Shown here one piece after another: positions 1-64,000 of a stretch of DNA of 64,000 bases. Source of the DNA: a virus (lineage: Duplodnaviria > Heunggongvirae > Uroviricota > Caudoviricetes); IMG/VR virus record IMGVR_UViG_2823949316_000001, positions 5,531 to 69,530 of that record. One strand, written 5' to 3'. Every line of letters starts with the position of its first letter. The first letter of the stretch is position 1. The position numbers and the translations under genes are program-made. The notes below the pieces were generated by a model that was given only the letters and a program-made list of their open reading frames with translations, searched no databases and was not told the origin of the DNA.

Positions 1-359
1 TCGACCTCGGACTTGCCGTCGCCGCGCGACAGCTCGCGGTGGCCGTACTGGAAGTTGCCGTAGACGCGGGCCACTTCCTCGGCAAAACGGATGCTCGGGC
101 CGCTGCCGCGGTTCGGTACGCTGTAGAAGGCCTGGGCAGCAAACGCCGGGCTCTTGCAGGCGGCCATCAGCTCGGCATGGGCGCCGTTCAGGTCGCGCGG
201 GAACTTCTTGGCCAGGATCAGCTGACCCTGGGCCTCGGCGATCGCGCGCTCCTGTTCGATCGCCACGGCGCCGGCGTTCACGCTCGTCGGCATCTGGCTG
301 CGACTGGCGAAAGCAGGAAGGTTAGGCTGCTGCTCGCGGGTAACCAATTCTTGAGACAT
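1..359 (-). CDS. Putative phage recombination (single-strand annealing) protein, C-terminus cut by window edge; N-term MSQELVTREQQPNLPAF...
   Basis: ATG at 359 (complement) preceded by GAGGA RBS about 8 nt upstream. Clean protein-like reading frame runs to position 1 with no stop, so it is absent from the ORF track. The SSAP role is inferred only from synteny with the exonuclease/ATPase operon. Confidence 0.4.
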   Translation of the reverse strand, partial: MSQELVTREQQPNLPAFASRSQMPTSVNAGAVAIEQERAIAEAQGQLILAKKFPRDLNGAHAELMAACKSPAFAAQAFYSVPNRGSGPSIRFAEEVARVYGNFQYGHRELSRGDGKSEV

Positions 360-398
360 CTTGCGTCCTCGTTGTGATGTTGCGTTGATTATAAATGA

Positions 399-1730
399 TT
401 AGTCTTCGGAAGTGGCAGTATTTACTGCGAATTCTTCGTCAGATACTCGGGTGATGAAGAGCTGCAGGCCAGACTCCAGCGCGCGATCGCGGAACGCCTC
501 GAACGCACCCTTGTCCAGCAGCTCCAGGCCGTCACAGCAGATCACGCCCAGCGATCCGGCGCGCAGCTTGGCGATCTCGACAGCGATATCGACCTGCTGC
601 GCAGTGTTGAGGCGATCGAACGGAACAGCGTCGCGGAACACTTCGCCGTCGACCACTTCCAGCCCTGGAATCGGGAGGCTGGCGAGCAGGTCGGACTTGT
701 ACTTGTCGATATCGGTGATGGCCTGGGACTGCGCGGCGGCATCCTGCGTCAGCTCTTCCAGCTCCGTCTCCATCTGCTTGATGGTGGCCTCGGCCTGCTC
801 GCGCTTGGCGTGGGCGCTACGGTTGGCGCTGATCGACGCAATGGCCTGGTTGAGCGGTGCCACGGTGTCGGTGTGCTTCTGGATGGCCTTCTCGCGCTGC
901 TGGCCGGCCAGGCCTTCGATGCGGCGCTCCTCGGTCTGGATGGCCTCAACCTCAGCGAGGGCCTTAGCCTTCAGCTCGTCGATCTGGCGCTGGGTCTCAG
1001 AGCGGATTGCGTCGACCTTGGTCTGATTCTCAGTCTTGATGCCATCCAGCTTGTTGCGGATGCGCTCCAGCTCCTTGTCCTTCTCAACGGTGGCCGCATC
1101 CACCTGGCTGCGCAGCTCGTCCTCGCTGCCTTCCACGCCGCCTGGAGCGTCCGGCATGGCCAGGCGCAGCTGGTTGATCGTCGCGTCCTTCTCCTTGATG
1201 GCGCGGTTGGTACCGGTGCGATCGTCGTACACCTGCTTGCGCACCGCCTCGATCACCTGCAGGCCATGGACATTGGTGTCGACCATCACCGGTGCGTTGG
1301 CGATCTGCTCCAGCTTCTTGGCGTCGACCACTATCGGCATCGACTCCAGCAGGACTTTGACGCGATCCTGCTTGCGGGCGGTCAGGAACTCGACCGGGTT
1401 CACGCTGATGCTGTCGATCAGCTCGCGCAGGGCATCGGTCGGCTTCTTCACCTTTTCGCCGTCACGGGTGACGCTGAGCGGGCTGGAGCTCTGGGTCACG
1501 CGCTTGCGGATCTCGGTGCTGTCGTCGAGCACCAGCACGACTTCGCCCTTCTCCTCACCCTTGCGCAGCAGGGTCGCGTCGTGGCCGCCTTGCAGCGCGG
1601 TCTTGATCGCTTCCAGGACGCTGGTTTTGCCTTCACCGTTGCGGCCGCTGATTTCGTTGAACGTGCCGGCTTCGAACTCCAGCTGCTTGATGCCGAGGAT
1701 GTTGCTGATAGAGAGCTTCGCGATTTTCAT
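399..1730 (-). CDS. SMC/SbcC/RecN-like AAA ATPase (Walker A GRNGEGKTS, long coiled coil, C-terminal D-loop LGVICCDGLELLD)
   Basis: 443-aa ORF-track protein with an N-terminal P-loop, a central Glu/Lys/Ala/Gln-rich coiled coil and a C-terminal Walker-B/D-loop. Same strand and tightly spaced with the exonuclease and SSAP-like genes. Confidence 0.75.
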   Translation of the reverse strand: MKIAKLSISNILGIKQLEFEAGTFNEISGRNGEGKTSVLEAIKTALQGGHDATLLRKGEEKGEVVLVLDDSTEIRKRVTQSSSPLSVTRDGEKVKKPTDALRELIDSISVNPVEFLTARKQDRVKVLLESMPIVVDAKKLEQIANAPVMVDTNVHGLQVIEAVRKQVYDDRTGTNRAIKEKDATINQLRLAMPDAPGGVEGSEDELRSQVDAATVEKDKELERIRNKLDGIKTENQTKVDAIRSETQRQIDELKAKALAEVEAIQTEERRIEGLAGQQREKAIQKHTDTVAPLNQAIASISANRSAHAKREQAEATIKQMETELEELTQDAAAQSQAITDIDKYKSDLLASLPIPGLEVVDGEVFRDAVPFDRLNTAQQVDIAVEIAKLRAGSLGVICCDGLELLDKGAFEAFRDRALESGLQLFITRVSDEEFAVNTATSED

Positions 1731-1760
1731 TCTGGTTTTCGTCCGTGTTGGCCTTTCGGT

Positions 1761-2339
1761 TTACTGTTGGGCGCTGGCGAAGATGCTCTTCATCAGCGCG
1801 TAGGTTTTTGGTGCGCTGCCGCGGCCTTCGCGCCAGTCGGGCGACTCCTCGTCCATCAGCGCGCAGAGCTCGTCCCAGCGCGGCACCAGGGCAGCCCATT
1901 CAGGCCCCGCGGCGGCGACGCGCGGCAGGCAGCTGACCAGCTCCGGGCACTGATCGAGCAGTTTGCGGCAGCGGCTCAGGTCGTCGGGATCGTGCGGGTG
2001 GCTGTAGCCCCAGTCGCCAGTGCAGTCGTGTCCGGTGGTCAGCGTGAACAGCGTCTCGCTGCTGGTGCCGCGCTCGCCGGTGGCCAGCCACATGATTGCG
2101 TTCTGGCTCAGGCCGCTGTCGGCCTGAGCTACCTTGGCCTCAAGCACGGCCCCGGCCTCTAGCCGCTCGCGCAGCTTCGCCAGCTCGGCAGGCGTGCCGG
2201 CGGCCAGGTTGGCGCCCGCCATGCGCGCCGTGTCCGGACACATCACCGCGGTCTTGCCGCACAGTTTCGCAGCCTTGCTGATGAAATCGATCGGTTGCGG
2301 GCCGAAGCCCAGAACCACCACCCCTTCCTGTTCACGCAT
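1761..2339 (-). CDS. Hypothetical protein (192 aa), translationally coupled to upstream exonuclease gene
   Basis: Start MREQEGVVVLGFGPQ... (ATG at 2339) overlaps the exonuclease stop in ATGCGTGA. It is the in-frame 3' part of the 407-aa ORF-track entry 1761..2984, whose 5' part overlaps the exonuclease gene in another frame. Confidence 0.55.
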   Translation of the reverse strand: MREQEGVVVLGFGPQPIDFISKAAKLCGKTAVMCPDTARMAGANLAAGTPAELAKLRERLEAGAVLEAKVAQADSGLSQNAIMWLATGERGTSSETLFTLTTGHDCTGDWGYSHPHDPDDLSRCRKLLDQCPELVSCLPRVAAAGPEWAALVPRWDELCALMDEESPDWREGRGSAPKTYALMKSIFASAQQ

Positions 2340-3339
2340 GATCAAACTCCCGGTCAGCCCAATAGGGCAGTTTCGCTTGCAGCAGGTCGCCACCATCGGC
2401 GCCCGGCCAGTAATTTTCCTCGCGGCAACGCACGATGCGCAGCAGGTCGCGCTGGTACAGGCGCCGGCCGCGCTCCAGTGCTGGGTGATCGGCCTGCATG
2501 TAGTGGACGGCCACGTCGTATGGGCGGGTCTTCTGCGCGGCGATGAACGCAAAGCCACGCGGTGCGTCACGGCCATACAGAGCCTTGAGGATGTCCAGGT
2601 ACCAGGCCGCCTGCACTTCGTAGCGGCGACGTGCGATTGTGGTGCCGAAGCCTGCCTCGCTGACATCGTCGGTGGTCTTGAGGTCGACCACCCATTGGCC
2701 GTCATGCGTGATGGCGTCCGTCCGGCATTTGCGCAGCACGCGAACGGTGACGACCTTGCCGGTGTCGTGGTCGATATAGTCCTGGTCGTTCTCGATGAAG
2801 AAGGACTGCTCGACCTCGGCGCCGGACAGCAGCCCGCCTGCGAACGGGTGCCGGTTGACCGCCTGAAGCATGCAGAGCATGTCTTTGTAGTCTTTCGCCG
2901 GGATGATGATCTTGTTGCCCAGCGTGGCGTTGTAGTCCTGCTCCAGGTACATGAGGATCTTGTCGCGCGGGTAGCCTTCCTCATCTACCAGACGGCGCGC
3001 CAGCTCAGGCTTGGTGCCGCTGGTCATCGCCATCTTCTTGGACAGCTCCTGCTTCATGTCGTCGACGGTGGCCAGTGCTTGCGGATATGCGCTCTTGTCG
3101 AAGCCGACCGCGTAGGTCTCCTCGAACGTGCCAGGCTCCAGCACCAGCTTGTGGGTGCCATCGCCGACCGCAAAGCAGTGTTTAAACACCTCCGGCTCGC
3201 GAGCAGGATTGATGCGCTTGTCCCAGTAGTTGAGCGGGCTGACGGCAATGTCGTCCAGGTGGCTTTTACTGATGCCAGGCCCTGAGTGATATTGCTCGTT
3301 GGTCAGCTCCACCAGCCCATGCAGCTGTTGTTCGCTCAC
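2332..3339 (-). CDS. YqaJ/lambda-exonuclease-like phage recombination exonuclease
   Basis: Start taken at GTG 3339 (GAGGAAAT RBS), internal to ORF 2332..3423. Sequence ...HSGPGISKSHLDDIAVSPLNYW..., ...VVDLKTT..., size and position fit YqaJ-type exonucleases paired with an SSAP. Confidence 0.7.
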   Translation of the reverse strand: MSEQQLHGLVELTNEQYHSGPGISKSHLDDIAVSPLNYWDKRINPAREPEVFKHCFAVGDGTHKLVLEPGTFEETYAVGFDKSAYPQALATVDDMKQELSKKMAMTSGTKPELARRLVDEEGYPRDKILMYLEQDYNATLGNKIIIPAKDYKDMLCMLQAVNRHPFAGGLLSGAEVEQSFFIENDQDYIDHDTGKVVTVRVLRKCRTDAITHDGQWVVDLKTTDDVSEAGFGTTIARRRYEVQAAWYLDILKALYGRDAPRGFAFIAAQKTRPYDVAVHYMQADHPALERGRRLYQRDLLRIVRCREENYWPGADGGDLLQAKLPYWADREFDHA

Positions 3340-3380
3340 AGAATTTCCTCGGTGGGTGGATTTGGTGAGCGAAGTGTAAG

Positions 3381-3497
3381 TGCAAATTTGAGCAACGCGC
3401 AAGCATTTCACCTGCAATTTCACGGCTTTTACTTATGTGTCATAGATTTGCACGCGGAACTATTGTGGTTGATTGCTCAAATACGATAAACTTGAGC
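3381..3497. promoter_or_regulatory. Divergent early control region with operator-like half-palindromes (TGCAAATTTGAGCAA 3381-3395; TTGCTCAAATACGATAAACTTGAGC 3473-3497)
   Basis: 186-bp non-coding gap between the leftward exonuclease operon and the rightward cro-like gene. The sequences are related to the perfect palindromes at 12670, 15686 and 16492. Confidence 0.45.
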
Positions 3498-3525
3498 TTC
3501 ATTTACTGACCACGAGGATGCCCCC

Positions 3526-3762
3526 ATGGGCAGCATCAAAGAGATCGACACCAATCAGCGCGCCTTCCTGGGCAAGCTCGACGAGCTTGAGAACCGCGCT
3601 CACGCGGTAGGCCACACGCTGACCAGCATTTGCGAGCTGTCCGGCGTTGCCCGGGCCACCCCTGATCGCTGGCGCAAGAGCACGCCCAACACCATCAAGC
3701 TCGTCGACAAGCTCGAGGCCGTGGTGGTCGAGGCGGAAAAGCAGGCGGCCAAGGCCCAATAG
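3526..3762 (+). CDS. Cro-like small HTH DNA-binding regulator (78 aa)
   Basis: ORF-track protein with putative HTH ...TLTSICELSGVARATPDRWRK... First gene of the rightward replication operon, divergent from the recombination operon. Confidence 0.5.
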   Translation: MGSIKEIDTNQRAFLGKLDELENRAHAVGHTLTSICELSGVARATPDRWRKSTPNTIKLVDKLEAVVVEAEKQAAKAQ

Positions 3763-3811
3763 CAACCCAATCAGCGGGGCCGCGACCTATCGATAAAGCG
3801 CGGCTTACTTA

Positions 3812-5413
3812 ATGAAAATCACTCCTCGCGACTATCAAGAAGCCTTGATGGCCAAGGCACTGGCAGCGTTCCAGTCAGGCAAGAAGCGACCTCTGGTCGT
3901 TGCTGCGACCGGTGCCGGCAAGACCGTGGTGTTCAGCTGCATTGCCCAGCGCGCCAGCGCCAAGGGCAACAAGGTGCTGATCCTGGCGCACCGTGACCAG
4001 CTGATTAAGCAGGCCAGCGGAAAGCTGCGCGACTACGAGGTGCAGCACGGCATCATCATGGCCGGCTTCACGCCGAACCCGAATGCGAAGGTTCAGGTGG
4101 CGTCCGTCCAGACGCTGGTGCGGCGCCTGAAGAAGATGCGCTTCATTCCTGACCTGATCATTATCGACGAGGCGCACCTGTCGGCCGCCAAGTCGTACAT
4201 CGACATCATCAACCACTTCTCGAAGGCTCGTGTGCTCGGATTCACCGGGTCGCCGTGCCGGCTGGATGGCAAGCCCCTGGGCGCCGATTCTGGCGGCATC
4301 TACGACGACCTGATCCAGGCCATCACCATTCGCCAGCTGATCGACCGCGGCTTCCTCGTGCAGCCCAAGGTCTACGGTGCACCCCAGGAGATCGACCTGA
4401 CGGGCATCAAAAAGTCGATGGGCGACTACAACACCGAGCAGCTGGCCGAGGCCGTCGACAAGCCGCGGATCACCGGTGACGCGATCGCCCAGTACAAGAA
4501 GATTTGCCCGGGCGCTCCGGCGGTGGCCTGGTGCGTGACTGTACAGCACGCCCAGCACGTGGCCGACGAGTTCAACGCCGCCGGCATCAAGGCGGTGATG
4601 CTCTGCGGCGAGCACGACACGGCCTACCGCGACGCAGCCCTGCGGGGGCTCGAAACCGGCGAGATCCAGGTCGTCACCTTCGTCGGCATCCTGGTCGAGG
4701 GCGTCGACTGCCCGGCGATCAGCGCCATCATCCTGCTGCGCCCGACGATGTCGCTGTCGAGCTACCTGCAGGTGATCGGCCGCGGCCTGCGCCCATACAC
4801 CAACGCGGCCGGGGTGAAGAAAGAGGTCTGCTACGTCCTCGACCACGCCAGCCTGTGGCGCAAGCACGGCTTCGCCGACGAGGAGCGCGAGTGGGATCTG
4901 AACGGCGAGGTGAAGCTGCCGGGCAAGAAGAAGGATAAGGAGAAGGGTGTCGACCTGATCCAGTGCGGCGGCTGCTTCGCCGTGTTCGAGCCGGCGCCCG
5001 TGTGCCCGAACTGCGGCAAGCCTGTCGAAACCAAGGCCCGCAAACTCGACCAGGTCGACGGCGAGCTCGTCGAGATCACCGCCGAGATGCGCGAGGCGGT
5101 GCGCAAGGACAAGCAGCGCGAAGTCAAGGGCGCCAAGACGCTGGAGGAGCTGCAGCGCATCGCGGCCCAGCGCGGGTACTCACCAGGCTGGGCGAAGGCG
5201 ACCTTCGAGGCCCGCAAGCGCACCCGCGAGAAGTACCGGCCGGCCAGGCCGAAGGAGCCGAGCATGGCGGAGCTGCAGAGCATGACCCTGGAGCAACTGG
5301 AGCGCGTGGCCAACGAGCAAGGCTGGCCTCGCGATTTCCCGAGCGAGTTTTTTTACACCAAAGGCGCCGGTGCCCAACCGGACAATAACCAACAGACCCT
5401 TGGAGGGTTCTAA
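3812..5413 (+). CDS. Superfamily-2 DEAD/DEAH-box DNA helicase with C-terminal CxxC...CxxC zinc ribbon
   Basis: Walker A AATGAGKT, DEAH-like IIIDEAH, motif III TGSP, motif VI QVIGRGLRP. Zinc ribbon CGGCFAVFEPAPVCPNCG. Confidence 0.85.
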   Translation: MKITPRDYQEALMAKALAAFQSGKKRPLVVAATGAGKTVVFSCIAQRASAKGNKVLILAHRDQLIKQASGKLRDYEVQHGIIMAGFTPNPNAKVQVASVQTLVRRLKKMRFIPDLIIIDEAHLSAAKSYIDIINHFSKARVLGFTGSPCRLDGKPLGADSGGIYDDLIQAITIRQLIDRGFLVQPKVYGAPQEIDLTGIKKSMGDYNTEQLAEAVDKPRITGDAIAQYKKICPGAPAVAWCVTVQHAQHVADEFNAAGIKAVMLCGEHDTAYRDAALRGLETGEIQVVTFVGILVEGVDCPAISAIILLRPTMSLSSYLQVIGRGLRPYTNAAGVKKEVCYVLDHASLWRKHGFADEEREWDLNGEVKLPGKKKDKEKGVDLIQCGGCFAVFEPAPVCPNCGKPVETKARKLDQVDGELVEITAEMREAVRKDKQREVKGAKTLEELQRIAAQRGYSPGWAKATFEARKRTREKYRPARPKEPSMAELQSMTLEQLERVANEQGWPRDFPSEFFYTKGAGAQPDNNQQTLGGF

Positions 5414-5416
5414 TCG

Positions 5417-5875
5417 ATGTCGTCTCTCAACCAAGTAAACCTGATCGGCCGCCTGGGGCAGGATCCCGAAGTGAAGTACCTGCCCAATGGCGACGCGGTC
5501 TGCAACCTGAGCCTGGCGACGTCCGAGCGCTGGAAGGACAAGCAGACCCAGGAGCAAAAGGAAAAAACCGAGTGGCATAAGGTGGTGGTGTTCGGCAAGC
5601 TCGCCGAGATCGCCGGCCAGTACCTGCGCAAGGGCGCCCTGGTCTACTTCCAGGGCAAGCTGGAAACTCGCCAGTGGGAGAAGGACGGCGAGAAGCGCTA
5701 CACCACCGAGATCCGTGCGAGCGAGATGAAGATGCTCGGCAACAAGGACGATGCCGGCGGTCGTGATGGCAACAATACCCAACAGCAGCCCCGCCAACAG
5801 ACGCCGCAGCGTACTGCCCCGCAGCAGCCGAAGGGCGGAGCGGCTGACCAATTCGACGATGACGTGCCGTTCTGA
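5417..5875 (+). CDS. ssb: Single-stranded DNA-binding protein
   Basis: OB-fold N-terminus ([21 protein letters not shown]...[12 protein letters not shown]...), Gln/Pro-rich linker, canonical acidic tail DDDVPF. Confidence 0.9.
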
Positions 5876-5896
5876 CACGGCAACATCGACAACAAC

Positions 5897-5920
5897 AAAG
5901 GGGCCTCTGGCCCCTTTCCT
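5897..5920 (+). terminator. Rho-independent terminator after ssb
   Basis: GGGGCC-TCT-GGCCCC stem-loop followed by TTTCCTT. Confidence 0.55.
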
Positions 5921-5936
5921 TCGACCCGAGGGACTT

Positions 5937-6167
5937 ATGAAAGAAAGGATTTTGCAGGCGTACCAGAAGATGCGCGCAGCCGCACGTGGCGCCAAGGGCG
6001 TGGCGCCCGAGCTGACCGACAGTGACCTTGCCGCGGCCGACGTCGCCGCCAAGCATCCCGAGCATGTGCTGCGCCAGGCTGTCGTCATGCGCGCCGCATT
6101 CGAGCGCGAGGCGCTGAAGAACCCGCCGAAGACTGTCGGCCTCGACCTTCCGGTGGTGCCAGCATGA
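5937..6167 (+). CDS. Hypothetical protein (76 aa, MKERILQAYQKMRAAARG...)
   Basis: In-frame ATG inside ORF 5751..6167, after the terminator and with a GGGAC RBS. Stop overlaps the next start (ATGA). Confidence 0.45.
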   Translation: MKERILQAYQKMRAAARGAKGVAPELTDSDLAAADVAAKHPEHVLRQAVVMRAAFEREALKNPPKTVGLDLPVVPA

Positions 6168-6616
6168 GCGATCAAAAACCGACCAACCCCAAGGACATCA
6201 TCGGCAGCACCAAGCTGCCGCTCCACCTCTGGCCAACCACGGCGACCGCCATGGGCTGCATCGGCCTGCTCGAGGGCATGCTGAAGTACGGCCGCCAGAA
6301 CTGGCGCGAGGCAGGCGTGCGCGCGTCGATCTACGTCGATGCCTGCAAGCGCCACCTGGACGCCTGGTTCGAGGGCGAGGAGTGCGCGCCGGACAGCGGC
6401 TCGCCGCACCTGGCCAACGCCATCGCCTGCCTGGCCATCATTATCGACGCCAAGGCTGCCGGCAAGCTGGTGGATGATCGCGCCTACAACGGCGAGGGCT
6501 ATCGCAAGCTCGTCGAGGAGCTGACGCCGCAGGTGGCGCACCTGCAGGAGCTGTTCAAGGACAAGACCCCGCACCACTACACCATCGCCGACAAGGATGC
6601 CGCCAGTGGCCAGTGA
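6164..6616 (+). CDS. Hypothetical phage protein (150 aa); resembles dATP/dGTP diphosphohydrolase N-terminal domain proteins
   Basis: ORF-track protein, ATGA-coupled to the upstream gene. The motif LPLHLWP...KYGRQNWREAG is recalled from phage DUF proteins; the functional assignment is weak. Confidence 0.5.
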   Translation: MSDQKPTNPKDIIGSTKLPLHLWPTTATAMGCIGLLEGMLKYGRQNWREAGVRASIYVDACKRHLDAWFEGEECAPDSGSPHLANAIACLAIIIDAKAAGKLVDDRAYNGEGYRKLVEELTPQVAHLQELFKDKTPHHYTIADKDAASGQ

Positions 6617-7052
6617 AGGTACAACCCAGCGCCAAATCTGGCTCGCCCTGGGTCGAGTGTCCCGCCTGTTCCGGCTCAACACCGGTCGTGGCTGGATCTC
6701 GAACCTTGGGCCGAATGGCGTGACCCGCCTGCAGGACGGCTCGGTGCTGGTGAAGGCTGCGCGATCGATCTCGCTCGGCCTGGCCATGCCGAATGGCGAC
6801 CCGGTGAAGGGCGCATGTGACTTGCCCGGCTGGACGACCGTCGAAGTAACGCCTGAGATGGTTGGCAAGAAGATTGCTGTGTTCACGTCCGTCGAGGCCA
6901 AGGCGTCAAAAGGTGGTCGGGTGTCGCCTGATCAGAAGAACTGGCTCGACCAAGTAAAAGCCGCTGGCGGTATCGCCGGCGTTGCCAACTCGCCAGAATC
7001 CGCACGCGAAATTATTTCCGAGTGGGCTGCGCAGGTCGGTGCAAATTTGTAG
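6597..7052 (+). CDS. VRR-NUC domain nuclease
   Basis: ...QIWLALGRVSRLFRLNTGRGW... followed by D/E/K catalytic residues. Size (about 150 aa) is typical of VRR-NUC. The start is ATG 6597 or in-frame GTG 6606. Confidence 0.6.
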   Translation: MPPVASEGTTQRQIWLALGRVSRLFRLNTGRGWISNLGPNGVTRLQDGSVLVKAARSISLGLAMPNGDPVKGACDLPGWTTVEVTPEMVGKKIAVFTSVEAKASKGGRVSPDQKNWLDQVKAAGGIAGVANSPESAREIISEWAAQVGANL

Positions 7053-7267
7053 TAGCATTGTGACTTGTTGGATCAGCCGGGTGGCAGCCCGGCTAATTAC
7101 AGCTTCATCCCAGATATTCACGGCTTCATTGCTGCGACTCCCGCGGCCATAGGCCACTGTAGGTTAAGGGCTAGACACCGGTTAGCTCCCGGTGTCGAAG
7201 AGCGCTTTCTGCTGAGCGCCTGCCCGCTTTTTATTTACCAGCGGATAGACCCCGGGCAGAGGGACAA

Positions 7268-10150
7268 ATGGCTCAAGTACCAGCATCAACAATAGAAAGG
7301 GCAAAAGCTGACATCGTCGGTACGATTTCCAAGTACCTTGAACTCAAGAAAGTAGGCCAGGAATACGAGGCCTGCTGTCCATTCCATTCCGAGAAGACTC
7401 CGTCTTTCCGTGTCGTACCGGAAAAGCGCTTCTTCTACTGTTTCGGCTGCGGAGCTGGCGGTGATGCCACTGACTTCGTCCAAGACTTCGAAAGCATCGG
7501 CTTTCGTGATGCCATAGCGCGCATTGTTAATGACCAGTCCATTGGTGACGCCGTTCCCAAGGCCCGACAGACGGTCAAAAAAGAGGTCGAGGCCGAGTGG
7601 GAGCCAGTCGTTCCAGTGCCGGCCAATATCAAGCAGCGGCCCATGGATACCTTCAACCGTCGCAAGGGCGGTGAGTGGGAGAGGCTGGTCAGCAGCAAGC
7701 GCTGGGAGTACCGCGACGCCAATGGCGGACTGATCGGCTACATCTGCCGCTTCGAGCTGCCCGGTGGTGGCAAAGACGTCATCCCTCAGACCTACTGCGT
7801 TAACAAGCAGACCGGCGAGATGCGCTGGAAGTGGCTGTCGTTCGCGAAGCCGCGCCCGATCTATGGTCTCGACAAGCTGGCGAAGCATCCGCTCGCCCAG
7901 GTGATCCTCGCTGAGGGCGAGAAGGCGGCAGACGCCGCCCAGGCGCTGTACGAGGCGGCTGGCATCTCGCGTGACAAGCTGGTGGTGGTCTCCTGGCCGG
8001 GCGGCGGCAAGGCCGTGCCTCACGTCGACTGGTCACCCCTGGCGGGCCGCAACGTGGGCCTGTGGCCCGATGCCGACCAGAAGCCTTACGTCGACACGCA
8101 CCCCAAGGCCGGCCAGCTCATGCCCTTCATCGAGCAGCCGGGCGCCGTGTGCATGCTCGACATCGCCGAGCGCATCGAGGGTCAGGTCAACTCCCTGAAA
8201 TTCATCATGCCGCCGGAAGGTGTCGAGGATGGCTGGGATCTGGCCGACGCGCTGCCGGCCGGCTTCAACCTGCTGGCTCACACCCGGGCAGCAGCCATGC
8301 CGATCGCCGACTTCCGTGAGAAGCACGTTCCGGCCGCTGAGCCAGAGCAGATCATGCCCTGGGACGACGAGCCGGACGCTGATGACATCGCGCTGGCCTG
8401 TGGGGTCGATCCTGCGCCGGTCGCCGAGCAGCAGGCCCAGGCCCCAGCACCAGCCGCCCCGCAGCCGAAGCCGGCGCCGGGTGATGACTGGGAAGACCCG
8501 CTGATCAAGAACGGGCACTTCACCATCCTGGGCTACGACCGCGGCAAGTATTACTTCTTCGTCCACGAGAAGCGTCAGGTCATGGCCTACCAGAAGGGCG
8601 ACTTCAGCGACGCGGGCATGCTCGAGCTGGCTGAGATCAACTGGTGGGAGGAGCACTTCCCGGGCGAGCGGGGCAGCATGAACAAGAAGATGGCCCTGAA
8701 CTGGATCTTCCGCACCGCCAACCGCCGCGGCGTCTACGACCCGGAGCGCGTGCGCGGCCGCGGCGCCTGGACGGACAACAAGCGGGCCGTGTTCCACCAT
8801 GGCGGCCATCTCACCGTCGACGGCGTCTACACCGACATCACGGCCATGCGCTCTGCCTACGTCTACCAGGTCGAGCGGAGCATCCCGGCTCCAGCCGTCG
8901 AGCCCATGACCGACGAGGAGGGTTCCTGGCTGGTCAGCGTCGCCGAGATGGCCCGCTGGAGCATGGCCGGCAGTGCTGCCCTGCTCGCTGGCTTCGTCAT
9001 GCTCGCGCCGATCTGTGGCGCGCTGCCGTGGCGCTCGCACATCTGGCTGACCGGCGGCGCCGGGTCGGGCAAGTCCACCCTGCAGAGCAAATACGCGGCC
9101 TCGCTGCTGCGCGGCGTGTCGGTGTACGCCACCGGCGACAGTACCGAGCCCGGCATCCGCCAGAGCCTGCAAGCTGACTCCCTGCCGGTGCTGATCGACG
9201 AGATCGAGTCGAACAACGACAACGACAAGCGCCGCGTCGAGAACATCATCGGCATGATCCGCAAGACCTCGACCGAGAGCCAGGCCCAGACGCTGAAAGG
9301 CACTGTGTCCGGAGACGGCCAGAGCTTCCACGTCCGCTCCATGTTCTGCCTGGCGTCGATCAACGTGAACATGCCCAGCAAGGCCGACACCGACCGCCTG
9401 ACCAAGCTGGTGCTGCGCCCGCCGATCGCCGACAGCCGCGACCACTGGGACAAGCTCGAGGCCGAGCTGAACAAGATCGAGGAAGACGAGGACATTTCAA
9501 GCCGCCTGCTGGCGCGCGCCCTGGGCATGATGCCGGTCATCCTGGAGACCGTGAAGGTGTTCCGCCGGGCTGCCGCCAAGCACTTCGGCACCCAGCGCCA
9601 GGGCGACCAGTTCGGCACCCTGCTCGCCGGCTCCTGGTGCTTGCAGAAGAGTACCGTGCCTTCCGAGGAGGAGGCCATGGTGCTGATCCGCGGCTACAAC
9701 TGGAATGAGCACGTCGAGGACAACGACCAGGACGACGCGGCCCGCGCTGTCGAGGCCCTGCTGGGCGCCAAGCTGCGCGCCAAGAGCCTCGGCGGTAGCA
9801 CCGACGAGTACAGCGTCTACGAGCTGATCCGCGAGTGCTCTCCGATGCACCGCCACAACGTCATTGATGTCGGGGTCGCAGACGCGACCCTGAAGCGCCA
9901 CGGCATCCGCGTCGAGCACGCCACCGGCGAGCTGTGGTTCGGTACCAGCGTGACCAACCTGGTGCAGATGGCCAGCGGCATGTCCTTCGTCACCGACCTG
10001 CGCGGCCAGCTGCTCAGGGTCAAGGGCGCCAAGCGCATCAGCGGCAGCAAGAAGTTCAACGGCTCGGACAGCAAGGTGGTGAGCATCCCGCTGGATCCGA
10101 TCCTGGGCGATGAGAAGGAGGCGGGCAGCAGCGACGATCTGCCGATCTAG
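7268..10150 (+). CDS. Phage DNA primase (CHC2 zinc finger, DnaG-like) fused to a P-loop NTPase (helicase/origin-binding-like) domain, 960 aa
   Basis: N-terminal CCPFHSEKTPSFRV...FYCFGCGAGGD zinc finger. Central acidic, Pro-rich linker. C-terminal Walker A LTGGAGSGKST and Walker B VLIDEIE. Confidence 0.85.
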   Translation: MAQVPASTIERAKADIVGTISKYLELKKVGQEYEACCPFHSEKTPSFRVVPEKRFFYCFGCGAGGDATDFVQDFESIGFRDAIARIVNDQSIGDAVPKARQTVKKEVEAEWEPVVPVPANIKQRPMDTFNRRKGGEWERLVSSKRWEYRDANGGLIGYICRFELPGGGKDVIPQTYCVNKQTGEMRWKWLSFAKPRPIYGLDKLAKHPLAQVILAEGEKAADAAQALYEAAGISRDKLVVVSWPGGGKAVPHVDWSPLAGRNVGLWPDADQKPYVDTHPKAGQLMPFIEQPGAVCMLDIAERIEGQVNSLKFIMPPEGVEDGWDLADALPAGFNLLAHTRAAAMPIADFREKHVPAAEPEQIMPWDDEPDADDIALACGVDPAPVAEQQAQAPAPAAPQPKPAPGDDWEDPLIKNGHFTILGYDRGKYYFFVHEKRQVMAYQKGDFSDAGMLELAEINWWEEHFPGERGSMNKKMALNWIFRTANRRGVYDPERVRGRGAWTDNKRAVFHHGGHLTVDGVYTDITAMRSAYVYQVERSIPAPAVEPMTDEEGSWLVSVAEMARWSMAGSAALLAGFVMLAPICGALPWRSHIWLTGGAGSGKSTLQSKYAASLLRGVSVYATGDSTEPGIRQSLQADSLPVLIDEIESNNDNDKRRVENIIGMIRKTSTESQAQTLKGTVSGDGQSFHVRSMFCLASINVNMPSKADTDRLTKLVLRPPIADSRDHWDKLEAELNKIEEDEDISSRLLARALGMMPVILETVKVFRRAAAKHFGTQRQGDQFGTLLAGSWCLQKSTVPSEEEAMVLIRGYNWNEHVEDNDQDDAARAVEALLGAKLRAKSLGGSTDEYSVYELIRECSPMHRHNVIDVGVADATLKRHGIRVEHATGELWFGTSVTNLVQMASGMSFVTDLRGQLLRVKGAKRISGSKKFNGSDSKVVSIPLDPILGDEKEAGSSDDLPI

Positions 10151-10164
10151 AGATCAGGGGTAGA

Positions 10165-10192
10165 GAAAAGCCGGCGCTAAGCCGGCTTTTTC
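10165..10192 (+). terminator. Rho-independent terminator after primase gene (A-run on the 5' side as well, so possibly bidirectional)
   Basis: AAAAGCCGGC-GCTAA-GCCGGCTTTTTC. Confidence 0.6.
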
Positions 10193-10355
10193 TTGCCCCG
10201 CAACATCCCAAAGTCTGCCCATAGATCCTCGCTCGCGCCGCAGTCGCAGCATTCCCTGATTCTCCGGCTGTGGTAGTAGATCCAAGCGTGTTTGCCGCGG
10301 CAGGCAGGCCCTGTCGGCCGCCAATCCCAGACGTCTTTCATCGTTGCTCCAGGTA

Positions 10356-10378
10356 TAAAAAAGCCGCCTTTCGGCGGC
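10356..10378 (-). terminator. Rho-independent terminator ending the leftward 12629->10393 operon
   Basis: On the minus strand: CAGCCGCC-GAAA-GGCGGCTTTTTT. Confidence 0.55.
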
Positions 10379-10392
10379 TGTGGTTGGTGGGA

Positions 10393-10614
10393 CTATTGTG
10401 CCCGATTTCGCGGTGGCGGCATACCCAGTCGGATGGCCAGGTCATCGCAGACCCGGGCGACCCGCTCCCGCATTGCGCGGGCCTCGGCGTCGCGCTGGGC
10501 GGCCGCGGCTCGCCAGTCGAAGGTGGATGCCGCCGCCGGCGCCTGACGCAGCGTGTCACCGGCCCGCGCCTGGGCGCTGTCGGCGTAGAGGTCGAGCTGG
10601 TCAGTCACTGGCAT
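10393..10614 (-). CDS. Hypothetical small protein (73 aa, MPVTDQLDLYADSAQARAG...)
   Basis: Its ATG overlaps the upstream stop within CCATGCCAGTGA. It is the in-frame 3' part of ORF 10393..10779. Confidence 0.4.
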   Translation of the reverse strand: MPVTDQLDLYADSAQARAGDTLRQAPAAASTFDWRAAAAQRDAEARAMRERVARVCDDLAIRLGMPPPRNRAQ

Positions 10615-10772
10615 GGCTCCTTGGCGATGACGGCAATGGCCTGCAGCAGGCGGAGTTTCGCCGCCAGCGTCTCCTGCTTGCGAGTCGAGCGCTGAGCTTT
10701 TGGGCAGCGGTACTCCATGCGCACCGCGCGCTCCAGGCCGTCGACCAGGCCGCGCAGGCGGGGAGGGGTCAT
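10605..10772 (-). CDS. Hypothetical small protein (55 aa, MTPPRLRGLVDGLERAVRMEY...)
   Basis: ATGA overlap with the stop of the upstream 159-aa gene, and its stop overlaps the downstream start. Too short to appear in the ORF track. Confidence 0.35.
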   Translation of the reverse strand: MTPPRLRGLVDGLERAVRMEYRCPKAQRSTRKQETLAAKLRLLQAIAVIAKEPCQ

Positions 10773-11248
10773 GCGGCACCTTCCTGCTGGGCGCGGTGGG
10801 CGGCGAGGGCTGCGCGCGCTACGTTGCCGTAATTTCCTCGGCTGGTAGACTCGTAGAACTCCAGCGCAGAAACCAGCCCGCTCATGTCCTGCGCTGCTGG
10901 CTGCTCACCGCTTACAGGGTGCGGGGCGGCGGCGAGCAATCTCTCAAGCACGCTACTCAGGTAGGAAGATGACGCCGCTATGTCCTCCATGTAGCCAAGC
11001 GCACTGCGCCCCGCCTCGTAATCGACAGCGGCCTTATCAACCAGGCGGTACACCTTCCTAGCTGCGTGCAGCATAGTGGTCAGCTCAAGCCGACTTGGAT
11101 TGCTCGACGCCTCCCCGCCTGCCGGCAACTGGGCGCGGGCTTGCCAGATACGCCATGCAACTTCTCGGACAGTTGTGCTCTGGCTACCGCAAGCTGTTTC
11201 GTATGCCGCCTCGAACAGCGCGCGCTCTTGATCGTTGTGGTTACTCAT
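10769..11248 (-). CDS. Hypothetical protein (159 aa, MSNHNDQERALFEAAYETACGS...)
   Basis: In-frame ATG within ORF 10769..11533. Start/stop overlap ATGAGTAA with the upstream Cys-rich gene. Confidence 0.5.
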   Translation of the reverse strand: MSNHNDQERALFEAAYETACGSQSTTVREVAWRIWQARAQLPAGGEASSNPSRLELTTMLHAARKVYRLVDKAAVDYEAGRSALGYMEDIAASSSYLSSVLERLLAAAPHPVSGEQPAAQDMSGLVSALEFYESTSRGNYGNVARAALAAHRAQQEGAA

Positions 11249-12302
11249 GGCGCTGGGCCTCGGTAGGATAGGCCCACGGCCCGGTGTAGTCGCTGAAGTG
11301 GGTGCAGCACTCACGGCGGAAGCAGCGCGTCTTGCAGTCGTGGTGGCATGTGCCGCCGTCAATGCAGCGCTCACCAAGCACCTCCCCATCGCCGACGTTG
11401 GTGGGCTCTGCGCTGGCGGATAGCAGATAATCCGTCTTGCGCCGCAGGTTGTTGATGGCAGGTGATGACTTGCCAAGGTCGGTGTCCAGCCAGTCACGCA
11501 ATATAGCGAACGCCGCATCGCGCTTTCGCTCAATGCCGTTTAGCTCTACGAGCGAATTACGCAGATCGGCCGCATGACGCTCAGCCGCATCGGCGCGCTG
11601 GATTGCGGCTTCGAGTTGACCTTCAAGTTCAGCGGCCTTTTTGAGCACTTTCAGACAGTTGCTGGCCCACCTTTCTTTGTCGGCCAGCAGCCGCTCCCCC
11701 TCGGACGGGTCGGCGTGGGTGAAGAGCGGCCCCAGCTTGGCTATCTCGTCAAGACATTGATTCCAAGTACCATGCCCGTGCTCAGCTATCTCTTGAGTGT
11801 CTTTGCGTTTTGGCAGCGTCACCGGCTGCTGCTCGGACAACGGCTCCCCGTCTTTCAAGCGTTCAATCTCCGGCTCTGTCAACCCTTTGGTGCCACGCCC
11901 AGGAAAACCGCAGTCACGGTTGGGGCAGTAGATGGTACATACGCCGGTAACGCACAATTTCGTACCGCAAAGGCGGCAGAATGTGCCGCCTTTTACCCAC
12001 GCCACCGGCTCCTGCTCAGGCGCGGCGCCAACCTGCTTACATGAGCATGGCAAGCGCCCTTGGTTGCAATCACACGTTTTTGCTTGCTCCGGCGCGGCGC
12101 TGGCCTGGGCCTGCTTCACCTGGTGCAGCTCCTCAGCCAGACGAGCGTTGCGGCCAGCCATGTCGACCGCGGCCCACTCCATGCCGGCGAGGATGGTCTG
12201 CTGCAGCCGGGCGGTGGCCTGGGCGCTAGGTCGGCCAGGATCTTGGGCCAAGCCCTGCGCCAGCTCGAAGGCCTTCAAATCCATTTCAGCGCGCGTGTTC
12301 AT
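11241..12302 (-). CDS. Cys-rich (putative metal-binding) protein, 353 aa, with coiled-coil middle region
   Basis: In-frame ATG (MNTRAEMDLKAFELAQ...) within ORF 11241..12383. Three Cys clusters: CDCNQGRLPCSCKQ, CRLCGTKLCVTGVCTIYCPNRDCGF, CIDGGTCHHDCKTRCFRRECCTHF. The start overlaps the stop of the 37-aa gene (ATGA). Confidence 0.6.
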   Translation of the reverse strand: MNTRAEMDLKAFELAQGLAQDPGRPSAQATARLQQTILAGMEWAAVDMAGRNARLAEELHQVKQAQASAAPEQAKTCDCNQGRLPCSCKQVGAAPEQEPVAWVKGGTFCRLCGTKLCVTGVCTIYCPNRDCGFPGRGTKGLTEPEIERLKDGEPLSEQQPVTLPKRKDTQEIAEHGHGTWNQCLDEIAKLGPLFTHADPSEGERLLADKERWASNCLKVLKKAAELEGQLEAAIQRADAAERHAADLRNSLVELNGIERKRDAAFAILRDWLDTDLGKSSPAINNLRRKTDYLLSASAEPTNVGDGEVLGERCIDGGTCHHDCKTRCFRRECCTHFSDYTGPWAYPTEAQRHE

Positions 12303-12412
12303 GCCAGCCACCCCGCGACGTCCAGCAGGTTGACGGTGATCACCGCCGCAAGGCTGACGGCCATGAAGGTGATGATCTTCCACTTTGCGATTTGCGTCTC
12401 TGCGTTGCGCAT
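12299..12412 (-). CDS. Small hydrophobic protein (37 aa, MRNAETQIAKWKIITFMAVSLAAVITVNLLDVAGWLA)
   Basis: RBS GGAAAGGAAG immediately 5' of the ATG. One predicted TM helix. Coupled to the downstream Cys-rich gene. Confidence 0.4.
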   Translation of the reverse strand: MRNAETQIAKWKIITFMAVSLAAVITVNLLDVAGWLA

Positions 12413-12422
12413 CTTCCTTTCC

Positions 12423-12629
12423 TCACTGAGCGTGTTGTTGAGCGCACCGGTCGACGGTGCGCGTGAAGGTCTTGAGGTCTTTCCCGACGCCGTGCTGAGT
12501 GTACGGCGCCGGGCAATTGTGAGGGGGCTCCGCCATCGGTACCGGGCCGGCGATGATCGGGGCGAGTAATGCCCAGGTCAGCCAGGTGGTACATATGGCC
12601 ATGACATGGCCGGCGATGAGTTTCGGCAT
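12423..12629 (-). CDS. Small membrane protein (68 aa, MPKLIAGHVMAICTTWLTWALLAPIIAGPVPM...)
   Basis: In-frame ATG in ORF 12423..12860 with an AAGGGGCAACG RBS. N-terminal TM helix. First gene downstream of the operator/promoter at 12670. Confidence 0.45.
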   Translation of the reverse strand: MPKLIAGHVMAICTTWLTWALLAPIIAGPVPMAEPPHNCPAPYTQHGVGKDLKTFTRTVDRCAQQHAQ

Positions 12630-12668
12630 TGCGTTGCCCCTTGTATTTGTTGGGGCAATACTACGCCA

Positions 12669-12685
12669 TTGCTCAAATTTGAGCA
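12669..12685. promoter_or_regulatory. Perfect 16-bp palindromic operator TGCTCAAATTTGAGCA with minus-strand -10-like TAGTAT 5 bp downstream
   Basis: Lies between the end of a 62-aa gene and the start of the leftward operon at 12629. Same family as the sites at 15686 and 16492. Confidence 0.6.
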
Positions 12686-12709
12686 CGAGAACGCTTAGAA
12701 TGTTTTCTT

Positions 12710-12898
12710 CTATGCGTTGCTGTGAGCTGCGGTAAAAGTATTGATCTCGTTCGCCAGCTTCTGCGCACCGATGGTCGGATGGCGGCTGACGATGATCTTG
12801 GCCTGGCGCAGGAGGCGCATGGCTTCGTCGGTGTCGAAGGGAGCAGACGCACCAGCGCACTGGGCTTCGATGCGGCGTTGAGCAGCTGACTTGTCCAT
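12710..12898 (-). CDS. Hypothetical small protein (62 aa, MDKSAAQRRIEAQCAGASAPFDTDEAMRLLRQAK...)
   Basis: In-frame ATG in ORF 12710..13117. Weak call. Confidence 0.3.
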   Translation of the reverse strand: MDKSAAQRRIEAQCAGASAPFDTDEAMRLLRQAKIIVSRHPTIGAQKLANEINTFTAAHSNA

Positions 12899-12947
12899 GG
12901 CGGGAACTCGGCAGGAGGTGGGCTCACTGCCGAGTTTGGTGTCACGA

Positions 12948-14036
12948 TCAGTCGGGGCGCTTGCCCAGGGCGACGATCTGGTTCGGGGCCTTGGCCCAGC
13001 CCTGCAGCTCGGCGCGAGTGAATTTCCCGGCGTCCATCTGCTCGGCGGCGTACCCACTGAAGCCTGCGCAGTGATAGAGCTTGTGCTCGGTATGCCATAG
13101 GCAGAACACCGGCTCACCTGGCGGCCAGATCAGGTCGCGCAGCACCTCGGCGCGGCGGTAGTCCATTCGCGCCACGGCGGCGTTCAGCTCGCTCTCCAGG
13201 CGCTTGCGACGCAGAGACTTGTTGCGCTTGCAGCGCAGGTCGCCTGGGTTGTCGACATAAAGCTCGAAGCTGGCTTCGTTGGTGACAGCATACTTGCCGC
13301 TGACCACCCACCACATGTTGTTGATGTTGTAGTGGGCGATGCCGGTCTGCGCGCGACCCTTCCGGTCGAAGAAGTAGACGGGCTGGCCATGCTCGAGCAG
13401 CTTGCCATCGGCTGACTTGCGGTTGCTGTTGAAGCAGCTGGAGAGGCCAGGGCTGCTATTGGCGTCGCGGTAGGCCTGCCAGTCTCCCTTGAAGTGCCAG
13501 CTCTCGGAATAGCAGCCATTCAGGTATTCCATAGCCGTTGGCGGCTTGAGTCCGCGCCGCCGTGAACCTCGTCCAGGGCTCTGCTCTTCGAAGGTATAGC
13601 CGATGAACACGTTACAGAGGTAATCGCGGATCCGGCGCCGGGTTCGCTCCATCTCCAGGCGCAGAAGGTAAGGTGCGACGGCTTCTTTGTTCGACTCGTA
13701 GCGGCCCTTGTGATCTGGCCTGGTCGGGGTATTAGCCGACTGCCACATTTCCAGCCTGATGCAGCGCCCACTGAGATCCAGCAGGGCGTGCAGGTGTTCA
13801 CCCTTGCTGCATGTGCGATGGTTGTTGGCGATGATTTTATATTGATCAGCTTCATCCCACGGGCCGACAGTCCAGCCGATGCGGTTCAGTTGCTGGATGA
13901 TCCGAGCGAAAACTTCCCGCTTGAACTTCTTCCCCCAAGCGGTGCGCTCTTCCCAGCTCCCGCCCAGGCCTTCCTCCGAGATATACAGGGCGGCATCGCC
14001 GAAGCGGACAGTGCCCTGTCGATTGATTTGTGGCAT
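12948..14036 (-). CDS. Hypothetical protein (362 aa)
   Basis: ORF-track protein with balanced composition. Its start is preceded by TAAGGAAAGGAAATG and an upstream GCGCCCC-AGC-GGGGCGC hairpin. Confidence 0.7.
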   Translation of the reverse strand: MPQINRQGTVRFGDAALYISEEGLGGSWEERTAWGKKFKREVFARIIQQLNRIGWTVGPWDEADQYKIIANNHRTCSKGEHLHALLDLSGRCIRLEMWQSANTPTRPDHKGRYESNKEAVAPYLLRLEMERTRRRIRDYLCNVFIGYTFEEQSPGRGSRRRGLKPPTAMEYLNGCYSESWHFKGDWQAYRDANSSPGLSSCFNSNRKSADGKLLEHGQPVYFFDRKGRAQTGIAHYNINNMWWVVSGKYAVTNEASFELYVDNPGDLRCKRNKSLRRKRLESELNAAVARMDYRRAEVLRDLIWPPGEPVFCLWHTEHKLYHCAGFSGYAAEQMDAGKFTRAELQGWAKAPNQIVALGKRPD

Positions 14037-14074
14037 TTCCTTTCCTTAGCGCCCCAGCGGGGCGCGGTAGTTGA

Positions 14075-14686
14075 TCAGGACGCGGCCTGCAGCGCGTCGT
14101 TGTGCTTCTTGATTTCAGCGTGCAGGGCTCGCTCCGTCACCTCGACGAACCCGTCTGGGATGACAACCGGGGCGGCTTCCGTCGAGTCGTCATCGCGGTA
14201 TGGCAGGCTGCATGCGACCATCGTCTTTCCGTGGAGCAGGTAGGTCGATGCGTAATTGATCGAGCGGCCACTGAACACGCCGTCTGGCAGGCCAAGGCGA
14301 GCCGCGAAAACCGTGTCGATGGTCGGCCGACGGTATGAATTGGCGCCCTTCAGCTCATCGGGAATCGCGGGGGCACCCTCGCACAGGGTGTCGTAGAACT
14401 TCTTGCCGCGGCCCCGGACGGTGTACTTGAAGTAGTAGACCCCGTTCTCGCAGATGCGCTCGCCGCCCTTGAAGTCAGCGAGCGACGGGCCTACGCGCGG
14501 CGGGTTCTCTTCCTGGCAACGCTTGCAGAAGAACATGGGCACGCTGAATGGGTGCATGCCGAGCTCGTCGAATCCGAGCGCTTCGACCTTCTCCTTGAAG
14601 AACCGATAGCGGTTGGCGGCCTGGGCAGTGATTTCCTTGAGCACTTCAACGTGACGCGGGTCTGTCGAGGTGATGTAGTAGCGCAT
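14075..14686 (-). CDS. Hypothetical protein (203 aa, MRYYITSTDPRHVEVLKEITAQ...)
   Basis: Real start is an in-frame ATG at 14686, preceded by TAAGGAAAGGAAATG and a GCGGCC-AGC-GGCCGC hairpin. The upstream 224 codons of ORF 14075..15358 are Pro/Arg/His-rich read-through of other genes. Confidence 0.7.
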   Translation of the reverse strand: MRYYITSTDPRHVEVLKEITAQAANRYRFFKEKVEALGFDELGMHPFSVPMFFCKRCQEENPPRVGPSLADFKGGERICENGVYYFKYTVRGRGKKFYDTLCEGAPAIPDELKGANSYRRPTIDTVFAARLGLPDGVFSGRSINYASTYLLHGKTMVACSLPYRDDDSTEAAPVVIPDGFVEVTERALHAEIKKHNDALQAAS

Positions 14687-14727
14687 TTCCTTTCCTAAGC
14701 GGCCAGCGGCCGCGGTGTTGGTGGTCG

Positions 14728-15027
14728 TTATGCTGCTGCGAAGTGATGGCTGCCGACGCTGACGGCGACGATGCGGCGCCCGGCGCGGTACTCGGTTGCG
14801 GTGGTGGCGGTGTTGTAGCGGGTGCGCAGCCGGCCTGCGGTGGTCAGCGGCAGCAGGATCTTGTCCAGCTGTTCGGTGGTGACGGCGATGATCTTGCGCT
14901 TCATGGTGCGTTCCTTGATGTAGGAGGAGGCTTCCGCTTCCGTGGTGAATACAGCGAGCAGGCGGCCAGTGGTCACGCGGGTGACGCGGTGCAGGCCAGC
15001 GCAGTCGACGGTGATGGCGAGGGTCAC
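14728..15027 (-). CDS. Hypothetical protein (about 99 aa, ...TLAITVDCAGLHRVTRVTTGRLLAVFTTEAEASSYIKERTMKRKIIAV...)
   Basis: GTG start overlapping the upstream stop (GTGA). An alternative in-frame GTG lies at 15036. It is the 3' part of ORF 14728..15171. Confidence 0.4.
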   Translation of the reverse strand: MTLAITVDCAGLHRVTRVTTGRLLAVFTTEAEASSYIKERTMKRKIIAVTTEQLDKILLPLTTAGRLRTRYNTATTATEYRAGRRIVAVSVGSHHFAAA

Positions 15028-15383
15028 AGCTTGCACCCTGCAGCCAGGACAGCAGAGGTGCGGTGCACGTCGCCTTGGGTGCCCAGGCCAACCAGGGCAG
15101 AGCGGGCGGCGCGCTCGCTGTCGAAGGTATTGCCCTCGACGCCGGCCTCCTCGTCCGCCAGCTCGAACCAAGCCTTGCCGAAGCGGCCGTGGTGGAGCTT
15201 GCCGATAATGAAGGGTTTGGTTGGCAGCAATTTGCCTTCGGCCTGCAGCTCGGCGATGGTCGGGCCGGTGGCGACCAGGGCGTCGAAGTCGACGGTGGTG
15301 GCGGGTGCCTGGCCGGCGTTGACGCGCACGATGGCGCCCGCGTCTTCCAGCTGCTCAAGCATGAGTTGGGTTTGCGTATTCAT
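15024..15383 (-). CDS. Hypothetical protein (119 aa, MNTQTQLMLEQLEDAGAIVRVNAG...)
   Basis: ORF-track protein. GAGGATCAACCCGCC RBS. A GCCCC-TTAACT-GGGGC hairpin lies upstream. Confidence 0.55.
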   Translation of the reverse strand: MNTQTQLMLEQLEDAGAIVRVNAGQAPATTVDFDALVATGPTIAELQAEGKLLPTKPFIIGKLHHGRFGKAWFELADEEAGVEGNTFDSERAARSALVGLGTQGDVHRTSAVLAAGCKL

Positions 15384-15460
15384 GGCGGGTTGATCCTCGC
15401 TCGTGTGTTGGCTGGTACTGCCAAAGCCCCAGTTAAGGGGCGTGTGGGTGGCGGGGTTGG

Positions 15461-15634
15461 TTACTCAGCGAGCATGTAACCTTCGCCGTCAACAACAAAG
15501 CGGCTTCCATCCTTGAGCAGATAGATGCGGCTGCCGTCTTCAGCATCGATAATTTGATTGCTGAGCATGCGCGCCTGAATACGTGCACCAGTAACGCTTT
15601 TTGCGGTCTCGAGGATGTCTTGTGCGTCGGTCAT
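15461..15634 (-). CDS. Hypothetical small protein (57 aa, MTDAQDILETAKSVTGARIQARMLSNQIIDAEDG...)
   Basis: In-frame ATG with strong CTGGAGGGCAAGACG RBS. First gene downstream of the promoter/operator at 15686. Confidence 0.45.
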   Translation of the reverse strand: MTDAQDILETAKSVTGARIQARMLSNQIIDAEDGSRIYLLKDGSRFVVDGEGYMLAE

Positions 15635-15685
15635 CGTCTTGCCCTCCAGGGCGTTGTTCGTTTCGATGGGGCAATTATGCTTGAG

Positions 15686-15703
15686 TTGATCAAATTTGAT
15701 CAA
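15686..15703. promoter_or_regulatory. Perfect 18-bp palindrome TTGATCAAATTTGATCAA overlapping a leftward sigma70-like promoter (-35 TTGATC, 18-nt spacer, -10 CATAAT)
   Basis: Read on the minus strand: TTGATCAAATTTGATCAACTCAAGCATAAT, then a GGAGGG RBS and the start of the gene at 15634. Confidence 0.65.
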
Positions 15704-15826
15704 GCAACGCATTAGATCAGTTTGGCATAAGAGCGTGCGAATACTGGCTTGCCATCATCAGCGGGCGGGTAGCCATCCCGGCCCGGACAACCCCAGCTCG
15801 GTGCAAGCCTGGGGCGGTTTCGGCGG

Positions 15827-16087
15827 TTACGCGATGTCGTAGCGGGCGTGCCTCTGCTTGATGTCGCTGAGGCGGATGTTCAACGAGGCCATCATCGCTT
15901 TCTGGAAGCCTTCCCAGGTGGCCTGGGTCTCCGGATCGAAGTAGCGATCGAACTGACCGTTCACAGTGATGGTGCCGAGCGGGAGGACGGGTGTCAGGGT
16001 CGACGTCCAAGCCTCGAAATGCTTCTGGGTCATGCGGCCGGCCGCATTGGTGATCTCGACCGGCAGGTGGCTGGCGATGATGGTCAT
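15827..16087 (-). CDS. Hypothetical protein (86 aa)
   Basis: ORF-track protein MTIIASHLPVEITNAAGRMTQKHFEAW..., downstream of the 95-aa gene in the same leftward unit. Confidence 0.5.
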   Translation of the reverse strand: MTIIASHLPVEITNAAGRMTQKHFEAWTSTLTPVLPLGTITVNGQFDRYFDPETQATWEGFQKAMMASLNIRLSDIKQRHARYDIA

Positions 16088-16135
16088 GTCAGTTCCTTGT
16101 GGTGGTTGGCCCGGCTGCCCGGGCGTGATGGTCGG

Positions 16136-16423
16136 TTATGGCTTGTAGTGGGTGGCCAGCTCGAAGCTGCGCGCCAGGTCTTTCTTCAGCGCCTCGATCG
16201 TTTCATGGCTCAGGCCGTCGCGGATCACCACCGGCTTGATGATCTCGCGGCCGCCCAGCACGGTGAGCTGCAGCAGGACACCGGAGGCCATCAGGTGGTC
16301 GGTGGATGCCTTGGCGATGTCCTTCGAAGCGAACGCATAGACGTAGGCCAGCTGACCATTCAGCTCCATGACCTTGCGCTCGAGGTCGCGGTAGGTCGGT
16401 TTTTTGGTGGTGTTGCGAGCCAT
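16136..16423 (-). CDS. Hypothetical protein (95 aa, MARNTTKKPTYRDLERKVMELNGQ...)
   Basis: ORF-track protein. GAGGGGGG RBS. First gene downstream of the operator/promoter at 16492. Confidence 0.55.
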   Translation of the reverse strand: MARNTTKKPTYRDLERKVMELNGQLAYVYAFASKDIAKASTDHLMASGVLLQLTVLGGREIIKPVVIRDGLSHETIEALKKDLARSFELATHYKP

Positions 16424-16491
16424 GGTGATTGCCCCCCTCGGTCGGTTGCTGTCCGGAGTGTGTCTCCGTGTTGGGTTGCATTGTGCCTGCG

Positions 16492-16513
16492 TTGCTCAAA
16501 TTTGATCAAGCAA
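16492..16513. promoter_or_regulatory. Palindromic operator TTGCTCAAATTTGATCAAGCAA overlapping a leftward promoter (-35 TTGATC, 18-nt spacer, -10 CACAAT)
   Basis: Same family as the sites at 12670 and 15686. Lies in the 117-bp gap between the Rha-like gene and the 95-aa gene. Confidence 0.6.
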
Positions 16514-16540
16514 TTGCGATGACCGTTCGTCGGGTTTCCC

Positions 16541-17224
16541 TTAAAACAAACGCTCTTCCGCGCTACCTACCAATGCCTCAAGCAGCAGGTCGGCTTGCAC
16601 AGACACGACCTTCGACGAGTGCCCGCCAAAGCTCTTGGTGCCGTGGCGCTCGGCGCCATCAATGGCGCAGAACATCTGGCCCAGGCTGGCGGTCTCGACG
16701 CCGGCGCGCTGTGCCAGGCCGACCATCGCTGGCGTGGACATGCCGAGCCAGATCCGATCGCCGACCTTGCGCAGTCCGAACTCCTTGACGATTTCGCGTC
16801 GTTCGCCGGTGCCGTCTGCCAGCTTCTCTATGGCGGCCACGAACCCCATCTGACTGCCGACCGAGGCACGCAGCTCTGTGTGATCGACGTATGTCCTGAC
16901 CAGCGGGACAGCCGGCTGTATGCGGTTGAACACTGCGCCGATGCTGTCGCACTGGGCTTTCTTCAGGTTCAAGTGAACGGCCAGCGCCATCAAGTCGCCG
17001 ACCCGCAGCCGCGTATCCTTCTCATAAGCGAGCGAACCATCACGCTGCGGCAGCACGTCTTTGTCGAGTGTTCCGGCCGTCACCATGTCGCAGAGGTGGC
17101 GGATAAAGGCGCGGTGATCCATGCCGAGTTTATCGGCGACGATTTTGCTGTTGATGCTTGCTGCCATGGCGAGCCCCATAAAGTGGTTGTGGTTGTTGCG
17201 GTTGGAATTGTCCCATGCCCACAA
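16541..17224 (-). CDS. Phage regulatory protein, Rha-family-like N-terminus (antirepressor-like), about 227 aa
   Basis: N-terminal ...SINSKIVADKLGMDHRAFIRHLCDM... matches the Rha pattern S.LIAE.FGK.H.NVLR.I recalled from phage Rha proteins. The start codon is ambiguous (17224, 17179 or 17167). Confidence 0.5.
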   Translation of the reverse strand: MWAWDNSNRNNHNHFMGLAMAASINSKIVADKLGMDHRAFIRHLCDMVTAGTLDKDVLPQRDGSLAYEKDTRLRVGDLMALAVHLNLKKAQCDSIGAVFNRIQPAVPLVRTYVDHTELRASVGSQMGFVAAIEKLADGTGERREIVKEFGLRKVGDRIWLGMSTPAMVGLAQRAGVETASLGQMFCAIDGAERHGTKSFGGHSSKVVSVQADLLLEALVGSAEERLF

Positions 17225-17269
17225 CCTTGTCGCAACCGTTGCAACCTAGTTGACGGGCAGGGCGCGCAG

Positions 17270-17740
17270 CCAGAAAGCAGGGGCGACCGACCGCAAAAAC
17301 TGCGGAAACTGCTTTTTCGCCTGTATTTGCTGGCTGTTTGATCGAGGGGCGACCGACAAATGCAGTCTGGTCGCTCTTTTGGTCGCGCCCAGTGCCGCGA
17401 CTAATGCCCAAAAGGCGACCGGGCCGCGTCTCCCGTTTCTGCCAATGAATACAGGGCATTTGGCGGGGAGCGTCCAAAGCGACCGCTCCAGCCGGAAAAA
17501 GGTATAAGTAGGAATATACGGTTGTGCTGGTTGTGAATTGATAACACAACTATCACAACCAAGTTTAAGTCCTATAGGGGGCTTATATATATGGTTTCTT
17601 GGTTTCTCTTATTATTATTATTTAAATAAGTTATTGTTTTTATTATTATTATAGGGCCTTTTATGGGGCAACCAGAGGGGCAACCAAGGAGCAACCAGCA
17701 GCAGCGACCGGTCGCCCTAGTGACCGTCCGTCAACTTCTC
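17270..17740. repeat. Iteron-rich, AT-rich island (candidate replication origin / regulatory hub)
   Basis: At least 7 copies of GCGACC(G/A) in both orientations (17283, 17345, 17367-17390, 17412, 17479, 17708). About 100 bp of very AT-rich DNA (17560-17660) carries two (TTA)3-4 runs in a 63% GC genome. Three direct GGGCAACCA-like repeats at 17665-17700. TTGTG...CACAA dyad at 17531-17560. Confidence 0.5.
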
Positions 17741-17820
17741 GCAAATTACTCGGAATTATTTACCACCAGGCCAAGTCACCTGTAGAATTGCCCGCAGCAC
17801 TTACCGCTGGGGCAGCAGCA

Positions 17821-18345
17821 ATGGTCGAATACTTCACGCTGGAAGAACTACCGGACAGACCCATGTTCCGGTGCGAACGCAGGAACGCCACGCTACAGGT
17901 CTCGGCATGCGCCGGGATGTGGAGCGAAGCCAACGGCAAAGCCGCACCCGAACGTCTCGACCGTTGCAAGAATTGCCCACTGGGCGCAAAGCATGCCGGG
18001 GTCGGTGAAATCTCACTGTCACCGCTCAGGGGCATGAGCATCTGCGCTCGCTGTCACCAGGGCACCACCCGGCTCATTCGCAAGCACCTGTGCGTCAGCT
18101 GCTACAACCGCGAACGCGAGTTCAACCTGGGCCGCAATGCCAAGGGCTCAGCACCCGTCAAGCATCCTCCGCTGCACAACATCGAGATCCGCTACCAGGC
18201 CGGGGAAGTTCTCCAGCGCCTGGCGATGCCTGTTGTGTCGAGCGAGGAACTGGTGGTCGCAGCGCTCAGGGATACGAGCAAACAAGTTACATTCGCATTC
18301 AGCGGTAAGCGGCCAGAGATGCCGCAGGGAGAGTTGTTTGTATGA
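17821..18345 (+). CDS. Hypothetical Cys-rich protein (174 aa)
   Basis: In-frame ATG (MVEYFTLEELPDRP...) in ORF 17788..18345. First gene of the long rightward gene string. Several CxxC-type pairs. Confidence 0.5.
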   Translation: MVEYFTLEELPDRPMFRCERRNATLQVSACAGMWSEANGKAAPERLDRCKNCPLGAKHAGVGEISLSPLRGMSICARCHQGTTRLIRKHLCVSCYNREREFNLGRNAKGSAPVKHPPLHNIEIRYQAGEVLQRLAMPVVSSEELVVAALRDTSKQVTFAFSGKRPEMPQGELFV

Positions 18346-18728
18346 GCGCGCAGAATTCACAGGGTCGGCCGGCTGATAGCGTTATCATCGGGCAAAATCA
18401 CGTGCGCGCGATAGAGAGGGAAAACACCTCCGGTTGGCGCCTCGAGCAGCACTGCTGCCGGAACTGCTTCGGGCGCATCGCCTCGATCAAGCATCCTGAC
18501 GGCGGTCGCACGTACCAGTGCACCAACTGCGGCCTGGAAGGCCACGGCCACAAGCCTGACGTGGTGTGCTCGTGCGGCACCAAGCTGCGCAAGTACAAGG
18601 GCGACGGCCGCACCGGCGTGGTCATGGTCGACGCGGGCATCCGCTGCCACCCGAACAAGCGGGTCTCGCCTGAGTTCCCGTCGCTGATCGTGGCCAGCTA
18701 TGGCGGCGCCCAAGCGGAGGGTGTGTGA
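18342..18728 (+). CDS. Zinc-ribbon protein (128 aa; CCRNC...CTNCG...CSCG)
   Basis: ORF-track protein. ATGA-coupled to the upstream gene. Confidence 0.5.
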   Translation: MSAQNSQGRPADSVIIGQNHVRAIERENTSGWRLEQHCCRNCFGRIASIKHPDGGRTYQCTNCGLEGHGHKPDVVCSCGTKLRKYKGDGRTGVVMVDAGIRCHPNKRVSPEFPSLIVASYGGAQAEGV

Positions 18729-18934
18729 TGCGGACTGCTCGCTCTTTGCTGTTCGGTGCACGTGTCGCGCTGGCCGCCTGGTGCTTTCCGTTCCTGATCG
18801 GGCCAAGAACGCCTGAGAGAAGCGCCGCGATGGCCAAGTGCGGGCGCTGGGCAGCGCGATAACCAGATGACCAATCAGGGTTTCAAGACGCCAGAACCCT
18901 TGCGCCACAAGGCTTTCAGCCTAACGCCAAGGTT

Positions 18935-18954
18935 TTCGGGCGCACATAGGGCTC
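18935..18954 (+). repeat. TTCGGGCGC-N5-GGGCGC family motif, copy 1 (TTCGGGCGCACATAGGGCTC)
   Basis: Intergenic. Followed by an extended -10 TGgTACAAT at 19005-19014 and the gene at 19049. Confidence 0.55.
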
Positions 18955-19048
18955 AGATCGCCAAAAGTGATCAAGTGTAAAGCCCGGGCATTGATCAGAA
19001 ATGATTGGTACAATTCAGGCTCAACCCCAACACATCGCAGAGGCTCAC

Positions 19049-19282
19049 ATGAGCGAATTCCAACCGGTCACCACCGTGCGCGACCTGGCGACCATCGACG
19101 AGAACGAGTGCATGGCCGGCTACCTGGCTGGCCTGCGTGGCGCGCCTGAGCCTGGCAACACCGCGACGCGCTCCGCGTGGCATGGCTGGCGCAACGGCAT
19201 GGTCGACGGCGGTCACCGCGAGAAGGACTGGCACCAGTCCGTGCTGGCTGCTGACGTCTGCCTGCGGATGCCGCTGCAGTGA
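19049..19282 (+). CDS. Rmf/CrpP-like small protein (78 aa; ...CMAGYLAGLRG...SAWHGWRNGM...)
   Basis: In-frame ATG with AGAGG RBS downstream of the promoter-like TGgTACAAT. The pattern GY.AG..G......W.GWR resembles ribosome modulation factor / CrpP-like domains. Confidence 0.45.
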   Translation: MSEFQPVTTVRDLATIDENECMAGYLAGLRGAPEPGNTATRSAWHGWRNGMVDGGHREKDWHQSVLAADVCLRMPLQ

Positions 19283-19461
19283 GGTCTTTCTGGTGGCTGA
19301 TGGCCGGGCTTGGGTGCTGCGGCCTCGCGCTGGTGGCGATGATCGCCGGCGTCGCGGTCGACGCTACTCCGCGCTGGCTGGCCGGATGCACGATGGGGGC
19401 TGTCGCCGCGTCCATGGTCTGCGCGCTGCTGGCCTTGTCGGCCGATAGGGTGTCGGCATGA
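19279..19461 (+). CDS. Small membrane protein (60 aa)
   Basis: GTGA overlap with the upstream stop. Two hydrophobic segments. Confidence 0.4.
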   Translation: MRSFWWLMAGLGCCGLALVAMIAGVAVDATPRWLAGCTMGAVAASMVCALLALSADRVSA

Positions 19462-19832
19462 ACGTCTGCACCTGGAAGGCGCCCATGGTCACCCTGTACA
19501 CCGGCGAGCAGGTGCCCAGCGACAGCGAGGCCTGGCGCGCTGAGTGTGAGGCGCGCCACATCCTGACCATGACCCAGGCCCAGCGCATGGAGTTCTTCAC
19601 CATGGTCGAGAAGCGCCGCGGCACCGACGCAGCCAAGGCCCTCAAGATGCGCTGCTACGAGCTCGAGCCGCACTACGTGCTCAACCTGCCGAACAAGCAG
19701 CAGCGGCAGCACTACCTGGACGCCGTCGAGCTGCGCTTCGGCAAGAACCCATGCGACACCCTGAAGGCCAAACTGCTCGCCCTGCACGCCGCGCGACAAC
19801 CAGTTGCAGCGCAGGTTCAACAAAGCGCATAA
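19458..19832 (+). CDS. Hypothetical protein (124 aa)
   Basis: ORF-track protein. ATGA coupling. Confidence 0.5.
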   Translation: MNVCTWKAPMVTLYTGEQVPSDSEAWRAECEARHILTMTQAQRMEFFTMVEKRRGTDAAKALKMRCYELEPHYVLNLPNKQQRQHYLDAVELRFGKNPCDTLKAKLLALHAARQPVAAQVQQSA

Positions 19833-19876
19833 TTGCTCAAATACAACGCACCGGCGGAGCCGGTAAGGGGAAAGGG

Positions 19877-20128
19877 GTGAGCAAACTTCTCAGGCTGCTG
19901 GATATCATCGTCCCGCGCTTCATTTCCGAGGACACGGCAGTTCGCCGCGTCGGAAAATCGTCGATGTACGAGCCAGTGTGCTCGATGAAAGACATCGACC
20001 CAGGTGAGCGTTTCGATGGGATCGCCACCTACGTGATGTTCAACCTGTTCGGCCAGGGCCTGTTCCCTCGCCAGGTGGGCAGCATCCGCCCCTGGGTGAA
20101 CCCGCACGACGCGCAGGTGGCATCGTGA
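19877..20128 (+). CDS. Hypothetical protein (83 aa, MSKLLRLLDIIVPRFISEDTAV...)
   Basis: GTG start after an ACCGGC-GGA-GCCGGT hairpin and the AAGGGGAAAGGGGTG cassette. In-frame 3' part of ORF 19751..20128. Confidence 0.45.
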   Translation: MSKLLRLLDIIVPRFISEDTAVRRVGKSSMYEPVCSMKDIDPGERFDGIATYVMFNLFGQGLFPRQVGSIRPWVNPHDAQVAS

Positions 20129-20541
20129 TCCGCGCCGCGGCATTGGCCGCTGCACTGGTGGTGCTGGGTGGGTGCGACGGTGGCAGCCCCTCATACGGCG
20201 AGCTGAAGCCATACGATCAACCTGTCGGCCTGAAGGCTCGCGACGCTGATCGCTACGACCTTCTGGTTCTGCGCGACCCAGAGCGCGGGGTTACCTGCTG
20301 GCGACCCAGCAACGACAATCGAGCGCTGTCCTGCTTGCCAGACTGGATGCTCCAGGCCCAAGGGCCATCGGAAGCCATTGCCCATCAGCCGACCTGGGGC
20401 GATGGTCGCCCTTGCGCTGGGCACAAGGTGTGCGAGGGGTTCAGCAACCGTCGTGAGGCCCTGGCCTGCGCCGAAGGCCGACTGACCGGCCCAGCGTGCG
20501 ATGCTTGGGCTGAGCGCCAGCGTGAGGATCGTGGCCTATGA
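20125..20541 (+). CDS. Predicted lipoprotein (138 aa; signal peptide + lipobox LGGC)
   Basis: MIRAAALAAALVVLGGCDGG... GTGA-coupled. 6 Cys in the mature part. Confidence 0.5.
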   Translation: MIRAAALAAALVVLGGCDGGSPSYGELKPYDQPVGLKARDADRYDLLVLRDPERGVTCWRPSNDNRALSCLPDWMLQAQGPSEAIAHQPTWGDGRPCAGHKVCEGFSNRREALACAEGRLTGPACDAWAERQREDRGL

Positions 20542-20762
20542 TCCGCGCAACCACTCTCCTGCTCGCCGTGGCGGCCGCCGGCCTCCTGGCCAAAGCGCCC
20601 GCTGCAATCATGCCGACGCGCCGCCCTGAGTGGCAGCCTGGCTACGACATGAACGCGCTGCTTGACGATGCCGGCCGCCGGGCCGAGCGCGCGCTGCGCA
20701 AGGTGGCGCGCCGTTCCAAGCTCCAGCAGCTGCAGGCCCAGGCAGCAGGCGGTGCCGCATGA
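20538..20762 (+). CDS. Small secreted/membrane-anchored protein (74 aa)
   Basis: ATGA-coupled. N-terminal hydrophobic signal-like segment. Confidence 0.4.
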   Translation: MIRATTLLLAVAAAGLLAKAPAAIMPTRRPEWQPGYDMNALLDDAGRRAERALRKVARRSKLQQLQAQAAGGAA

Positions 20763-21043
20763 GGATCGCCTACAGCGCAGTATGCCGCGGCTACGCCAAG
20801 ACCGACCACACCGCCACCGCGGCGAAGAGCAAGGCCACCGGCAAGATCCGCGGCAATGCCCCGCTGATGACCGACGAGCAGATCCTGGAATGCCGGGCGC
20901 TCGACCAGTTCGCTGGCTGGGGCACCGAGCAGCTGCAGCGCCGCTACGGCGTCGACGCGGCCATGATTCAGCGCGTGCTGTCGGGCATCACCCGCTCGCG
21001 CCTGGTGGCCACCCGCAAGCACCTTCCAGCGGTGGCAGCATGA
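20759..21043 (+). CDS. Hypothetical protein (94 aa)
   Basis: ATGA-coupled ORF-track protein. Confidence 0.45.
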   Translation: MRIAYSAVCRGYAKTDHTATAAKSKATGKIRGNAPLMTDEQILECRALDQFAGWGTEQLQRRYGVDAAMIQRVLSGITRSRLVATRKHLPAVAA

Positions 21044-21171
21044 GCGCCGGGCAGTTTGTGGCGCTCTGCGCTGGCGTGTGGGTTCTGGCGGCGCTCGGCC
21101 TGCTCGCGTTCTTCCATGCTGCCACGCGCAATGACCCGGCCAGCATCATCGACGAGGAGGATGCCCTGTGA
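21040..21171 (+). CDS. Small membrane protein (43 aa, MSAGQFVALCAGVWVLAALGLLAFF...)
   Basis: ATGA overlap with the upstream stop. Single TM helix. Below the ORF-track size cutoff. Confidence 0.35.
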   Translation: MSAGQFVALCAGVWVLAALGLLAFFHAATRNDPASIIDEEDAL

Positions 21172-21566
21172 ACATCCAGCAACGCACCGAGGAGCGCTGG
21201 GGCATGCCGTTCTGGGATCTGGTCGGCGACTTCGCTGACCAGGGCCTGACCCGCAAGGACACGGCACGGGCGCTGGGCGTCGACTACTGCAACTTCCAGA
21301 AGAAGCTCGCTGACAACCCAAACAGTGACCCGTTCGATGCCTCGAACGTGGTCGCGCGCTACGTCGCCGAGACCGGCGAGCCGTTCCGTGATGCGGTGAT
21401 CAGGCTGGCCAAGACGCACACGGCCCAGGCCGCTGCGCTCGCGATCGGCTACTCGCACCGCAACCCATTCCTGCACGCCCTGCGCGCTCGCGGCATCGAG
21501 GTGCAGTTCCAGCGCCGCACGGCGCCAGATGCCCTTCACCAACTCTACGGAGATCACTCGAAATGA
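21168..21566 (+). CDS. Hypothetical HTH-containing protein (132 aa)
   Basis: GTGA-coupled. ...LTRKDTARALGVDYCNFQKKL... is HTH-like. Confidence 0.45.
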   Translation: MNIQQRTEERWGMPFWDLVGDFADQGLTRKDTARALGVDYCNFQKKLADNPNSDPFDASNVVARYVAETGEPFRDAVIRLAKTHTAQAAALAIGYSHRNPFLHALRARGIEVQFQRRTAPDALHQLYGDHSK

Positions 21567-21736
21567 ACGAGAACTACACCCACACGGAGCTCGTCGAGCT
21601 CGCAGCCATCCAGAAGCGCGCCGAGAAGCGCCTGCGCAAGTCTGTCCGCAAGCTGATCCGCGCCGACCTGCAGCGCCGGGCGATCACCGGCGAGCCGTCG
21701 CAGTTCAAGCGCGCTGCCTACGGCGCCCAGCTGTGA
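21563..21736 (+). CDS. Hypothetical small basic protein (57 aa)
   Basis: ATGA-coupled. MNENYTHTELVELAAIQKRAEKRLRK... Confidence 0.35.
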   Translation: MNENYTHTELVELAAIQKRAEKRLRKSVRKLIRADLQRRAITGEPSQFKRAAYGAQL

Positions 21737-21963
21737 GCAAGACCGCTCAGCGCCGGCGATCGGCCTACCAGAACGGCTATCGCGTGGGTCGCTACGGCTG
21801 GCCCGAAGGCGTGAAGAGCTACCGCGTGGGCGTGATCGGCGATGCAGCCTACGAGCGTGGCCTGCGCGATGGCCGCAAAGACCGCCGCGCCGCCCAGGAT
21901 CTGGGGCAGTCCATGCCGCGCCGCGTGCTCGCCTGGCTCAGCGGCCTGATGACCAAGCCCTGA
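21733..21963 (+). CDS. Second Rmf/CrpP-like small protein (76 aa; ...SAYQNGYRVGRYGWPEG...)
   Basis: GTGA-coupled. It is the 3' in-frame part of ORF 21529..21963. Confidence 0.4.
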   Translation: MSKTAQRRRSAYQNGYRVGRYGWPEGVKSYRVGVIGDAAYERGLRDGRKDRRAAQDLGQSMPRRVLAWLSGLMTKP

Positions 21964-22030
21964 CTAGCAATCTGGTGCTCTGGGTCGCCGGCCCCAGGGA
22001 ATACGCCACTTCCAGCCGGTATAAACCATC

Positions 22031-22051
22031 ATCGGGCGCCATTAGGGCGCC
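22031..22051 (+). repeat. TTCGGGCGC-N5-GGGCGC family motif, copy 2 (ATCGGGCGCCATTAGGGCGCC), fused to the ACAAGGGGAAAGGAAATG cassette
   Basis: Immediately upstream of the ACP gene. Confidence 0.55.
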
Positions 22052-22066
22052 ACAAGGGGAAAGGAA

Positions 22067-22309
22067 ATGGGCAAGACCGTAGAGCAGCGCGTCATCGAGA
22101 TCGTCGAGCAGCAGCTGGGCCTGGGCGGCAATGAGCCAGTGACCGCCGAGCAGCACATCCTGAACGACCTGGGCGGCGATAGCCTCGACTTCATCGAGAT
22201 TGTCATGGCCATCGAGGAGGAGTTCGAGATCGAGATCAGTGACGACGCCGCCGAAGGTGCGCAGACCGTTCAAGAAGCCATCGATCTGGTCAAGCGCCTG
22301 GTCGACTGA
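22067..22309 (+). CDS. Acyl carrier protein-like (80 aa; DSL phosphopantetheine-attachment motif LGGDSLDFIE)
   Basis: Acidic 4-helix-sized protein with Ser in the DSL motif. Preceded by motif copy 2 and a strong RBS, followed by a GGCGCC-TGCG-GGCGCC hairpin. Confidence 0.7.
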   Translation: MGKTVEQRVIEIVEQQLGLGGNEPVTAEQHILNDLGGDSLDFIEIVMAIEEEFEIEISDDAAEGAQTVQEAIDLVKRLVD

Positions 22310-22355
22310 TCACCACCACGGCGCCTGCGGGCGCCAACCTACCGAGGAAAGGAAA

Positions 22356-22781
22356 TTGAAACCACGTATCTTCGCGTACCTGTTCTTCATCGCCGTCATG
22401 TCCATGCTCATTGGCTCGGTGCGGCTCGACAGCCCAGGCCTGGCAAACATGGCCGCCGTCAGCCTTTGGGCGTTCTCCGCGCTCGGCATCTTCGGGGGTG
22501 TGATGGCCGCCGTAATGGGGCTCGGCGTCACGCACGCCACCGGCGAAGCGCGCGACAAGATCATTGCGCAAGCGCGCGACCTGATCGGAAAGACCACCTA
22601 CGGCCCTGTTCGCAAGACCATCTCCTGGCTGATGACGCTCGCCATCGTGCTGATGTCCGCATACGTCGGCTTGATCGCCACCGCGGTCATGTACTGCCTG
22701 GCGGTAGCTGCGACCCAGTTTGGCAAAGCCATGATCAAGTCAGCCTTGGCCGACTACGACGCCGAGGCATCCGCCGCCTAA
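22356..22781 (+). CDS. Integral membrane protein (141 aa, 4 predicted TM segments), TTG start
   Basis: TTG at 22356 after the hairpin + GAGGAAAGGAAATTG cassette. In-frame part of ORF 22200..22781. Confidence 0.5.
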   Translation: MKPRIFAYLFFIAVMSMLIGSVRLDSPGLANMAAVSLWAFSALGIFGGVMAAVMGLGVTHATGEARDKIIAQARDLIGKTTYGPVRKTISWLMTLAIVLMSAYVGLIATAVMYCLAVAATQFGKAMIKSALADYDAEASAA

Positions 22782-22822
22782 CCACCCCGCGCCACGGACG
22801 GCGCACCTATCGAGAATTGAGC

Positions 22823-23107
22823 ATGAACCTCGAAGACCACCGCAACCCCAACGGCACCTACGACGGCGTTGGCGTGATGGCTGAGCTGACCAGCCTACCG
22901 CGCGACGAGATTCGCGCGATCGCCGAGCAGGTGAAGGCGAACAGCGCGAAGCTGCGCGCCTGTCCTTGGCACGAGTTCGAGCAGCTGATCACCGCCCCGC
23001 CCGGCAATGGCAAGTACCGCTGCCGGCACTGCCAGGGTGAGGTCAGCGCGAGCGCCTACCACTGGCACCAGCAGGGGCGCCGGCCGATGCCGGTGGGCGA
23101 GCCATGA
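22823..23107 (+). CDS. Zinc-ribbon-containing hypothetical protein (94 aa)
   Basis: In-frame ATG in ORF 22466..23107. ...CPWHEF...CRHCQG... Confidence 0.45.
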   Translation: MNLEDHRNPNGTYDGVGVMAELTSLPRDEIRAIAEQVKANSAKLRACPWHEFEQLITAPPGNGKYRCRHCQGEVSASAYHWHQQGRRPMPVGEP

Positions 23108-23265
23108 GCGGCTGGACGATGATCGGCTTCGTGCTGATCGCCCACCACATTGGTCGGCCAGAGCTCGGCCTGGGCGCGTTCCTGATCTGGTGCCTGGTCG
23201 ATACGCCACGCCAGCGCTGCGAGAAGCTGGAGAAGCGGATTGCGGAGCTGGAGGGCAGACCGTGA
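23104..23265 (+). CDS. Small membrane protein (53 aa)
   Basis: ATGA-coupled. MSGWTMIGFVLIAHHIGRPELGLGAFLIWCLV... Confidence 0.35.
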   Translation: MSGWTMIGFVLIAHHIGRPELGLGAFLIWCLVDTPRQRCEKLEKRIAELEGRP

Positions 23266-23510
23266 GCAGGTCAATTACCGGAAGCAAAGGCCCAGGCTAC
23301 GACTTCTGGTCGCGCAGGCCATTCAGCGGTCGAGGGCATGGCGCGGTGGTCAAGCACTTCTGCCACAAGGCGGAGCGGCAGCAGGGTCGCCGCGCACCTG
23401 CCCAAGCGTTGCGCGCGGAGCACAAAGCCGATGCGGCTGACGATGCATTTGAGGTATGGGAGTGCGATCAGATTGATCGGCTTTACGGGCTTCGCGAACT
23501 ACAACCCTGA
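23262..23510 (+). CDS. Hypothetical protein (82 aa)
   Basis: GTGA-coupled. In-frame 3' part of ORF 23007..23510. Confidence 0.4.
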   Translation: MSRSITGSKGPGYDFWSRRPFSGRGHGAVVKHFCHKAERQQGRRAPAQALRAEHKADAADDAFEVWECDQIDRLYGLRELQP

Positions 23511-23576
23511 TACACCATCAGGGCATCAACGCTCGCCACGCCAGACGCTGCAAGGGCTGGCGAGCACACCGCACAC

Positions 23577-23600
23577 CTTCGGGCGCCATTCGGGCGCACC
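23577..23600 (+). repeat. TTCGGGCGC-N5-GGGCGC family motif, copy 3 (CTTCGGGCGCCATTCGGGCGCACC)
   Basis: Intergenic, upstream of the HTH protein / ParB-MTase pair. Confidence 0.5.
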
Positions 23601-23736
23601 AGCCCCGCAGCAAGGCACCTTTCGTCGTGACGGCACACTGGCGCCATCGCAACCGCCAGATGATGCAAGTGTGACCGACGACTCCTTCCACCACCGACTG
23701 GGCGATGCCCGGGCCATCTACGAAGGCACCCATGGC

Positions 23737-24189
23737 ATGACCATGGCGGAGCTGACCGAGGTGACCGGCATCCCGTCGCGCGTGCTCGCCGCGCAAAAGC
23801 GTGCAGAGGGCTGGGCCAAGGTGGTCAAGTCCGGCCAAACCGAAGAGGCCGCAGAGGCGGTGATCCGCTTCAACGAGTGGAAGATGCAGGTCGCCGAGGT
23901 CAACGCCCGCGATGGCGAGGCCATGCCGAACCTGGCCGTGCCCCTGCACGAGGACGCCGTGCACAAGCTGCTCGAGCGCCACAAGGCCGAACTGATCGCG
24001 CCGCGCGTCCTGTCGCAGGAGGCGATCAAGATCCGGCACAGCGACCCGAACATGGCGTTCCAGAAGGCGAAGCTGGCCAAGATCACGGCCGAGACGCTGG
24101 ACATCCTGCATCGGGCCGAGCGCCGGGCCTTTGGCGTGAAGGACGACGAGAAGCCGGGCGGCGGCGTGGTGGTGGTGGAGCGGACATGA
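23737..24189 (+). CDS. HTH DNA-binding protein (about 150 aa); possibly a small-terminase-like or regulatory protein
   Basis: ATG 23737 (alternative in-frame GTG at 23671) in ORF 23338..24189. N-terminal ...MAELTEVTGIPSRVLAAQKRAEGW... Stop overlaps the ParB-MTase start (ATGA). Confidence 0.4.
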   Translation: MTMAELTEVTGIPSRVLAAQKRAEGWAKVVKSGQTEEAAEAVIRFNEWKMQVAEVNARDGEAMPNLAVPLHEDAVHKLLERHKAELIAPRVLSQEAIKIRHSDPNMAFQKAKLAKITAETLDILHRAERRAFGVKDDEKPGGGVVVVERT

Positions 24190-25694
24190 GCGACCTGAGC
24201 AAGATGATGGGCCTCGACCCGGACGTGCCGCAGATCAAACTGCGCCCGCTCGACAGCCTGGTGGCCTACGCCCGCAACAGCCGCACGCACTCGCCGGCCC
24301 AGGTCGAGCAGCTGCAGGCCCTCCTGCTGGAATACGGCTGGACGAACAGCGTCCTGATCGACGACATGGGCATCGTCGCCGGGCACGGGCGCTGCATGGC
24401 CGCTGAGGCGATCTACAAGCGCGGCGAGCAGATCAAGTTCCCGAATGGCACGCCGATCCCGATCGGCATGGTGCCGACCATGGACGTCACCGGCTGGAGC
24501 GCGCAGCAGCGCCGGGCGTACATCATCGCCGACAACCGCTCCGCCCTGTCCGCGGGCTGGGACGACGAAATGCTGAAGCTGGAGCTGGCCGAGCTGAAGG
24601 AAGCCGACTTCGACCTGTCGCTGACCGCCTTCGACGAGGACGAGCTGGCGGCGCTGCTGGCGCCGGAGATCGAGCTGCCCGAAGACAAGGATCCGGACGC
24701 AGCACCTGCAGCACCCGATGAGCCCGTCAGCGTGCCGGGCGACGTGTGGGTGATGGGCGCGCACCGGCTGTGCGTCGGTGATGCCACCAGCGTCGATGCC
24801 TGGGATCGCCTGCTGGGCACCGAGCAGGTCGATATCGTCTGGACAGATCCACCCTACAACGTCGACCAGGGCCGCAAGAACCGCGAGCAGGACAAGTGGG
24901 ACGGCGGCAACCGCGCGGACACGGGCGCGATCGCCAACGACAAGATGTCGCCGGCCGAGTTTTCCGAGTTCCTGCAGACCACCTTCGCCACCCTGTTCGG
25001 CGTGATGAAGCCAGGGGCGCCGATCTACGTGGCGCACTCCGACCTCGAGGGCCAGACCTTCCGCAACGCCTTCGCCGACGCCGGCCTGCACCTGCAGTCC
25101 TGCCTGGTCTGGAAGAAAGACCGGATGGTGCTGGGGCGCATGGACTGGCAGAGCATCCACGAGCCGATCCTGTACGGCTGGAAGAAGGGCAGCGCGCACC
25201 GCTGGTACGGCGGCCGCAAGAACACCAGCGTGATCGACCTGGGCGACGGCTCGCCGTTCACCCGCATGGAGGATGGCCGGTACCAGGTGCGCATCGGCGA
25301 GAGCGTGCTGGTGGTGTCGGCGGATGCCATGGTCGAGCAGCATCCGTCGTCGATGTTGTTCGAGCCCAAGCCGGCGAGCAGTGGCCTGCATCCGACGCAG
25401 AAGCCCGTTGCCCTTGTCGAGCGGATGCTGAAGCAGTCCGCACGTGCCGGCGACCTGGTGGCCGATGCCTTCGGCGGATCCGGCAGCACGCTGATCGCCG
25501 CCGATCGCCTGGGCATGTCGGCACGCCTGATGGAGCTCAGCCCGAAGTTCGCCGACGTGATCGTGCGGCGCTGGGAGCACTACAGCGGGCGCAAGGCGGT
25601 GCACGCGGTGACCGGCGAGGAGTTCCCGGGCGAGGGCGAGGCCCGCGCGCTACCGCCGCAGGTTGATGACCTTGACGACGAAGCGTTGTTCTGA
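24186..25694 (+). CDS. ParB-like nuclease domain fused to beta-class N6A/N4C DNA methyltransferase
   Basis: In-frame ATG (MSDLSKMMGL...) in ORF 23877..25694. ParB-like N-terminus (KLRPLDSLVAYARNSRTHSPAQVEQL). Motif IV VWTDPPYN followed by C-terminal motif I DAFGGSGST. Confidence 0.85.
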   Translation: MSDLSKMMGLDPDVPQIKLRPLDSLVAYARNSRTHSPAQVEQLQALLLEYGWTNSVLIDDMGIVAGHGRCMAAEAIYKRGEQIKFPNGTPIPIGMVPTMDVTGWSAQQRRAYIIADNRSALSAGWDDEMLKLELAELKEADFDLSLTAFDEDELAALLAPEIELPEDKDPDAAPAAPDEPVSVPGDVWVMGAHRLCVGDATSVDAWDRLLGTEQVDIVWTDPPYNVDQGRKNREQDKWDGGNRADTGAIANDKMSPAEFSEFLQTTFATLFGVMKPGAPIYVAHSDLEGQTFRNAFADAGLHLQSCLVWKKDRMVLGRMDWQSIHEPILYGWKKGSAHRWYGGRKNTSVIDLGDGSPFTRMEDGRYQVRIGESVLVVSADAMVEQHPSSMLFEPKPASSGLHPTQKPVALVERMLKQSARAGDLVADAFGGSGSTLIAADRLGMSARLMELSPKFADVIVRRWEHYSGRKAVHAVTGEEFPGEGEARALPPQVDDLDDEALF

Positions 25695-25776
25695 TTGTGC
25701 AAACCCAGATCACCAGTCTGGGAATCCAAGCCTATAAAGCTGAGTCCTTTCAACAACTTACGCCAAATAGCAAGGG

Positions 25777-25798
25777 TCTCGGGCGCGTATAGGGCTCA
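25777..25798 (+). repeat. TTCGGGCGC-N5-GGGCGC family motif, copy 4 (TCTCGGGCGCGTATAGGGCTCA)
   Basis: Intergenic, in a lower-GC stretch upstream of the AraC-family gene. Confidence 0.5.
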
Positions 25799-25907
25799 AA
25801 TTAGCGTTATCTCTGGATAGCGGGGATATGTAATAAGATTCGTTCTAATCTGGACTTAACCTAGGTTATTGCGCTGCCCAGATTTTCATCTTTGGCAGTA
25901 ACCCATT

Positions 25908-26888
25908 GTGGCAGGACTTCCCGCAACCCCCGGCATCGAGATCCAGCATTTCGAAAACGCGGGCATCCGGATATTCACCGGCAAGTACACTGGACAGATA
26001 GACAATTTTACCGTGCCTGAGCACGTCGTGGTTCTGTCGCACTCGGATTACAAGCCGATCAGTTATGCTCCGGTAGAGCGCTGGAAGGTGAACGATGTCT
26101 GCTTCCTCCCCAAGGGATACACGCAGACCGGGCACCTGGCTGAGCTCGCCGAGCTGACTGCTATCAGGATGAGCGACGACCTCTTCACCAAGGTGGCCGA
26201 GGATCACGTCGACCACTCCCGCATCGAATTCCGCTATGCCGACATCACCGGGCCGACGACGCAGTCTCTGTCCGGAGCGCTTCGGCACATGTCCATGACC
26301 GAAGGATTCCGCGAGTGGCCGCTGCTGATCGAGAGCACGGCGATTGCCCTGGCTGTCGCTGCCGTGCGCAAGCTGTCGCCCAAGGCGTCGGTTGCATTCG
26401 ACAAGCAGAGCGAGCTCAGCGCGGCCAGGCGCCGGCGGGTGATGGACTTCATCGACGACAACATCCACCGGCAGATCACCCTGGCTGAGTTGGCAGCAGC
26501 GGCCAACCTGAGCGCCTTCCACTTCGCGCGCCGGTTCAAGGCTGCGACCGGCCAGACGCCGCTGCGGTTCATCGCCGAGCGGCGGGTGGTGGAGGCCAAG
26601 AAGCGCCTGCGTTCAGGGGTGATGCCGCTGGCACAGGTCGCACTGGAATGCGGCTACACCGGCCAGAGCCACTTCACCACAGCGTTCAAGGCCGTTACCG
26701 GCGTCACCCCGGGCATCTACCGCCGGGGAGCTCAGGCGGTGCTGATCGCCGGCCTGCTCTGCTTTTCCCTCATGTACAACGTCGCGACCCAGGCGGGCGC
26801 CATGGATGTCCTGATGGCCGCTATGCATGAGTTCGGCCACGAAGTCGTCGAGTTCGCGGTCGATCTGGATGACTTTCTTGAGCCGTAG
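25908..26888 (+). CDS. AraC/XylS-family transcriptional regulator (326 aa)
   Basis: C-terminal double HTH (...ITLAELAAAANLSAFHFARRFKAATGQTPLRFIAERRVVEAKKRL...ALECGYTGQSHFTTAFKAVTGVTPGIYRR). N-terminal sensor domain. The GTG start at 25908 has no clear SD, so the start is uncertain. Confidence 0.75.
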   Translation: MAGLPATPGIEIQHFENAGIRIFTGKYTGQIDNFTVPEHVVVLSHSDYKPISYAPVERWKVNDVCFLPKGYTQTGHLAELAELTAIRMSDDLFTKVAEDHVDHSRIEFRYADITGPTTQSLSGALRHMSMTEGFREWPLLIESTAIALAVAAVRKLSPKASVAFDKQSELSAARRRRVMDFIDDNIHRQITLAELAAAANLSAFHFARRFKAATGQTPLRFIAERRVVEAKKRLRSGVMPLAQVALECGYTGQSHFTTAFKAVTGVTPGIYRRGAQAVLIAGLLCFSLMYNVATQAGAMDVLMAAMHEFGHEVVEFAVDLDDFLEP

Positions 26889-26955
26889 TTCTGCTGCGCC
26901 ATCATTCGTGACGCGACAATCCTGATCAGGGTTAGTTCTGATCAGGAAAGGCACA

Positions 26956-28134
26956 TTGAAAAAGTCCAATGATTTGCAGCGTGCTGAGTACCAGCACCCG
27001 TTCAAGAAAGCGACTGACGAGCAAGTCATGGAGTGCATACGTGCAAACCTGACCGGCAAGCAGGCGGCCGCCAAACTGGGTATCCATGAGCGCGTCTACT
27101 TCTCCCGCAAAGCTGCGTTGGTGAAGAAGGGCTTCAGCCCTGAGCACGACATGGTGCACACGGTGCCTGACGGCTTCCTGGTGAAGGGCGTCAGCACCTA
27201 CTACGACGTGGATGGCAAGCCGCGCGGCCAGTGGGTCAAGAGCCAGGTCGACCGCGAGCGCCAGATCGAGCTGCTGCGCGAGGCCTGCGAGGCCATGGTC
27301 GAAGAGCTGCCCAAGCTCAAGCCGCGCAAGGATAACGGCCAGTACCTGTCGCACCTGATGGCAACCTACCCGATCGGCGATGCCCACATCGGCATGCGCG
27401 CCTGGGCCGAGGAGACGCAGGGCCAGAACTGGGATCTTGAGATCGGTGAGCGGATTCAGTGCGGCGCGATGGCCGCCCTCGTCGAGATGTCGCCGCCAGC
27501 CGAGAAGGCGGTCATCATCAACCTTGGGGATTGGTTCCACGCCGACAACATGGAAGGCACGACCAGCCGTAGCGGGCACATCCTGGACATGGACGGCCGC
27601 TACGCCAAGATGATCCGCGTCGGCATCAAGGTCATGCGCCAGTGCATCGAGTCAGCCCTGGGCAAGCACCGCACCGTGCGCGTCATCAACGTGATCGGCA
27701 ACCACGACGACACCGGCGCCATCTGGCTGGGCATCGCCCTGGGCCACATCTACGCCAACGAGCCGCGCGTCGAGATCGACAACAGCCCGGCGCCGTTCAT
27801 GTACGTCGAGCACGGCAAGGTGCTGATCGGCATGCACCACGGCCACACCTGCAAGCCCGACCGCCTGCCTGGCGTGATGGCTGCAGACCAGGCCAAGGCC
27901 TGGGGCCGCACCGAGTACCGCTACTGGTTCCTGGGCCACGTCCACCACCAGAGCGTCAAGGAATACGCCGGTGTCACCGTCGAGTCGTTCAACACGCTGA
28001 CCGCCAAGGACGCGTATGCTGCCTGGGGCGGCTACCGCGCGCAGCAGAACATGAAGTGCATCGTCATGCATTCGGAGTTCGGCGAAGTCGCGCGCCACAT
28101 CGTCAACCCGGCCATGCTCGAAGGCGCGGCCTGA
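26956..28134 (+). CDS. Calcineurin-like metallophosphoesterase with N-terminal HTH-like region (392 aa)
   Basis: Motifs GDAHIG, GDWFH, GNHDD, GMHHGH, GHVHH in canonical order. The 5' end of the gene is lower GC. Confidence 0.7.
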   Translation: MKKSNDLQRAEYQHPFKKATDEQVMECIRANLTGKQAAAKLGIHERVYFSRKAALVKKGFSPEHDMVHTVPDGFLVKGVSTYYDVDGKPRGQWVKSQVDRERQIELLREACEAMVEELPKLKPRKDNGQYLSHLMATYPIGDAHIGMRAWAEETQGQNWDLEIGERIQCGAMAALVEMSPPAEKAVIINLGDWFHADNMEGTTSRSGHILDMDGRYAKMIRVGIKVMRQCIESALGKHRTVRVINVIGNHDDTGAIWLGIALGHIYANEPRVEIDNSPAPFMYVEHGKVLIGMHHGHTCKPDRLPGVMAADQAKAWGRTEYRYWFLGHVHHQSVKEYAGVTVESFNTLTAKDAYAAWGGYRAQQNMKCIVMHSEFGEVARHIVNPAMLEGAA

Positions 28135-28156
28135 TCAACCATCACAAGGAGCACCC

Positions 28157-28432
28157 ATGAAGTATTTCGAACTGCCCGTAGGCGTCGTCCTGACCGGCCT
28201 GGGCAACGCCCGCCTGATCCACCAGGGCGGTGGCGTCTTCGTCTGTTCTGACGCACACGCGCCGAAGGTATTCGAGGTGGCTGCGCCGGAGGGCGAGGCC
28301 CTGGACACCAGTGCGGTGCCGGAGCTCGAGTCGATCGCCGACTACGGCGGTGTGTGGCAGCTGGGCAAGCGCGACATCGAGCAGCCAGCGCCGGCCGAGG
28401 AGCCTGAGCCCGTCGAGGAGCCTGCCGAGTGA
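28157..28432 (+). CDS. Hypothetical acidic protein (91 aa)
   Basis: ORF-track protein with good RBS AGGAGCACCC. Confidence 0.45.
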   Translation: MKYFELPVGVVLTGLGNARLIHQGGGVFVCSDAHAPKVFEVAAPEGEALDTSAVPELESIADYGGVWQLGKRDIEQPAPAEEPEPVEEPAE

Positions 28433-28728
28433 GCCTCGTTCTCTGGTTCCTGCTCCTGGTCGTCCAGAACGCCGCCTTCACCTGGGTTAGCCGCGCGCGT
28501 AACTCCGGCAGCTACGGCTACCACGCGATCGCCGCGGTGTTCAGCAACGGCATCTGGTTCGTATCGCAGTTCCTCCTGATCGGCATGGTGGTGCGCCCGG
28601 GCATGCAGCTGAGCGACGCCTACCACCTGGGCGCGGTCTACATCGCCGGCACGGTCACCGGTTCGGTGCTGATGCACTGGGTGTCGGTGCGCTGGCTGGA
28701 GCAGGGCAAGCGCAAGGTGGGCGGGTAG
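28429..28728 (+). CDS. Membrane protein, 3 predicted TM segments (99 aa); holin-like topology
   Basis: GTGA-coupled. MSLVLWFLLLVVQNAAFTWV... No endolysin gene was seen nearby, so a lysis role is speculative. Confidence 0.45.
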   Translation: MSLVLWFLLLVVQNAAFTWVSRARNSGSYGYHAIAAVFSNGIWFVSQFLLIGMVVRPGMQLSDAYHLGAVYIAGTVTGSVLMHWVSVRWLEQGKRKVGG

Positions 28729-28768
28729 CCAGACTGCGAGTCTGGGTGTCACCACCTGCAACACCAGC

Positions 28769-28800
28769 AGCGGCGCGCCATCTGAGCGCGCCGCTCTGTT
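28769..28800 (+). terminator. Terminator-like hairpin (AGCGGCGCGC-7nt-GCGCGCCGCT) followed by motif copy 5
   Basis: 10-bp perfect stem followed by a weak T tract (TCTGTTTC). Confidence 0.45.
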
Positions 28801-28820
28801 TCGGGCGCGTATCGGGCGCC
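28799..28820 (+). repeat. TTCGGGCGC-N5-GGGCGC family motif, copy 5 (TTTCGGGCGCGTATCGGGCGCC)
   Basis: Upstream of the higBA-like pair. Confidence 0.5.
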
Positions 28821-28872
28821 TCGGCATGGATTCACACTTGACCGCTATACCGCCTCACGGTATAGGCTGATC

Positions 28873-29163
28873 ATGATATCGAGCTTCCGAGATGCCTGGC
28901 TGCATGAGTTCTACGTCAACGGTACCGGGCACCGGCTGATCCCTGGCGCTATGGAAGGGGCTCTGGCCAGGAAGCTGGACATCATCCGCTTCGCCACGAC
29001 CGAGGGCGATCTGCGGGTACCGCCCGGGAACCGGTTCGAGCACCTGCACGGCAAGCTGGCCGCCTACTGCTCGATCCGGGTCAACAAGCAGTACCGCCTG
29101 ATCTTCCGCTGGAACGACGGCAAAGCGAGCGACGTATACCTGGATCCGCACACGTACCGGTGA
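28873..29163 (+). CDS. higB: HigB-like (RelE/ParE superfamily) toxin
   Basis: 96 aa. C-terminal ...RVNKQYRLIFRWNDGKASDVYLDPHTY matches the HigB/killer-protein pattern (..WRITF.F.NGDAY.L.Y.DYH). Confidence 0.7.
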   Translation: MISSFRDAWLHEFYVNGTGHRLIPGAMEGALARKLDIIRFATTEGDLRVPPGNRFEHLHGKLAAYCSIRVNKQYRLIFRWNDGKASDVYLDPHTYR

Positions 29164-29168
29164 GAGAC

Positions 29169-29474
29169 ATGATCGAGACCAACCGCAAGCCCACGACTGT
29201 CGGCGAGATCCTGACCGCCGAGTTCCTGGAGCCGATGGAGCTGACCCAGACCGACCTGGCCCGGGCCATGGGCGTGCAGACGCGCCTGGTCAACGAGCTG
29301 TGCCGCGATCGCCGGGCCGTGACCGCGGACACCGCCCTGATGCTGGCCGGCGTGTTCGGCACGTCGCCTGAATTCTGGCTCAACGCCCAGCAGGCCACCG
29401 ACCTGTGGGAGGCCATGCACGACGAGAAGCGCCGGCAGCGTATTGCCCGGGCGCGGCCGCTGCAGGCTGCCTGA
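29169..29474 (+). CDS. higA: HigA-like XRE-family HTH antitoxin
   Basis: ...ELTQTDLARAMGVQTRLVNELCRDRRAVTADTALMLAGVFGTSPEFWLNAQ... Overlaps the higB stop (GTG at 29160 or ATG at 29169). Confidence 0.7.
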   Translation: MIETNRKPTTVGEILTAEFLEPMELTQTDLARAMGVQTRLVNELCRDRRAVTADTALMLAGVFGTSPEFWLNAQQATDLWEAMHDEKRRQRIARARPLQAA

Positions 29475-29572
29475 TAGGTTCACGCTGTCTCCCGTGATTG
29501 CACGCAATATCGTTACTCAGATATGATGCGTGAAATCACGATCAAGCCAGGAAACAACCTGGCGGGAGACTT

Positions 29573-30787
29573 ATGGAAGCGCCGTACCAGCTTCACCTGG
29601 GCGACTGCCTGGCAGTGCTCAAAACCCTACCTGACAACTCCGTCGACAGCATCGTCACCGACCCTCCCTATGGCCTGAGCAAAGAGCCCGACATGCTCGA
29701 GGTGTTGCGCCACTGGATGGCCGGCGACGACTACCAGCACAAGGGCGGCGGTTTCATGGGCAAGACCTGGGACAGCTTCGTGCCCGGGCCGAGCGTGTGG
29801 CGCGAGAGCCTGCGCGTGCTCAAGCCTGGCGGCCACCTGCTGGCGTTCTTCGGCACGCGGACGCAGGACATGGGCACGCTGGCTATTCGTTTGGCTGGCT
29901 TCGAGATCCGCGACAGCATCGCCTGGGTGTACGGGTCGGGTTTCCCGAAGTCGCACAATCTTGAGGGCGAGTGGGAAGGCTGGGGTACTGCGCTCAAGCC
30001 GGCGCTGGAGCCGATCGCGGTGGCGCGCAAGCCATTCCGCGGCACCGTGGCGACCAACGTGCTGGCGCACGGCACTGGGGCGCTGAATATCGATGGGTGC
30101 CGGGTCGGTACGACGGTCGAGACATGGCCAAAGTCGAAAAGTTACACTCGACAGGAGCCTGGCGGTCGAGGCGAGAAGGAGTACCAGCTTACAGGAGAGG
30201 CGCCCGCCGGCCGCTGGCCCGCCAACCTGATCCACGACGGCAGCGACGAGGTGGTGGAGCTTTTCCCTGCGCAGGCCGGCGCAGCTGCTCCGGTGCGAGG
30301 CACTGAGGACAGCAAGGCCAGCGTCGGCAATGTGACTGGCGAGCGTGAGCGTGTTCCTGGCGCCTTCCACGCCGACAACGGCAGCGCTGCCCGCTTCTTC
30401 TACTGCGCCAAGGCCAGCCGCAAGGATCGCCACGAGGGCCTGGATGATCCTGGCGCTCAATTCAAGCGCGGCACCACCCTGCGCCAGGTCGAGAACACCG
30501 CGACAACCGGCAACAACCACCCGACCGTCAAGCCCACCGACCTGATGGCCTACCTGTGTCGGCTGGTGACGCCGCCGGGCGGTGTGGTGCTTGACCCGTT
30601 CATGGGTAGCGGCAGTACCGGCAAGGCCGCCATGCGCGAGGGCTTCCGCTTCATCGGCTGCGAGCTGTCGCCGGAGTACCTGGCGATCGCCGAGGCGCGC
30701 ATCGAGCACGAGCTGGTGAAGCGCGCGCCTGAGCCAGCGGTCGTGCAGGCGGTGCAGCAGGATATGTTCGCCCAGGAGGCCGTGTGA
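29573..30787 (+). CDS. Beta-class N6-adenine/N4-cytosine DNA methyltransferase (404 aa)
   Basis: Motif IV SIVTDPPYGL near the N-terminus and motif I DPFMGSGSTGKAA near the C-terminus. Confidence 0.85.
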   Translation: MEAPYQLHLGDCLAVLKTLPDNSVDSIVTDPPYGLSKEPDMLEVLRHWMAGDDYQHKGGGFMGKTWDSFVPGPSVWRESLRVLKPGGHLLAFFGTRTQDMGTLAIRLAGFEIRDSIAWVYGSGFPKSHNLEGEWEGWGTALKPALEPIAVARKPFRGTVATNVLAHGTGALNIDGCRVGTTVETWPKSKSYTRQEPGGRGEKEYQLTGEAPAGRWPANLIHDGSDEVVELFPAQAGAAAPVRGTEDSKASVGNVTGERERVPGAFHADNGSAARFFYCAKASRKDRHEGLDDPGAQFKRGTTLRQVENTATTGNNHPTVKPTDLMAYLCRLVTPPGGVVLDPFMGSGSTGKAAMREGFRFIGCELSPEYLAIAEARIEHELVKRAPEPAVVQAVQQDMFAQEAV

Positions 30788-31434
30788 GCCTCCTTATCCC
30801 GATGTCGCACGCCGACCTGTGCGCCACCGCGGTGAAGTGGCTGAAGCGGGCGAACTCGGCCGGCGGCCCGGGCTGCCACGTGGCGGTCAGCGAGTGCCGG
30901 TCGGGCTGGACTGGTGAGGTGCCGGACGCGATCGGGTTCCGCGCTGCTGGCAGCTACGACGACGGGTCGGTCGTGGTCGAGTGCAAGACCAGCCGTGCCG
31001 ACTTCCTGGCCGATCGCAAGAAGGCGCACCGCACCACCGGCGGCTGCGGCAACTGGCGGTATTTCATGGCGCCAGAGGGGCTGATCAGCCCTGACGAGCT
31101 GCCGCCAGGCTGGGGCCTGCTCACGGTGAACAGCCGCGGGCACGTGAAGGCAGTGGCCGGCCCTGCGGCGCACTACGGCGGGCGGTACGACGCCAGGCTC
31201 GAGGCCATCGAGGCCTTCCGCCACGTCGCCGATCGCGACCGCGAGCAGTTCCTGCTGACGAAGTTGCTGCACCGTGTCGGCGATGCCGAGGAGATGAACC
31301 GGAAGATCAAGGCTGTCTACGCGGAGCAGACCAGGCTGATCAATCGCGTGAACTCGCAGATCAGGGAACTCGACGAGCTGCGCAACGAGAACTGGCGCCT
31401 GAAGCACGCGCTTGAGCAGGCTCAATCCAGATAG
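30784..31434 (+). CDS. Putative PD-(D/E)xK-type nuclease with C-terminal coiled coil (216 aa), GTGA-coupled to the methyltransferase
   Basis: ...GEVPDAIGFRAAGSYDDGSVVVECKTSRADF... gives a D ... E-x-K arrangement. The nuclease assignment is a motif-level inference. Confidence 0.45.
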   Translation: MSLLIPMSHADLCATAVKWLKRANSAGGPGCHVAVSECRSGWTGEVPDAIGFRAAGSYDDGSVVVECKTSRADFLADRKKAHRTTGGCGNWRYFMAPEGLISPDELPPGWGLLTVNSRGHVKAVAGPAAHYGGRYDARLEAIEAFRHVADRDREQFLLTKLLHRVGDAEEMNRKIKAVYAEQTRLINRVNSQIRELDELRNENWRLKHALEQAQSR

Positions 31435-31467
31435 ATAATCAGGGCGTCACAGCTCAGGAACACAAGG

Positions 31468-31498
31468 ACGGCGCGGCCTGCGAGGGTTGCGCCGTTTT
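31468..31498 (+). terminator. Rho-independent terminator-like hairpin + TTTT
   Basis: ACGGCGC-14nt-GCGCCGT then TTTTCATT. Immediately followed by motif copy 6. Confidence 0.5.
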
Positions 31499-31519
31499 CA
31501 TTGGGCGCACATAGGGCGC
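31498..31519 (+). repeat. TTCGGGCGC-N5-GGGCGC family motif, copy 6 (CATTGGGCGCACATAGGGCGCA)
   Basis: Upstream of the SPFH gene. Confidence 0.5.
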
Positions 31520-31603
31520 AGGTGTTGCAATTGATCAGAAAAGAGTAATAGAATTGCGTCACTGCCGAGGCATGAGCCAGGCAGAACTCCAGAGGAAAGG
31601 AAT

Positions 31604-32470
31604 GTGGAAAGTAACGTTCGCGGTTATGCGGTAAAAGGTCTTGTGGCAGTGGCGGCTCTGCTTCTGTTTGTGGCAGCCATTCTGAGCTTCTACACCGTCG
31701 ACGAGAAGGAACGTGGCGTGGTGCTGCGTAACGGTGCGTTCGTCGAGGTGGCGGATCCCGGCCTGCACTGGAAGATCCCCTTCATTGACACGGTGAAGAC
31801 CATCTCGGTGCAGAACAACGCCAACAACTGGAACGGTCTGCAGGCCTACAGCCGCGACCAGCAAGCCGCATCGCTGGTGGTGTCGGTCAGCTGGCACGTT
31901 CCACCAGGCGAAGTCGCTGCCGTGTACCGTGGCTACGGCGACCTGGAAGGTCTGCTGGCCCGAGCCATTGCCCGCCACGTGCCGACCCAGGTCGAGAACG
32001 TGTTCGGCCAGTACACCGCCGTCAACGCTGTGCAGCAGCGCGGCAAGCTCGTCACGGACATTGCTTCGGCGATCAAGGGCGCCATTACCGGCCCAGTGGT
32101 GATCGACAGCGTCCAGGTCGAGAACATCGACTTCAGTGATGCCTACGAGAAGTCGATCGAAGAGCGCATGCGGGCCGAAGTCGCCGTGAAAACCCGCGAG
32201 CAACAGCTGGCCACCGAGCAGATCCAGGCGCAGATCGTGGTCACCCAGGCCCAGGCCACGGCTGACTCAGCGCTCGCTGCCTCCCGTGCCAAGGCTGAAG
32301 GTATCGCGCTGCTGGGTGCCGCGGAAGCCGAGGCGATCAAGGCTCGTGCTCAGGCCCTGGGCAGCAACCCGGAGCTGGTGGAGCTGACCAAGGCAGAGCG
32401 TTGGAACGGTGCCCTGCCTTCGACCATGCTGCCGAACCAGGCGCTGCCGTTCATCGAAGCCAAGAAGTAA
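31604..32470 (+). CDS. SPFH/Band-7 (prohibitin/HflK/C-like) membrane protein, GTG start
   Basis: N-terminal TM helix, then ...VDEKERGVVLRNGAFVEVADPGLHWKIPFIDTV... and a long Ala/Glu/Gln-rich coiled coil. Start GTG 31604 after GAGGAAAGGAAT. Confidence 0.75.
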   Translation: MESNVRGYAVKGLVAVAALLLFVAAILSFYTVDEKERGVVLRNGAFVEVADPGLHWKIPFIDTVKTISVQNNANNWNGLQAYSRDQQAASLVVSVSWHVPPGEVAAVYRGYGDLEGLLARAIARHVPTQVENVFGQYTAVNAVQQRGKLVTDIASAIKGAITGPVVIDSVQVENIDFSDAYEKSIEERMRAEVAVKTREQQLATEQIQAQIVVTQAQATADSALAASRAKAEGIALLGAAEAEAIKARAQALGSNPELVELTKAERWNGALPSTMLPNQALPFIEAKK

Positions 32471-32537
32471 TGCAATCGGGCGCCCCGGCGCCCAACCCTT
32501 AGAACAACAGCAGGCGCGGCCTGCAGGGGAAAGGAAG

Positions 32538-32831
32538 GTGAGCAAACAGAACGAGCTGGAGCTGAACAGTACCAGCACTCTCGCCCTAACGGGCAACGCC
32601 CTGGGCCACGAGTTCGGGCATCAGGACTACGGCACGCTGCAACTGAATGGCGTGCGCCTGGTGAATGAGGCCTGGCTGCTCGGCATGATTGAGCAGCGCG
32701 ACCAGCTCCTGGCGGCGCTGGAGAATGCGGAGGAGTGCCTGGCCGGCGTCGATGCAACGGACTACCCGGTCAGCGAAGAGCTTGCGCAGGTGCGCGCCGC
32801 CATCGCCGCGGTGAAGGGTGGTGCCCAATGA
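32538..32831 (+). CDS. Hypothetical protein (97 aa) ending ...KGGAQ
   Basis: GTG start after two GC hairpins + AGGGGAAAGGAAGGTG. In-frame 3' part of ORF 32409..32831. Confidence 0.5.
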   Translation: MSKQNELELNSTSTLALTGNALGHEFGHQDYGTLQLNGVRLVNEAWLLGMIEQRDQLLAALENAEECLAGVDATDYPVSEELAQVRAAIAAVKGGAQ

Positions 32832-33442
32832 GCGCCAAACCAGTGAAGGCCTTCATCATCGAGACCGATGATCCGGAAGAATCCACAATCCAATTCGCTA
32901 CCACCAACGTGGCGGCCCGCCGGCAGGGCGCCGATGAGATAGGTACCGACTTCGAGGCTGTGTCCTGCAAGCGCCTGCCGTGGGCCGATCAGTATGTGGA
33001 CAGCGGCATCCCGGCGCTGGCCTACATCGAGAACGACTGGCATGTCAGCTGCGCCAACTGCGGCGCCATGGTGCACAAGGAGTCGGGTTCGACCGACGAT
33101 GACGGCAACTACGAACCGCACGAACCTGTGTATCGCGGCGAGCATGTGTTCTGCAGTCCTGGCTGCGAGACTTCGCACGACTCCAAGGTGGCTGAGCAAA
33201 ACGCGAAGTTCGCCGCCTTCGAGAGCCGTGTGCGCGAGCTGCGGCCCGACCTGCAGTACAAGTCGTTTCGCGGTGCCTATCCGTACATCACCATGACCGG
33301 CGAGTTCATGTTCGATGGCGCCAAGTACGGCGGCTCAGTGCGTGACGAAGGTGACGGCGCGCTGTTGTGGTTCGTGGCCAATGGTGACAAGGCCGCATGG
33401 GATCAATACGAGGCCGACCAGGCCAAGTCAGGTGCCCAATGA
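32828..33442 (+). CDS. Hypothetical Cys-containing protein (204 aa) ending ...KSGAQ
   Basis: ATGA-coupled in-frame ATG in ORF 32735..33442. CANCG...CSPGC zinc-ribbon-like pairs. Confidence 0.5.
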   Translation: MSAKPVKAFIIETDDPEESTIQFATTNVAARRQGADEIGTDFEAVSCKRLPWADQYVDSGIPALAYIENDWHVSCANCGAMVHKESGSTDDDGNYEPHEPVYRGEHVFCSPGCETSHDSKVAEQNAKFAAFESRVRELRPDLQYKSFRGAYPYITMTGEFMFDGAKYGGSVRDEGDGALLWFVANGDKAAWDQYEADQAKSGAQ

Positions 33443-33657
33443 AGCCCATCCCAATCTCCGCCGCCGAGCGCATCGCGAAAGAGTTCGGCTACGACCAGGT
33501 GATCATCGTCGCCCGCAAGGTCGGCGACGATCCTGATCCGCATGGCGAGCACGTGACCACCTTCGGCGTCACCAAGGCGCATTGCGCCGTGGCGGCCAGG
33601 GCCGGTGACTTCCTCAAGTACAAGGTGATGGGCTGGGTTAAGGACGGTGAGAAATGA
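33439..33657 (+). CDS. Hypothetical protein (72 aa)
   Basis: ATGA-coupled. MKPIPISAAERIAKEFGYDQVIIVARK... Confidence 0.45.
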   Translation: MKPIPISAAERIAKEFGYDQVIIVARKVGDDPDPHGEHVTTFGVTKAHCAVAARAGDFLKYKVMGWVKDGEK

Positions 33658-34052
33658 CGCGCATGATCGAGGTGAAGGTCGCCGAGCTGAGTGGGCGCGC
33701 GCTGGACTGGGCTGTCGACGCGGTTGTTTCTGGCAGGCCGCTGGAGGTGCGCCACCACAAGAGCGGTAACGGCGAGTGGGCGTTCTTCCACGAGGACATC
33801 CCGTACCAGCAGGGGCCGGCGCCGTACTCGACCGACTGGGCGAAGGGCGGGCCGCTGATCCAGAAGTACCGTATCAGCGTGACAGGCCCAGGCCATTCGC
33901 TCGGGTTCTGGTCAGCACACATGCTCGGAAGCGAGGTCATGAGCTCCTGCCAGGGGCTCAACGCCTTGCAGGCCGCGTGCCGCCGCTTGGTCTACGAGCG
34001 CCTGGGCGACACCGTCAGCGTGCCGGCTGAGCTGGTGGGAGGTGGCGTGTGA
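33654..34052 (+). CDS. Hypothetical protein (132 aa)
   Basis: ORF-track protein. ATGA-coupled. Confidence 0.5.
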   Translation: MTRMIEVKVAELSGRALDWAVDAVVSGRPLEVRHHKSGNGEWAFFHEDIPYQQGPAPYSTDWAKGGPLIQKYRISVTGPGHSLGFWSAHMLGSEVMSSCQGLNALQAACRRLVYERLGDTVSVPAELVGGGV

Positions 34053-34243
34053 GTAGCACTCGCGTGTCATCACGCCAGATCCCATGCTGGCCTACGCCGT
34101 GCAGTAAAGAGGGATGCGTTTACCTCAATGCTGACGGCGTTTGCGGCGAGCCCAGAATTAACCGAGGGAATAGCGATGCCGCGTGCCATCGAATGAATCC
34201 GAAGGACGTCCTGGCGGCTCTGTCGATCACTCCCAGACACTGA
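34049..34243 (+). CDS. Small Cys-rich protein (64 aa)
   Basis: GTGA-coupled. 6 Cys. Confidence 0.35.
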   Translation: MSSTRVSSRQIPCWPTPCSKEGCVYLNADGVCGEPRINRGNSDAACHRMNPKDVLAALSITPRH

Positions 34244-34275
34244 ATCAGGGTGTCACAGTATCAAGATCAAGCAGC

Positions 34276-34305
34276 GGCGCGGCCTTAAAGGCTGCGCCAT
34301 TTTTC
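34276..34305 (+). terminator. Rho-independent terminator (GGCGCGGCC-TTAAA-GGCTGCGCC + ATTTTTC)
   Basis: 9-bp stem with one mismatch, followed by a T-run and then motif copy 7. Confidence 0.55.
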
Positions 34306-34326
34306 TAGGGCGCCAATAGGGCGCAA
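34305..34326 (+). repeat. TTCGGGCGC-N5-GGGCGC family motif, copy 7 (TCTAGGGCGCCAATAGGGCGCA)
   Basis: Followed by GAGGAAAGGACATG and the gene at 34345. Confidence 0.5.
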
Positions 34327-34344
34327 AATATTTGAGGAAAGGAC

Positions 34345-34761
34345 ATGTCATTCCCGAACAAAGCAGGCGATCACCAAGACACCGACGACATTCTGCGTGC
34401 CGAGCTGAAGGCGGCCGGCATCCCGACCATTCAGGAAGCGGATGGAAAAGGCCCTGAGCACATGGCCGAGCTGCTGCGCAAGATGTCGGGCGAGGTCAAA
34501 ACCTCCGTAATCGGCATCCTGCACGGCTGGAAGTTCACTCGTGCCTGGTACTACTGGGTCTGCGAAGGCCCGGGCATCGAGGTTGCGGCTGCAGAGGAAC
34601 TGCACGCCTCACATGGTCGTTCGGTTCGCGTTGACGGCCACTGCGGCTGCCCTAGCCCTCGCGAGCAGTACAAGGGGCTGGCTGTCGGTCTCTACCATGT
34701 AGACGACGCGGACGGCCTCAAGGCCCTGGCCGACACCATCCGCAAATTGGTCGGTGAATAG
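34345..34761 (+). CDS. Hypothetical protein (138 aa)
   Basis: ORF-track protein with strong RBS. Confidence 0.55.
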   Translation: MSFPNKAGDHQDTDDILRAELKAAGIPTIQEADGKGPEHMAELLRKMSGEVKTSVIGILHGWKFTRAWYYWVCEGPGIEVAAAEELHASHGRSVRVDGHCGCPSPREQYKGLAVGLYHVDDADGLKALADTIRKLVGE

Positions 34762-34846
34762 CGCAGGCGTTGCGCATATTTGAGCAAGTAAGTTACACTC
34801 GCCACAAGACAAACAACCGCCGGCATGACCGGCCAAGGAAAGGAAG

Positions 34847-35434
34847 GTGGAAGACAATATTCAGTGGGAGGAATGCGCTATTGGCGCCTTCGCTAACGTG
34901 AGCGGCATGTTCCGTTCATTCCAGGTATCCACGAAAGTCCGTGACGACAACTGCGTTCAGCCAGGTCGCGCAGGTTTTGTTGGCAAGAAGGTCGATGGTG
35001 CTGAGTACCACGTTTTCTCCGACATCTGGCTCTGGATTCCGCGCCCCGTGAAATGGAACGGCGAAGGCCTTCCACCGGTTGGGGCTGAACTCGAGTGCGG
35101 ATTTGCATGCGAAGGCTTCAAGGCCTGGCACAAAGGTGTCTGTGTCGCTATCGGCATTGATCCGGAAGACCGTGAAGAAATCTGCGTCGTGAAGAGCGGC
35201 GAGAAGATCGCCATGTACACGACCTATGGCGGCAGGATGCGCCCCATCCGCACCGCCGAGCAGATCGCGGCCGAGGAGCGCAATGAACGCATTGCAGCCA
35301 TGTGCAAGCTGGTGCAGGCGCATCCAACGTATCCAGTTCACAATCTTGACATCTCCCACTCTGCCGCCATGCGCCTCACTGTCGAAGCCCTGCACGACGC
35401 CGGCTACCGCCGTGTCGAAGGCGGTGCGCAATGA
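34847..35434 (+). CDS. Hypothetical protein (195 aa) ending ...EGGAQ
   Basis: GTG start after a GCCGG-CATGA-CCGGC hairpin + CAAGGAAAGGAAGGTG. Confidence 0.5.
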   Translation: MEDNIQWEECAIGAFANVSGMFRSFQVSTKVRDDNCVQPGRAGFVGKKVDGAEYHVFSDIWLWIPRPVKWNGEGLPPVGAELECGFACEGFKAWHKGVCVAIGIDPEDREEICVVKSGEKIAMYTTYGGRMRPIRTAEQIAAEERNERIAAMCKLVQAHPTYPVHNLDISHSAAMRLTVEALHDAGYRRVEGGAQ

Positions 35435-35721
35435 GCCTGGTCGAGCAGCGGCGCGATGCGTTCGAGCAGGCAGTCATCGAGCGCTTCAAGGAGAGCGGGT
35501 TCCTCGAGGTCGAGATCCGCGTCGAGTGTCTGGGCCGCAGCGGCGATGGCTACGCCGACAGCTCGGTCGATGCGTACTGGGCGTTCTGGAACAAGGCGCT
35601 GGACAGCGTGGTGATCGAGCTGCCGATGGTCTGGGCCGGCGGCTCCTTCAAGGAAGGCGCGATGAGCGCTGTCGGTGTGCGTGACGCAATCGAGGCCGCC
35701 GGCCTGAAGGTGGCGTCATGA
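35431..35721 (+). CDS. Hypothetical protein (96 aa)
   Basis: ATGA-coupled ORF-track protein. Confidence 0.45.
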   Translation: MSLVEQRRDAFEQAVIERFKESGFLEVEIRVECLGRSGDGYADSSVDAYWAFWNKALDSVVIELPMVWAGGSFKEGAMSAVGVRDAIEAAGLKVAS

Positions 35722-35876
35722 ACTACCTCATTGCCTTCCTGGTCGTGGTGATTGGCCAGGTCGTCATGCACCTCATCTTCCCGGACAGCCCGGTGAGCCG
35801 AATGGACGTCGTATTCGGCGCATTCTTCGGGTTACTGATGCTCTGGGGTGTGACGTGGGCGAGGGCTAAGCCATGA
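35718..35876 (+). CDS. Small membrane protein (52 aa, MNYLIAFLVVVIGQVVMHLIFP...)
   Basis: ATGA overlap at both ends. Two hydrophobic helices. Confidence 0.35.
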   Translation: MNYLIAFLVVVIGQVVMHLIFPDSPVSRMDVVFGAFFGLLMLWGVTWARAKP

Positions 35877-36139
35877 CCATCACCCGCATCACCATCACCG
35901 CAAGCCGGCCGCGCAAGCAGCCCAAGGCCGGTGACGAACGCTTCCTGAAGGGGCGCCAGGTCACGCAGATCCGCCAGCAGGAGATGCACGTCTACCCGGG
36001 CGGCAACGGGCGCATGGCCGGCGTGGTCAGCAATGGCCGCCCGGTCTGGGAGTGGGTCGATAAGGGCAGCGACCGCGACCGCACGTCCGCTGCGTGGAAG
36101 GCCAAGCGCGCCGCTGAGCTCGCGGAGCGTGCGCCATGA
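35873..36139 (+). CDS. Hypothetical protein (88 aa)
   Basis: ATGA-coupled. Confidence 0.4.
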   Translation: MTITRITITASRPRKQPKAGDERFLKGRQVTQIRQQEMHVYPGGNGRMAGVVSNGRPVWEWVDKGSDRDRTSAAWKAKRAAELAERAP

Positions 36140-36438
36140 ACCTCGACATCACTGGAGATCGCTACGGCATGCTGGTAGCCGTCCGCCGCAATCCTGACGG
36201 CCAGGGCCAGGGCGCGCAGTGGTACTTCGCCTGCGATTGCGGGCGCGAGGCCTCGCTGAGGCTCAAGGACGTGCGCCACGGCAACACGCTGTCCTGCGGC
36301 TGCATGAAGAATGCGCGAGGATACCGCTATGGCGCGCCAAAGCTGATGCAGCCAAGGCCTTGGCGCGACACGCCGACCACGTTCGCCAAGAGCTTCGAGG
36401 CGGAGTGTGCTGGTGCGCGGATTGGGGTGGCGCCATGA
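36136..36438 (+). CDS. Hypothetical zinc-finger-like protein (100 aa; CDCG...CGC)
   Basis: ATGA-coupled. Confidence 0.45.
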   Translation: MNLDITGDRYGMLVAVRRNPDGQGQGAQWYFACDCGREASLRLKDVRHGNTLSCGCMKNARGYRYGAPKLMQPRPWRDTPTTFAKSFEAECAGARIGVAP

Positions 36439-36704
36439 CCCGCGACCTCTGCATCATGGCCTGCATCTTCTGCCGGGATCCGCAGTTCCACCAGTGGGCA
36501 GGCGCCACTGCTCGCGCTCAGCGCTGGCTGTTCATCGGTGACGTCGACATGAAGGTTGACGATGGCCGGTTGGCCAAGCGCTTCATCCTGAGCCAGTGCC
36601 AGGTGAAGTCCCGCAACGAGCTGGACACCAACCCAGACGCAGCCCAGCGCTTCCACGAGCTGGTGCGCAAGCCGTTTCTGGAGTGGAAGGAGGGGAGGAC
36701 GTGA
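36435..36704 (+). CDS. Hypothetical protein (89 aa)
   Basis: ATGA-coupled in-frame ATG in ORF 36219..36704. Confidence 0.4.
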   Translation: MTRDLCIMACIFCRDPQFHQWAGATARAQRWLFIGDVDMKVDDGRLAKRFILSQCQVKSRNELDTNPDAAQRFHELVRKPFLEWKEGRT

Positions 36705-36928
36705 GCGGGACAAGGGTGTTAATTGTCGATGGATGTTCGGCCGCATACCTCGCACGCCTGATCGGCGATCTTACGGAACGTGAAGTAGGGTTCGTGCACG
36801 GCAGCAAATCGGCGCCCGCGCCTCGTCCTGGCGGCATGCTTGGCCTCGCCCCGCTTGATCAGGTTGCCGAAGTGCGGCCTCCGAGTGGATCAGCCGGCCC
36901 GCGCGACCGCTGGGGCAAGGTTCGCTGA
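36701..36928 (+). CDS. Hypothetical protein (75 aa)
   Basis: GTGA-coupled. 3' part of ORF 36596..36928. Confidence 0.35.
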   Translation: MSGTRVLIVDGCSAAYLARLIGDLTEREVGFVHGSKSAPAPRPGGMLGLAPLDQVAEVRPPSGSAGPRDRWGKVR

Positions 36929-37260
36929 TGGCCGTCCTCAACAAGCACCATCACGGCGGCCAGATCCCGCAAGGCGCGGTCAACATCATGCGCGGGACGC
37001 TGTTCGGCAACCCGTTCGTGATCGGCCGCGACGGCGATCGCACCGAGGTGGTCGAGAAGTACCGGCAGTATCTGTGGAAGCGGATTCGCGAGGACTACAC
37101 CTTCATGAATGCCGTCTACAAGCTGCACGGCCGCGACCTGTGTTGCTGCTGCGCACCGGCGGCCTGCCACGGGCACGTACTCGAGCGGGCCGCTGCCTGG
37201 CTGGAGCTGCGTTCGCGCCCAGCCGAAGAAAATCAATCAGACGCGCCCGCCGGGCGCTAG
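36928..37260 (+). CDS. Hypothetical protein (110 aa) with GNPF...C..C..CH motif (DUF4326-like)
   Basis: TGATG-coupled. ...LFGNPFVIGRDGDRTEVVEKYRQYLW...CCCCAPAACHGH... Confidence 0.5.
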   Translation: MAVLNKHHHGGQIPQGAVNIMRGTLFGNPFVIGRDGDRTEVVEKYRQYLWKRIREDYTFMNAVYKLHGRDLCCCCAPAACHGHVLERAAAWLELRSRPAEENQSDAPAGR

Positions 37261-37270
37261 GGGAAAGGAA

Positions 37271-37723
37271 GTGAGCGAACTGATGGATCACGGCATCATC
37301 GGGATGCCGTTCGATATGGCAATGGGCGACGAGCTATCGCGCCAGCAGTTCTATGCCCGGGCTCAGGCGATACTTGCCGAGCGCGACCAGCTGCGCGCCG
37401 AGGTCGAGGCTTTGCGCGAAGATGTCGAGGCGGGCGAGCAGTGGCGCGCACTGGCGCTTCAGTTTGACCGGCACCGCATGTCAGCGATTTGGCACCTGAA
37501 AGCACTGCTGGGCAGCGCCGAGCACGCAGGCGCTGCCCATGATTTCCTCGATGCGCCACCGGTGCAGGGAAATGTGTTGTGGGCTGAGATCGAGGCGCTG
37601 CGGAAGGATGCGGCGCGCTGGAATTGGTATGCGCCGCAGGTAGGCAAGTATGTCGGCGAAGGCATTGATGCCGTGAACGCAGAAGTAGACGCCGCCATGG
37701 CTGCGAAGGAGGGTGACCTGTGA
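37271..37723 (+). CDS. Hypothetical coiled-coil protein (150 aa)
   Basis: GTG start after a GCGCCC-GCC-GGGCGC hairpin + TAGGGGAAAGGAAGTG. Confidence 0.45.
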   Translation: MSELMDHGIIGMPFDMAMGDELSRQQFYARAQAILAERDQLRAEVEALREDVEAGEQWRALALQFDRHRMSAIWHLKALLGSAEHAGAAHDFLDAPPVQGNVLWAEIEALRKDAARWNWYAPQVGKYVGEGIDAVNAEVDAAMAAKEGDL

Positions 37724-37968
37724 GCTACCAACTCGAAGAAGCTGCTGCACTGCTGGATAAGGAGCTGCCAGACTGGTCGTGGTCATTCACGCGCATCCGC
37801 AACCCTGGCCACGCGGTAAGCCCGTTCGGCGAAGGGGTCGGGCTCGATCTGCTTGGCCCTGATGGAAAGCTGCGCGTGTACCAGAAGCACGGAACCTCAG
37901 CATTGGAGGCTGCGCGGCGGGCCATACCGCGCGCTCGTGCGCGCCTTGCTGGCGACTCCGGTGCTTGA
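37720..37968 (+). CDS. Hypothetical protein (82 aa)
   Basis: GTGA-coupled ORF-track protein. Confidence 0.4.
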   Translation: MSYQLEEAAALLDKELPDWSWSFTRIRNPGHAVSPFGEGVGLDLLGPDGKLRVYQKHGTSALEAARRAIPRARARLAGDSGA

Positions 37969-38016
37969 TGACCAGATGCCAAGTCAGGGGCTCAGCCTCC
38001 TGATCGCCTACTGACG

Positions 38017-38045
38017 CGCCGCCTACAAGGGCGGCGTTGTCGTTT
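38017..38045 (+). terminator. Rho-independent terminator (GCGCCGCC-TACAAG-GGCGGCG + TTGTCGTTT)
   Basis: Follows the gene at 37968 and directly abuts motif copy 8. Confidence 0.55.
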
Positions 38046-38063
38046 CGGGCGCTGGTAGGGCGC
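38041..38063 (+). repeat. TTCGGGCGC-N5-GGGCGC family motif, copy 8 (GTTTCGGGCGCTGGTAGGGCGCG)
   Basis: Heads the 240-nt structured leader of the 1295-aa gene. Confidence 0.5.
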
Positions 38064-38215
38064 GCGAGATGTTGTTGCGCGCAGGCTCAGCGGGACGTTA
38101 TGATGAGTTCTCTTTTTTGAATAACCATTGCTTTGGAGGGTCGCATCATGAAGCGCGATGAACACGATGACTTGTAGCAAGCTCGACACCGGCTTCGGTG
38201 AAAGCTGACTCCACT

Positions 38216-38246
38216 CAAAAAGCCCGCCGATGCGCGGGCTTTTTCA
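38216..38246 (+). terminator. Intrinsic terminator/attenuator hairpin inside the leader of the 1295-aa gene (AAAAAGCCCGC-CGAT-GCGGGCTTTTTCAT)
   Basis: Perfect stem + T5, 40 nt upstream of the ATG at 38286. Preceded by a 9-codon ORF (MKRDEHDDL, 38150-38179) and a CACCG-GCTT-CGGTG hairpin in a lower-GC leader. Confidence 0.55.
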
Positions 38247-38285
38247 TGGGCGGCGCGCCACCCGTCGTGATTCCACAATGGGCAC

Positions 38286-41200
38286 ATGACCACTATCGTG
38301 CCCACGTCTATGCATCGCCAAGTCCTGCTGATCAAAGCCCAGGGTGATTTCAAGCACTCTGGAAAATACTTCCTGCAGAACGGGCGGTGGCATAAATTGC
38401 ACCCGGACAAGCCGGCGCCGAAGGGCGCGCCAGTGGCGGCCCACCCGAAGGCCGCCGGTAACCACGCGCCTGTGGCGCACTTCACCGACGACGAGTGGCA
38501 GAAGCTCAAGCTGCCAGCCGAGAACAGCAACGCCGGCACCTTCAACAAGCAGCTCGAACAGCTCAAGCAGCTGAGCGACGCCGGCGACGTGACCGGCATC
38601 CTCGGCATGCAGCTCGGCACGAATACCTACGGAAAAAAGCTCTCGACGATCGCCAACCACCTGCTCGGCCTGCACGGCAGCGAGCACAAGGTCGCGCCCG
38701 GGCAGAAGGCTGGCGAGCATGCGGCTGTGCAGCAGGCGCCGGCTGAGCACAGCGCAGCGTCACCGGCCACCGAGCCCAAGGCGGAGGAGAAGCCAGCCGC
38801 CCCGGCCGAGAAGCCAGCGGCGAGCAAGCCTGACGCCATCGCCAAGTTCCAGGCCTCGCATGCGAAGCAAGGCACACCATCGACAACGGTCGATGGCAAA
38901 GACTGGTTCGTGGTCGGCACTGGCACCACCAATGACGAAGGCAAGGTCTACGCGCACCTGGCGAGCAAGACCGAAGGCCAGGTTCAGAAAAACGGCTTCG
39001 TACCGAAACAGATGGCCGACTGGATCGACCCGGCGACGATCAGCGACCCGAAGAAGACGGCAGCTGCTGCAGCATCGAAGGCGACCGGCTTGCCCATGCC
39101 CGCCTTCGTGGAAGGCAAGACCACCACTGGGGTGGTCAGCTACTACGAGGCCCAGGCCCAGAAAATCCTCGACATGGCCGCCGCCGGCGACGTGGAAGGC
39201 CTGGCGGCCATGAAGGAAGACGGCCTGAAGCCGAACAGCAAAGGCAAGGTCAGCAACACCTTCAAGGGCAAGACCGAGAACAGCAAAACGCTGCTGGCGC
39301 TGCATGCGCAGGCGGTCGTGCATGCCAAGGGTGGCGCCACCGCGGAACAGCCGGCACCAGCGGCCGAGGCCAGCACCCCTGCGCCGGCCGAGCCTTCGCC
39401 GGCCGAGAAAGTGAAGCAGGCCACGCAGGCAGCCACCGCTGCCGTGGCGCAGACGCCAGAGCACCAGGAGGCGGTCGCGATCGCCACTGCCAGCCTGGCC
39501 GGCTCGAAGGTCTCCCAGATCCCGTGGGACAGCCAGCTGCTGCCGGACAGCAACAAGAACGCAAAGAGCCACAACAAGCAGGTCGCGAAGATCCAGGCGA
39601 TGGCCGAGGCCGGTGACCTGGCTGGGCTGGAGGCGCTGAAATTCGGCACCAACACCTACGGCAAGAAGCAGGAGAAGCTGAAGCAGCTGGCGATCGCCGC
39701 GCTGCAGGAGGACGCCGCAGCGCCTGTACCTGCTGCCGCACCTGCGCCTGCCGAGAAGAAGGGCTACGACAAGTACGGCATCTTCGACAGCCTCACGAGC
39801 GACATCGACACTGCCGCCAGCGGCGGCGATGCGTCCACGCTGAAGGACATCGAATCCTACCTGAATACGCCGGCCCACAAGAACGAGCCCGGGCTGGACG
39901 CGATCAAAAAATATCTGGATAGGGCAAAGGCGTCCGTGGCGACACCGGCGGCTCCTGCCGCAGAGCAAGGCCCCAAGGAAGGCGACACCAAGCAAGGCGC
40001 CGATGGCATGCTCGTGTTCAAGGACGGCCGCTGGCACAAGCAGGCCGAGCCGGCAGCAGCCGCTCCTGAGCCTGCCCCAGCCCATCCGATCGACGCAGTC
40101 CCGATGCCGGAGCTCACCTTCTCGAGCGCCGCCAGCAACGCGAAGGTGGCGGCCGCCCTGGAGAAGCTGAAGGAACAGATCAAGGCGGAAGGGCCTGGCG
40201 CGCTCAAGGGCGTAACCAAGCACATGAAGAGCAAGGGCAAGTACATCGTCAGCCTGCCCGGCACATACGGCAGCCTGAAGGTGTACGGCTACGAGCACGC
40301 GCCCGACCATGCTGGCACCAAGGTGCACGCCTACATCGAGGCACTGAAAGCTGCAGCAGGCAAGCCCAGCAAGGCCCCCGCGAAAGCCAAGGCCAAAAAT
40401 CCTGTCGTTGACGCCGATGGCATCCAGTCCATGGACAGCTGGAAGAAGACCGGGGAGCAGGCCGGCTCGAACCCAGGCGGCAAGTTCAAGGACGAGAACG
40501 GCGTCGAGTGGTACTGCAAATTCCCGTCCGACGAGGATGTCGCCAAGTCCGAGGTGCTGGCCGCGAAGCTCTACGCTGTCGCCGGCGTGATCGGCCAGGA
40601 CGCGAAGCTGATCAAGAAGGACGGCAAGCTGGGCATCGCTTCCCGCTGGACGACCGTGAGCAAGGCTGCGCCAAAGGATCTGGCCAAGGCCGCGGGCGCG
40701 CAGTCCGGGTTCGCCGTCGACGCGTGGCTCGCGAACTGGGACGTCGTCGGCATGGGCTTCGACAACCTGCAGGTCGGGCCGGATGGCAAGGCCGTCCGCG
40801 TCGATGCCGGCGGCTCACTCACCTACCGCGCCCAGGGCGGCAAGAAGGCGTTCGGCGCCACCGTCGCCGAGATCGACAGCATGCGCGACGCGAAGGTCAA
40901 CGCCCAGTCGGCGGCCGTGTTCGGCAGCATGACCCAGGCCGACCTGACGGCATCCGTGGCGAAGGTGGCGGCGATCCCTGATTCCGCCATCAAGAACCTG
41001 GTGGAGCTGCACGGCCCAGGCGATGCGGCAGAGCGCAAGGCGCTGGCTGACACTCTGATCGCCCGCAAGAACGACCTGATCGCCAAGTATCCCAAGGCTG
41101 CCAAGACGCCGAAAAAGCGCCTTGACCCGAACAGCCTGCCGGTCGATCCGGATCGCCTGCCGAAGGCGCACGACTTCAACAACTGGCTGGGCGCCGGCAA

Positions 41201-42173
41201 GCCTCTGTCGTCGCAGCCGCACGTCAACGCCGCGAACATGGCGGTTGAGCAGGAGCTGCTGGCGCTCGCCAAGACCGGCAACCTGACCAAGCTGAAAGAC
41301 TTCCAGTTCCACGCCATCGACAAGGCCACGGGCAACCAGACCGGCCAGCTGATCCCGATCGCCGAGCATCCGTCAAAGCACGTCGTTCAGCTGCACGCCG
41401 ACCTGGTGATGGCCCTGGACGAGATCGCCAACCCGCCGCAGCCCCTGAAGGTCTTCCAGGAGACCGACGTCGGCACGATCGACCAGCTGGCCGCGGCGCT
41501 GCCGTCGAAGAAGTTCGGCACCACCGTCACCTCGGTGCACTCGAACGAGAAGCTGGGCTTCTGGGTGGTGCTGGGCACGGCGCACGGCGCAGCGAAGTTC
41601 AAACCGTCCAAGGTGATGGACTATTCGAGCGCGGCGATCGCGGCGGCGAAAGAGAAGTTCCAGCAGGCCAGCCACCTGGCCAAGCACTTCATCTACTCGG
41701 TGCAGGCATCCGGCAGCTACAACGACCTGTTCCGCGCCGGCAAGTCGCACGATCACGCCGGCAACAAGCTGTCGGACGTGGCCAAGGCCGCGCTCGAGCA
41801 CGCGACCACCATGCCGGAAGGCACCAGCTTGTACCGCTGGCAGTCGATACCTGACGACATGGTGAAGAAGATCCTGGACGCGCCGGACGGCACTGTCTTC
41901 CAGGCCACCGGCCCTATGTGCACCTCGTACCACCCAACCGGTACGGCAGGGTTCGGCAAGCACCGCGTGACCGTGCGCTACGCCAATGGCGCCAAGGCGG
42001 TAGAGAGCTTCGCATCCGGGAAGTTTTCCGGTGAAAAAGAGGTGACCACGCTGCCGAACTCGCGCTTCGTGATCCTCAAGAAGGAGATGGTGCCTGACGT
42101 CGAGCACGGGAACCCGGGCGGCAAGCGCCTGGAGCTGGAGGTGCTGATGTTACCTCCCGATATGGGCCTGTGA
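38286..42173 (+). CDS. 1295-aa polyvalent protein: N-terminal tandem repeats (GTNTYGKK-type), Ala/Pro-rich linkers, central atypical-kinase-like domain, C-terminal R-S-ExE mono-ADP-ribosyltransferase-like domain
   Basis: Uninterrupted 3.9-kb ORF. About 45-aa repeats ...AGDVTGILGMQLGTNTYGKK... / ...AGDLAGLEALKFGTNTYGKK..., plus degenerate copies. Kinase-like motifs GSNPGGKFKDENGVEWYCKF (Gly-rich loop + Lys), DAWLANWD (D-x4-N), VRVDAGG (DFG-like). C-terminal LYRW (Arg), CTSY (STS-like), SGEKEV (ExE) at ART-typical spacings. Confidence 0.8.
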   Translation: MTTIVPTSMHRQVLLIKAQGDFKHSGKYFLQNGRWHKLHPDKPAPKGAPVAAHPKAAGNHAPVAHFTDDEWQKLKLPAENSNAGTFNKQLEQLKQLSDAGDVTGILGMQLGTNTYGKKLSTIANHLLGLHGSEHKVAPGQKAGEHAAVQQAPAEHSAASPATEPKAEEKPAAPAEKPAASKPDAIAKFQASHAKQGTPSTTVDGKDWFVVGTGTTNDEGKVYAHLASKTEGQVQKNGFVPKQMADWIDPATISDPKKTAAAAASKATGLPMPAFVEGKTTTGVVSYYEAQAQKILDMAAAGDVEGLAAMKEDGLKPNSKGKVSNTFKGKTENSKTLLALHAQAVVHAKGGATAEQPAPAAEASTPAPAEPSPAEKVKQATQAATAAVAQTPEHQEAVAIATASLAGSKVSQIPWDSQLLPDSNKNAKSHNKQVAKIQAMAEAGDLAGLEALKFGTNTYGKKQEKLKQLAIAALQEDAAAPVPAAAPAPAEKKGYDKYGIFDSLTSDIDTAASGGDASTLKDIESYLNTPAHKNEPGLDAIKKYLDRAKASVATPAAPAAEQGPKEGDTKQGADGMLVFKDGRWHKQAEPAAAAPEPAPAHPIDAVPMPELTFSSAASNAKVAAALEKLKEQIKAEGPGALKGVTKHMKSKGKYIVSLPGTYGSLKVYGYEHAPDHAGTKVHAYIEALKAAAGKPSKAPAKAKAKNPVVDADGIQSMDSWKKTGEQAGSNPGGKFKDENGVEWYCKFPSDEDVAKSEVLAAKLYAVAGVIGQDAKLIKKDGKLGIASRWTTVSKAAPKDLAKAAGAQSGFAVDAWLANWDVVGMGFDNLQVGPDGKAVRVDAGGSLTYRAQGGKKAFGATVAEIDSMRDAKVNAQSAAVFGSMTQADLTASVAKVAAIPDSAIKNLVELHGPGDAAERKALADTLIARKNDLIAKYPKAAKTPKKRLDPNSLPVDPDRLPKAHDFNNWLGAGKPLSSQPHVNAANMAVEQELLALAKTGNLTKLKDFQFHAIDKATGNQTGQLIPIAEHPSKHVVQLHADLVMALDEIANPPQPLKVFQETDVGTIDQLAAALPSKKFGTTVTSVHSNEKLGFWVVLGTAHGAAKFKPSKVMDYSSAAIAAAKEKFQQASHLAKHFIYSVQASGSYNDLFRAGKSHDHAGNKLSDVAKAALEHATTMPEGTSLYRWQSIPDDMVKKILDAPDGTVFQATGPMCTSYHPTGTAGFGKHRVTVRYANGAKAVESFASGKFSGEKEVTTLPNSRFVILKKEMVPDVEHGNPGGKRLELEVLMLPPDMGL

Positions 42174-42207
42174 TGCTACAATACCTGCAAATCAGTGAGA
42201 TGCGACC

Positions 42208-42705
42208 ATGACCGACCCACGTGAAATCGAAGGCAGCCCCGAGCGGGCAGCCGATCGCGGCCGAGCCGAAGACCTCGGCTTCAGCATGGATCCGCGCCCG
42301 TCCCTGGGGAACGTGGACGTGGTTCGCGGCCTGGTGTCCGAATTCGGCTCGGCGATCGTGGGTGTGCGCAAGGACTACCACGAGGACAAGCTGACCGGCG
42401 AGCAGGCCCAGGAGCGCGTTCGCGAGCTCGCCCGCGAGTACGGCGACATCATCCTCGGCCGCAGCGAGAAATACTTCGCGCTGCCCTGGAATGACCCTTC
42501 GCGCCTTGGTCGACGCATCAAGCTCGTAGTGCCGGCAGCCGAAGGCGTCAGCGACCCGGGCGAGCTGCTGTTCGTGACGATCGGCACAAGCCTGATGGCC
42601 ATCGGCAAGGCGCACGAGGAAGAGCGCCTGTCCGACGCAGATGCCGAGCGCCACACCAAGGACATGCTCGAAGACACGGCCAGCCTGATCCTGGGGCATC
42701 GCTGA
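42208..42705 (+). CDS. Hypothetical protein (165 aa) immediately downstream of the polyvalent protein; candidate immunity/chaperone partner
   Basis: ORF-track protein 35 nt after the 1295-aa gene. Stop overlaps the NUDIX gene start (TGATG). Confidence 0.55.
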   Translation: MTDPREIEGSPERAADRGRAEDLGFSMDPRPSLGNVDVVRGLVSEFGSAIVGVRKDYHEDKLTGEQAQERVRELAREYGDIILGRSEKYFALPWNDPSRLGRRIKLVVPAAEGVSDPGELLFVTIGTSLMAIGKAHEEERLSDADAERHTKDMLEDTASLILGHR

Positions 42706-43499
42706 TGGTGCAGGTACTGGCCAAGGCCCGGGTGAAGGGCTACGCGAAAAAGGACGGCACCTACGTCAAGCCGCATGACCGGAAGGAGGCGCCGGCCGCG
42801 GCGCGCCCCGAGCAGAAGCAGCTGCGCCTGCCTACCGAGACGGACGAGATTTTGCATCATCACCCCAAGGCCGGGGAGAACGGAGCCCAGGTCGTGTTGA
42901 AGAAGCCCAGCCACCCGAGCGCGCCCAGCACCTGGCACAGCCCGACCGCCGTGGCGACCTTCGTACCTGACGGCGACGTGCCGCTGTCGATCAACGGCGT
43001 CCGGCTCAGCCCCTGGAAGGATCACCCGACCACCAATGAGGGCTGGGATTACGTCGACGGCGTCAACGACGACCTCTGGGAGCCGGCATTCATCCTGCCA
43101 CCCGGTAAGAAGGCGGCCAGCGGCGTGGTCATCGAAGAGCCTGATGGGCGTGTGTGGTTGATCCACCCGACCAACCAGTTCGGCGGGTACCACGCCAGTT
43201 TCCCCAAGGGCACGGCCGAGCCGGAGCTGTCGCTGCAGGCGAACGCCATCAAGGAGGCGTTCGAGGAGTCAGGCCTGAAGGTCGAGATCACCGGCTTGCT
43301 GGGGGACTACGAAAGGACAACGTCTGTAGCTCGAATTTACACAGCCAGGCGCGTAGGCGGAACGCCAATTGCGATGGGCTGGGAGTCGCAAGCTGTCAGC
43401 CTTTGCCCTGTCGAACACCTCTATGAGCTGCTGAATGTTTGGGCTGATCACGGAATAGCTGAAGCGATCGGCGCCGGGCCGATACCGAAAGTAAAATGA
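42705..43499 (+). CDS. NUDIX hydrolase with basic N-terminal extension (264 aa)
   Basis: Nudix box GGYHASFPKGTAEPELSLQANAIKEAFEESGLKVEI (GX5EX7[RK]EuXEEXGu pattern, Lys in place of Arg). Confidence 0.7.
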   Translation: MVQVLAKARVKGYAKKDGTYVKPHDRKEAPAAARPEQKQLRLPTETDEILHHHPKAGENGAQVVLKKPSHPSAPSTWHSPTAVATFVPDGDVPLSINGVRLSPWKDHPTTNEGWDYVDGVNDDLWEPAFILPPGKKAASGVVIEEPDGRVWLIHPTNQFGGYHASFPKGTAEPELSLQANAIKEAFEESGLKVEITGLLGDYERTTSVARIYTARRVGGTPIAMGWESQAVSLCPVEHLYELLNVWADHGIAEAIGAGPIPKVK

Positions 43500-44137
43500 A
43501 CGTAGTCAGCCGAGCAGAAGCACGCGAGCAGGGCCTAAAGCGCTACTTTACTGGGGCGCCTTGCAAGCGCGGACACATCGATGAACGCTTCACTGCCTCT
43601 ACGAGATGCGTCTCGTGCAACGCGATCATCTGTGCCGGATGGAAAGCCGGGAACAAAGACCTGAAGGATGAGCTTGATCGCGAGTACCGGAGCAACAATC
43701 GCGAGAGGCAGAAGAAAAATTCGTCCGATTGGTACAGCCGGAACCGCGACCTCACCATTGAGAGAGCCCGCCAGCATGCCCAGAAGTCGCCGGAGGCTCA
43801 GGCAAAGAAGAAGCGGGAGTGGAAATTCAGGAATCCTGATAGCTCCACGTTTCACTCCGCACTGCGTCGAGCCAGGAAAAGCGCGGCAATGCCAGCCTGG
43901 TTCGGCGAGCTTGACGAGTTCGTATGGGATGAGGCTGCTGAGCTCGCCATCCTGAGACGCGCTGCTACTGACATCAGCTGGGCGGCTGATCACATGATCC
44001 CGCTAGCTTGCAAAAAGGCCTGTGGGCTGCACGTCTGGAATAACTGCCAGGTGATCCCTGCGTACCTGAATGGACGCAAGGGCAACAAGCTGATCCTCAC
44101 TGAGCCGGACGAATGGCTTGCACGTATAAGCAAGTAA
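43496..44137 (+). CDS. HNH endonuclease (213 aa)
   Basis: Cys-rich N-terminus. C-terminal ...AADHMIPLACKKACGLHVWNNCQVIPAYLNGRKGN (H-N-H/N). ATGA-coupled. GC content is lower than neighbours. Confidence 0.7.
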   Translation: MNVVSRAEAREQGLKRYFTGAPCKRGHIDERFTASTRCVSCNAIICAGWKAGNKDLKDELDREYRSNNRERQKKNSSDWYSRNRDLTIERARQHAQKSPEAQAKKKREWKFRNPDSSTFHSALRRARKSAAMPAWFGELDEFVWDEAAELAILRRAATDISWAADHMIPLACKKACGLHVWNNCQVIPAYLNGRKGNKLILTEPDEWLARISK

Positions 44138-44186
44138 ATAGCAAGTATTCACAAGTAATGGCGTGATGCAGTTGCCTACTTGCGCA

Positions 44187-44204
44187 ATTAATCAAATTTG
44201 ATAT
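44187..44204 (+). promoter_or_regulatory. Degenerate operator-family palindrome TTAATCAAATTTGATATA with flanking -35 TTGCGC / -10 TATACG-like elements
   Basis: Intergenic between the HNH gene and the gene at 44247. Same core (TCAAATTTGA) as the leftward operators. Confidence 0.4.
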
Positions 44205-44246
44205 ACGCTAGCCTCATTCCGCTCAACAACGAATGAGGCTTTCTGT

Positions 44247-44600
44247 ATGTGGATCTGTTTAAACAATGCTTTCCTGTCGATCATCGAGCCCGTCAAGGGC
44301 GGCGACAAGCTGCGCGTTCGCGCTCGCCGCAAGGGTGACATCGAGGCGGTCTTCCCGGGCGCCAAGGTCGAGCGCACCCCGGGCCGTGACTATCTCTACC
44401 GCGCCGAGCTGCCGCGCGAGCAGGTGGTCGCGGCCATCGCCAGCCAGGTGGCCGGCATCAGCTACCCGAACTTCAAGGACAGCGTGAAGAACAAGCCCCT
44501 GCACGATGCCTATGCCCGCTTCTGGGGCATCATGGCCAACCTGCAGGAGCTGCGCCCTTACTCGACCACCAAGCGCCGCGGCCAGGGAGCGTTCCTGTGA
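44247..44600 (+). CDS. Hypothetical protein (117 aa)
   Basis: ORF-track protein with GAGG RBS. Stop overlaps the MTase start (GTGA). Confidence 0.5.
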   Translation: MWICLNNAFLSIIEPVKGGDKLRVRARRKGDIEAVFPGAKVERTPGRDYLYRAELPREQVVAAIASQVAGISYPNFKDSVKNKPLHDAYARFWGIMANLQELRPYSTTKRRGQGAFL

Positions 44601-46246
44601 ACGCCGTCGTAGGCCAGGTGACTGGCGAAATCATCGAGGACGTGTCCGAGTTCTTCGCGCCGATGTCGGCTGACTTGGTGGACAGCCTGATCGGCCAGTA
44701 CAACGCCGCCCGCGGCAACGTCGAGGCCCTGGCGGCTGCCGTGCGCGCCGGCCAGAACGCCTCGGTGCTGCACTACTTTGTCGAGGGCAACGTGCGCGAA
44801 GAGCGCTACACCCTGCCGAAGACGGTCGAGGCCCTGTTCCGCACCGAGGGCGCCATCGCTCAGCTCAACGCCGACTTCTGGAACCGTGCGCTGCGCCTGA
44901 CCGACGTGCTCGACTACATGCCGCAGAAGCGCCGCGACGAGTGGTTCGAGCAGATCCGCAACCCGGAAGGGCGCAAGGCCGGCCGGCACACCAGCGACAC
45001 GGAGCTGCCGCCGCTGCCTGAGTTCGAGGAAGCCACTGTGCGCTCGACCCTGGCCGGCCTGCTGCACAACCGTGCCCAGTTCCTGGCCGAGCGTGTCGAC
45101 GGCATCTTCCGCGCGCTGAGCCGTGCCCACGTGACCAACCAGCCCCAGGGCTTTGGCAAGCGCATGATCATCGCCAACGTGTTCGGCTACCAGACCCACG
45201 GCCACATCAACGACCTGCGCTGCGTGATCGCCAAGTTCATGGGGCGCGACGAGCCGAAGCACGGTGCCACTGACCCAGTGATCAAGGCCGCCCGCCGCCA
45301 GAACGGCCAGTGGATGAACGTCGACGGTGGGGCTCTCCGGATCCGTGTTTATGGCGGCGTCGGTACCGCGCACCTCGAGGTGCACCCGGACATGGCCTGG
45401 CGCCTGAATGCCATCCTGGCCAGCCTGCACCCCCTCGCTATCCCGGCCGAGTTCCGCACCAAGCCGAAGCGCGTGAAGAAGATCAAGGACTTCGAGCTCT
45501 TCGACCGTCCGCTGCCGTTCGCGGTGATCCATCTGCTGGCAGGCATGCGCCAGGTTCGTGAGCGCATCGAACCAGCCTATCCGGAGCGCTACCGCGACGT
45601 GCCGAACGCGCTCAGCTGGGACTACGGCCAGCACGAGAAAGCGGCAATGGCGGAAGCCGAGAAGGTGCTGATGTCCATCGGCGCGGTGAAGGAGAAGCAC
45701 TACTGGCAGTTCGACTACAACCCGCAAGAGGTGCTTGATCAGGTGGTGTGCTCCGGCTGCATCCCCGACCACAAGTCGCACCAGTTCTACCCGACCCCGG
45801 CGTCAGTGGCCGAGAAGGCGATCGAGCTGGCCGAGATCCAGCCAGGGCATCAAGTGCTGGAGCCGAGCGCCGGCCAGGGTGGTCTGGCTGACCTGATCCC
45901 TGAACTTGCCTTCACCAGCTGCGTCGAGATCAGCCCGCTGCACTGCCAGATCCTCAAGGCCAAGGGCCACAACGTGATCGAGGCCGACTTCCTCAAGTGG
46001 CGCGGGATCGGCGCGTTCCACCGGGTGGTGATGAACCCGCCTTTCAGCGAGGGCCGCTGGCAGGCGCACCTGCAGCACGCCGCGACCATGCTCTACCCGG
46101 GCGGCCGTCTCGTCGCCATCCTGCCTGCCAGCGCCAAGGGCAAGCAGGTGCTGGAAGGCTTCGACCTGCAGTGGTCGCCGGTGATGGAGAACCAGTTCGC
46201 CGGAACGAGCGTGGACGTGGTGATCCTGACCGCTACCCGCCTGTAA
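44597..46246 (+). CDS. Gamma-class N6-adenine DNA methyltransferase fused to an N-terminal ~350-aa domain of unknown function (549 aa)
   Basis: C-terminal FYPTP ... VLEPSAGQGGL (motif I) ... VVMNPPFSEG (motif IV, NPPF) in gamma-class order. Confidence 0.8.
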   Translation: MNAVVGQVTGEIIEDVSEFFAPMSADLVDSLIGQYNAARGNVEALAAAVRAGQNASVLHYFVEGNVREERYTLPKTVEALFRTEGAIAQLNADFWNRALRLTDVLDYMPQKRRDEWFEQIRNPEGRKAGRHTSDTELPPLPEFEEATVRSTLAGLLHNRAQFLAERVDGIFRALSRAHVTNQPQGFGKRMIIANVFGYQTHGHINDLRCVIAKFMGRDEPKHGATDPVIKAARRQNGQWMNVDGGALRIRVYGGVGTAHLEVHPDMAWRLNAILASLHPLAIPAEFRTKPKRVKKIKDFELFDRPLPFAVIHLLAGMRQVRERIEPAYPERYRDVPNALSWDYGQHEKAAMAEAEKVLMSIGAVKEKHYWQFDYNPQEVLDQVVCSGCIPDHKSHQFYPTPASVAEKAIELAEIQPGHQVLEPSAGQGGLADLIPELAFTSCVEISPLHCQILKAKGHNVIEADFLKWRGIGAFHRVVMNPPFSEGRWQAHLQHAATMLYPGGRLVAILPASAKGKQVLEGFDLQWSPVMENQFAGTSVDVVILTATRL

Positions 46247-46249
46247 TGC

Positions 46250-46279
46250 TTGCTCATATCTGAGCAACACAGGTACAAT
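46250..46279 (+). promoter_or_regulatory. Sigma70-like promoter (-35 TTGCTC, 18-nt spacer, -10 TACAAT) overlapping the palindrome TTGCTCATATCTGAGCAA
   Basis: Directly after the MTase stop. Followed by a GCCGGGC-AAC-GCCCGGC hairpin, AGGGGAAAGGAAGGTG and the gene at 46327. Confidence 0.55.
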
Positions 46280-46326
46280 TCAGCCAACACAACAGAGCCG
46301 GGCAACGCCCGGCAGGGGAAAGGAAG

Positions 46327-46845
46327 GTGAAATTAGTAGAGTTGCTGGCACGGAAGCTGGGCGAGTGGCCTGATAGCTGCATGGTTATCGCCCAGGACTT
46401 AAGCGGCATAGTATTTCTTTGGAAGTATCAAGACATCGAGTTCGAGGGTAATGGGTGGCGTCACCGAACGAACATGGGTCTTTGTGATTTCGAGTATGAA
46501 ATCGGCCAGCACGAGACTTGCACTGACCACGCCACCGCCATCGTCACCCGCGAGCAGTGGCAGGCCGAGCGTGATCGACTGATCGCCAGCGGCGAAGAGC
46601 TGCCCACCCATCGCATCGTCGGTGACGCCAACGATGCCGAGGGCGCGCTGGCCGGCGCCCAGGCCGAGGCCGACACCTGGGAGCAGCGCGCCGTCAAAGA
46701 GGCAACCCGCGTCGTCGAGCTGGAGGCGGAGCGAGCCGATCTCGTAGCGGCACTGGAAGCCATTATCACCATTTCCGACCGCAAGCACGACGCATGGGAT
46801 CACGCCAAGGCGCTGATTGCCCGCGTCAAGGGCGGTGCGCAATGA
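46327..46845 (+). CDS. Hypothetical protein (172 aa) with a low-GC N-terminal domain and a C-terminal coiled coil ending ...VKGGAQ
   Basis: GTG start. The first ~200 nt are markedly AT-richer than the rest, suggesting a chimeric gene. Confidence 0.5.
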   Translation: MKLVELLARKLGEWPDSCMVIAQDLSGIVFLWKYQDIEFEGNGWRHRTNMGLCDFEYEIGQHETCTDHATAIVTREQWQAERDRLIASGEELPTHRIVGDANDAEGALAGAQAEADTWEQRAVKEATRVVELEAERADLVAALEAIITISDRKHDAWDHAKALIARVKGGAQ

Positions 46846-47138
46846 ACCATCATCTCCTGATCGGGCAGAAGCTCCAGCAGCTGCTGGATCTTGCCGAGCG
46901 CGCGCGGCAGAACACCGACCTGCTCAGCAACCACTTCGAGAGCAAAGTCCCGCAACGCCTGACCGACCACTTGGCAGCGCTGCTTGATCACCAGCAGAAG
47001 ATCATGGCAGCGGACGGTGGCGAGAGCGCCGGCGCCGACTACATGACGTCAATCGATGCTGATATCCGCAAGGTAAAGCACGCCCTCACCGCGTATGTTC
47101 CTGAAGCGGCGGGCCTGGTGAGCGGAGGTGCGCAATGA
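46842..47138 (+). CDS. Hypothetical protein (98 aa) ending ...SGGAQ
   Basis: ATGA-coupled in-frame ATG in ORF 46794..47138. Confidence 0.45.
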   Translation: MNHHLLIGQKLQQLLDLAERARQNTDLLSNHFESKVPQRLTDHLAALLDHQQKIMAADGGESAGADYMTSIDADIRKVKHALTAYVPEAAGLVSGGAQ

Positions 47139-47356
47139 GCATCATCGAGCAGATCGCCGGGCGACTGTTCGCCATCGAAATGCTGCGCAGCGTAGACGGC
47201 ATGCCGAAGTCGATGTTTGCCGATGGTGGCGGCCTGGACACCGTGGCGCGCAATCTGGAAGCCACTGCAGCGCGCTATCCCGCTGACTACGCCGCCGGCA
47301 TCCGCCAGGTGACCGGCCAGGTGCTCGCCAAGCTGGCGGCTGGGGGTGGGAAGTGA
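47135..47356 (+). CDS. Hypothetical protein (73 aa)
   Basis: ATGA-coupled. Confidence 0.4.
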   Translation: MSIIEQIAGRLFAIEMLRSVDGMPKSMFADGGGLDTVARNLEATAARYPADYAAGIRQVTGQVLAKLAAGGGK

Positions 47357-47712
47357 GCATCGTCAAGGTCAAAAAGGCTTTGGTCATCACCCTTGGTGCC
47401 GGGAGCGTGCTGGTCGGGCAGGCCGTCACGCGCCACCAGGCGGCACTGTGCTTCGTCCGGCCAGCAGAGTCGAAGGCGCCAGGAACGCCTGCGCCTGAGC
47501 TGGACAACACCATGCAGGTTGAGGATGTCGACGCAGCCATCGCCTTCCCGGACGTCCTGGCGATCGATCGCATGATCAACAACCTCACCCAGCTGCGCGC
47601 CGCCTTCGCGGAAGCCAGGAAGCAGCCGGCCAAATGCGTCGAGTGCGACGACGGCATGTGCGGCGGCACCGGCATCTACGAAGGCCGCAAGTGCGATGGG
47701 ATACCGTTCTGA
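47353..47712 (+). CDS. Hypothetical protein (119 aa) with C-terminal CVECDDGMCGG...C zinc-binding-like motif
   Basis: GTGA-coupled. Confidence 0.4.
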   Translation: MSIVKVKKALVITLGAGSVLVGQAVTRHQAALCFVRPAESKAPGTPAPELDNTMQVEDVDAAIAFPDVLAIDRMINNLTQLRAAFAEARKQPAKCVECDDGMCGGTGIYEGRKCDGIPF

Positions 47713-48089
47713 TGGGCTGTGTCATCGAAGGGGAGCGCTGTACTCGATGCTGCGAAGCAATCACTCTGAAAATGAGCCGGTCGCAACTTCTGGCTCATCC
47801 ATCTTCAGATGCCCAGTTCATCCGCGAGCACTGGAAGCCGATCAGTAAGCGTAGGGCGAAGAAGAAAAACCCTTACCTGTTTCAGCGGCACCCGCGCCTG
47901 CAATCTGCAAAGGCATGGCGCCTGTACCACTGCACGGCTCTGACAAGTGAGGGATGCGGAAAGTACGAGGATCGTCCGGCGGTGTGCAGCGGTTACCCTC
48001 TGTATGGGGCGGGCGGCCTGCACAGCAGGCCTGACTATCACCCGCAGTGCGTGGAGTGGAAAATGATCGACGTGGTGCAGAATCCCTGA
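47712..48089 (+). CDS. YkgJ-like cysteine-cluster protein (125 aa; CTRCCEAI...C...C)
   Basis: TGATG-coupled in-frame ATG in ORF 47634..48089. The 5' half is lower GC. Confidence 0.45.
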   Translation: MGCVIEGERCTRCCEAITLKMSRSQLLAHPSSDAQFIREHWKPISKRRAKKKNPYLFQRHPRLQSAKAWRLYHCTALTSEGCGKYEDRPAVCSGYPLYGAGGLHSRPDYHPQCVEWKMIDVVQNP

Positions 48090-48154
48090 TCCCAAAGCAG
48101 GGCATCAACACCGCCTCACCCTCGGTGCAGTAAGGCTGCAGTGGTGAGGCGAAA

Positions 48155-48178
48155 ACTTCGGGCGCGTATAGGGCGCTC
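48155..48178 (+). repeat. TTCGGGCGC-N5-GGGCGC family motif, copy 9 (ACTTCGGGCGCGTATAGGGCGCTC)
   Basis: Follows a long CGCCTCACC...GGTGAGGCG hairpin (48112-48151). Upstream of the phosphatase gene. Confidence 0.5.
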
Positions 48179-48206
48179 CAGCAAACAGCCCGGGAGGGCA
48201 GAAAGG

Positions 48207-48932
48207 ATGTCGGCTCCACCACTTCTCAAGCGTTTCCCCGCCAACACAGTCGGTCGCGATTTCGCGGTCGGCGATATCCACGGCCATTTCACCCGCCTGC
48301 AGGCCGCCCTGGACGCAATCGGCTTCGACCCTGCCGTCGATCGCCTGTTCTCGGTCGGCGACCTGGTCGACCGCGGGCCAGAGTGCGAGGAGGTGATCAA
48401 GTGGCTGAACAAGCCCTGGTTCCACCCCGTGCGCGGCAACCATGACGACTACGTGTGCCGGTACGACACGTGCGACATCGGCAACTGGCTGCACAACGGC
48501 GGCTCCTGGTTCCTGGGTCTGCCCAGCCTGGAGCAGGCCAACTACCAAGTCATGTTCAACGAGCTGCCGATCGCCATCGAGGTCGAGACGCCGGAAGGCC
48601 TGGTCGGCCTGTTGCATGCCGACTGCCCATTCCCATCCTGGTTCGAGCTCCAGTTCGAGCTGACTGGTGCGACCGAGCACAAGCGCCTCAAGTTGGTGAA
48701 GAACACCTGCATGTGGTCGCGCAACCGCATCGAGTTCGGCGATGCCAGCGGCGTTGCGGACGTCCGCGCGGTAGTCTGCGGCCACACGCCAGTGCGGCAG
48801 CCTGTTGTTCTCGGCAACGTGTACCACATCGACACCGGCGGCTGGTTCCCGGACGAGAGCGGGCACTTCACGCTGCTCGACCTGCAGACGCTGGCGGCAA
48901 CACCACCGATCCCTGCGAAGCTGGAGTGGTGA
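48207..48932 (+). CDS. Lambda-type Ser/Thr protein phosphatase (PPP family), 241 aa
   Basis: GDIHGHF, GDLVDRGPE, RGNHDD, GHT motifs in order. In-frame ATG (MSAPPLLKRF...) in ORF 48141..48932 with GGCAGAAAGG RBS. Confidence 0.8.
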   Translation: MSAPPLLKRFPANTVGRDFAVGDIHGHFTRLQAALDAIGFDPAVDRLFSVGDLVDRGPECEEVIKWLNKPWFHPVRGNHDDYVCRYDTCDIGNWLHNGGSWFLGLPSLEQANYQVMFNELPIAIEVETPEGLVGLLHADCPFPSWFELQFELTGATEHKRLKLVKNTCMWSRNRIEFGDASGVADVRAVVCGHTPVRQPVVLGNVYHIDTGGWFPDESGHFTLLDLQTLAATPPIPAKLEW

Positions 48933-48938
48933 CACCAA

Positions 48939-48958
48939 CCCCGCTACGGCGGGGTTTT
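48939..48958 (+). terminator. Rho-independent terminator (CCCCGC-TACG-GCGGGG + TTTTCC) directly upstream of the terminase gene
   Basis: Perfect 6-bp GC stem + T4. Confidence 0.55.
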
Positions 48959-48970
48959 CCGTTGTCGTGA

Positions 48971-48984
48971 CTGCAAAATTGCAG
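48971..48984 (+). promoter_or_regulatory. Perfect 14-bp palindrome CTGCAAAATTGCAG occupying the RBS position 1 nt upstream of the terminase ATG
   Basis: No recognisable SD; the palindrome lies where the SD would be expected. Confidence 0.4.
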
Positions 48985-48985
48985 C

Positions 48986-51589
48986 ATGAGCGAAGTCAAA
49001 ATCCGCCTCCCGGCGCCCCATCCTGTCCAAAAGAAAATCCTCAGTCGCCCGACCCGCTTCAATGCCATCTGCATGGGCGAGAAGGGCGGCAAGACCACGC
49101 TCGGCATCGAGGTGCTGATCATGTCAGCCCGCGGCGCATTGGCCGGCAATGCGCCGGTAGCCTGGTTCGCCGCCACCAAGGAAGAGCTCGTCGAGGTCAA
49201 GCGCATCGTCCGGCGCGCCATCGACCAGGTCATCAAGCGGCAGCCCAACGCGCGCCGCATCGAGCTCGCCAACGGCAACGCCATCGACTTCTACTCGCTC
49301 GACGAGATGCCTAAGAGTTTCCCGCAGTACGGCCTGATCGTGGTCGACGACGTGTGCCAGGTGCCCCTGTTCCTCGATACCTGGGAGGACGTGCTGAGCG
49401 AGTGCCTGCGCGAGCACCAGGGCGAGGGCTGGTTCCTGTCGAACGCCTACGGCAAGCGCAACGACTTCTACCGCCTGTACCAGATCGGCAACCTGGATCC
49501 GGACTGGTCTTGCTGGCAGTTCCCGTCCGACTGCAACCCGTTCCTGCCCGAAGACGCGAAGGCCGAAATGGCCGAGGTCACCGAGCTCGAGCTGCGGCAG
49601 CGGTTCGGCGCCGAGTTTCTGGATGTCGCCGTCGAGCTGACGGCTGCGCAGCGCGTGCTGAAGCAGGGCGAGACCTTCATCCAGTGGTGCGAGCGCCTGG
49701 AGCAGGATGGCCTGAAGGTGGACGGCGTCCCGTTCACGCTGTCCGACCGCCCCGCCATGCGCTTCATCTACGAGCTGATCCCGTCCACCAGGGAGGAGGC
49801 CTTCGAGCGCGTCGACGTGATCATGAAGTGCACCCAGGTGGGATTCACGGTGATGGAGATGCTGGCGGCCATCTACCTGGCCCTGCGGTTCGCCCCGGCC
49901 AAGATCGGCATGTTCATGCCGTCGACGTCCCTGGCGTCGGGCAAGTCCTCTGAGCGCTTCCTGCCGATCGCGCGCACCGTGCCGGCCGTGCACCGCCTGA
50001 TGACCGAGAAGAACGCCTCTGGCGGCCGCGGTGGCGAGGGTAACGTTCTGATCAGGAACCTGGGGCCGTCGCGCTTCCACTTCCTCTGGACGTCCGGCGC
50101 GACCGCGACCGAGTCGTTCCCGATGGACGTCATCTCCTTCGACGAGGTGCAGGAGATGCTGATCGCCGACATGGAGAAGGTGGTCGAGCGTCTGTCGGCG
50201 TCCAAGCTGAAATACACCCTCATGGGCAGCACGGCCAACTGGCCAGACAGCGACATCCACTGGTGGTACCAGCGCGGCACCCAGCACCAGTTCCACACCG
50301 AGTGCCCGCACTGCGGCCTGGGCCAGGTGCTCGACGAGCACTTCCCGGAGTGCATCCAGTTCGACCCGCAGCACCCGAAGCGCAAGCAGCGCGGCGACAC
50401 CATCCTGCTCGGCGAGTACCGCTACCAGTGCCACTCGTGCAAGGGCTGGATCGACGACCCGCAGCAGGGCGAGTGGATCGCCAAGAACCCGGCGGCCGAC
50501 ATCCGGTCGGTGCACTTCCCGCAGTTCCTGTCGCCGACGATCAGCCCGCGCAACATCATCGAGGCGTTCCGCAACAACGACAGCATGAAGGGCTTCTACA
50601 ACCGGAAGCTGGGCAAGCCGTACACCGACCCGTCGCAGGTGCCGGTGAACCTGGAGATGCTGAACCAGTGCGCCGCGGAAGGCATGCGCCGGGGCGTGGT
50701 CTGGAAGGATCGGGCGCGCAACACCTTCATGGGCATCGACCAGATGGGCGCCTACAACGTGGCGATCATCAAAGAGCGCATGGACAGCGGTCACCAGGCC
50801 GTGATCCACCTCGAGTACATCTTCGACGCAGACCCGTTCATGCGCTGCAGCAAGCTCATGGAGCTCTACGGCGTGCAGTGCTGCGTGGTCGAGACGCTGC
50901 CTAACTACAACGATGCGAAGCGCTTCGCCCAGCGCCACTCCGGCAAGGTGTTCCTGGCCGGCTACGGCAACATGGACAATGAGATGCTGATCTGGGGCGA
51001 CACCCCGAAAAGCAACTCATCCGATCGCCGCACGGACGAAGAAGCGCTCGACCGCTACACGGTTCGCCTCGACCAGTACAAGTGCATGCAGGTTTCGATG
51101 GCCCGCTTTGCGACGCAGAGCTGCCTGTTCCCGGATCCTACCGCGCTGGTGCAGATGTATGCCGAGAAGGGCGAGAAGGCGCTGACGCCGGTCTGCAAGG
51201 ACGTGGCATTCTTCCACTTCACGCGCACGGCGCTGGTGGTCGAGAAGGACGAGGACGAGAAGAAGTACAAGCGCAAGGTGGTCAAGGTCGGCATCGACCC
51301 GCACACCAGCTATGCCAACATGCTCTGCGACGTGGCCTGGTCGCGCGCGCACGGCACGAGCACGTTCATCCTGCCGAGCGGCGGCACCGATCACCAGAAG
51401 GCCCTGGAGCCCGGGCAGATCGATATTCCTGACCAGATCGCGGCAGTGATGTCTCAGCTGCAGATTTCGAGGGACGAGGTGTGCGGGAACTGCGTCAACC
51501 GCGACGAGGAGACCGGCCTGTGCTCTGAGCAGCGGGTGCTCACCGCGAAGGCCGATCCTGGGTGCTGGGCGTTCATTGCCAAAGGCTGA
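48986..51589 (+). CDS. Putative terminase large subunit (GpA-like: N-terminal ATPase, internal zinc ribbon, C-terminal nuclease), 867 aa
   Basis: Walker A-like MGEKGGKTT. Acidic Walker-B-like IVVDDV and ISFDEVQEM. CPHCG...CHSCKG zinc ribbon. The portal gene follows after an inserted leftward cluster. No small-subunit gene was identified directly upstream. Confidence 0.55.
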   Translation: MSEVKIRLPAPHPVQKKILSRPTRFNAICMGEKGGKTTLGIEVLIMSARGALAGNAPVAWFAATKEELVEVKRIVRRAIDQVIKRQPNARRIELANGNAIDFYSLDEMPKSFPQYGLIVVDDVCQVPLFLDTWEDVLSECLREHQGEGWFLSNAYGKRNDFYRLYQIGNLDPDWSCWQFPSDCNPFLPEDAKAEMAEVTELELRQRFGAEFLDVAVELTAAQRVLKQGETFIQWCERLEQDGLKVDGVPFTLSDRPAMRFIYELIPSTREEAFERVDVIMKCTQVGFTVMEMLAAIYLALRFAPAKIGMFMPSTSLASGKSSERFLPIARTVPAVHRLMTEKNASGGRGGEGNVLIRNLGPSRFHFLWTSGATATESFPMDVISFDEVQEMLIADMEKVVERLSASKLKYTLMGSTANWPDSDIHWWYQRGTQHQFHTECPHCGLGQVLDEHFPECIQFDPQHPKRKQRGDTILLGEYRYQCHSCKGWIDDPQQGEWIAKNPAADIRSVHFPQFLSPTISPRNIIEAFRNNDSMKGFYNRKLGKPYTDPSQVPVNLEMLNQCAAEGMRRGVVWKDRARNTFMGIDQMGAYNVAIIKERMDSGHQAVIHLEYIFDADPFMRCSKLMELYGVQCCVVETLPNYNDAKRFAQRHSGKVFLAGYGNMDNEMLIWGDTPKSNSSDRRTDEEALDRYTVRLDQYKCMQVSMARFATQSCLFPDPTALVQMYAEKGEKALTPVCKDVAFFHFTRTALVVEKDEDEKKYKRKVVKVGIDPHTSYANMLCDVAWSRAHGTSTFILPSGGTDHQKALEPGQIDIPDQIAAVMSQLQISRDEVCGNCVNRDEETGLCSEQRVLTAKADPGCWAFIAKG

Positions 51590-52243
51590 TCAGTCGTAGT
51601 CGAACGAGCTGACAGAGTAGCTGCGCAGGATCGCAGGTGCGCCTGGGTTGTTGATCAGTACGTCTACGGTGTCGCCATTGTCGATCCAGCAGCCCTTGAC
51701 GCCGAATGCGTCCTGCCCGGGCTTGCTCAGGCGGATGTCAGCGGCCTTGCCGGGCACGCCGTGGCAGCTCATGTGGGTGTCCAGGTCGAGACGCACTTCC
51801 ATCTGCCCGTTGGCGCCGAAGGTGTCGCGCAGTACAGGGCGCACCTTCGGCCGCGGCTGGGTGGCTGACACCGGCGACATGTTCCAGTCGGTGAAGTGCT
51901 CGGTCTTCACAAAATCGTTGATGTTGCGGATGAACTCCGCCGGCGCGCCGGTCTCGTTGCTGCGCATGAACAGGGTCACGGTGCCGTCACCGTTCGGCCA
52001 CCAGCAGCCGATGCCCAGGCGATGGATCAGCTTGGGGGCGTTCGGCGACATGCCACCGATCACCGCCGCCGGGTAGCCCGTGCGGCCCTTGCAGGCGCGA
52101 GGCTCGGCCTCGTGGTCGTGCAGCTCCAGGGCGTACATGACCGAGCTGGATGACTTGGTGAGTGCGGCCGCCACGACTTCGGCATGGGCGGAGGTGGTGG
52201 CCAGGACAGCGGCCAGGGCGATGGCATAACGGATCATGGGCAT
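51590..52243 (-). CDS. Secreted/periplasmic protein with cleavable signal peptide (217 aa)
   Basis: MPMIRYAIALAAVLATTSAHA/EVV... GAGGAG RBS. Convergent with and abutting the terminase stop. Confidence 0.6.
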   Translation of the reverse strand: MPMIRYAIALAAVLATTSAHAEVVAAALTKSSSSVMYALELHDHEAEPRACKGRTGYPAAVIGGMSPNAPKLIHRLGIGCWWPNGDGTVTLFMRSNETGAPAEFIRNINDFVKTEHFTDWNMSPVSATQPRPKVRPVLRDTFGANGQMEVRLDLDTHMSCHGVPGKAADIRLSKPGQDAFGVKGCWIDNGDTVDVLINNPGAPAILRSYSVSSFDYD

Positions 52244-52392
52244 ATACTCCTCAGCTTATCGACTACCGGACGTTGAGTCCGGCGTCGACGCACCAGTGGT
52301 TGAGTGAGGCGCCTGGCGCTGTTCTGGTGTGGATGGCTGCTCCTGCAGCTCGCCCCAGGCCTGGCGGCGGCGCTGGGCCGCCCGGGCTTGTG

Positions 52393-53073
52393 TCATTCGT
52401 CGCATTCTTCTTCCTCGGCAGCCATCGGCCCGTGATCTGGGCAGTGTGGCGGCCCTACTTCATCCAGCCATTTGCGCGAGACGCGCGCCACGTAACCGCA
52501 ATCTGCGCAGAGCACCTTCATCAGGCGGGTGGTCTGCTTCTTCGGAGCGTTGGTGATCAGCTCCTGCAGCTTGTCGCCCGCCAGGCCTTCCCGGATGCCC
52601 TTGGCGATCAGGCCGGCGCCTTGTGGGCGTTTGCCGGACGGGAACAGGCCCTCTGGGCGCCACTGCAGCTTGCCGTGTGGCAGTTGGCCCAGCTCGTCGA
52701 TGAAGGGCTGCACCCATGCCTCGAACACTGGTGTCGGCACCGTGCAGGTGAATGGCTTGGTCATGCCGATCAGCATCATGAGCCGTTTGAAATTGCCCTT
52801 GTGGCCCTCCTGGAGCCCGACCGCCACGTGGCAGAGCTCGTGCGCCAGATAGGCGGTCACCATCATCGGGCGATCCTCATCCGGACGGATCAGGATCTCG
52901 AACTTGCCGTCAGCGCTGGCCACGTCCGACCAGACCTCGGCGGCCGCGCGGGCGTTCTGCCCGCCGGAGGTGAAGCCGATCGAGACGCGGAATGGCTTGA
53001 GGGGGAAGCCGAGCTCGGCGAAGCGCGGAGCCATACGCTCCGCGATCGCGTTCAACCATGTTTCCCTGTTCAC
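52393..53073 (-). CDS. SprT-like zinc metalloprotease domain protein with C-terminal zinc ribbon (226 aa)
   Basis: HExxH motif AYLAHELCHVAV. C-terminal CADCGY...CPDHG. Confidence 0.7.
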   Translation of the reverse strand: MNRETWLNAIAERMAPRFAELGFPLKPFRVSIGFTSGGQNARAAAEVWSDVASADGKFEILIRPDEDRPMMVTAYLAHELCHVAVGLQEGHKGNFKRLMMLIGMTKPFTCTVPTPVFEAWVQPFIDELGQLPHGKLQWRPEGLFPSGKRPQGAGLIAKGIREGLAGDKLQELITNAPKKQTTRLMKVLCADCGYVARVSRKWLDEVGPPHCPDHGPMAAEEEECDE

Positions 53074-53789
53074 GGCTTGGCCTGATCAGGTACGCCCTTG
53101 TTCAGCATGCTGCGCACACTCTCGACCAGCTCTACAGGCGCCAGGGCCTGGGTTTTCTTCGCTGGCTGAGGCAGAAGCTTGCCGGCTTCAGGAAAAATAT
53201 CGATCAACTGACGGGATGTGCGGCAAGAGCTGATGACGTTAGTTGCCTTCGCATGGAATTCGACGGCCGCCCTCAAGATATCCAGCAGCTGTTCTTTGAC
53301 TGCGCTGGCCTGTTTGGCGATCTTGCTGCCAGCCTCTACCTCTCCCATGCCGTTCAGACGAGGGACTGAACCATTGGTCGACGTGAACTGGAGCTCGTAG
53401 TTATCGTAGTAGCCTTCCTTGCGAACGAAGCTGGCAACCTGTGCGTACTCAGGTGTTTTGAGGATGGTTTTAAAAATATCGAGACGCGCGCTCTCGTCGC
53501 TGCGGTGGCGGGAGAAGGCGATCCGCAGAGGGTTCCCTTGTCCGGGCACCGAAAGGCTCTCCCGCGTGGTTGCCGCCACGACACCGGCGGCGATCAATTC
53601 TGGGTAGCGCTTCGGATCGATCTGCAGAACCTTCCCGACCGCGGCAGCGTGATCGGCCCAAAACTGCTCGTTCAGCTTGGTAAGAGTTGCACCGATGCGC
53701 TTGCCATGCTTCGCGACAGCCTGCTGTGTGAGTTGGTCTACAACGCGCTCGCGCATCTCTTTGGATAGCGCAAAAGATTGAGTGGTCAT
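53070..53789 (-). CDS. Hypothetical protein (239 aa)
   Basis: ORF-track protein. RBS AGAAGGAAAGGAAATG. ATGA-coupled to the SprT-like gene. Confidence 0.55.
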   Translation of the reverse strand: MTTQSFALSKEMRERVVDQLTQQAVAKHGKRIGATLTKLNEQFWADHAAAVGKVLQIDPKRYPELIAAGVVAATTRESLSVPGQGNPLRIAFSRHRSDESARLDIFKTILKTPEYAQVASFVRKEGYYDNYELQFTSTNGSVPRLNGMGEVEAGSKIAKQASAVKEQLLDILRAAVEFHAKATNVISSCRTSRQLIDIFPEAGKLLPQPAKKTQALAPVELVESVRSMLNKGVPDQAKP

Positions 53790-53848
53790 TTCCTTTCCTT
53801 CTAGAGTAATCGTCAGTATTTAAAGGCCATTTGCTGCGGCCTGGATGA

Positions 53849-53878
53849 ATCATACTTGATCAAAAATAAGTAATGCAA
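53849..53878 (-). promoter_or_regulatory. Strong sigma70-like leftward promoter (-35 TTGCAT, 18-nt spacer containing TTGATCAAG, -10 TATGAT)
   Basis: Read on the minus strand: TTGCATTACTTATTTTTGATCAAGTATGAT. Upstream of the 239-aa/SprT unit. Confidence 0.55.
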
Positions 53879-53890
53879 GCATTTGGTCAA

Positions 53891-53916
53891 AGAAAACCCG
53901 CCGAAGCGGGTCTTTT
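53891..53916. terminator. Bidirectional-looking intrinsic terminator (ACCCGC-CGAA-GCGGGT flanked by A- and T-runs)
   Basis: AAAGAAAACCCGCCGAAGCGGGTCTTTTG. Confidence 0.5.
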
Positions 53917-53928
53917 GCATGGTGCAGG

Positions 53929-54141
53929 TCAAAGCAGAACGAGCGGCTGCTTCGGCACCAACTGATCAGCCAGCATGCGGCGCAGGATACGCTCATGCGG
54001 TGACTGGCTGACCTGCTCGTTCGCCCAAGCTTCCCAGTCGCTGCGCTTGCCGTACTCGGCGATGATGCGCCCGGCCTCGCCGCGGGCGGCCAGCCAGGTG
54101 TCCAGGCTCTTCTGGCGTTGTTGAGCGATGAGGGTCATCAA
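53929..54141 (-). CDS. Hypothetical protein (70 aa)
   Basis: ATGA-coupled to the MazG-like gene. Confidence 0.4.
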   Translation of the reverse strand: MMTLIAQQRQKSLDTWLAARGEAGRIIAEYGKRSDWEAWANEQVSQSPHERILRRMLADQLVPKQPLVLL

Positions 54142-54608
54142 TAGGCCTTCCCGCCGGCCAGCTGCCGGGTTTCCAGCTTGTGATCGGCGCGACGCTGGTT
54201 GTAGGCCAGCTTCTCGATGGCAGCGCTGGTAATGTCGAGCTCGAGGAAGCCACCCAGGTCAAGAATGCGGATCAAGGCGTCCGCCAGCTCAACCTCGATC
54301 ATCTGACGGTGAGGCAGGTGGTCGTCCATCAGCTTTTTGCGATCGCCTTCCATCGCCTCGCTGATTTCCGAGTGGATCAGGCACAGTTTCTCGGCGACGT
54401 TGACCTGCTCCAGGGTCTTGCGCTCCCCAGTCGCTTTGTCAGTCCACCAGCCGCTGAGGCAGGCCAGCGAGTGGCAGAGATCCTGAAGGATATCCAGGCC
54501 CTCGACCGCGCGCTCAATGCCACGGGTATGTTGGATGCCGCCGATGTATGGAGTGGTCGCCATGATGGCTTCGAGTTCTTGTGCTGCCTGGTTGAGTGGA
54601 GTGGTCAC
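54138..54608 (-). CDS. MazG-like nucleoside-triphosphate pyrophosphohydrolase (156 aa)
   Basis: ...EISEAMEG... and ...EVELADALIRILDLG... helices typical of all-alpha NTP-PPase (MazG) proteins. Confidence 0.6.
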   Translation of the reverse strand: MTTPLNQAAQELEAIMATTPYIGGIQHTRGIERAVEGLDILQDLCHSLACLSGWWTDKATGERKTLEQVNVAEKLCLIHSEISEAMEGDRKKLMDDHLPHRQMIEVELADALIRILDLGGFLELDITSAAIEKLAYNQRRADHKLETRQLAGGKAY

Positions 54609-54632
54609 GTTCCTTTCCTCGTTGGTGGTTGG

Positions 54633-54830
54633 TCATGCTGCCGCGCGCCTGGCGGCTGTCTGTTCGGCCCTGCAGGCCTTGCATTCTGAGTGGTAGTGCC
54701 CGCGCGTGGTAATGAAGCTGAAGAATTCGTCAGTCTGCGGCCACCACTCTTCGCAGTGCCCGCACAGCTTTTCTATCTCGCCGTCAATTTTTCTGAGTAC
54801 AGGCCTACCAGCGTAGCGTCGGATTACCAT
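54633..54830 (-). CDS. Small zinc-finger protein (65 aa; CGHCEE...CKAC)
   Basis: ORF-track protein. First gene of the leftward cluster, divergent from the portal gene. Confidence 0.45.
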   Translation of the reverse strand: MVIRRYAGRPVLRKIDGEIEKLCGHCEEWWPQTDEFFSFITTRGHYHSECKACRAEQTAARRAAA

Positions 54831-54922
54831 CGCTTGACTGCTCTGTGGGTGCTGGCGTGCTGATGATACTCAAAAATGAACAAGCAGCGCAACAGCACCC
54901 GTCGTGACGTGAAACTAGCGCC

Positions 54923-56587
54923 ATGAGCGATAAAGCGATCGAAGTAGCACACAACCCAGCAGCGCCTGCCGACGAGCAGCGCGATGCCATGCGCGTCGCT
55001 CAGAAAGACGCGATGCCGTCCACCGTGCGCGATATGCTGCCGGTGGTCGAGTTCATGCAGCGCCAGATCGAAGAGCAGGACATGCACAAGGCTCTGTCGA
55101 AGCCGAATGTGATCCCGTTCCCGTCGACCGCTATCGAGAAGAAGCGCGACGGCATGCAGTCGGTCTTCCTGGACGATCGCCGGATCCAGATGCTTGGCGA
55201 CTACTACGAGCCGCCCGGCAATTTCGGCTTCGACATGATGCGCGCGATGGTCGACCAGACGCCGATCCTGTCGTCGGTGATCTTGACCCGCCAGCGCCAG
55301 ATCAAGCGCTTCTGCCGCGTGCAGGAGAGTGGCAAGGGGCCAGGGTTCGCCATCAAGCTCAAGGACACCTCTGCAAAGCAGGGCGATTCCGAGCGCCAGT
55401 CCATCCAGCTGCTGGAAGGGTTCTTCACCAACTGCGGGTGGGAGGCGAGCCCCAGGGTGCGCAAGCGCCTGCGCCGGGATAACTTCTCCGGCTTCATGAT
55501 GAAGCAGGTACGGGACAGCCTGATCCTGGACAGCGCGCCGATCGAGACCGAGTGGAAGCGCGACCGCAAGCTCGGCATCGACGGGTTCTACGCCGTGGAC
55601 GGCGCGACCATCCGCCTGTGCAGCGAGGAAGGCTACCAGGGCGACGACGAGATTTTTGCCCTGCAGGTCGTCCAGGGCAACCTGCGGGCAGCCTACACCT
55701 ACGACGACCTGATCTACGAGCCGCGCAACCCGCGCACTGACGTGATGGTTGGCGGCTACGGCATGTCCGAGACCGAGCTGCTTATCAAGGTGGTCACCGG
55801 CCTGCTCAATGCCATGACCTACAACCTGAAATTCTTCGACAGCAACAACATCCCGAAAGGGATGCTGCACCTGTCCGGCGACTACTCCGAAAGCGACCTG
55901 AATTCGTTTAAACGCTACTGGAACGCCATGGTGAAGGGTATCAACAATGCCTGGAGCCTGCCGGTGATGGTCTCCAAGAACCAGGAGTCCAAGGCGTCGT
56001 TCGAGAAGTTCGGCGTCGACATCGATGACGTGATGTTCGCCAAGTGGATGACCTTTCTCACGTCGATCGTCTGCGCGATCTACGGCATGGCCCCGGACGA
56101 GATCAACTTCGAGTCGTTCACGGCCGGCAATACCTCGGCGCTGTCCGGCAGCGACACCGAAGAGAAGCTGATCAACTCCAAGGACAAAGGTCTTCGCCCG
56201 CTGCTCAGCCACTTCGAGGACGTCTTCAGCGATTTCATCGTCGCCGAGTTCGGCGACAAGTACGTGTTCCGCTGGACTGGCCTGGACGAGATGAATCCGG
56301 AGCAGGCCTGGAAGGAAGAGGAGGCCCTGAGCACGCTGAACGAGGCGCGCAAGGCCCGCGGCTGGGACGAGATCAAGGACGAGATCCTGGGCAACGCGCC
56401 ACTGAACCCGAACCTGATGGGCGCGTACATGCAGGCCCATGCGCCGGCAGGCGATGAGCCCGAACAGTCGGCGGCACCCCAGGGCAAGCCTGCTCCCAAG
56501 GCCGATCGCAACCCGGAAGACGACGCCGAGGATGGCGAGGATCTGGCGAAGTCGTTCGGCCTGCCAGTTTTCAGGGTCGACCCATGA
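54923..56587 (+). CDS. Putative portal protein (554 aa)
   Basis: Size, position between the terminase and head genes, and a highly acidic C-terminus. Assignment by synteny only. Confidence 0.55.
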   Translation: MSDKAIEVAHNPAAPADEQRDAMRVAQKDAMPSTVRDMLPVVEFMQRQIEEQDMHKALSKPNVIPFPSTAIEKKRDGMQSVFLDDRRIQMLGDYYEPPGNFGFDMMRAMVDQTPILSSVILTRQRQIKRFCRVQESGKGPGFAIKLKDTSAKQGDSERQSIQLLEGFFTNCGWEASPRVRKRLRRDNFSGFMMKQVRDSLILDSAPIETEWKRDRKLGIDGFYAVDGATIRLCSEEGYQGDDEIFALQVVQGNLRAAYTYDDLIYEPRNPRTDVMVGGYGMSETELLIKVVTGLLNAMTYNLKFFDSNNIPKGMLHLSGDYSESDLNSFKRYWNAMVKGINNAWSLPVMVSKNQESKASFEKFGVDIDDVMFAKWMTFLTSIVCAIYGMAPDEINFESFTAGNTSALSGSDTEEKLINSKDKGLRPLLSHFEDVFSDFIVAEFGDKYVFRWTGLDEMNPEQAWKEEEALSTLNEARKARGWDEIKDEILGNAPLNPNLMGAYMQAHAPAGDEPEQSAAPQGKPAPKADRNPEDDAEDGEDLAKSFGLPVFRVDP

Positions 56588-56831
56588 ATCAAGCCCAAGC
56601 ATAACCCTGAATCCTGACAGGGCCTGGCCGGGGCTAAGCGGCCGGGGCATTTTCTACCTCTCGCGGTCGGAGGTCTGCCCATCAGTGATGGTGGTCGGCA
56701 GGAACGACTGAGAAGCGCAGCCCTCTGCTCGGTTCGCCGGGTTCGTCGCTAAGGGGGAAGTTCCAGCCGCCGGCGCAGCGCTAACTGCCCGGCGGCCGGG
56801 GCGCCACCACTCCAGCTGCGAGCCAAGGCCA

Positions 56832-57989
56832 ATGTCCAACCTCTTTCTCGACATCTACCCCCTCTCCGAGCGCGCCACCAACGACGCGCTCGAGTACATT
56901 TTCAAGGCGCACGACCACGGCGGCGACGGCATCTGGTCGCCTCACGAGTCGCCGCTGATCCGGCGCCTGGTCGAGCTGTTCACCAAGCGCGGTCTCGACC
57001 GCCTGGACGCCGTCCAGAAGCAGATCCTGGCCTGGGAGGCAGGTGATCACCACAAGCCCAGCGAGGCGCCGGTGGCCCGCCCTGGCATGATGGAGCGCTG
57101 GAACGAGGCCGAGCTGTCTCTGGTGAAGCTTTACCTGGAGAGCCTGCCGCCCGAGCAATGGGGACTGGATGACCATATGATGGCCGTCGACTACGTCGTG
57201 CAGCGCTACCTGCCGGCCGACGAGCTCAAGACCGAAGCCGAGTGGCTGTCGACCCGCGCCGGCATGATGGGCAAGGTGCAGGCAAACCTCGATGCCGCCG
57301 CCGTAGCAACCATGACGGGCAAGGGCGCCGACGCGATCCTGGCGGCTCTGCCCAGCACGGTTGCCCAGGCCGTCAGCCAGTTCAACCTGCCAGCGCAGCA
57401 GCGCGCCACCCTGGAGTTCGCCCGGGTGCGCACCGCTGAGAACGTGCGGGCGCTGACGGATTCCGTGCGGCACCGCATGCGCAACACCATCGTGCAGCAC
57501 CTGGAGGAGCAACAGACCACCGCCGCAGGCGTGCCTGGCCAGGCCCTGCAGTCGAAGCTGTTCGACCAGTTCGCCATGCTCAACCGGGACTGGCGTCGCA
57601 TCGCCGTGACCGAGGCTGGCGAGGCACAGACGCAGGGTTATATCGCCAGCCTCAAGCCGGGCACGAAGGTGAAGCGGGTCGAGCAATACGCAACCGCCTG
57701 CGGGTTCTGCAAGAAGATCGACGGCGTGATCGCTACCGTGGTGGCCGCCGACGCGCCGGACAAAGACCCGGAGACCCAGATTTGGCCAGGCAAGAACAAC
57801 GTCGGTCGCTCCGCCTCGCCGCGCAAGCGCGTTGGCGACCAGCTGGTGGCGCGTGATCCGGACGAGATGTGGCAGTTGCCGGCAGGCCTGGCGCATCCGC
57901 ACTGTCGCGGGCGCTGGGTGCCGGTGATCGAGGACGAGCCAGGTGACGATCCTGAGTTCGCCGACATGTTGCGCGAGCTGCTGGCGTAG
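56832..57989 (+). CDS. Putative MuF-like minor head (morphogenesis) protein (385 aa)
   Basis: Position directly after the portal in the head module. No motif-level support. Confidence 0.4.
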   Translation: MSNLFLDIYPLSERATNDALEYIFKAHDHGGDGIWSPHESPLIRRLVELFTKRGLDRLDAVQKQILAWEAGDHHKPSEAPVARPGMMERWNEAELSLVKLYLESLPPEQWGLDDHMMAVDYVVQRYLPADELKTEAEWLSTRAGMMGKVQANLDAAAVATMTGKGADAILAALPSTVAQAVSQFNLPAQQRATLEFARVRTAENVRALTDSVRHRMRNTIVQHLEEQQTTAAGVPGQALQSKLFDQFAMLNRDWRRIAVTEAGEAQTQGYIASLKPGTKVKRVEQYATACGFCKKIDGVIATVVAADAPDKDPETQIWPGKNNVGRSASPRKRVGDQLVARDPDEMWQLPAGLAHPHCRGRWVPVIEDEPGDDPEFADMLRELLA

Positions 57990-58042
57990 CGCCACCGCTC
58001 AGCTTGCGCTAAAATGATCAAACCTGACCCGGAGCCAACCAC

Positions 58043-58258
58043 ATGAAAAAGCTGCTGCTGTCCCTGTACATCGCCACCGCCACTGCCTGCATGGCCGGCG
58101 GCCCTGTGTTCGCCGCCGATGCCGGCAGCTGCTATGCGATCGCTGACGCGGATGCGCGGGCCTACTGCCTGGCGAAGGCGCGCGGCGACAGCGGCACCTG
58201 TTACACGATTCAGTCGAGCGGCCTGCGCTCGCAGTGCCTGGCCGAGGTGCGGAAGTAG
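58043..58258 (+). CDS. Small lipoprotein (71 aa) with two tandem CY-x13-C-L-A-x-xR repeats
   Basis: Signal peptide MKKLLLSLYIATATAC (lipobox ATAC). 6 Cys. Own terminator downstream. A strong -10-like TAAAAT lies upstream. Confidence 0.55.
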   Translation: MKKLLLSLYIATATACMAGGPVFAADAGSCYAIADADARAYCLAKARGDSGTCYTIQSSGLRSQCLAEVRK

Positions 58259-58317
58259 TTGCAGGCGCGATAGCTCTGCGCGCATACTACCCGGGCACTT
58301 CCTTTCCTTCCCCAATT

Positions 58318-58341
58318 GCCGCTCCCTGGAGCGGCTTTTTT
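58318..58341 (+). terminator. Rho-independent terminator (GCCGCTCC-CTG-GAGCGGC + TTTTTT)
   Basis: Perfect stem + T6 after the lipoprotein gene. Confidence 0.65.
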
Positions 58342-58387
58342 ATGCCTGCGCTCCCAGCTGAAATCGTCGTGACAGCAAACTGACTTC

Positions 58388-59287
58388 ATGAACGAAGCAG
58401 AGCGCATCGGCGCGAACCCAGAATACCTGAGCATTGGCACCATGCTCAAAGCTCGCCCCTCCGAGGAGGGTGGCGAGCGCTTTATCTATCTGGAAGCCGC
58501 CCGCGAAGGCGTTGACCAGCAGAACGAGTGCGTCCTGGCCAAAGCGCTTGGCGACTCTGCAGAACACTTCCTCAAGTTCGGCAACATCGACATCGATCAC
58601 AAGACCATGCCGGTGATCGCCAAGGCTTACGGTTTGACCCTGGCCGAGGCCCAGTCCCATGAGATCGGCACGCCGGAAGACGTGCAGGTCGACGGCAAGT
58701 CCGTGCTGGTGAAGGCCCGCCTGTACCGTGGCGACACGCCGCTGGCAGCGAACGCGAACATGGTCTGGGACAGCATGACCAAGCTGAACCCGCCGAAGCG
58801 CTGGTATGCGTCCGTGGGCGGCGCGACTCTGGCGAAAGCCGCCGGCATCGACCCGGCCACCAAGAACCGCGTCGAATTCGTGACGAAGGTGCGCTGGTCG
58901 AATCTCGCGATCAGCCAGCAGCCTGTGAACCAGCATGTCTCCCCGGTCAGCACCATTCCATTTGGTGCCCTGGCCAAGTGCTGGACGGCTGAAGGCTTCA
59001 ACATGGCCAAGGCCCTGGAGGCGAGCTTCGCCACCGACGCCGCGGCAAAGACCGGCGGCGCCGCGCTCGGCATGCAGTCGCTCGATACCGGCAGCAACCA
59101 GCCGGTCAGCTACTACGACTTCCGCAACAAATTGGCCGATGCGCTGCAGGGCAGCCTGGTCGGCCAGAACATGCACGCGATGATCGATCACGCGGTGCAA
59201 GAATTCAGTCTGTCGCCAGATGAGGCGGCGGAGTGGGTGGATCGCTTCCTGAGCGATTTGAAATCTAGTCTATCCAAACGGAGCTAA
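58388..59287 (+). CDS. Head-module protein (299 aa), possibly prohead protease or head accessory protein
   Basis: Position between the MuF-like gene and the scaffold. No catalytic motif recognised. Confidence 0.45.
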   Translation: MNEAERIGANPEYLSIGTMLKARPSEEGGERFIYLEAAREGVDQQNECVLAKALGDSAEHFLKFGNIDIDHKTMPVIAKAYGLTLAEAQSHEIGTPEDVQVDGKSVLVKARLYRGDTPLAANANMVWDSMTKLNPPKRWYASVGGATLAKAAGIDPATKNRVEFVTKVRWSNLAISQQPVNQHVSPVSTIPFGALAKCWTAEGFNMAKALEASFATDAAAKTGGAALGMQSLDTGSNQPVSYYDFRNKLADALQGSLVGQNMHAMIDHAVQEFSLSPDEAAEWVDRFLSDLKSSLSKRS

Positions 59288-59289
59288 AC

Positions 59290-59919
59290 ATGAGCACTGG
59301 CAAATTCGATGAATTGCTCGCTCAGCTCAATGCTGAGCAAGAAGAGCAATCCACCCTGGCCAAGGCCCTTCCGGCGGATGGCGGTGAGGACGACAAGGCG
59401 ATCCAAACTGCTTCCGCTGAAGGTGCCGAAGGCGAGAACACCAATCCCGAGGACGAAGGCGAAGAGGGCAAGCAGCCCCTGGCCAAGTCCATGACCACCG
59501 CCGAAGGCGAAGAGCTGGAAATCGTCGACGCAGGTGAGCTGATCAAGTCGCTGCACGACCTGACCGGCCGCACCACCGTGGTCGAGGAAACCCTGACCAA
59601 GGGCCTGGAAGCCGCTCTCGGTCTGATCAAGGGCCAAGGCGACATGATCAAGTCCCTGCAGGGCCAGATCAGCAAGCTGGGTGGCCAAGGCGCTGGTCGC
59701 AAGACCGTGCTGGCTGTGCACGAGCGCGCCGCTCCTGCCGCCGAAACCCTGGCCAAGTCCCAAGCCGAAGAAGGCATGACCAAGGAACAGTTCCTGGCCA
59801 AGTCCGAAGCTGCCTGGCAGGCCAACAAGATCACCGGCATCGAATTCTCCGCAGTGGACGCAGCTTTGCGCACCGGCGGCAAGCTCGACCCGTCGCTGAT
59901 CCAACGCATCGTTCAGTAA
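59290..59919 (+). CDS. Putative scaffolding protein (209 aa, acidic, coiled coil)
   Basis: Highly acidic N-terminus (EGENTNPEDEGEEG), heptad-like middle. Immediately precedes the major capsid gene. Confidence 0.5.
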   Translation: MSTGKFDELLAQLNAEQEEQSTLAKALPADGGEDDKAIQTASAEGAEGENTNPEDEGEEGKQPLAKSMTTAEGEELEIVDAGELIKSLHDLTGRTTVVEETLTKGLEAALGLIKGQGDMIKSLQGQISKLGGQGAGRKTVLAVHERAAPAAETLAKSQAEEGMTKEQFLAKSEAAWQANKITGIEFSAVDAALRTGGKLDPSLIQRIVQ

Positions 59920-59961
59920 CCCGCCGCACTGGCAAAACCATCCACTGAGGATACCAAATCG

Positions 59962-61470
59962 ATGGACGCAAACTCCCTACTCGCTCAGCTTGCCAGCAGC
60001 GCAACTGCTACGAGCGGCGGCAACTCCCAGCTCGGCGGCTCGATGGGCGGCGCAGGCGCTGACCTGCTGAAAGCCCTCGAGGCCAGCAACTACCAGACCG
60101 ACGTCGCCACCCTGGACGGCGGTGGTGCTCTCGGCATCCAGTCGCTGGACACCGCGATGAAGACCGTTGTTCAGGAAGAGAAGCACTTCACCCTGTTCAA
60201 CCGCCTGCAGCGCACCAACGCCACCAACATCGTCGACGAGTACACCCGTCAGAACAACATCGGCGGCTTCCTGGGCGGCTCGACCAACACCCAGATGGGT
60301 CAGGTTCGCGCGGCTACCGGCGAATACAAGCGCGAAGTTGGCTTCGTGAAGTTCCTGATGACCCTGCGTCAGGTCGGTTACGTGCTGAACGTCGGCAACA
60401 ACCTGGCCCAGCCGCTGGCTGTCGAAGAGCGCAACGGTGCCAAGCAGCTGCTCACCGACGCCAACTACCTGCTGTATCACGGCAACGCTGATGCCAGCCC
60501 GACCCAGTACGACGGCATCATCAAGCAGATCGAAGACGGCGTTTCCAAGGGCGAGATCGCTCCGGAAAACGTCATCGACATGCAGGGCAAGAAGCTCGAC
60601 AGCGTCGAGGCCTTCAGCCAGGTCAACGTTTCCGTGGGCAACTACGGTTCGTGGGGCCGCAGCACCGACGTGTTCCTGCCGATGAGCGTGCAGAACGACC
60701 TCAACCAGGGTCTGGATCCTGCCTTCCGCTGGACTCCGCAGGGCATGAACACCCCGATGGTCGGTGGCCATGTCGAAGGCATCCGTCTGCAGGGTGGCGT
60801 TCTGCGCACCAACGAAGACACCTTCATCCATAACGAGTACCACCCGATGGTGTCGCCGTTCGAGGTGACTCAGCCGGTCGTGGCCGCTGCCAACGCCGCA
60901 TTCAAGCCTGCCAGCATCGCCGGCGTGGCTGCTGCCGACGCATCGTCCCAGTTCACCAGCACTCGTGCCGGTAACTACTTCTACGCTGTCGCCGGTATCG
61001 GCGCCAACGGTGAAGGCCTGACTGCTGTCGTGAAGTCGGCCCAGGTCGCAGTTGCTGCGGGCAACAAGGTCACCCTGACCATCACCCCGTCTGCCGCGAA
61101 CTCCGAAACTGGCTACGCGATCTATCGCAGCCGCCAGAACGGCAGCAACGACACCGCCGACATGCGTCTGGTGAAGGTCATCGCGAAGGCCCAGGGTGCC
61201 AACACCGTGTTCGTCGACCTGAACCGCGACATCCCGGGCACCGTCACTGTGCCGCTGCTGAACATGGACACCGGCGCCGATGCCATCGGCTGGCGTCAGT
61301 TCCAGCCGATGACCAAGATCCCGCTGCCCTTCGGTGTCGGTGGTGTCCCGGTTCATTCCTGGTTCCAGTTTCTATTCGGTTACCTCCGCGTGACCAAGCC
61401 GAAGCACCACGGCATGATCAAAAATATCTTGCCCTCAAACTCGAAGTGGCGCCCGCACCAAGGGGAGTAA
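59962..61470 (+). CDS. Putative major capsid protein (502 aa)
   Basis: Large Gly/Ala/Thr-rich structural-looking protein following the scaffold. Very high codon adaptation (third-position G/C). Assignment by synteny. Confidence 0.55.
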   Translation: MDANSLLAQLASSATATSGGNSQLGGSMGGAGADLLKALEASNYQTDVATLDGGGALGIQSLDTAMKTVVQEEKHFTLFNRLQRTNATNIVDEYTRQNNIGGFLGGSTNTQMGQVRAATGEYKREVGFVKFLMTLRQVGYVLNVGNNLAQPLAVEERNGAKQLLTDANYLLYHGNADASPTQYDGIIKQIEDGVSKGEIAPENVIDMQGKKLDSVEAFSQVNVSVGNYGSWGRSTDVFLPMSVQNDLNQGLDPAFRWTPQGMNTPMVGGHVEGIRLQGGVLRTNEDTFIHNEYHPMVSPFEVTQPVVAAANAAFKPASIAGVAAADASSQFTSTRAGNYFYAVAGIGANGEGLTAVVKSAQVAVAAGNKVTLTITPSAANSETGYAIYRSRQNGSNDTADMRLVKVIAKAQGANTVFVDLNRDIPGTVTVPLLNMDTGADAIGWRQFQPMTKIPLPFGVGGVPVHSWFQFLFGYLRVTKPKHHGMIKNILPSNSKWRPHQGE

Positions 61471-61498
61471 TGGCGTCCACACGCTAGAGTGAGTTAGA

Positions 61499-61522
61499 AT
61501 GGCGGCCTTTATAGGCCGCCAT
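61499..61522 (+). terminator. Perfect 9-bp-arm hairpin ATGGCGGCC-TTTATA-GGCCGCCAT + TTCTATTT after the capsid gene
   Basis: Strong stem-loop 29 nt after the capsid stop. The ORF-track start at 61499 runs through it, so the real downstream start is taken at 61535. Confidence 0.6.
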
Positions 61523-61534
61523 TTCTATTTGACC

Positions 61535-62437
61535 ATGCCAAAATTTACGATCGACGAATGCTTTGAAGAGGCAAAAAAATACAGCGCGAGAGTTGATTTT
61601 TTCAAAGGAAGCCCGGCCGCATACGCCGCTCTTCAGAAAAGAAAACTGCTTTCTGATGCTTGCTCCCACATGACGCTTTCTCCCAGGTATTCGTACACGC
61701 GCTGGGACGTTGCATCGGCATTCGCTGAGGCAGCGAAATACAAAAATCGAGCTGAGTTCAAGCGCAAATGTCCTGGCGCCTACGAGTTCGCGCTGGCCAA
61801 CGAAATCCTAGACCAGGCATGCTCAACAATGCGTAGTGGGCATCGCTTTTGGCACCTGTTTGAGCTTATGGCGGTCGCGCTGAAGTATGATGACTGGGGT
61901 CAATTTCAAAGGCATGAGCGTCAAGCCTACACTTACGCTACGAAATACAAGCTGCAGGCTCTAGCTAGCTCTCACATGAAAAAGTTGCGCATCACCTGGA
62001 CAAAGGATTTGGCAATGGCCGAGGCCGCCAAGCACCAGTCGCGCGGACTATTCCAGGCAGCAGCCTCCGGCGCCTACAAGCACGCCGATCAATATGGTTA
62101 CCTCGACGAGGCGTGTGCCCACATGCCGCCACCGGAGTATGGGTTCTCGAAGGAAAAGCCGTCCGTGCTTTACCATCTCCGCATCACCACCCCTAGCGTC
62201 GTGCTCTACAAAATCGGCATTACAAACCGAGATCCTGCCGCAAGGGTGAAAGGCATGGGAGTGCCGGCGGGCACTGATGTCGAGGTTCTGGACATGATCA
62301 AATTTGAATCTGGTCGTGATGCCAGAATCGCAGAGAAGCGTTTGCATCGGCGGCATGCCGAGCATCGCTACACTGGAGCGCCGGTGTTGAAGAACGGAAA
62401 TACCGAGCTTTTCACCGTCAACGTTCTCGAAATTTAG
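61535..62437 (+). CDS. T5orf172/GIY-YIG-superfamily domain protein with four ~60-aa N-terminal tandem repeats, encoded in a low-GC insertion
   Basis: C-terminal ...VLYKIGITNRDPAARVKGM...DARIAEKRLHRRH...GNTELF (T5orf172-like). Repeats KYxxRxxFxxxxxGAYxxAxxxxLLDEACxHM x4. GC content is clearly below flanking genes. Confidence 0.55.
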   Translation: MPKFTIDECFEEAKKYSARVDFFKGSPAAYAALQKRKLLSDACSHMTLSPRYSYTRWDVASAFAEAAKYKNRAEFKRKCPGAYEFALANEILDQACSTMRSGHRFWHLFELMAVALKYDDWGQFQRHERQAYTYATKYKLQALASSHMKKLRITWTKDLAMAEAAKHQSRGLFQAAASGAYKHADQYGYLDEACAHMPPPEYGFSKEKPSVLYHLRITTPSVVLYKIGITNRDPAARVKGMGVPAGTDVEVLDMIKFESGRDARIAEKRLHRRHAEHRYTGAPVLKNGNTELFTVNVLEI

Positions 62438-62455
62438 CGATCAGAGGATCCTTCC

Positions 62456-62884
62456 ATGCCCCGCGTAATTTGTGACCTGCCGTTCGCCAGCGATCTGATC
62501 AACGGCGTTGCATTCCATCCGCTCGACCAGGGCGGCAAGATTTCCGACGACATCGAGACCGAGCTGGCCGAGTGGTTCGCCACCATCCCCGGCTACAAGC
62601 TGGACGAGGAAGGCACCGAGCCCGAGGCGCCGGTAGTGACCCCGCCCCCGAAGCTGACCAAGGCCCAGCAGAAGGCTGCCGATAAGGCTGCCGCGCAGAA
62701 GGCCGCGGAAGAAGCGGCAGCCAAGGCGAAGCCCGAGGCTCCGGCGACCACCGAGACCGCTGCAACCGAGTCCCAGGCCGAGACCCAGTCTGAGGGCGAC
62801 ACCCAGACCGAAACCCAGTCCGAAACCGAAACTGAGACCGAAGCCACGGCCTCGGAAGAAGGTTCGCAGGACGCAGTGTTCTAA
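62456..62884 (+). CDS. Hypothetical protein (142 aa) with Ala/Lys-rich and Thr/Glu-rich low-complexity tail
   Basis: ORF-track protein. RBS GAGGATCC. Confidence 0.45.
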   Translation: MPRVICDLPFASDLINGVAFHPLDQGGKISDDIETELAEWFATIPGYKLDEEGTEPEAPVVTPPPKLTKAQQKAADKAAAQKAAEEAAAKAKPEAPATTETAATESQAETQSEGDTQTETQSETETETEATASEEGSQDAVF

Positions 62885-62893
62885 GGAGGACAC

Positions 62894-63037
62894 ATGAAGG
62901 AGACCATCCGCAAGCTGTTGAACAACCTCAACATCGGCACCAACAAGGCGAAGGTCGGCGACTATGTTGCCAGCCTGGAAGACCGCATCAAGACCCTGGA
63001 GACCAAGGTCGCCGCTCTGGAATCTGCCGCCGCCTGA
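62894..63037 (+). CDS. Small coiled-coil protein (47 aa, MKETIRKLLNNLNIGTNKAKVGDYVASLEDRIKTLETKVAALESAAA)
   Basis: AAGGAGGA RBS 6 nt upstream. Followed by a terminator. Confidence 0.4.
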   Translation: MKETIRKLLNNLNIGTNKAKVGDYVASLEDRIKTLETKVAALESAAA

Positions 63038-63055
63038 CCGGCGTGATGTCACACT

Positions 63056-63081
63056 AAAGGCCGCCGCGTGCGGCCTTTTTC
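63056..63081 (+). terminator. Rho-independent terminator (GGCCGC-CGCGT-GCGGCC + TTTTTCTT)
   Basis: Perfect GC stem + T-run. Confidence 0.6.
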
Positions 63082-63094
63082 TTGAGGATTTTTC

Positions 63095-63969
63095 ATGACC
63101 ACGATCATCGCCGGCAGCCCGGCCAGCTTCTCCGTAACCGTCCAGGCGAACGGCCAGCCTGTGCCGATCACGGGCGGCGTCGAGGCCCGTGTCTTCTCCA
63201 TGGACGGCAAGCAGGAGTTCGTGCCGGCCTTCCCGGCCCAGGGCGACGCATCCGGTGCTGTCGCGGTCGAGCTCGACGATACCCAGACCGGCACGCTGCC
63301 AGCCGGCGACGTCATGCTCGTGCTGTCGGGCGGCTTCGGGATCAAGCGGTTCAAGCTGACAGTGGAGACGCTGTTCGAGCCCACTCGCACATCCCTGTTC
63401 ATCAAAGACATCATCATCGAGGAGCTGCGCAACGATCGCCTGATGGCGGCCGCTGCCGGCGTGCTGCAGGACGTGGTGGTGAGCGACGACTACCTGTGGG
63501 ACAAGATTCGGGCCGCAGAATCCGAGCTGTCGCACACCCTGCGCGTGCCGTTGGTGCCCACCCGCTTTTTCCCGAACCAGCCCACCCAGGAGCAGATCGA
63601 CGCACTGGACGGCATGGCCTGGGCGGTCGAGGTCGGCAACGACTACGACCCGACCATGTGGCAGGGCGACAAGTGGGGCTTCATCGTTACCCGCGAGCGC
63701 CCGATCATCTCGATTGATGACCTGGTGTTCCGGTACCCGGGCGGCAGCTTCGGTGTGGTGAACATCCCGCCGCAGTGGATCAACGTCGACGCGAAGTACG
63801 GTCACGTGCGCATCGTGCCGACCACCAGCGTGGTCTACAACGGCATGGCCGGCGCCGTGATGATGGCCGGCGTCAGCGGGCGGATCATTCCGTCCATGAT
63901 CCAGATGACCTACACCGCGGGCCTGACCGACGTTGCCAACACCTACCCGGAGCTGCTGGACGCCATTAA
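63095..63969 (+). CDS. Phage structural-module protein, 3'-truncated by window edge (MTTIIAGSPASFSVTVQANGQ...)
   Basis: ATG at 63095 (GAGGATTTTTC upstream). Clean frame to the window end with no stop, so it is absent from the ORF track. The overlapping ORF-track entry 63082..63717 is in another frame and is Arg/Pro-rich. Confidence 0.5.
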
Positions 63970-64000
63970 GAAGAAGGCCGTGCTCAAGGTCGTCGGCGAC

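Follow-up and report, generated by a model that had tools for sequence, protein, structure and literature searches.

A putative early accessory gene cluster with a mosaic Cys-rich coiled-coil protein in a PHB04-like phage element of Microvirga lupini

Introduction

Morons, known from the HK97/HK022 literature, are units inserted in temperate phages that bring their own promoter and terminator, and expression from the repressed prophage defines the classic moron. Lar, a restriction-alleviation protein encoded near recombination genes in the Rac prophage, has been proposed to bind and inhibit host nucleases. According to the boundary-sequence model associated with Susskind and Botstein, short conserved sequences reportedly flank interchangeable modules in lambdoid phages.

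The exo-xis region of phage lambda encodes early-transcribed, non-essential small proteins, mostly without known function and some of them Cys-rich, and lambda Ea22 is a tetrameric protein with a coiled-coil domain between a short N-terminal and a globular C-terminal domain (PMC10834534, PMC7093339, PMC8614690). Small early ‘monkey-wrench’ proteins have also been discussed for phages such as the lytic Pseudomonas phage PAK_P3 (PMC4933390).

Here, we analysed six leftward genes (g1-g6) in a window of 64,000 nucleotides from the virus record IMGVR_UViG_2823949316_000001. Genes for a large terminase, a major head protein and three DNA methyltransferases are present in the window. The NCBI contig that contains the element is 1.44 Mb long, consistent with integration. 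We assign a probability of about 0.5 to the reading that g1-g6 form an accessory sub-operon, specific to this lineage, at the distal end of a leftward early array in a ~93-kb PHB04-like phage or prophage of Microvirga lupini, a phage that is not lambdoid like the carrier of exo-xis.

Results

Gene structure of the cluster

Six minus-strand open reading frames were found between 12629 and 10393:

g1: 12629..12423, minus strand; 68 aa, moderate N-terminal hydrophobic segment, two C-terminal Cys
g2: 12412..12299, minus strand; 37 aa, single hydrophobic (transmembrane-type) segment, GC3 0.84
g3: 12302..11241, minus strand; 353 aa, mosaic Cys-rich coiled-coil protein, identical to M. lupini FHR70_000665
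g4: 11248..10769, minus strand; 159 aa, mosaic protein, long start supported
g5: 10772..10605, minus strand; 55 aa, basic (12 K+R vs 5 D+E)
g6: 10614..10393, minus strand; 73 aa, 61% identical homologue, syntenic, in contig L005

Read from g1 onwards, the junctions are TGA followed by a 10-nt spacer (GGAAAGGAAG) and ATG for g1/g2, ATGA for g2/g3, ATGAGTAA for g3/g4, ATGA for g4/g5 and ATGCCAGTGA, a 10-nt overlap, for g5/g6, and a purine-rich Shine-Dalgarno-like sequence is present at each of the six gene starts. GC3 (0.67-0.84) clearly exceeds GC2 (0.42-0.58) throughout g1-g6, with the top values in g2 and g5, in a window with 63% GC. Coordinates, junctions and coding-type GC3 thus agree with the six leftward genes with ribosome-binding sites described in the first-pass annotation, and the genes overlap or abut as expected for the translational coupling it had claimed. 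The public gene call places the start of g4 at 11074 (101 aa); the start at 11248 is supported, since homologues begin with MTKHNDQERALFEA and MTNHNDQER.

An array of ~15 genes on this strand spans 17179 to 10393, with the six genes as its distal part. Because they end this array and a terminator scan revealed no terminator-like site between the upstream 62-aa gene and g1, the term operon is used here in the sense of a sub-operon. Based on hydrophobicity, g1 and g2 are predicted to be small membrane-inserted proteins, in line with the proposal of two tiny membrane proteins: the Kyte-Doolittle 15-residue maximum marks a clear segment in g2 (2.52) and a moderate, N-terminal one in g1 (1.73).

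Promoter-operator element, leader hairpin and terminator

Three candidate regulatory elements flank the genes:

Promoter-like element: 12649..12690, minus strand; perfect 14-bp palindrome GCTCAAATTTGAGC (12671-12684) and -10-like TAGTAT (12658-12663)
g1 leader hairpin: 12625..12667, minus strand; inverted repeat pairing the Shine-Dalgarno sequence and AUG of g1
Intrinsic terminator: 10356..10379, minus strand; 7-bp stem with six G-C pairs, GAAA loop and T6 tail, 3' of g6

The palindrome and its near-copies account for 10 matches in the window compared to 2.5 expected, and 0/100 shuffles reached 10. An extended block (cTTGATCAAATTTGAGCAAC-N6-CAtAAT) upstream of g1 aligns with copies at 16494, 15688 and 3380, all pointing toward the genes downstream of each. 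This promoter-plus-operator unit is therefore present in four copies, one of which heads the replication operon, while two stand at other early promoters. A sigma-70 consensus scan called the copy at 15703..15674 sigma-70-like and made no call near 12670, where the -35 is poor. Of the operator-controlled promoter postulated near 12670, the palindrome-bearing element stands, whereas agreement with the sigma-70 consensus does not; we consider the promoter putative, supported by the four-fold paralogy of the element. Since a copy of the operator also heads the replication operon, the cluster is, judged from the sequence, probably co-regulated with lytic early genes rather than expressed in the lysogen. 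The factor binding the palindrome could be an activator.

The leader hairpin folds at -21.6 kcal/mol (z = -4.35), with 0/200 shuffles as stable, and its 5' arm overlaps the -10-like hexamer. A hairpin of this kind was not significant at the three remaining promoter copies (z -0.4 to -0.7). The terminator predicted to close the cluster was confirmed as a strong hairpin at 10379-10356, with a folding energy of -14.7 kcal/mol (z = -3.8).

A variable slot between conserved anchors

The slot is anchored by a 362-aa gene (phrog_7674) and a convergent primase operon. Bordetella phage PHB04 has the same layout, with a 362-aa gene and a convergent helicase-SSB-dGTPase_N-VRR_NUC-primase operon, the dGTPase_N of which shows 72% identity. 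In PHB04, however, the slot holds a metallophosphoesterase and two small genes, and no homologue of g1-g6 was detected in that phage. Because PHB04 carries other genes between the same anchors, we regard the cluster as lineage-specific cargo, and the cargo position suggested earlier is thereby borne out.

Like a moron, g1-g6 stands apart as a unit, bounded by a promoter-like element and a strong terminator, in a slot that varies between related phages. Unlike a moron, its promoter carries the phage's own early operator, and its GC content is the same as that of its surroundings. Expression of g1-g6 from a repressed prophage looks unlikely, given that the replication promoter has the same predicted operator. 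A foreign origin was dropped as a candidate explanation, since the GC content of the cluster (59-67%) is like that of the surroundings.

Homologues of g3 sit in early arrays of tiny ORFs beside RecT/YqaJ, Ead_Ea22, NinX or primase genes. The combination of membrane peptides with Cys-rich proteins, which had been considered unusual, is typical: all related contigs examined show it again in their early arrays. That g3-type genes have a fixed small membrane protein as partner was considered and rejected; such proteins are present in the arrays, but their positions vary and they are not homologous to g1 or g2.

g3 is a mosaic of separately distributed modules

With 18 Cys and 9 His, g3 contains three clusters at aa 76-88, 108-130 and 313-333. 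AlphaFold2 places long helices (aa 168-297, pLDDT ~80) between clusters 2 and 3 and a confident helical hairpin at aa 1-69 (pLDDT 74-92), and models the middle Cys modules with pLDDT <50. Residue counts and the helical region thus match the earlier description of a 353-aa protein with three Cys/His clusters around a coiled coil.

A library search returned 305 hits, of which only g3 itself was full-length. Homologue coverage is zero over aa 1-45 and steps sharply at aa 155-158 (from 16 to 59) and at aa 305-307, and we distinguish the following parts:

Mini-module CDCNQGRLPCSCK (aa 76-88): 12039..12077, minus strand; covered by ~14 homologues
Module C (aa 104-135), GGTFCRLCGTKLCVTGVCTIYCPNRDCG, six Cys: 11898..11993, minus strand; phrog_7233 profile
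Module B (aa 155-250), WNxCLDEIAKLGPLFTHADPxExERL followed by coiled coil: 11553..11840, minus strand; coverage step and AlphaFold2 helices
Module A (aa 305-349), LGExCIDGGxCHHxCxxxCFRRxCCxxFSDYxGPWxY: 11256..11390, minus strand; phrog_13737 profile

In the homologue alignment, the mini-module is present in P0004, absent from P0002, P0016 and P0017, and N-terminal in P0003, P0013, P0019 and P0020. In g3, the AAPEQ linker is directly repeated on either side of it (12084-12101 and 11997-12029), and DNA matches were also found for this stretch of mini-module and linker. Module C is matched by the phrog_7233 profile over aa 106-128, a weak match (E = 1.2e-4) that is in register with the Cys pattern. 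It has ~8 homologues, all six Cys are kept in the aligned carriers, and its AlphaFold2 confidence is low. In homologue P0005, module C is joined to a Lar_restr_allev domain.

Module A is the best-conserved part. The phrog_13737 profile matches aa 303-335 (E = 1.4e-12), and the module was found in 70/153 g3 homologues, at any position and in proteins of 65-641 aa. Nine residues are invariant and shared with 65 relatives (C313, D315, G316, G317, C319, H321, C323, C327 and W343), and the conserved ligand-type residues comprise five Cys and two His (C313, C319, H320/H321, C323, C327, C333). Its pLDDT is ~90 in the full-length AlphaFold2 model and 68 when modelled alone. Neither a PDB sequence search with g3 and the module A profile nor a fold search gave a significant relative of module A, and none of the g3 Cys/His modules matched a solved zinc domain. 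Foldseek of the full g3 model against the PDB, proposed earlier as a remote-homology check, returned coiled-coil noise only (E > 2) and no known fold. Among species-representative genomes, a scan for module A yielded only four loci. A Pfam search for informative fusions among 150 g3 homologues and 106 linker-bearing ORFs recovered only Lar (2), DUF3850 (1), dGTP_diPhyd_N (1), DUF1192 (1), Metal_resist (1), WDGH (1) and YfiO (1).

Module A is ~50% identical both to the 76-aa PAK_P3 gp137 (phrog_13737) and to the gp137 relatives in ~40 Pseudomonas myoviruses, all annotated as hypothetical. Lytic Pseudomonas phages such as PAK_P3 and KPP10 encode phrog_13737 as a small protein of its own, whereas in g3 module A forms the C-terminal end of a four-module fusion. 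In PAK_P3, gp137 closes a unit ending at an RNA-Seq-annotated terminator; its number falls outside the early block, gp74-gp112 (PMC4933390).

In overall layout, with predicted helices (aa 168-297) between end domains, and in its early-region place, g3 resembles lambda Ea22, a resemblance rather than membership, and Ead_Ea22 proteins are encoded a few genes from g3 or module A homologues in contig L002 and in PAK_P3. Unlike Ea22, g3 has no match to PF13935 at E <= 1, and its ends are Cys/His mini-domains instead of a mixed alpha-beta C-terminal domain; among 150 g3 homologues, PF13935 was likewise not found at E <= 0.001. Since g3 has no signal peptide, it is taken to be cytoplasmic. It is probably an oligomeric, zinc-binding adaptor, a view that builds on the Cys/His pattern and the modelled coiled coil.

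Homology of the remaining genes and family searches

The conserved parts of g4 are its N-terminus (MSNHNDQERALFEA), the linker LAAAPHPVSGEQ (10901-10936) and the C-terminus ALEFYESTS...HRAQ, and a g4-type gene adjoins or is near a g3-type gene in four contigs (L002, L004, L005 and L009). For g6, besides the syntenic homologue in L005, there is a weak match to phrog_16764 (E = 0.0037) and no tblastn match in GenBank phages. Scans of IMG/VR confirmed no close relatives of g4 and g6. A search of 5.8 billion clusters with g1 retrieved just the query protein, Microvirga lupini FHR70_000667, and tblastn against GenBank phages gave nothing significant; among g1, g2 and g5, the search was widest for g1. 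No homologue of g2 or g5 was present in any locus fetched, and g5 had no tblastn match in GenBank phages. As no homologue was found for g1, g2 and g5, they are tied to g3, g4 and g6 by translational coupling only.

None of the six proteins had a significant match in Pfam or NCBIfam, and Pfam, PHROGs and NCBIfam gave no significant structural, replication or lysis homology. The only annotated PHROG match was a head scaffolding family at E = 0.038 over 28 residues, and no stretch of it passed. Therefore, neither enzymatic nor structural homology was found, in agreement with the lack of a recognisable enzymatic motif noted before. At E <= 1, g3 and g4 matched no Pfam family, PF13935 and PF14354 included, and PADLOC (PADLOC-DB v2), proposed earlier as a check, returned no defence family for any of the six proteins at the same threshold. 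Megablast of the cluster region against GenBank phages gave no match.

Discussion

Because g3 is a patchwork of modules that are also found in lytic phages, the six genes look less like a defence system than like ordinary accessory genes of phage early regions that lack annotation. In the reading we favour, g3 and g4 fall into a class of early-region phage proteins that is widespread, unannotated and built of short, independently mobile mini-domains on conserved Pro/Ala/Glu-rich linkers, with g3 joining three Cys/His mini-domains and a long coiled coil in one string. Its Cys/His clusters would bind zinc and its coiled coil would oligomerise, so that oligomeric g3 might serve as a multivalent adaptor for host or phage macromolecules. 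Together with the other early lytic genes, the cluster would be transcribed by upstream read-through and from a local promoter whose operator is also that of the replication operon. Instead of protecting the lysogen, it may modulate the host at an early stage of lytic growth, by host takeover, anti-defence or envelope modification. Since no protein has an assigned function, this role is argued from context only, and a PHB04-like phage may do without the lambda-type early/late logic assumed here.

The first-pass annotation had instead pointed to prophage cargo for superinfection exclusion, defence or lysogenic conversion. Such cargo would be expressed in the lysogen, g1 and g2 would act at the membrane, and g3 would be the sensor or effector. 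The variable slot between conserved anchors, the cluster's own promoter-like element and terminator, the small membrane proteins and the location in a contig consistent with integration speak for such cargo. We nevertheless consider it unlikely, as PADLOC gave no match, module A stands alone in Pseudomonas phages whose lytic lifestyle leaves no lysogen in need of protection, homologues are found in lytic early arrays, and the operator common to the replication operon and other early promoters would leave them all repressed together; furthermore, read-through transcripts would lock the Shine-Dalgarno sequence and AUG of g1 in the leader hairpin. As the defence candidacy does not hold up, the cluster deserves no defence-based priority. 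Anti-restriction, in which the zinc modules of g3 and perhaps g4 would bind and inhibit host nucleases in a Lar-like manner, fits the fusion of module C to Lar_restr_allev (PF14354) in P0005 and one other homologue, the early-array position beside recombination genes, as for lar in Rac, and the heavy investment of this phage in restriction evasion suggested by its three methyltransferases. Lar is likewise a small Cys-based domain of phage early arrays near recombination genes. However, g3 itself has no match to this family at E <= 1, Lar occurs in only 2/150 homologues, and the other fusion partners, such as DUF3850 and dGTP_diPhyd_N, render the signal unspecific, and we hold this role to be improbable.

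Rather more doubtful is an accessory function in phage replication, recombination or transcription, for example g3 as a DNA- or RNA-binding zinc protein aiding the replication module or as a regulator of middle genes. The convergence on a primase operon with the same operator, the conserved basic and aromatic patch of module A (CFRR...GPWxY) and the numbering of gp137 outside the PAK_P3 early block (PMC4933390) would suit it, but PHB04 has the same replication module and no g1-g6 homologue, so the cluster is dispensable for that machinery, and neither a nucleic-acid-binding family nor a fold was matched. Finally, parts of the cluster, chiefly g1, g2, g5 and the first 45 aa of g3, could be evolutionary debris, by-products of recombination that are open by chance. 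Long spurious ORFs are numerous in high-GC genomes, and exactly these parts lack homologues in the searches and loci named above. Their GC3 well above GC2, with the top values in g2 and g5, the Shine-Dalgarno-like sequence and precise start/stop overlap at every gene and the confident hairpin over aa 1-69 of g3 make this very unlikely.

Linkers and possible module shuffling

The linkers AAPEQEPVAW, LSASAEP, LAAAPHPVSGEQ and PLYTxPPxRxWxGLTDEE join mini-domains of 15-50 aa, several of which are Cys-rich. The exact DNA encoding PEQEPVA was found in at least 119 viral contigs, in small ORFs of common layout without Pfam coverage, and PHROGs assigned 106 linker-bearing ORFs only to families without annotated function. 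A literature search for the linker and Cys motifs retrieved nothing relevant. Across unrelated phage contigs, the inter-module linkers are conserved at the DNA level, with 94-100% identity. As in the boundary-sequence model, linkers of the g3/g4 type flank swappable modules in otherwise unrelated contigs. Unlike the classic model, which places the boundaries between genes or functional modules, the joints lie inside coding sequence and connect mini-domains within one protein.

We tentatively suggest that g3 and g4 might stem from combinatorial domain shuffling that is common in phage early regions, with conserved-DNA linkers as homologous-recombination crossovers that continually assemble multi-headed host-interaction proteins, and that module A might be a new zinc-binding fold with a host target shared across Proteobacteria. 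The direct AAPEQ repeat around the g3 mini-module could be the footprint of one module insertion. The value of g3 lies in the combination of three separately mobile Cys/His mini-domains in one unannotated protein, of which module A, with no solved relative, is common to temperate-type contigs and lytic Pseudomonas phages including PAK_P3. If linkers guide module exchange, this would explain the quick diversification of phage accessory proteins and provide a handle for cataloguing mini-domains.

Gene organization and genomic setting

The six minus-strand genes g1 to g6 are coupled in translation and make up an accessory sub-operon, which occupies a variable slot of the phage genome. A promoter-like element with an operator, of the phage's early type, precedes them, and a terminator follows. 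Their coordinates in the first-pass annotation were reproduced by translation, and the overlapping or abutting junctions described there match the sequence.

12629..12423, minus strand, g1, translated ORF of 68 aa
12412..12299, minus strand, g2, translated ORF of 37 aa
12302..11241, minus strand, g3, translated ORF of 353 aa
11248..10769, minus strand, g4, translated ORF of 159 aa
10772..10605, minus strand, g5, translated ORF of 55 aa
10614..10393, minus strand, g6, translated ORF of 73 aa

The g1/g2 junction consists of TGA, a 10-nt GGAAAGGAAG spacer and ATG; g2/g3 and g4/g5 are joined by ATGA, g3/g4 by ATGAGTAA and g5/g6 by ATGCCAGTGA. Shine-Dalgarno-like sequences precede all starts, and GC3 far exceeds GC2 in all six genes, the coding pattern expected at the 63% GC of the window. 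In the public gene call, g4 begins at 11074 instead of 11248; this shorter version was rejected because g4 homologues begin with MTKHNDQERALFEA and MTNHNDQER, which shows that the longer g4 is correct. The terminator claimed after g6 was recovered at 10379-10356 (7-bp stem with six G-C pairs, GAAA loop, T-run; folding energy −14.7 kcal/mol, z = −3.8). Just past it, in the space left up to the primase stop, lies an uncalled 54-aa ORF (10177-10341, minus strand, MKDVWDWRPTGPACRGKHAWIYYHSRRIRECCDCG...) with a GGAG ribosome-binding site, a GC3 of 0.75 and four Cys; an NCBIfam search with it gave no match.

Both g3 and g1 are identical to Microvirga lupini proteins (hypothetical protein FHR70_000665 and FHR70_000667, respectively). 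The region lies on a 92.6-kb contig in an independent Logan assembly, close in size to the 94-kb genome of Bordetella phage PHB04, compared to a 1.44-Mb contig in the NCBI assembly. The window DNA is phage: it encodes a large terminase (48986-51589), a major head protein (59962-61470) and three DNA methyltransferases (23877-25694, 29573-30787 and 44597-46246, plus strand), one being a fusion with a ParB-like nuclease domain. The three methyltransferase genes point to heavy investment in restriction evasion. Among the phage small ORFs, the product of a gene at about 22067-22302 (plus strand) matches PF00550 (phosphopantetheine-binding, acyl-carrier type).

The cluster comprises the last members of about 15 same-strand genes (17179 to 10393), and this leftward array converges on the rightward replication operon (about 3526-10150), which encodes a helicase, SSB, dGTP_diPhyd_N, VRR_NUC and a 960-aa primase. 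Upstream of g1-g6, a 362-aa gene matching phrog_7674 (E = 1.8e-126) is conserved in phages of Bordetella, Cronobacter, Vibrio and Sinorhizobium. PHB04 has a homologue of this gene and the replication operon, arranged convergently as here (window 3848-14036 compared with positions 62948-77979 of the PHB04 record, L136). There, a metallophosphoesterase and two genes of 73 and 108 aa occupy the slot, and no g1-g6 homologues were found in PHB04. Since the flanking anchors are conserved in both phages and the contents between them differ, the slot that the cluster occupies is variable. An AT-rich stretch at 17400-17800 (46% GC versus 63% for the window) with AATAATAATAA runs separates the leftward array from rightward genes starting at 17821; based on promoter-like sites on both strands, it is probably the main divergent control region.

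Putative promoter-operator units and the g1 leader

The first-pass annotation had proposed an operator-controlled promoter near 12670. By consensus scan no sigma-70 promoter was called there, yet a palindrome with three aligned near-copies supports the proposal.

12671-12684, minus-strand unit, perfect palindrome GCTCAAATTTGAGC ahead of g1
15688-15701, minus-strand unit, near-copy within the leftward early array
16494-16507, minus-strand unit, near-copy within the leftward early array
3380-3393, plus-strand unit, near-copy ahead of the replication operon

With up to three mismatches allowed, GCTCAAATTTGAGC matched 10 sites in the window against 2.5 expected, a number reached by none of 100 shuffles. 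All four copies align over a longer block (consensus cTTGATCAAATTTGAGCAAC-N6-CAtAAT) and each faces its downstream genes, three units lying within the leftward early array and the fourth heading the replication operon; the copy at 15703..15674 is promoter-like by the consensus scan. Judged by this alignment and orientation, g1-g6 have their own promoter-like element nearby, of the type this phage uses for early genes, and the operator common to g1 and the replication operon would imply co-regulation with lytic early genes.

Read-through from upstream into g1 is also likely, as there is no terminator-like site between the stop of the upstream gene (12710) and g1. The g1 leader folds into a strong predicted hairpin (12625-12667, minus strand; −21.6 kcal/mol, z = −4.35), in which the Shine-Dalgarno sequence and the AUG are paired and whose 5' arm overlaps the −10-like TAGTAT. 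Because of this overlap, only locally started transcripts might be translatable: they would lack the 5' arm, while read-through transcripts would keep it and leave g1 untranslatable. In IS10, read-through transcripts are subject to fold-back inhibition, which resembles what we propose here. None of the other three promoter copies showed a comparable leader structure.

Two observations concern the copy at 15688. The public call of an 83-aa gene starts inside it, at 15712; an ATG at 15634 (minus strand), following GGAGGGCAAG, suits the promoter layout better. Upstream of this copy, directly past the stop of an 86-aa gene, a candidate type II hammerhead ribozyme (15743-15825, minus strand) combines CUGAUGA, GAAA and GUC core motifs with two good stems. 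Its Rfam match is sub-threshold (25.9 bits, with the gathering score at 37, and E = 0.069 in an 8-kb search), and it could be due to chance in 70% GC sequence.

Modular anatomy of g3 and distribution of homologues

The cluster encodes mosaic mini-domain proteins whose modules occur in lytic phages too. As had been described, g3 (18 Cys, 9 His) has three Cys/His clusters around a coiled coil, with long helices at aa 168-297 between clusters 2 and 3. Among 305 library matches, the only full-length one was g3 itself, and coverage changed stepwise along the protein.

aa 1-45, unique N-terminus, 0 homologues
aa 75-100, CDCNQGRLPCSCK and linker, about 14 homologues
aa 102-150, module C, about 8 homologues
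aa 155-158, start of module B and coiled coil, coverage rising from 16 to 59
aa 305-307, start of module A, coverage rising from 47 to 78
aa 347-349, end of module A, coverage dropping

On these sequence matches, g3 is a mosaic. Module A (LGExCIDGGxCHHxCxxxCFRRxCCxxFSDYxGPWxY; phrog_13737, E = 1.4e-12; pLDDT about 90 in the full-length prediction) is found anywhere along proteins of 65-641 aa, with C313, D315, G316, G317, C319, H321, C323, C327 and W343 invariant. In lytic Pseudomonas myoviruses (PAK_P3, KPP10 and some 40 others) module A makes up a stand-alone protein of ~76 aa; in species-representative bacterial genomes it is rare (4 loci). Six Cys are conserved in module C, and its match to phrog_7233 is weak. 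Like g3, g4 is a mosaic: its middle is swapped, and the two termini, a WQARAQLP segment and the LAAAPHPVSGEQ linker are conserved around it.

Genes of g3 and g4 type lie adjacent or near one another in four related contigs (L002, L004, L005 and L009), and L005 also carries a g6 homologue (61% identical) in syntenic position. Without exception, homologues were found in phage arrays of tiny ORFs, with RecT/YqaJ, Ead_Ea22, NinX and primase genes among their neighbours. The first-pass annotation had called the mix of membrane peptides and a metal-binding protein unusual; small membrane proteins and small CxxC proteins recur in the homologue-bearing arrays, so the mix is typical of them.

Proposed role and known systems

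We favor, with a probability of about 0.5, a coupled early accessory sub-operon in which g3 is a zinc-binding oligomeric adaptor and g1 and g2 reside in the membrane. As it has no hydrophobic N-terminus, g3 is predicted to be cytoplasmic, in which case its conserved Cys/His clusters would be metal-binding, with zinc the likeliest ligand-bound ion. The coiled coil may oligomerise g3 into a multivalent adaptor that would engage macromolecules of the host or the phage during early lytic growth, and g1 and g2 would insert in the membrane.

None of the six proteins matched Pfam, NCBIfam or PADLOC, in agreement with the earlier statement that no enzymatic motif is recognisable. The PADLOC check suggested there for defence thus gave no g1-g6 match and the genes belong to none of its systems; next to the implied lytic early co-regulation, a defence or exclusion function expressed in the lysogen appears unlikely. 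We consider a specific anti-restriction or anti-defence role just as unlikely; one homologue does have module C fused to a Lar restriction-alleviation domain, but g3 itself is not a member of the Lar family. A replication or transcription accessory is a slightly weaker candidate again. As to relatives, g1 had none among 5.8 billion protein clusters, g1, g2 and g5 none in any fetched locus, and g1 and g5 no significant GenBank phage match; that the cluster, with its coding pattern in every gene, is partly non-functional debris seems the least probable explanation. Overall, the first-pass observation was confirmed and its interpretation upheld in part only.

The nearest analogue to the favored accessory sub-operon is the lambda exo-xis region, with Ea22 corresponding to g3. 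Ea22, a tetramer, is built of N-terminal and C-terminal domains with a coiled coil between them; g3 gave no match to PF13935, so the likeness is one of layout only. Like morons, g1-g6 have their own promoter-like element and terminator, but they use the phage's early operator and their GC content is not deviant. The genes make up an early accessory cluster of a kind ordinary in phages, and their multi-module Cys-rich protein is notable.

Linkers between modules

Comparing the cluster with related contigs by blastn gave only short matches (22-114 nt, 94-100% identity) on inter-module joints. Linker DNA (window 11997-12029, 12084-12101 and 10901-10936) is near-identical between otherwise unrelated phage contigs (loci L002, L004, L005, L009, L010 and L013-L131). 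Within identical-aa runs, codon identity was ~207/224 (about 92%) at joints versus ~72/100 (72%) in module interiors, both approximate figures from a hand tally. The CDCNQGRLPCSCK mini-module of g3 is bounded by a direct repeat of AAPEQ, and relatives occur both with and without this insert.

The linkers include AAPEQEPVAW and LAAAPHPVSGEQ. The latter keeps the codons CCT-GTA-AGC-GGT, unexpected choices for a high-GC genome, in five contigs, and this rare-codon linker was found in two IMG/VR contigs only. The codons of PEQEPVA are common high-GC ones, so its DNA identity by itself is unremarkable; LAAAPHPVSGEQ would be the stronger case. The putative linker-shuffling signature is interesting.

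Exact PEQEPVA DNA occurs in at least 119 IMG/VR contigs, nearly always in frame and in small ORFs. Pfam recognises 2 of 106 such ORFs, and PHROGs assigned them only to families without annotated function. Their layout comprises a helical N-terminal domain ending in ...ITALRxALAQ, followed by PEQEPVAW, 30-50 variable residues, PLYTxPPxRxWxGLTDEE and a variable C-terminal domain.

Follow-up and report, generated by a model that had tools for sequence, protein, structure and literature searches.

We find that an 18-bp dyad, whose palindromic form is TTGMTCAAATTTGAKCAA, lies within at least 11 promoters of a 93-kb Pseudomonas-phage-like prophage, and that it is probably the operator of a phage-encoded repressor. 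The window, by which we mean the whole 64,000-nucleotide stretch of viral DNA analysed, comes from a temperate myovirus that resembles Dolphis and is integrated, as the tRNA fragment at the end of the contig indicates; roughly 28 kb of the prophage lie outside the window. We give slightly better than even chances to the explanation as a whole, in which a 78-aa Cro-like protein would be only the likeliest binder. Binding, repression and the identity of the binder are what we infer from the sites themselves, their excess, their position in promoters and their conservation. This type of control is familiar, but the site and its regulator were previously undescribed.

The preliminary description had placed perfect or near-perfect palindromes on three leftward sigma70-like promoters, and all three are present: TGCTCAAATTTGAGCA (12670–12685) is a perfect 16-bp palindrome, TTGATCAAATTTGATCAA (15686–15703) a perfect 18-bp palindrome, and TTGCTCAAATTTGATCAA (16492–16509) an 18-bp dyad with a single asymmetric position. 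The last had been drawn as a 22-nt palindrome at 16492–16513, but the dyad is confined to the 18-mer. The palindrome scan proposed at the same time bears out the excess. With up to three mismatches allowed, the pattern matches seven times in the window against 0.06 expected, a number reached in none of 100 shuffles, and an unbiased scan ranks TCAAA/TTTGA first among all 5+5 dyads (5 observed, 0.008 expected). A weight matrix built solely from sites in relatives gives 16 window matches of at least 10 bits, compared with 0.37 in Markov-simulated sequence. At 15 bits or more, 13 of 14 matches are intergenic, intergenic DNA being 14% of the window (binomial p ∼1e-10); the site at 385, which the scan had labelled coding, is scored here as intergenic, as it falls mostly within a 39-bp gap before a gene starting at 399.

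The three leftward promoters have the architecture claimed for them, a spacer of 17–18 nt followed by TAGTAT, CATAAT or CACAAT. That of accessory operon 1 (16480–16509, minus strand) combines TTGATC from the dyad at 16492–16509 with CACAAT (16480–16485) after 18 nt, and would serve 16136–16423 and 15827–16087, with a ribosome-binding site preceding the ATG at 16423; its dyad scores 32.9 bits with the relatives' matrix. On the same scale the strongest site of all, at 35.7 bits, is the palindrome of accessory operon 2 (15674–15703, minus strand; TTGATC, 18 nt, CATAAT at 15674–15679), whose promoter leads to 15461–15634 and to the genes beyond it as far as about 12710, again with a ribosome-binding site and then ATG at 15634. 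In accessory operon 3 (12658–12686, minus strand; GTGCTC, 17 nt, TAGTAT at 12658–12663) the dyad spans 12669–12686 around the perfect 16-bp core and reaches 25.2 bits, and a ribosome-binding site and ATG (12629) open 12423–12629 (68 aa), followed by 11241–12383. The anti-defence role that had been suggested is unsupported: these leftward genes give no PADLOC match, and Pfam and PHROG assign them hardly any function.

Taking these three operons as the main regulon proved too narrow, as it extends to the operons for recombination and replication, to several that run rightward and to the leftward genes lying between terminase and portal. In the leftward recombination operon, the dyad TTGATTATAAATGATTAG (385–402, minus strand; 16.4 bits, relatives' matrix) sits in the gap between the AAA-ATPase gene and a gp47-like gene, with TATAAT inside it on the minus strand, and its position is matched at Touem01 68171, L004 7044, L109 6778 and L111 5342. 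The exonuclease/AAA operon promoter (3373–3402, minus strand; TTGCGC at 3397–3402, 18 nt, TACACT at 3373–3378) has a half-degenerate dyad (3378–3395) for its spacer, and the block CAAATTTGAG.AACGCGCAAGCA is kept there in Touem01, L004, L005, L109 and L111. In the promoter of the cro-like gene (3463–3492, plus strand; TTGTGG, 18 nt, TAAACT), the dyad TTGCTCAAATACGATAAA (3473–3490; 25.2 bits, relatives' matrix) occupies the spacer and overlaps the -10, and T..TCAAATA.GATA.ACT is the best conserved block of the exo–cro intergenic region in six phages.

Four rightward promoters follow on the plus strand. The first (31525–31554; TTGCAA, 18 nt, TAGAAT), upstream of the SPFH/Band7 gene 31604–32470, has the dyad 31531–31548 as its spacer (19.5 bits) and counterparts in Jeremy and at Dolphis 79622 (TTGCGC-GTCATCAAATTTGAGTAA-TATAAT). 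At 34770–34799 the -35 comes from the dyad TTGCGCATATTTGAGCAA (34770–34787; 22.2 bits), followed by 18 nt, TACACT and the gene 34847–35434. The promoter at 44180–44209 (TTGCGC, 18 nt, TACGCT) carries TTAATCAAATTTGATATA in its spacer and -10 (44188–44205; 24.4 bits), stands upstream of the conserved gene 44247–44600 and a methyltransferase, and is matched at Touem01 19162 and Dolphis 89148. That at 46250–46279 again takes its -35 from the dyad (TTGCTCATATCTGAGCAA, 46250–46267; 24.7 bits), with TACAAT after 18 nt, and leads to 46327–46845. Leftward, the promoter at 53846–53878 (minus strand; TTGCAT, 18 nt, TATGAT) holds overlapping dyads at 53846–53863 and 53856–53873 (19.6 and 20.8 bits) ahead of 53070–53789 (Nmad5) and further genes, with a counterpart at Dolphis 4030 upstream of the leftward gp4, and a weak dyad (54866–54883; 17.4 bits) lies in the promoter at 54863–54892 (minus strand; TTGCGC, 18 nt, TATCAT) upstream of 54633–54830, with counterparts at Touem01 30755 and Dolphis 4491. 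The weak dyad TTGCGCTAAAATGATCAA (58004–58021, plus strand; 19.8 bits), where the promoter reading is poor, lies in the intergenic gap that precedes 58043–58258, a gene for a small membrane protein in the head-gene region, and recurs at Dolphis 7626. The degenerate sites listed earlier hold at 3378, 3473, 34770 (not 34780), 44188, 46250, 53846/53856 and 58004, and those at 385, 31531 and 54866 are additions. The one listed at 19829 was discarded as a dyad, being a half-site only, just past the -10 of another promoter (TTGCAG-18-CATAAT).

Every good dyad overlaps a predicted promoter directed at the downstream gene, in one of two registers. The left half-site had been said to supply the -35, which is so for about half of the sites (12669, 15686, 16492, 34770 and 46250); in the rest the dyad lies in the spacer or over the -10, behind a separate TTGC.. 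-35 (3378, 3473, 31531, 44188, 53856 and 54866). The two registers indicate that both half-sites are conserved even where promoter hexamers would not require it.

The same dyad occurs in the Pseudomonas phages Dolphis, Jeremy and Touem01, in the Bordetella phage PHB04 and in several metagenomic relatives. Using a matrix built from the window sites alone, we found 14, 12 and 15 sites in the complete genomes of Dolphis, Touem01 and PHB04, against 0.6–1.7 expected, and five to nine in each of the shorter relatives. An unbiased dyad scan of Touem01 ranks TGATC-N6-GATCA first (7 observed, 0.05 expected). The 33-nt core of the 16492 promoter is 97% identical in the relative L010, where the flanks are 67–75% identical. 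The relatives' sites stand at equivalent promoters and adjoining attP, so that their regulon includes a site beside attP, and their most strictly conserved dyad, ATGATCATAAATGATCAA, lies between integrase and attP without a recognisable promoter. Across 185,579 species genomes there are 87 exact dyad matches, mostly in low-GC genomes; only two are in Pseudomonas, and one further match is a related prophage in Dyella. The dyad is not a host regulon.

Because the good sites overlap the -35, the spacer or the -10, we read the dyad as a repressor operator with a dispersed regulon, and its presence inside at least 11 promoters, together with its recurrence in all relatives, points to the site of a phage-encoded dimeric repressor. 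The earlier suggestion of a dimeric regulator shared by several units is supported, the dyads lying operator-like over the core promoter elements of several operons. In the mechanism that we propose, a single dimeric DNA-binding protein of the phage would have TTG(A/C)TCA-N4-TGA(G/T)CAA (18 bp) as its operator, which is incorporated in most sigma70-type promoters of the prophage and its clade. In some promoters it would serve as the -35 hexamer and continue through the first half of the spacer, and in others it would span the 18-nt spacer or overlap the -10. As the operator lies within the promoter, a bound dimer would exclude RNA polymerase, and about a dozen scattered operons could be turned off together. 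The perfect sites are on the leftward accessory operons and weaker ones on the replication and recombination promoters, a distribution which suggests that repression is graded by repressor concentration. With a weakened operator in the cro-like promoter, the Cro-like protein would be expected to silence the early accessory operons first, and then to restrain its own operon.

The Cro-like helix-turn-helix protein (78 aa; 3526–3762, plus strand) is encoded by the first gene of the rightward helicase–SSB–primase operon. The preliminary description had named it as a candidate regulator, which is reasonable. We regard it tentatively as the binder, with a chance somewhat below even; it is the best candidate because of its invariant helix-turn-helix, its clade-wide conservation, the operator in its own promoter and its lack of a Pfam family. 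Neither Pfam nor PHROG assigns it to a family, and only nine homologues were found among 5.8 billion proteins. The helix-turn-helix TLT.IC...RATPDRW is invariant in 12 of 13 family members, PHB04 having RATPNRW in place of RATPDRW, and overall identity to the window protein is merely 41–56%. Weak helix-turn-helix matches are to TetR/IclR-type structures; the AF2 model has four helices at moderate confidence (pLDDT 75), and fold comparison gave no significant match to it. In all relatives examined the gene lies next to a divergent promoter region carrying the dyad, and in six of eight the operator is inside the gene's own promoter. We found no relative in which a changed recognition helix accompanies a changed half-site; PHB04 is one residue off, and its sites are more degenerate. 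The promoter-less site near attP, the best conserved one in the relatives, would be explained by a recombination-linked protein no less well than by the Cro-like protein. The other regulator put forward earlier, the Rha-like protein (16541–17167, minus strand), was rejected since relatives that keep the motif are without its gene: it is absent from Dolphis, Touem01 (where no counterpart is annotated at that position) and the fetched L005 and L010 stretches, and it has no Rha or other match in Pfam or PHROG.

The cro-like gene points the same way as the replication genes, and no clear terminator follows it, so that a sole Cro-like repressor is not obviously able to silence a lysogen, and a separate maintenance repressor may exist. 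An unrecognised lysogeny-maintenance repressor might then be the main binder, perhaps acting at the same sites as the Cro-like protein, in the way that OR and OL serve both CI and Cro of lambda. We consider this unlikely, though the most serious of the alternatives. An integrated prophage with at least 12 sigma70-like promoters needs silencing, the leading gene of a replication operon makes an awkward maintenance repressor, and most window proteins have no family assignment; the gene could be among the proteins of unknown function or in the part of the prophage beyond the window. Against this, the window, the 4 kb on its left side and the annotated genes of Dolphis, Jeremy and Touem01 yielded no CI/LexA-like, P1 C1-like or other conserved helix-turn-helix candidate. 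As had been noted, there is no CI-like gene beside the cro-like gene: Pfam scanning of the window proteins found no HTH_3/S24 repressor, and their only XRE-type helix-turn-helix is a HigA antitoxin. Dolphis gp14, the only conserved reverse-oriented late-region gene (61–64% identity between Pseudomonas and Bordetella phages), looks structural.

It is improbable that the binder is instead the 71-aa HTH_17 (excisionase/AlpA-like) or the HU-like protein of the attP-adjacent leftward operon, acting at attP and at promoters in the manner of P2 Cox, 186 Apl or, at early promoters, SPO1 TF1. Both genes occur in this prophage, Dolphis, Jeremy and Touem01, and the integrase–attP location of ATGATCATAAATGATCAA would fit. 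However, Cox/Apl/Xis-type proteins usually bind direct-repeat arrays rather than lone 18-bp palindromes, sequence specificity is rare among HU proteins, and no HU-family gene was called in 19–20 kb of L109 and L111 or is annotated in PHB04, all of which bear the dyad.

Still less probable is a host nucleoid-associated protein or global regulator (Fis, IHF or FNR/CRP-type) that would tie the promoters to host physiology. The half-site TTGAT/ATCAA is similar to those of FNR/Anr and to the ATCAA in the consensus for IHF; GNTYAAA...TTTRANC is reminiscent of a Fis core, and lambda has IHF and Fis sites beside attP. Yet the dyad is TTGAT-N8-ATCAA and not N4, its G...C span is 14 bp as opposed to 15 bp for Fis, and no conserved TTR follows ATCAA. 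Moreover, relatives whose hosts are Pseudomonas putida, P. syringae, Bordetella and Dyella use the same dyad, Pseudomonas chromosomes show no enrichment of perfect sites (the two matches above), and unrelated Pseudomonas phages with the adjacent 5′UTR module are without the dyad. There is also a small chance that no dedicated binder exists, and that promoter cassettes duplicated and carried along with accessory genes account for the similarity, the palindrome arising incidentally from a preferred -35 followed by an A+T-rich spacer. Leftward promoters do have further flanking similarity, with a TTCCAAAC..GTTCTAAGC block upstream and TGCCCC downstream of the -10, and rightward ones have a 5′UTR hairpin and ribosome-binding site in common, as copies of one cassette would. 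But the dyad is kept at two registers, at the promoter-less attP-side site and in phages with diverged flanking cassette sequences, whilst sigma70 spacer sequence is otherwise unconstrained and some predicted promoters (17.6-kb A+T-rich region; 38075) have no dyad. Hairpins, such as upstream-operon terminators or cruciforms, are very unlikely despite the perfect self-complementarity at 12670–12685 and 15686–15703 and the position of several sites just 3′ of the preceding gene, as predicted folds are weak and inconsistent (-2.9 to -8.4 kcal/mol; none at 16492 or 34770), no U-run follows, no Rfam family matches, and relatives with non-palindromic centres (AAATAA) conserve the half-sites.

As a repressor operator regulon, the dyad resembles the lambda operators or the P1 C1 regulon in kind and belongs to neither. 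With lambdoid CI/Cro it shares dyad operators of ∼17–18 bp and graded strength over the -35/-10 of early promoters, and a small Cro-like helix-turn-helix gene that opens a rightward replication operon, with the recombination operon running leftward on the other side. Here, however, there is no cI gene and no tandem triple operator, the sites extend over more than 55 kb instead of two loci, and the Cro-like protein is in no Cro/CI Pfam family. P1 has 22 C1 operators (PMC8546580), compared with 13–16 sites here. Both phages are large temperate myoviruses of about 93–94 kb with one operator type at many scattered promoters, often over the -35, and TTGCTC is found in both operator types; but the 17-mer operator of P1, ATTGCTCTAATAAATTT, lacks the symmetry of the 18-bp dyad described here, the P1 prophage is a plasmid whereas this element integrates beside a tRNA gene, and tblastn (E >0.7) detected no C1 homologue in the window, in Dolphis or in Touem01.

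IncP KorA/KorB likewise coordinate many operons through short palindromic operators, distributed over a mobile element in about a dozen copies, but KorB is a ParB-family protein acting up to kilobase distances, whereas here every site is inside a core promoter; in the window a ParB-like domain occurs only as a fusion to a DNA methyltransferase. Cluster A mycobacteriophages also have an immunity-repressor site in many dispersed genome copies. Those stoperators are asymmetric 13–14-mers, oriented with transcription and mostly in transcribed regions, where they block elongation, whilst the sites described here are symmetric and lie in promoters.

The dyad, an 18-bp palindrome-type element of the form TTG(A/C)TCA-N4-TGA(G/T)CAA, occurs in the window far more often than expected. 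The three core sites claimed in the preliminary description were borne out, with a perfect 16-bp palindrome at 12670–12685, a perfect 18-bp palindrome at 15686–15703 and, at 16492–16509, an 18-bp dyad with one asymmetric position, rather than the 22-bp palindrome (16492–16513) that had been proposed. Allowing up to three mismatches, the degenerate 18-mer gave seven matches in the window where 0.06 were expected. The palindrome scan suggested as a check, run without bias over all 5+5 dyads with gaps of 0–12, put TCAAA/TTTGA at the top for over-representation (5 observed, 0.008 expected). A weight matrix built solely from the relatives' sites found 16 window matches of at least 10 bits, compared with 0.37 in simulated sequence over 64 kb. 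Non-coding DNA, which makes up 14% of the window, holds 13 of the 14 matches of at least 15 bits (p ∼1e-10); site 385 was scored as non-coding despite its automatic coding label, as it lies mostly within the 39-bp gap before the gene starting at 399. The scores themselves are graded, the perfect sites on the leftward accessory operons reaching 33–36 bits and the weaker sites on replication, recombination and other promoters 17–25 bits. Some positions in the original site list required correction (34780, 58010 and 3381 become 34770, 58004 and 3378), the entry at 19829 proved to be merely a half-site directly downstream of the -10 of another promoter, and the sites at 385, 31531 and 54866 had been overlooked. 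A Dam-type methylation switch acting through GATC in the sites was set aside: the GATC count of the window is unremarkable (471 observed, 418 expected), and GAGC replaces GATC in many dyad sites.

The promoters were read by simple scoring, oriented toward the downstream gene. On re-reading the gene starts, the leftward promoters at 16492, 15686 and 12669, which are predicted to drive accessory operons 1, 2 and 3, respectively, are followed by good ribosome-binding sites and then by ATG codons at 16423, 15634 and 12629. The dyad takes one of two registers relative to the predicted promoter elements. In register A, the left half-site serves as the -35, with the -10 beginning 23–24 nt after the dyad start, as at the leftward sites 12669, 15686 and 16492 and the rightward sites 34770 and 46250. 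In register B, a distinct -35, mostly TTGC.., lies 5–10 nt upstream and the dyad occupies the 18-nt spacer, often extending into the -10, as at 3378 (exonuclease operon), 3473 (cro-like gene), 31531, 44188, 53856 and 54866. Approximately 11 of the ∼17 distinct predicted intergenic promoters carry a dyad, and it is absent from the predicted promoters in the A+T-rich region at ∼17.6 kb and from that at 38075; thus, the dyad is not simply the promoter consensus of the phage. Both half-sites are retained even where they are not required as promoter hexamers. A hairpin or terminator reading of the palindromes was rejected, since the sites fold weakly and inconsistently as single strands; no dyad has the stable G+C-rich hairpin and U-run of an intrinsic terminator, or belongs to an Rfam family of structured RNAs. 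No Rfam match was found anywhere in the window, and a tRNA scan of the window was likewise empty. Symmetric covariation at positions 4/15 (A...T vs C...G) was also set aside as hairpin evidence, the number of sites being too small for significance.

The window has a G+C content of 63%, and no sequenced phage is closely related to it at the nucleotide level. The 960-aa primase/helicase shares 65% identity with its counterparts in the P. putida phage Dolphis (MT711888, 93.5 kb) and in phage Jeremy, 54% with the one in the P. syringae phage Touem01 and 49% with the one in the Bordetella phage PHB04. The gene order is that of Dolphis from gp47–gp48 through the replication genes to the leftward small unknown genes, and continues through a methyltransferase-rich rightward block to the terminase, portal and head genes. 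A 92.6-kb contig with identical proteins ends ∼4 kb left of the window in a tRNA 3' fragment, just past a PIF1-type helicase gene, at a position corresponding to the gp43–integrase gap in Dolphis. On these grounds, the window is about two-thirds of an integrated Dolphis-like temperate myovirus.

Relatives were found by tblastn with the primase, by exact-pattern scans and by looking up homologues of the Cro-like protein; the helicase as sole query gave no confirmed relative among genome contigs, and only two loci among viral contigs. In Dolphis, dyads occur at the equivalent places, upstream of gp81 (the first leftward gene), gp50 (cro-like), gp106 and the leftward gp4, and in the integrase–gp43 interval. 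Two IMG/VR relatives (L004 and L005) carry TTGMTCAAATAAGAKCAA on their leftward promoters, with the same half-sites and a non-palindromic centre, and in a further relative, L010, a 33-nt promoter core is 97% identical to 16480–16512, with flanks of 67–75%. The unbiased scan of Touem01 again ranked TGATC-N6-GATCA first (7 observed, 0.05 expected). A matrix made from seven of the window's sites found 14 sites in Dolphis, 12 in Touem01 and 15 in PHB04, where 0.6–1.7 were expected, and between five and nine in every shorter relative. When the exonuclease–cro intergenic regions of six phages were aligned, the best conserved block was T..TCAAATA.GATA.ACT, which is the putative cro-promoter operator plus the -10. 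The attP-side site, ATGATCATAAATGATCAA, is kept in four relatives, where it has no recognisable promoter. The two sites of the exo/cro region, one per side, are 95 bp apart in the window and in L005; the idea of a fixed spacing was dropped, as it is 50 bp in Dolphis and Jeremy and 30 bp in the distant relative L111. The exact 18-mer has just 87 occurrences in 185,579 species genomes, mostly in low-GC DNA, including two in Pseudomonas and one in a related Dyella prophage, and the exact-pattern scans of viral and species genomes gave mostly chance matches in low-GC DNA, the only relatives recovered being L010 and L073. Taken together, the sites in the relatives, the rarity of genome matches and the lack of the dyad in two unrelated Pseudomonas phages point to what would be a clade-specific, phage-encoded recognition system and not a host regulon.

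A separate arrangement was seen in L111, whose main divergent region (17775–17927) holds four dyad-type sites at a spacing of exactly 45 bp, the outer two being mutually reverse-complementary, which suggests a multi-operator array.

Promoter-embedded palindromic operators are textbook, and the dyad system, whilst solidly real and useful for annotating the group, is unsurprising in principle. Its nearest known counterparts are the lambdoid OR/OL operators and, in its dispersed layout, the P1 C1 regulon; the system here resembles them in its working but belongs to neither family. As in lambdoid CI/Cro control, dyad-symmetric sites lie over early promoters. Unlike that control, there is no divergent cI (helix-turn-helix plus S24 peptidase) and no tandem OR1–3, only single sites per side, and the Cro-like protein falls outside the Cro/CI HTH_3 and lambda-Cro families. 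The earlier observation that no CI-like gene stands next to cro held, as the gene opposite is an exonuclease and no S24 or CI-like protein is found among the scanned window proteins. The P1 C1 regulon comprises 22 asymmetric 17-bp operators, ATTGCTCTAATAAATTT (PMC8546580). It shares with the present system many copies of a single operator type dispersed over the genome at predicted promoters, but the operator here is a symmetric 18-bp dyad instead of the asymmetric 17-bp ATTGCTCTAATAAATTT, and a tblastn search for a homologue of the 283-aa P1 C1 in the window, L003, Dolphis and Touem01 gave a best E of 0.7. FNR/Anr sites differ in having TTGAT-N4-ATCAA, whereas every copy here has TTGAT-N8-ATCAA. 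A KorB/ParB system differs in that the sole ParB-like domain in the window is the N-terminus of a methyltransferase, and all of the sites lie within core promoters.

From family, conservation and location evidence we ranked the proteins that might bind the dyad, placing the Cro-like protein (78 aa, 3526–3762, + strand) first, an unrecognised maintenance repressor, possibly sharing the sites, second, and the HTH_17 and HU-like proteins third. The proposal that the Cro-like protein is the regulator thus stands in part: it is the top candidate, tentatively so, and is named only as the likeliest. Its homologues number 9 matches among 5.8 billion proteins. It has no Pfam family and no PHROG match, just a sub-threshold hit to HTH_23 (E 0.095). 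Family members are 41–56% identical overall to the window's protein, with TLT.IC...RATPDRW invariant in 12 of 13, and in a profile search of PDB sequences this segment aligned, below threshold, with helix-turn-helices of the TetR and IclR types. The AF2 model (pLDDT 75) has four helices, and its long terminal helices could dimerise; a Foldseek search of the PDB with the model gave no match at E <1. A divergent promoter region with a dyad always adjoins the cro-like gene, whose own promoter has the dyad in six of eight relatives.

The other conserved DNA-binding candidates are an HTH_17 protein of 71 aa and an HU-like protein, each encoded immediately to the left of the window, an AraC-family protein, and two very conserved cysteine-rich proteins (17788–18728). 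Gene calls on the parts of L109 and L111 that were examined included no HU-family gene, nor is one annotated in PHB04, though dyads are present in these relatives. The Rha-like protein (16541–17167), also put forward in the preliminary description, was rejected because the motif is retained where the protein is missing. No homologue occurs in Dolphis or in the portions of L005 and L010 that were fetched, and the Touem01 annotation shows no counterpart at this position; the protein had no Pfam match at E up to 1 (Phage_pRha included) and no PHROG match. The sole XRE-type helix-turn-helix among the scanned window proteins, the HigA antitoxin (29160–29474), was discarded as regulator since Dolphis and Jeremy have no HigA homologue and carry a MazEF-type pair at that position. 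A Dolphis gp14-like protein (reverse-oriented, 286 aa, late region) was rejected as the missing repressor, being too conserved and structural-looking, with no Pfam match.

A dimer sitting on the dyad would cover the -35, the spacer or the -10, shutting RNA polymerase out. With increasing repressor, the accessory operons would be silenced first and the repressor's own operon last, a graded order expected from the perfect sites on the accessory operons and the weaker ones on replication, recombination and other promoters. Such a circuit would provide early shut-off in infection, and would silence the prophage with or without a second protein. In its most ambitious form, which we think unlikely, the clade would have no CI-type repressor, and control of the whole 93-kb genome would rest with one small helix-turn-helix protein of an undescribed family (78–117 aa, ∼10 known members), which would act via ∼13–15 promoter dyads and one attP site and so couple early shut-off, lysogenic silencing and integration/excision. 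If true, a dispersed immunity regulon like that of P1 would have been invented independently.

The dyad sequences are not in the searchable literature, which holds no regulatory analysis for this group (∼90–95-kb temperate myoviruses of Pseudomonas, Bordetella and related hosts); the published account of the phage group is silent on promoters and repressors, and Dolphis is unpublished. The dyad can be used directly to map the group's promoters and one co-regulated gene set. It also makes a simple test system, with a single 18-bp site and a candidate protein of 78 aa, and gives a way into the question of how lysogeny is maintained in these phages, which have no recognisable CI. The strong, compact and predicted repressible promoters (TTGATCAAATTTGATCAA-N6-CATAAT) are potential parts for Pseudomonas genetics.

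Several other features were noted in and near the window. The cysteine-rich (zinc-finger-like) proteins at 17788–18345 and 18342–18728, 82% and 71% identical to their Dolphis counterparts, lie at the start of the long rightward arm; the first, one of the window's best conserved non-structural proteins, is under-annotated in Dolphis, where gp82 is the C-terminal half only. It is possible that the pair are transcription factors for later genes. Between them and the Rha-like gene lies a 563-bp gene-free divergent region (17230–17790) with six copies of GCGACCG in 430 bp, four of them spaced by 66, 66 and 64 bp, three tandem GGGGCAACCA repeats and a nearly pure A+T tract of ∼70 bp with strong promoter-like hexamers. 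It has no dyad site, and resembles an iteron-type origin or a master control region. The window is dense in DNA-modification genes (6164–6616, 23877–25694, 29573–30787, 44597–46246 and 53070–53789). Besides a MazZ-like dATP/dGTP diphosphohydrolase (PF18909), they encode an Nmad5 nucleotide-modification protein and three large DNA methyltransferases, one of which carries a ParB-like domain at its N-terminus. Heavy modification of the phage DNA is possible, and could also affect operator recognition. The HigB-like toxin and HigA-like helix-turn-helix antitoxin pair at 28873–29474 is matched in Dolphis and Jeremy by a MazEF pair in the opposite orientation, suggesting a swappable toxin–antitoxin slot. 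PADLOC gave no matches for the regulated accessory proteins.

The protein identical to the 78-aa product of 3526–3762 is recorded in NCBI under Microvirga lupini, where it is annotated as hypothetical and lies on a contig of 1.44 Mb. All of the phage relatives found have Pseudomonas or Bordetella as hosts, and the window includes stretches that are nearly identical to Pseudomonas phage DNA, which suggests that the Microvirga host assignment of that assembly deserves checking.

Further elements lie beside the promoters or in their transcripts. Between the cro-like and helicase genes there is a hairpin with a GCGCGG/CCGCGC-type stem and a 10–17-nt loop, found in five relatives with some compensating changes (window 3763–3811; L002 640–690; L106 25095–25125; L109 10298–10330; L111 8940–8972). 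It is not a classical terminator, as no U-run follows the stem, and a role in processing or attenuation is possible. Another conserved block, TTCCAAAC-N-GTTCTAAGC, is located ∼5–10 nt upstream of the dyad at 12690–12715 and 15707–15732 and recurs at the leftward accessory promoters of L004, L005, L010 and Touem01, once inverted in L010; possible readings are an UP-like element and a site for a second factor. Downstream of three rightward promoters there is a common leader (19830–19880, 34800–34846 and 46280–46326), consisting of a short G+C hairpin (e.g. GCCGGGCAACGCCCGGC) and then a GGGGAAAGG-type ribosome-binding site, which suggests a repeated 5'UTR cassette, possibly for mRNA stabilisation. 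The 5'UTR and ribosome-binding site of the 15686 promoter transcript (15634–15668, - strand), cgaaacgaacaacgccctggagggcaagacgATG, are 97–100% identical in the unrelated Pseudomonas phages Persinger and PPpW-3, where they sit behind a different promoter with its own palindrome, GTTTACGTGCGTAAAC, and no dyad; this stretch appears to be a mobile translation-initiation module.
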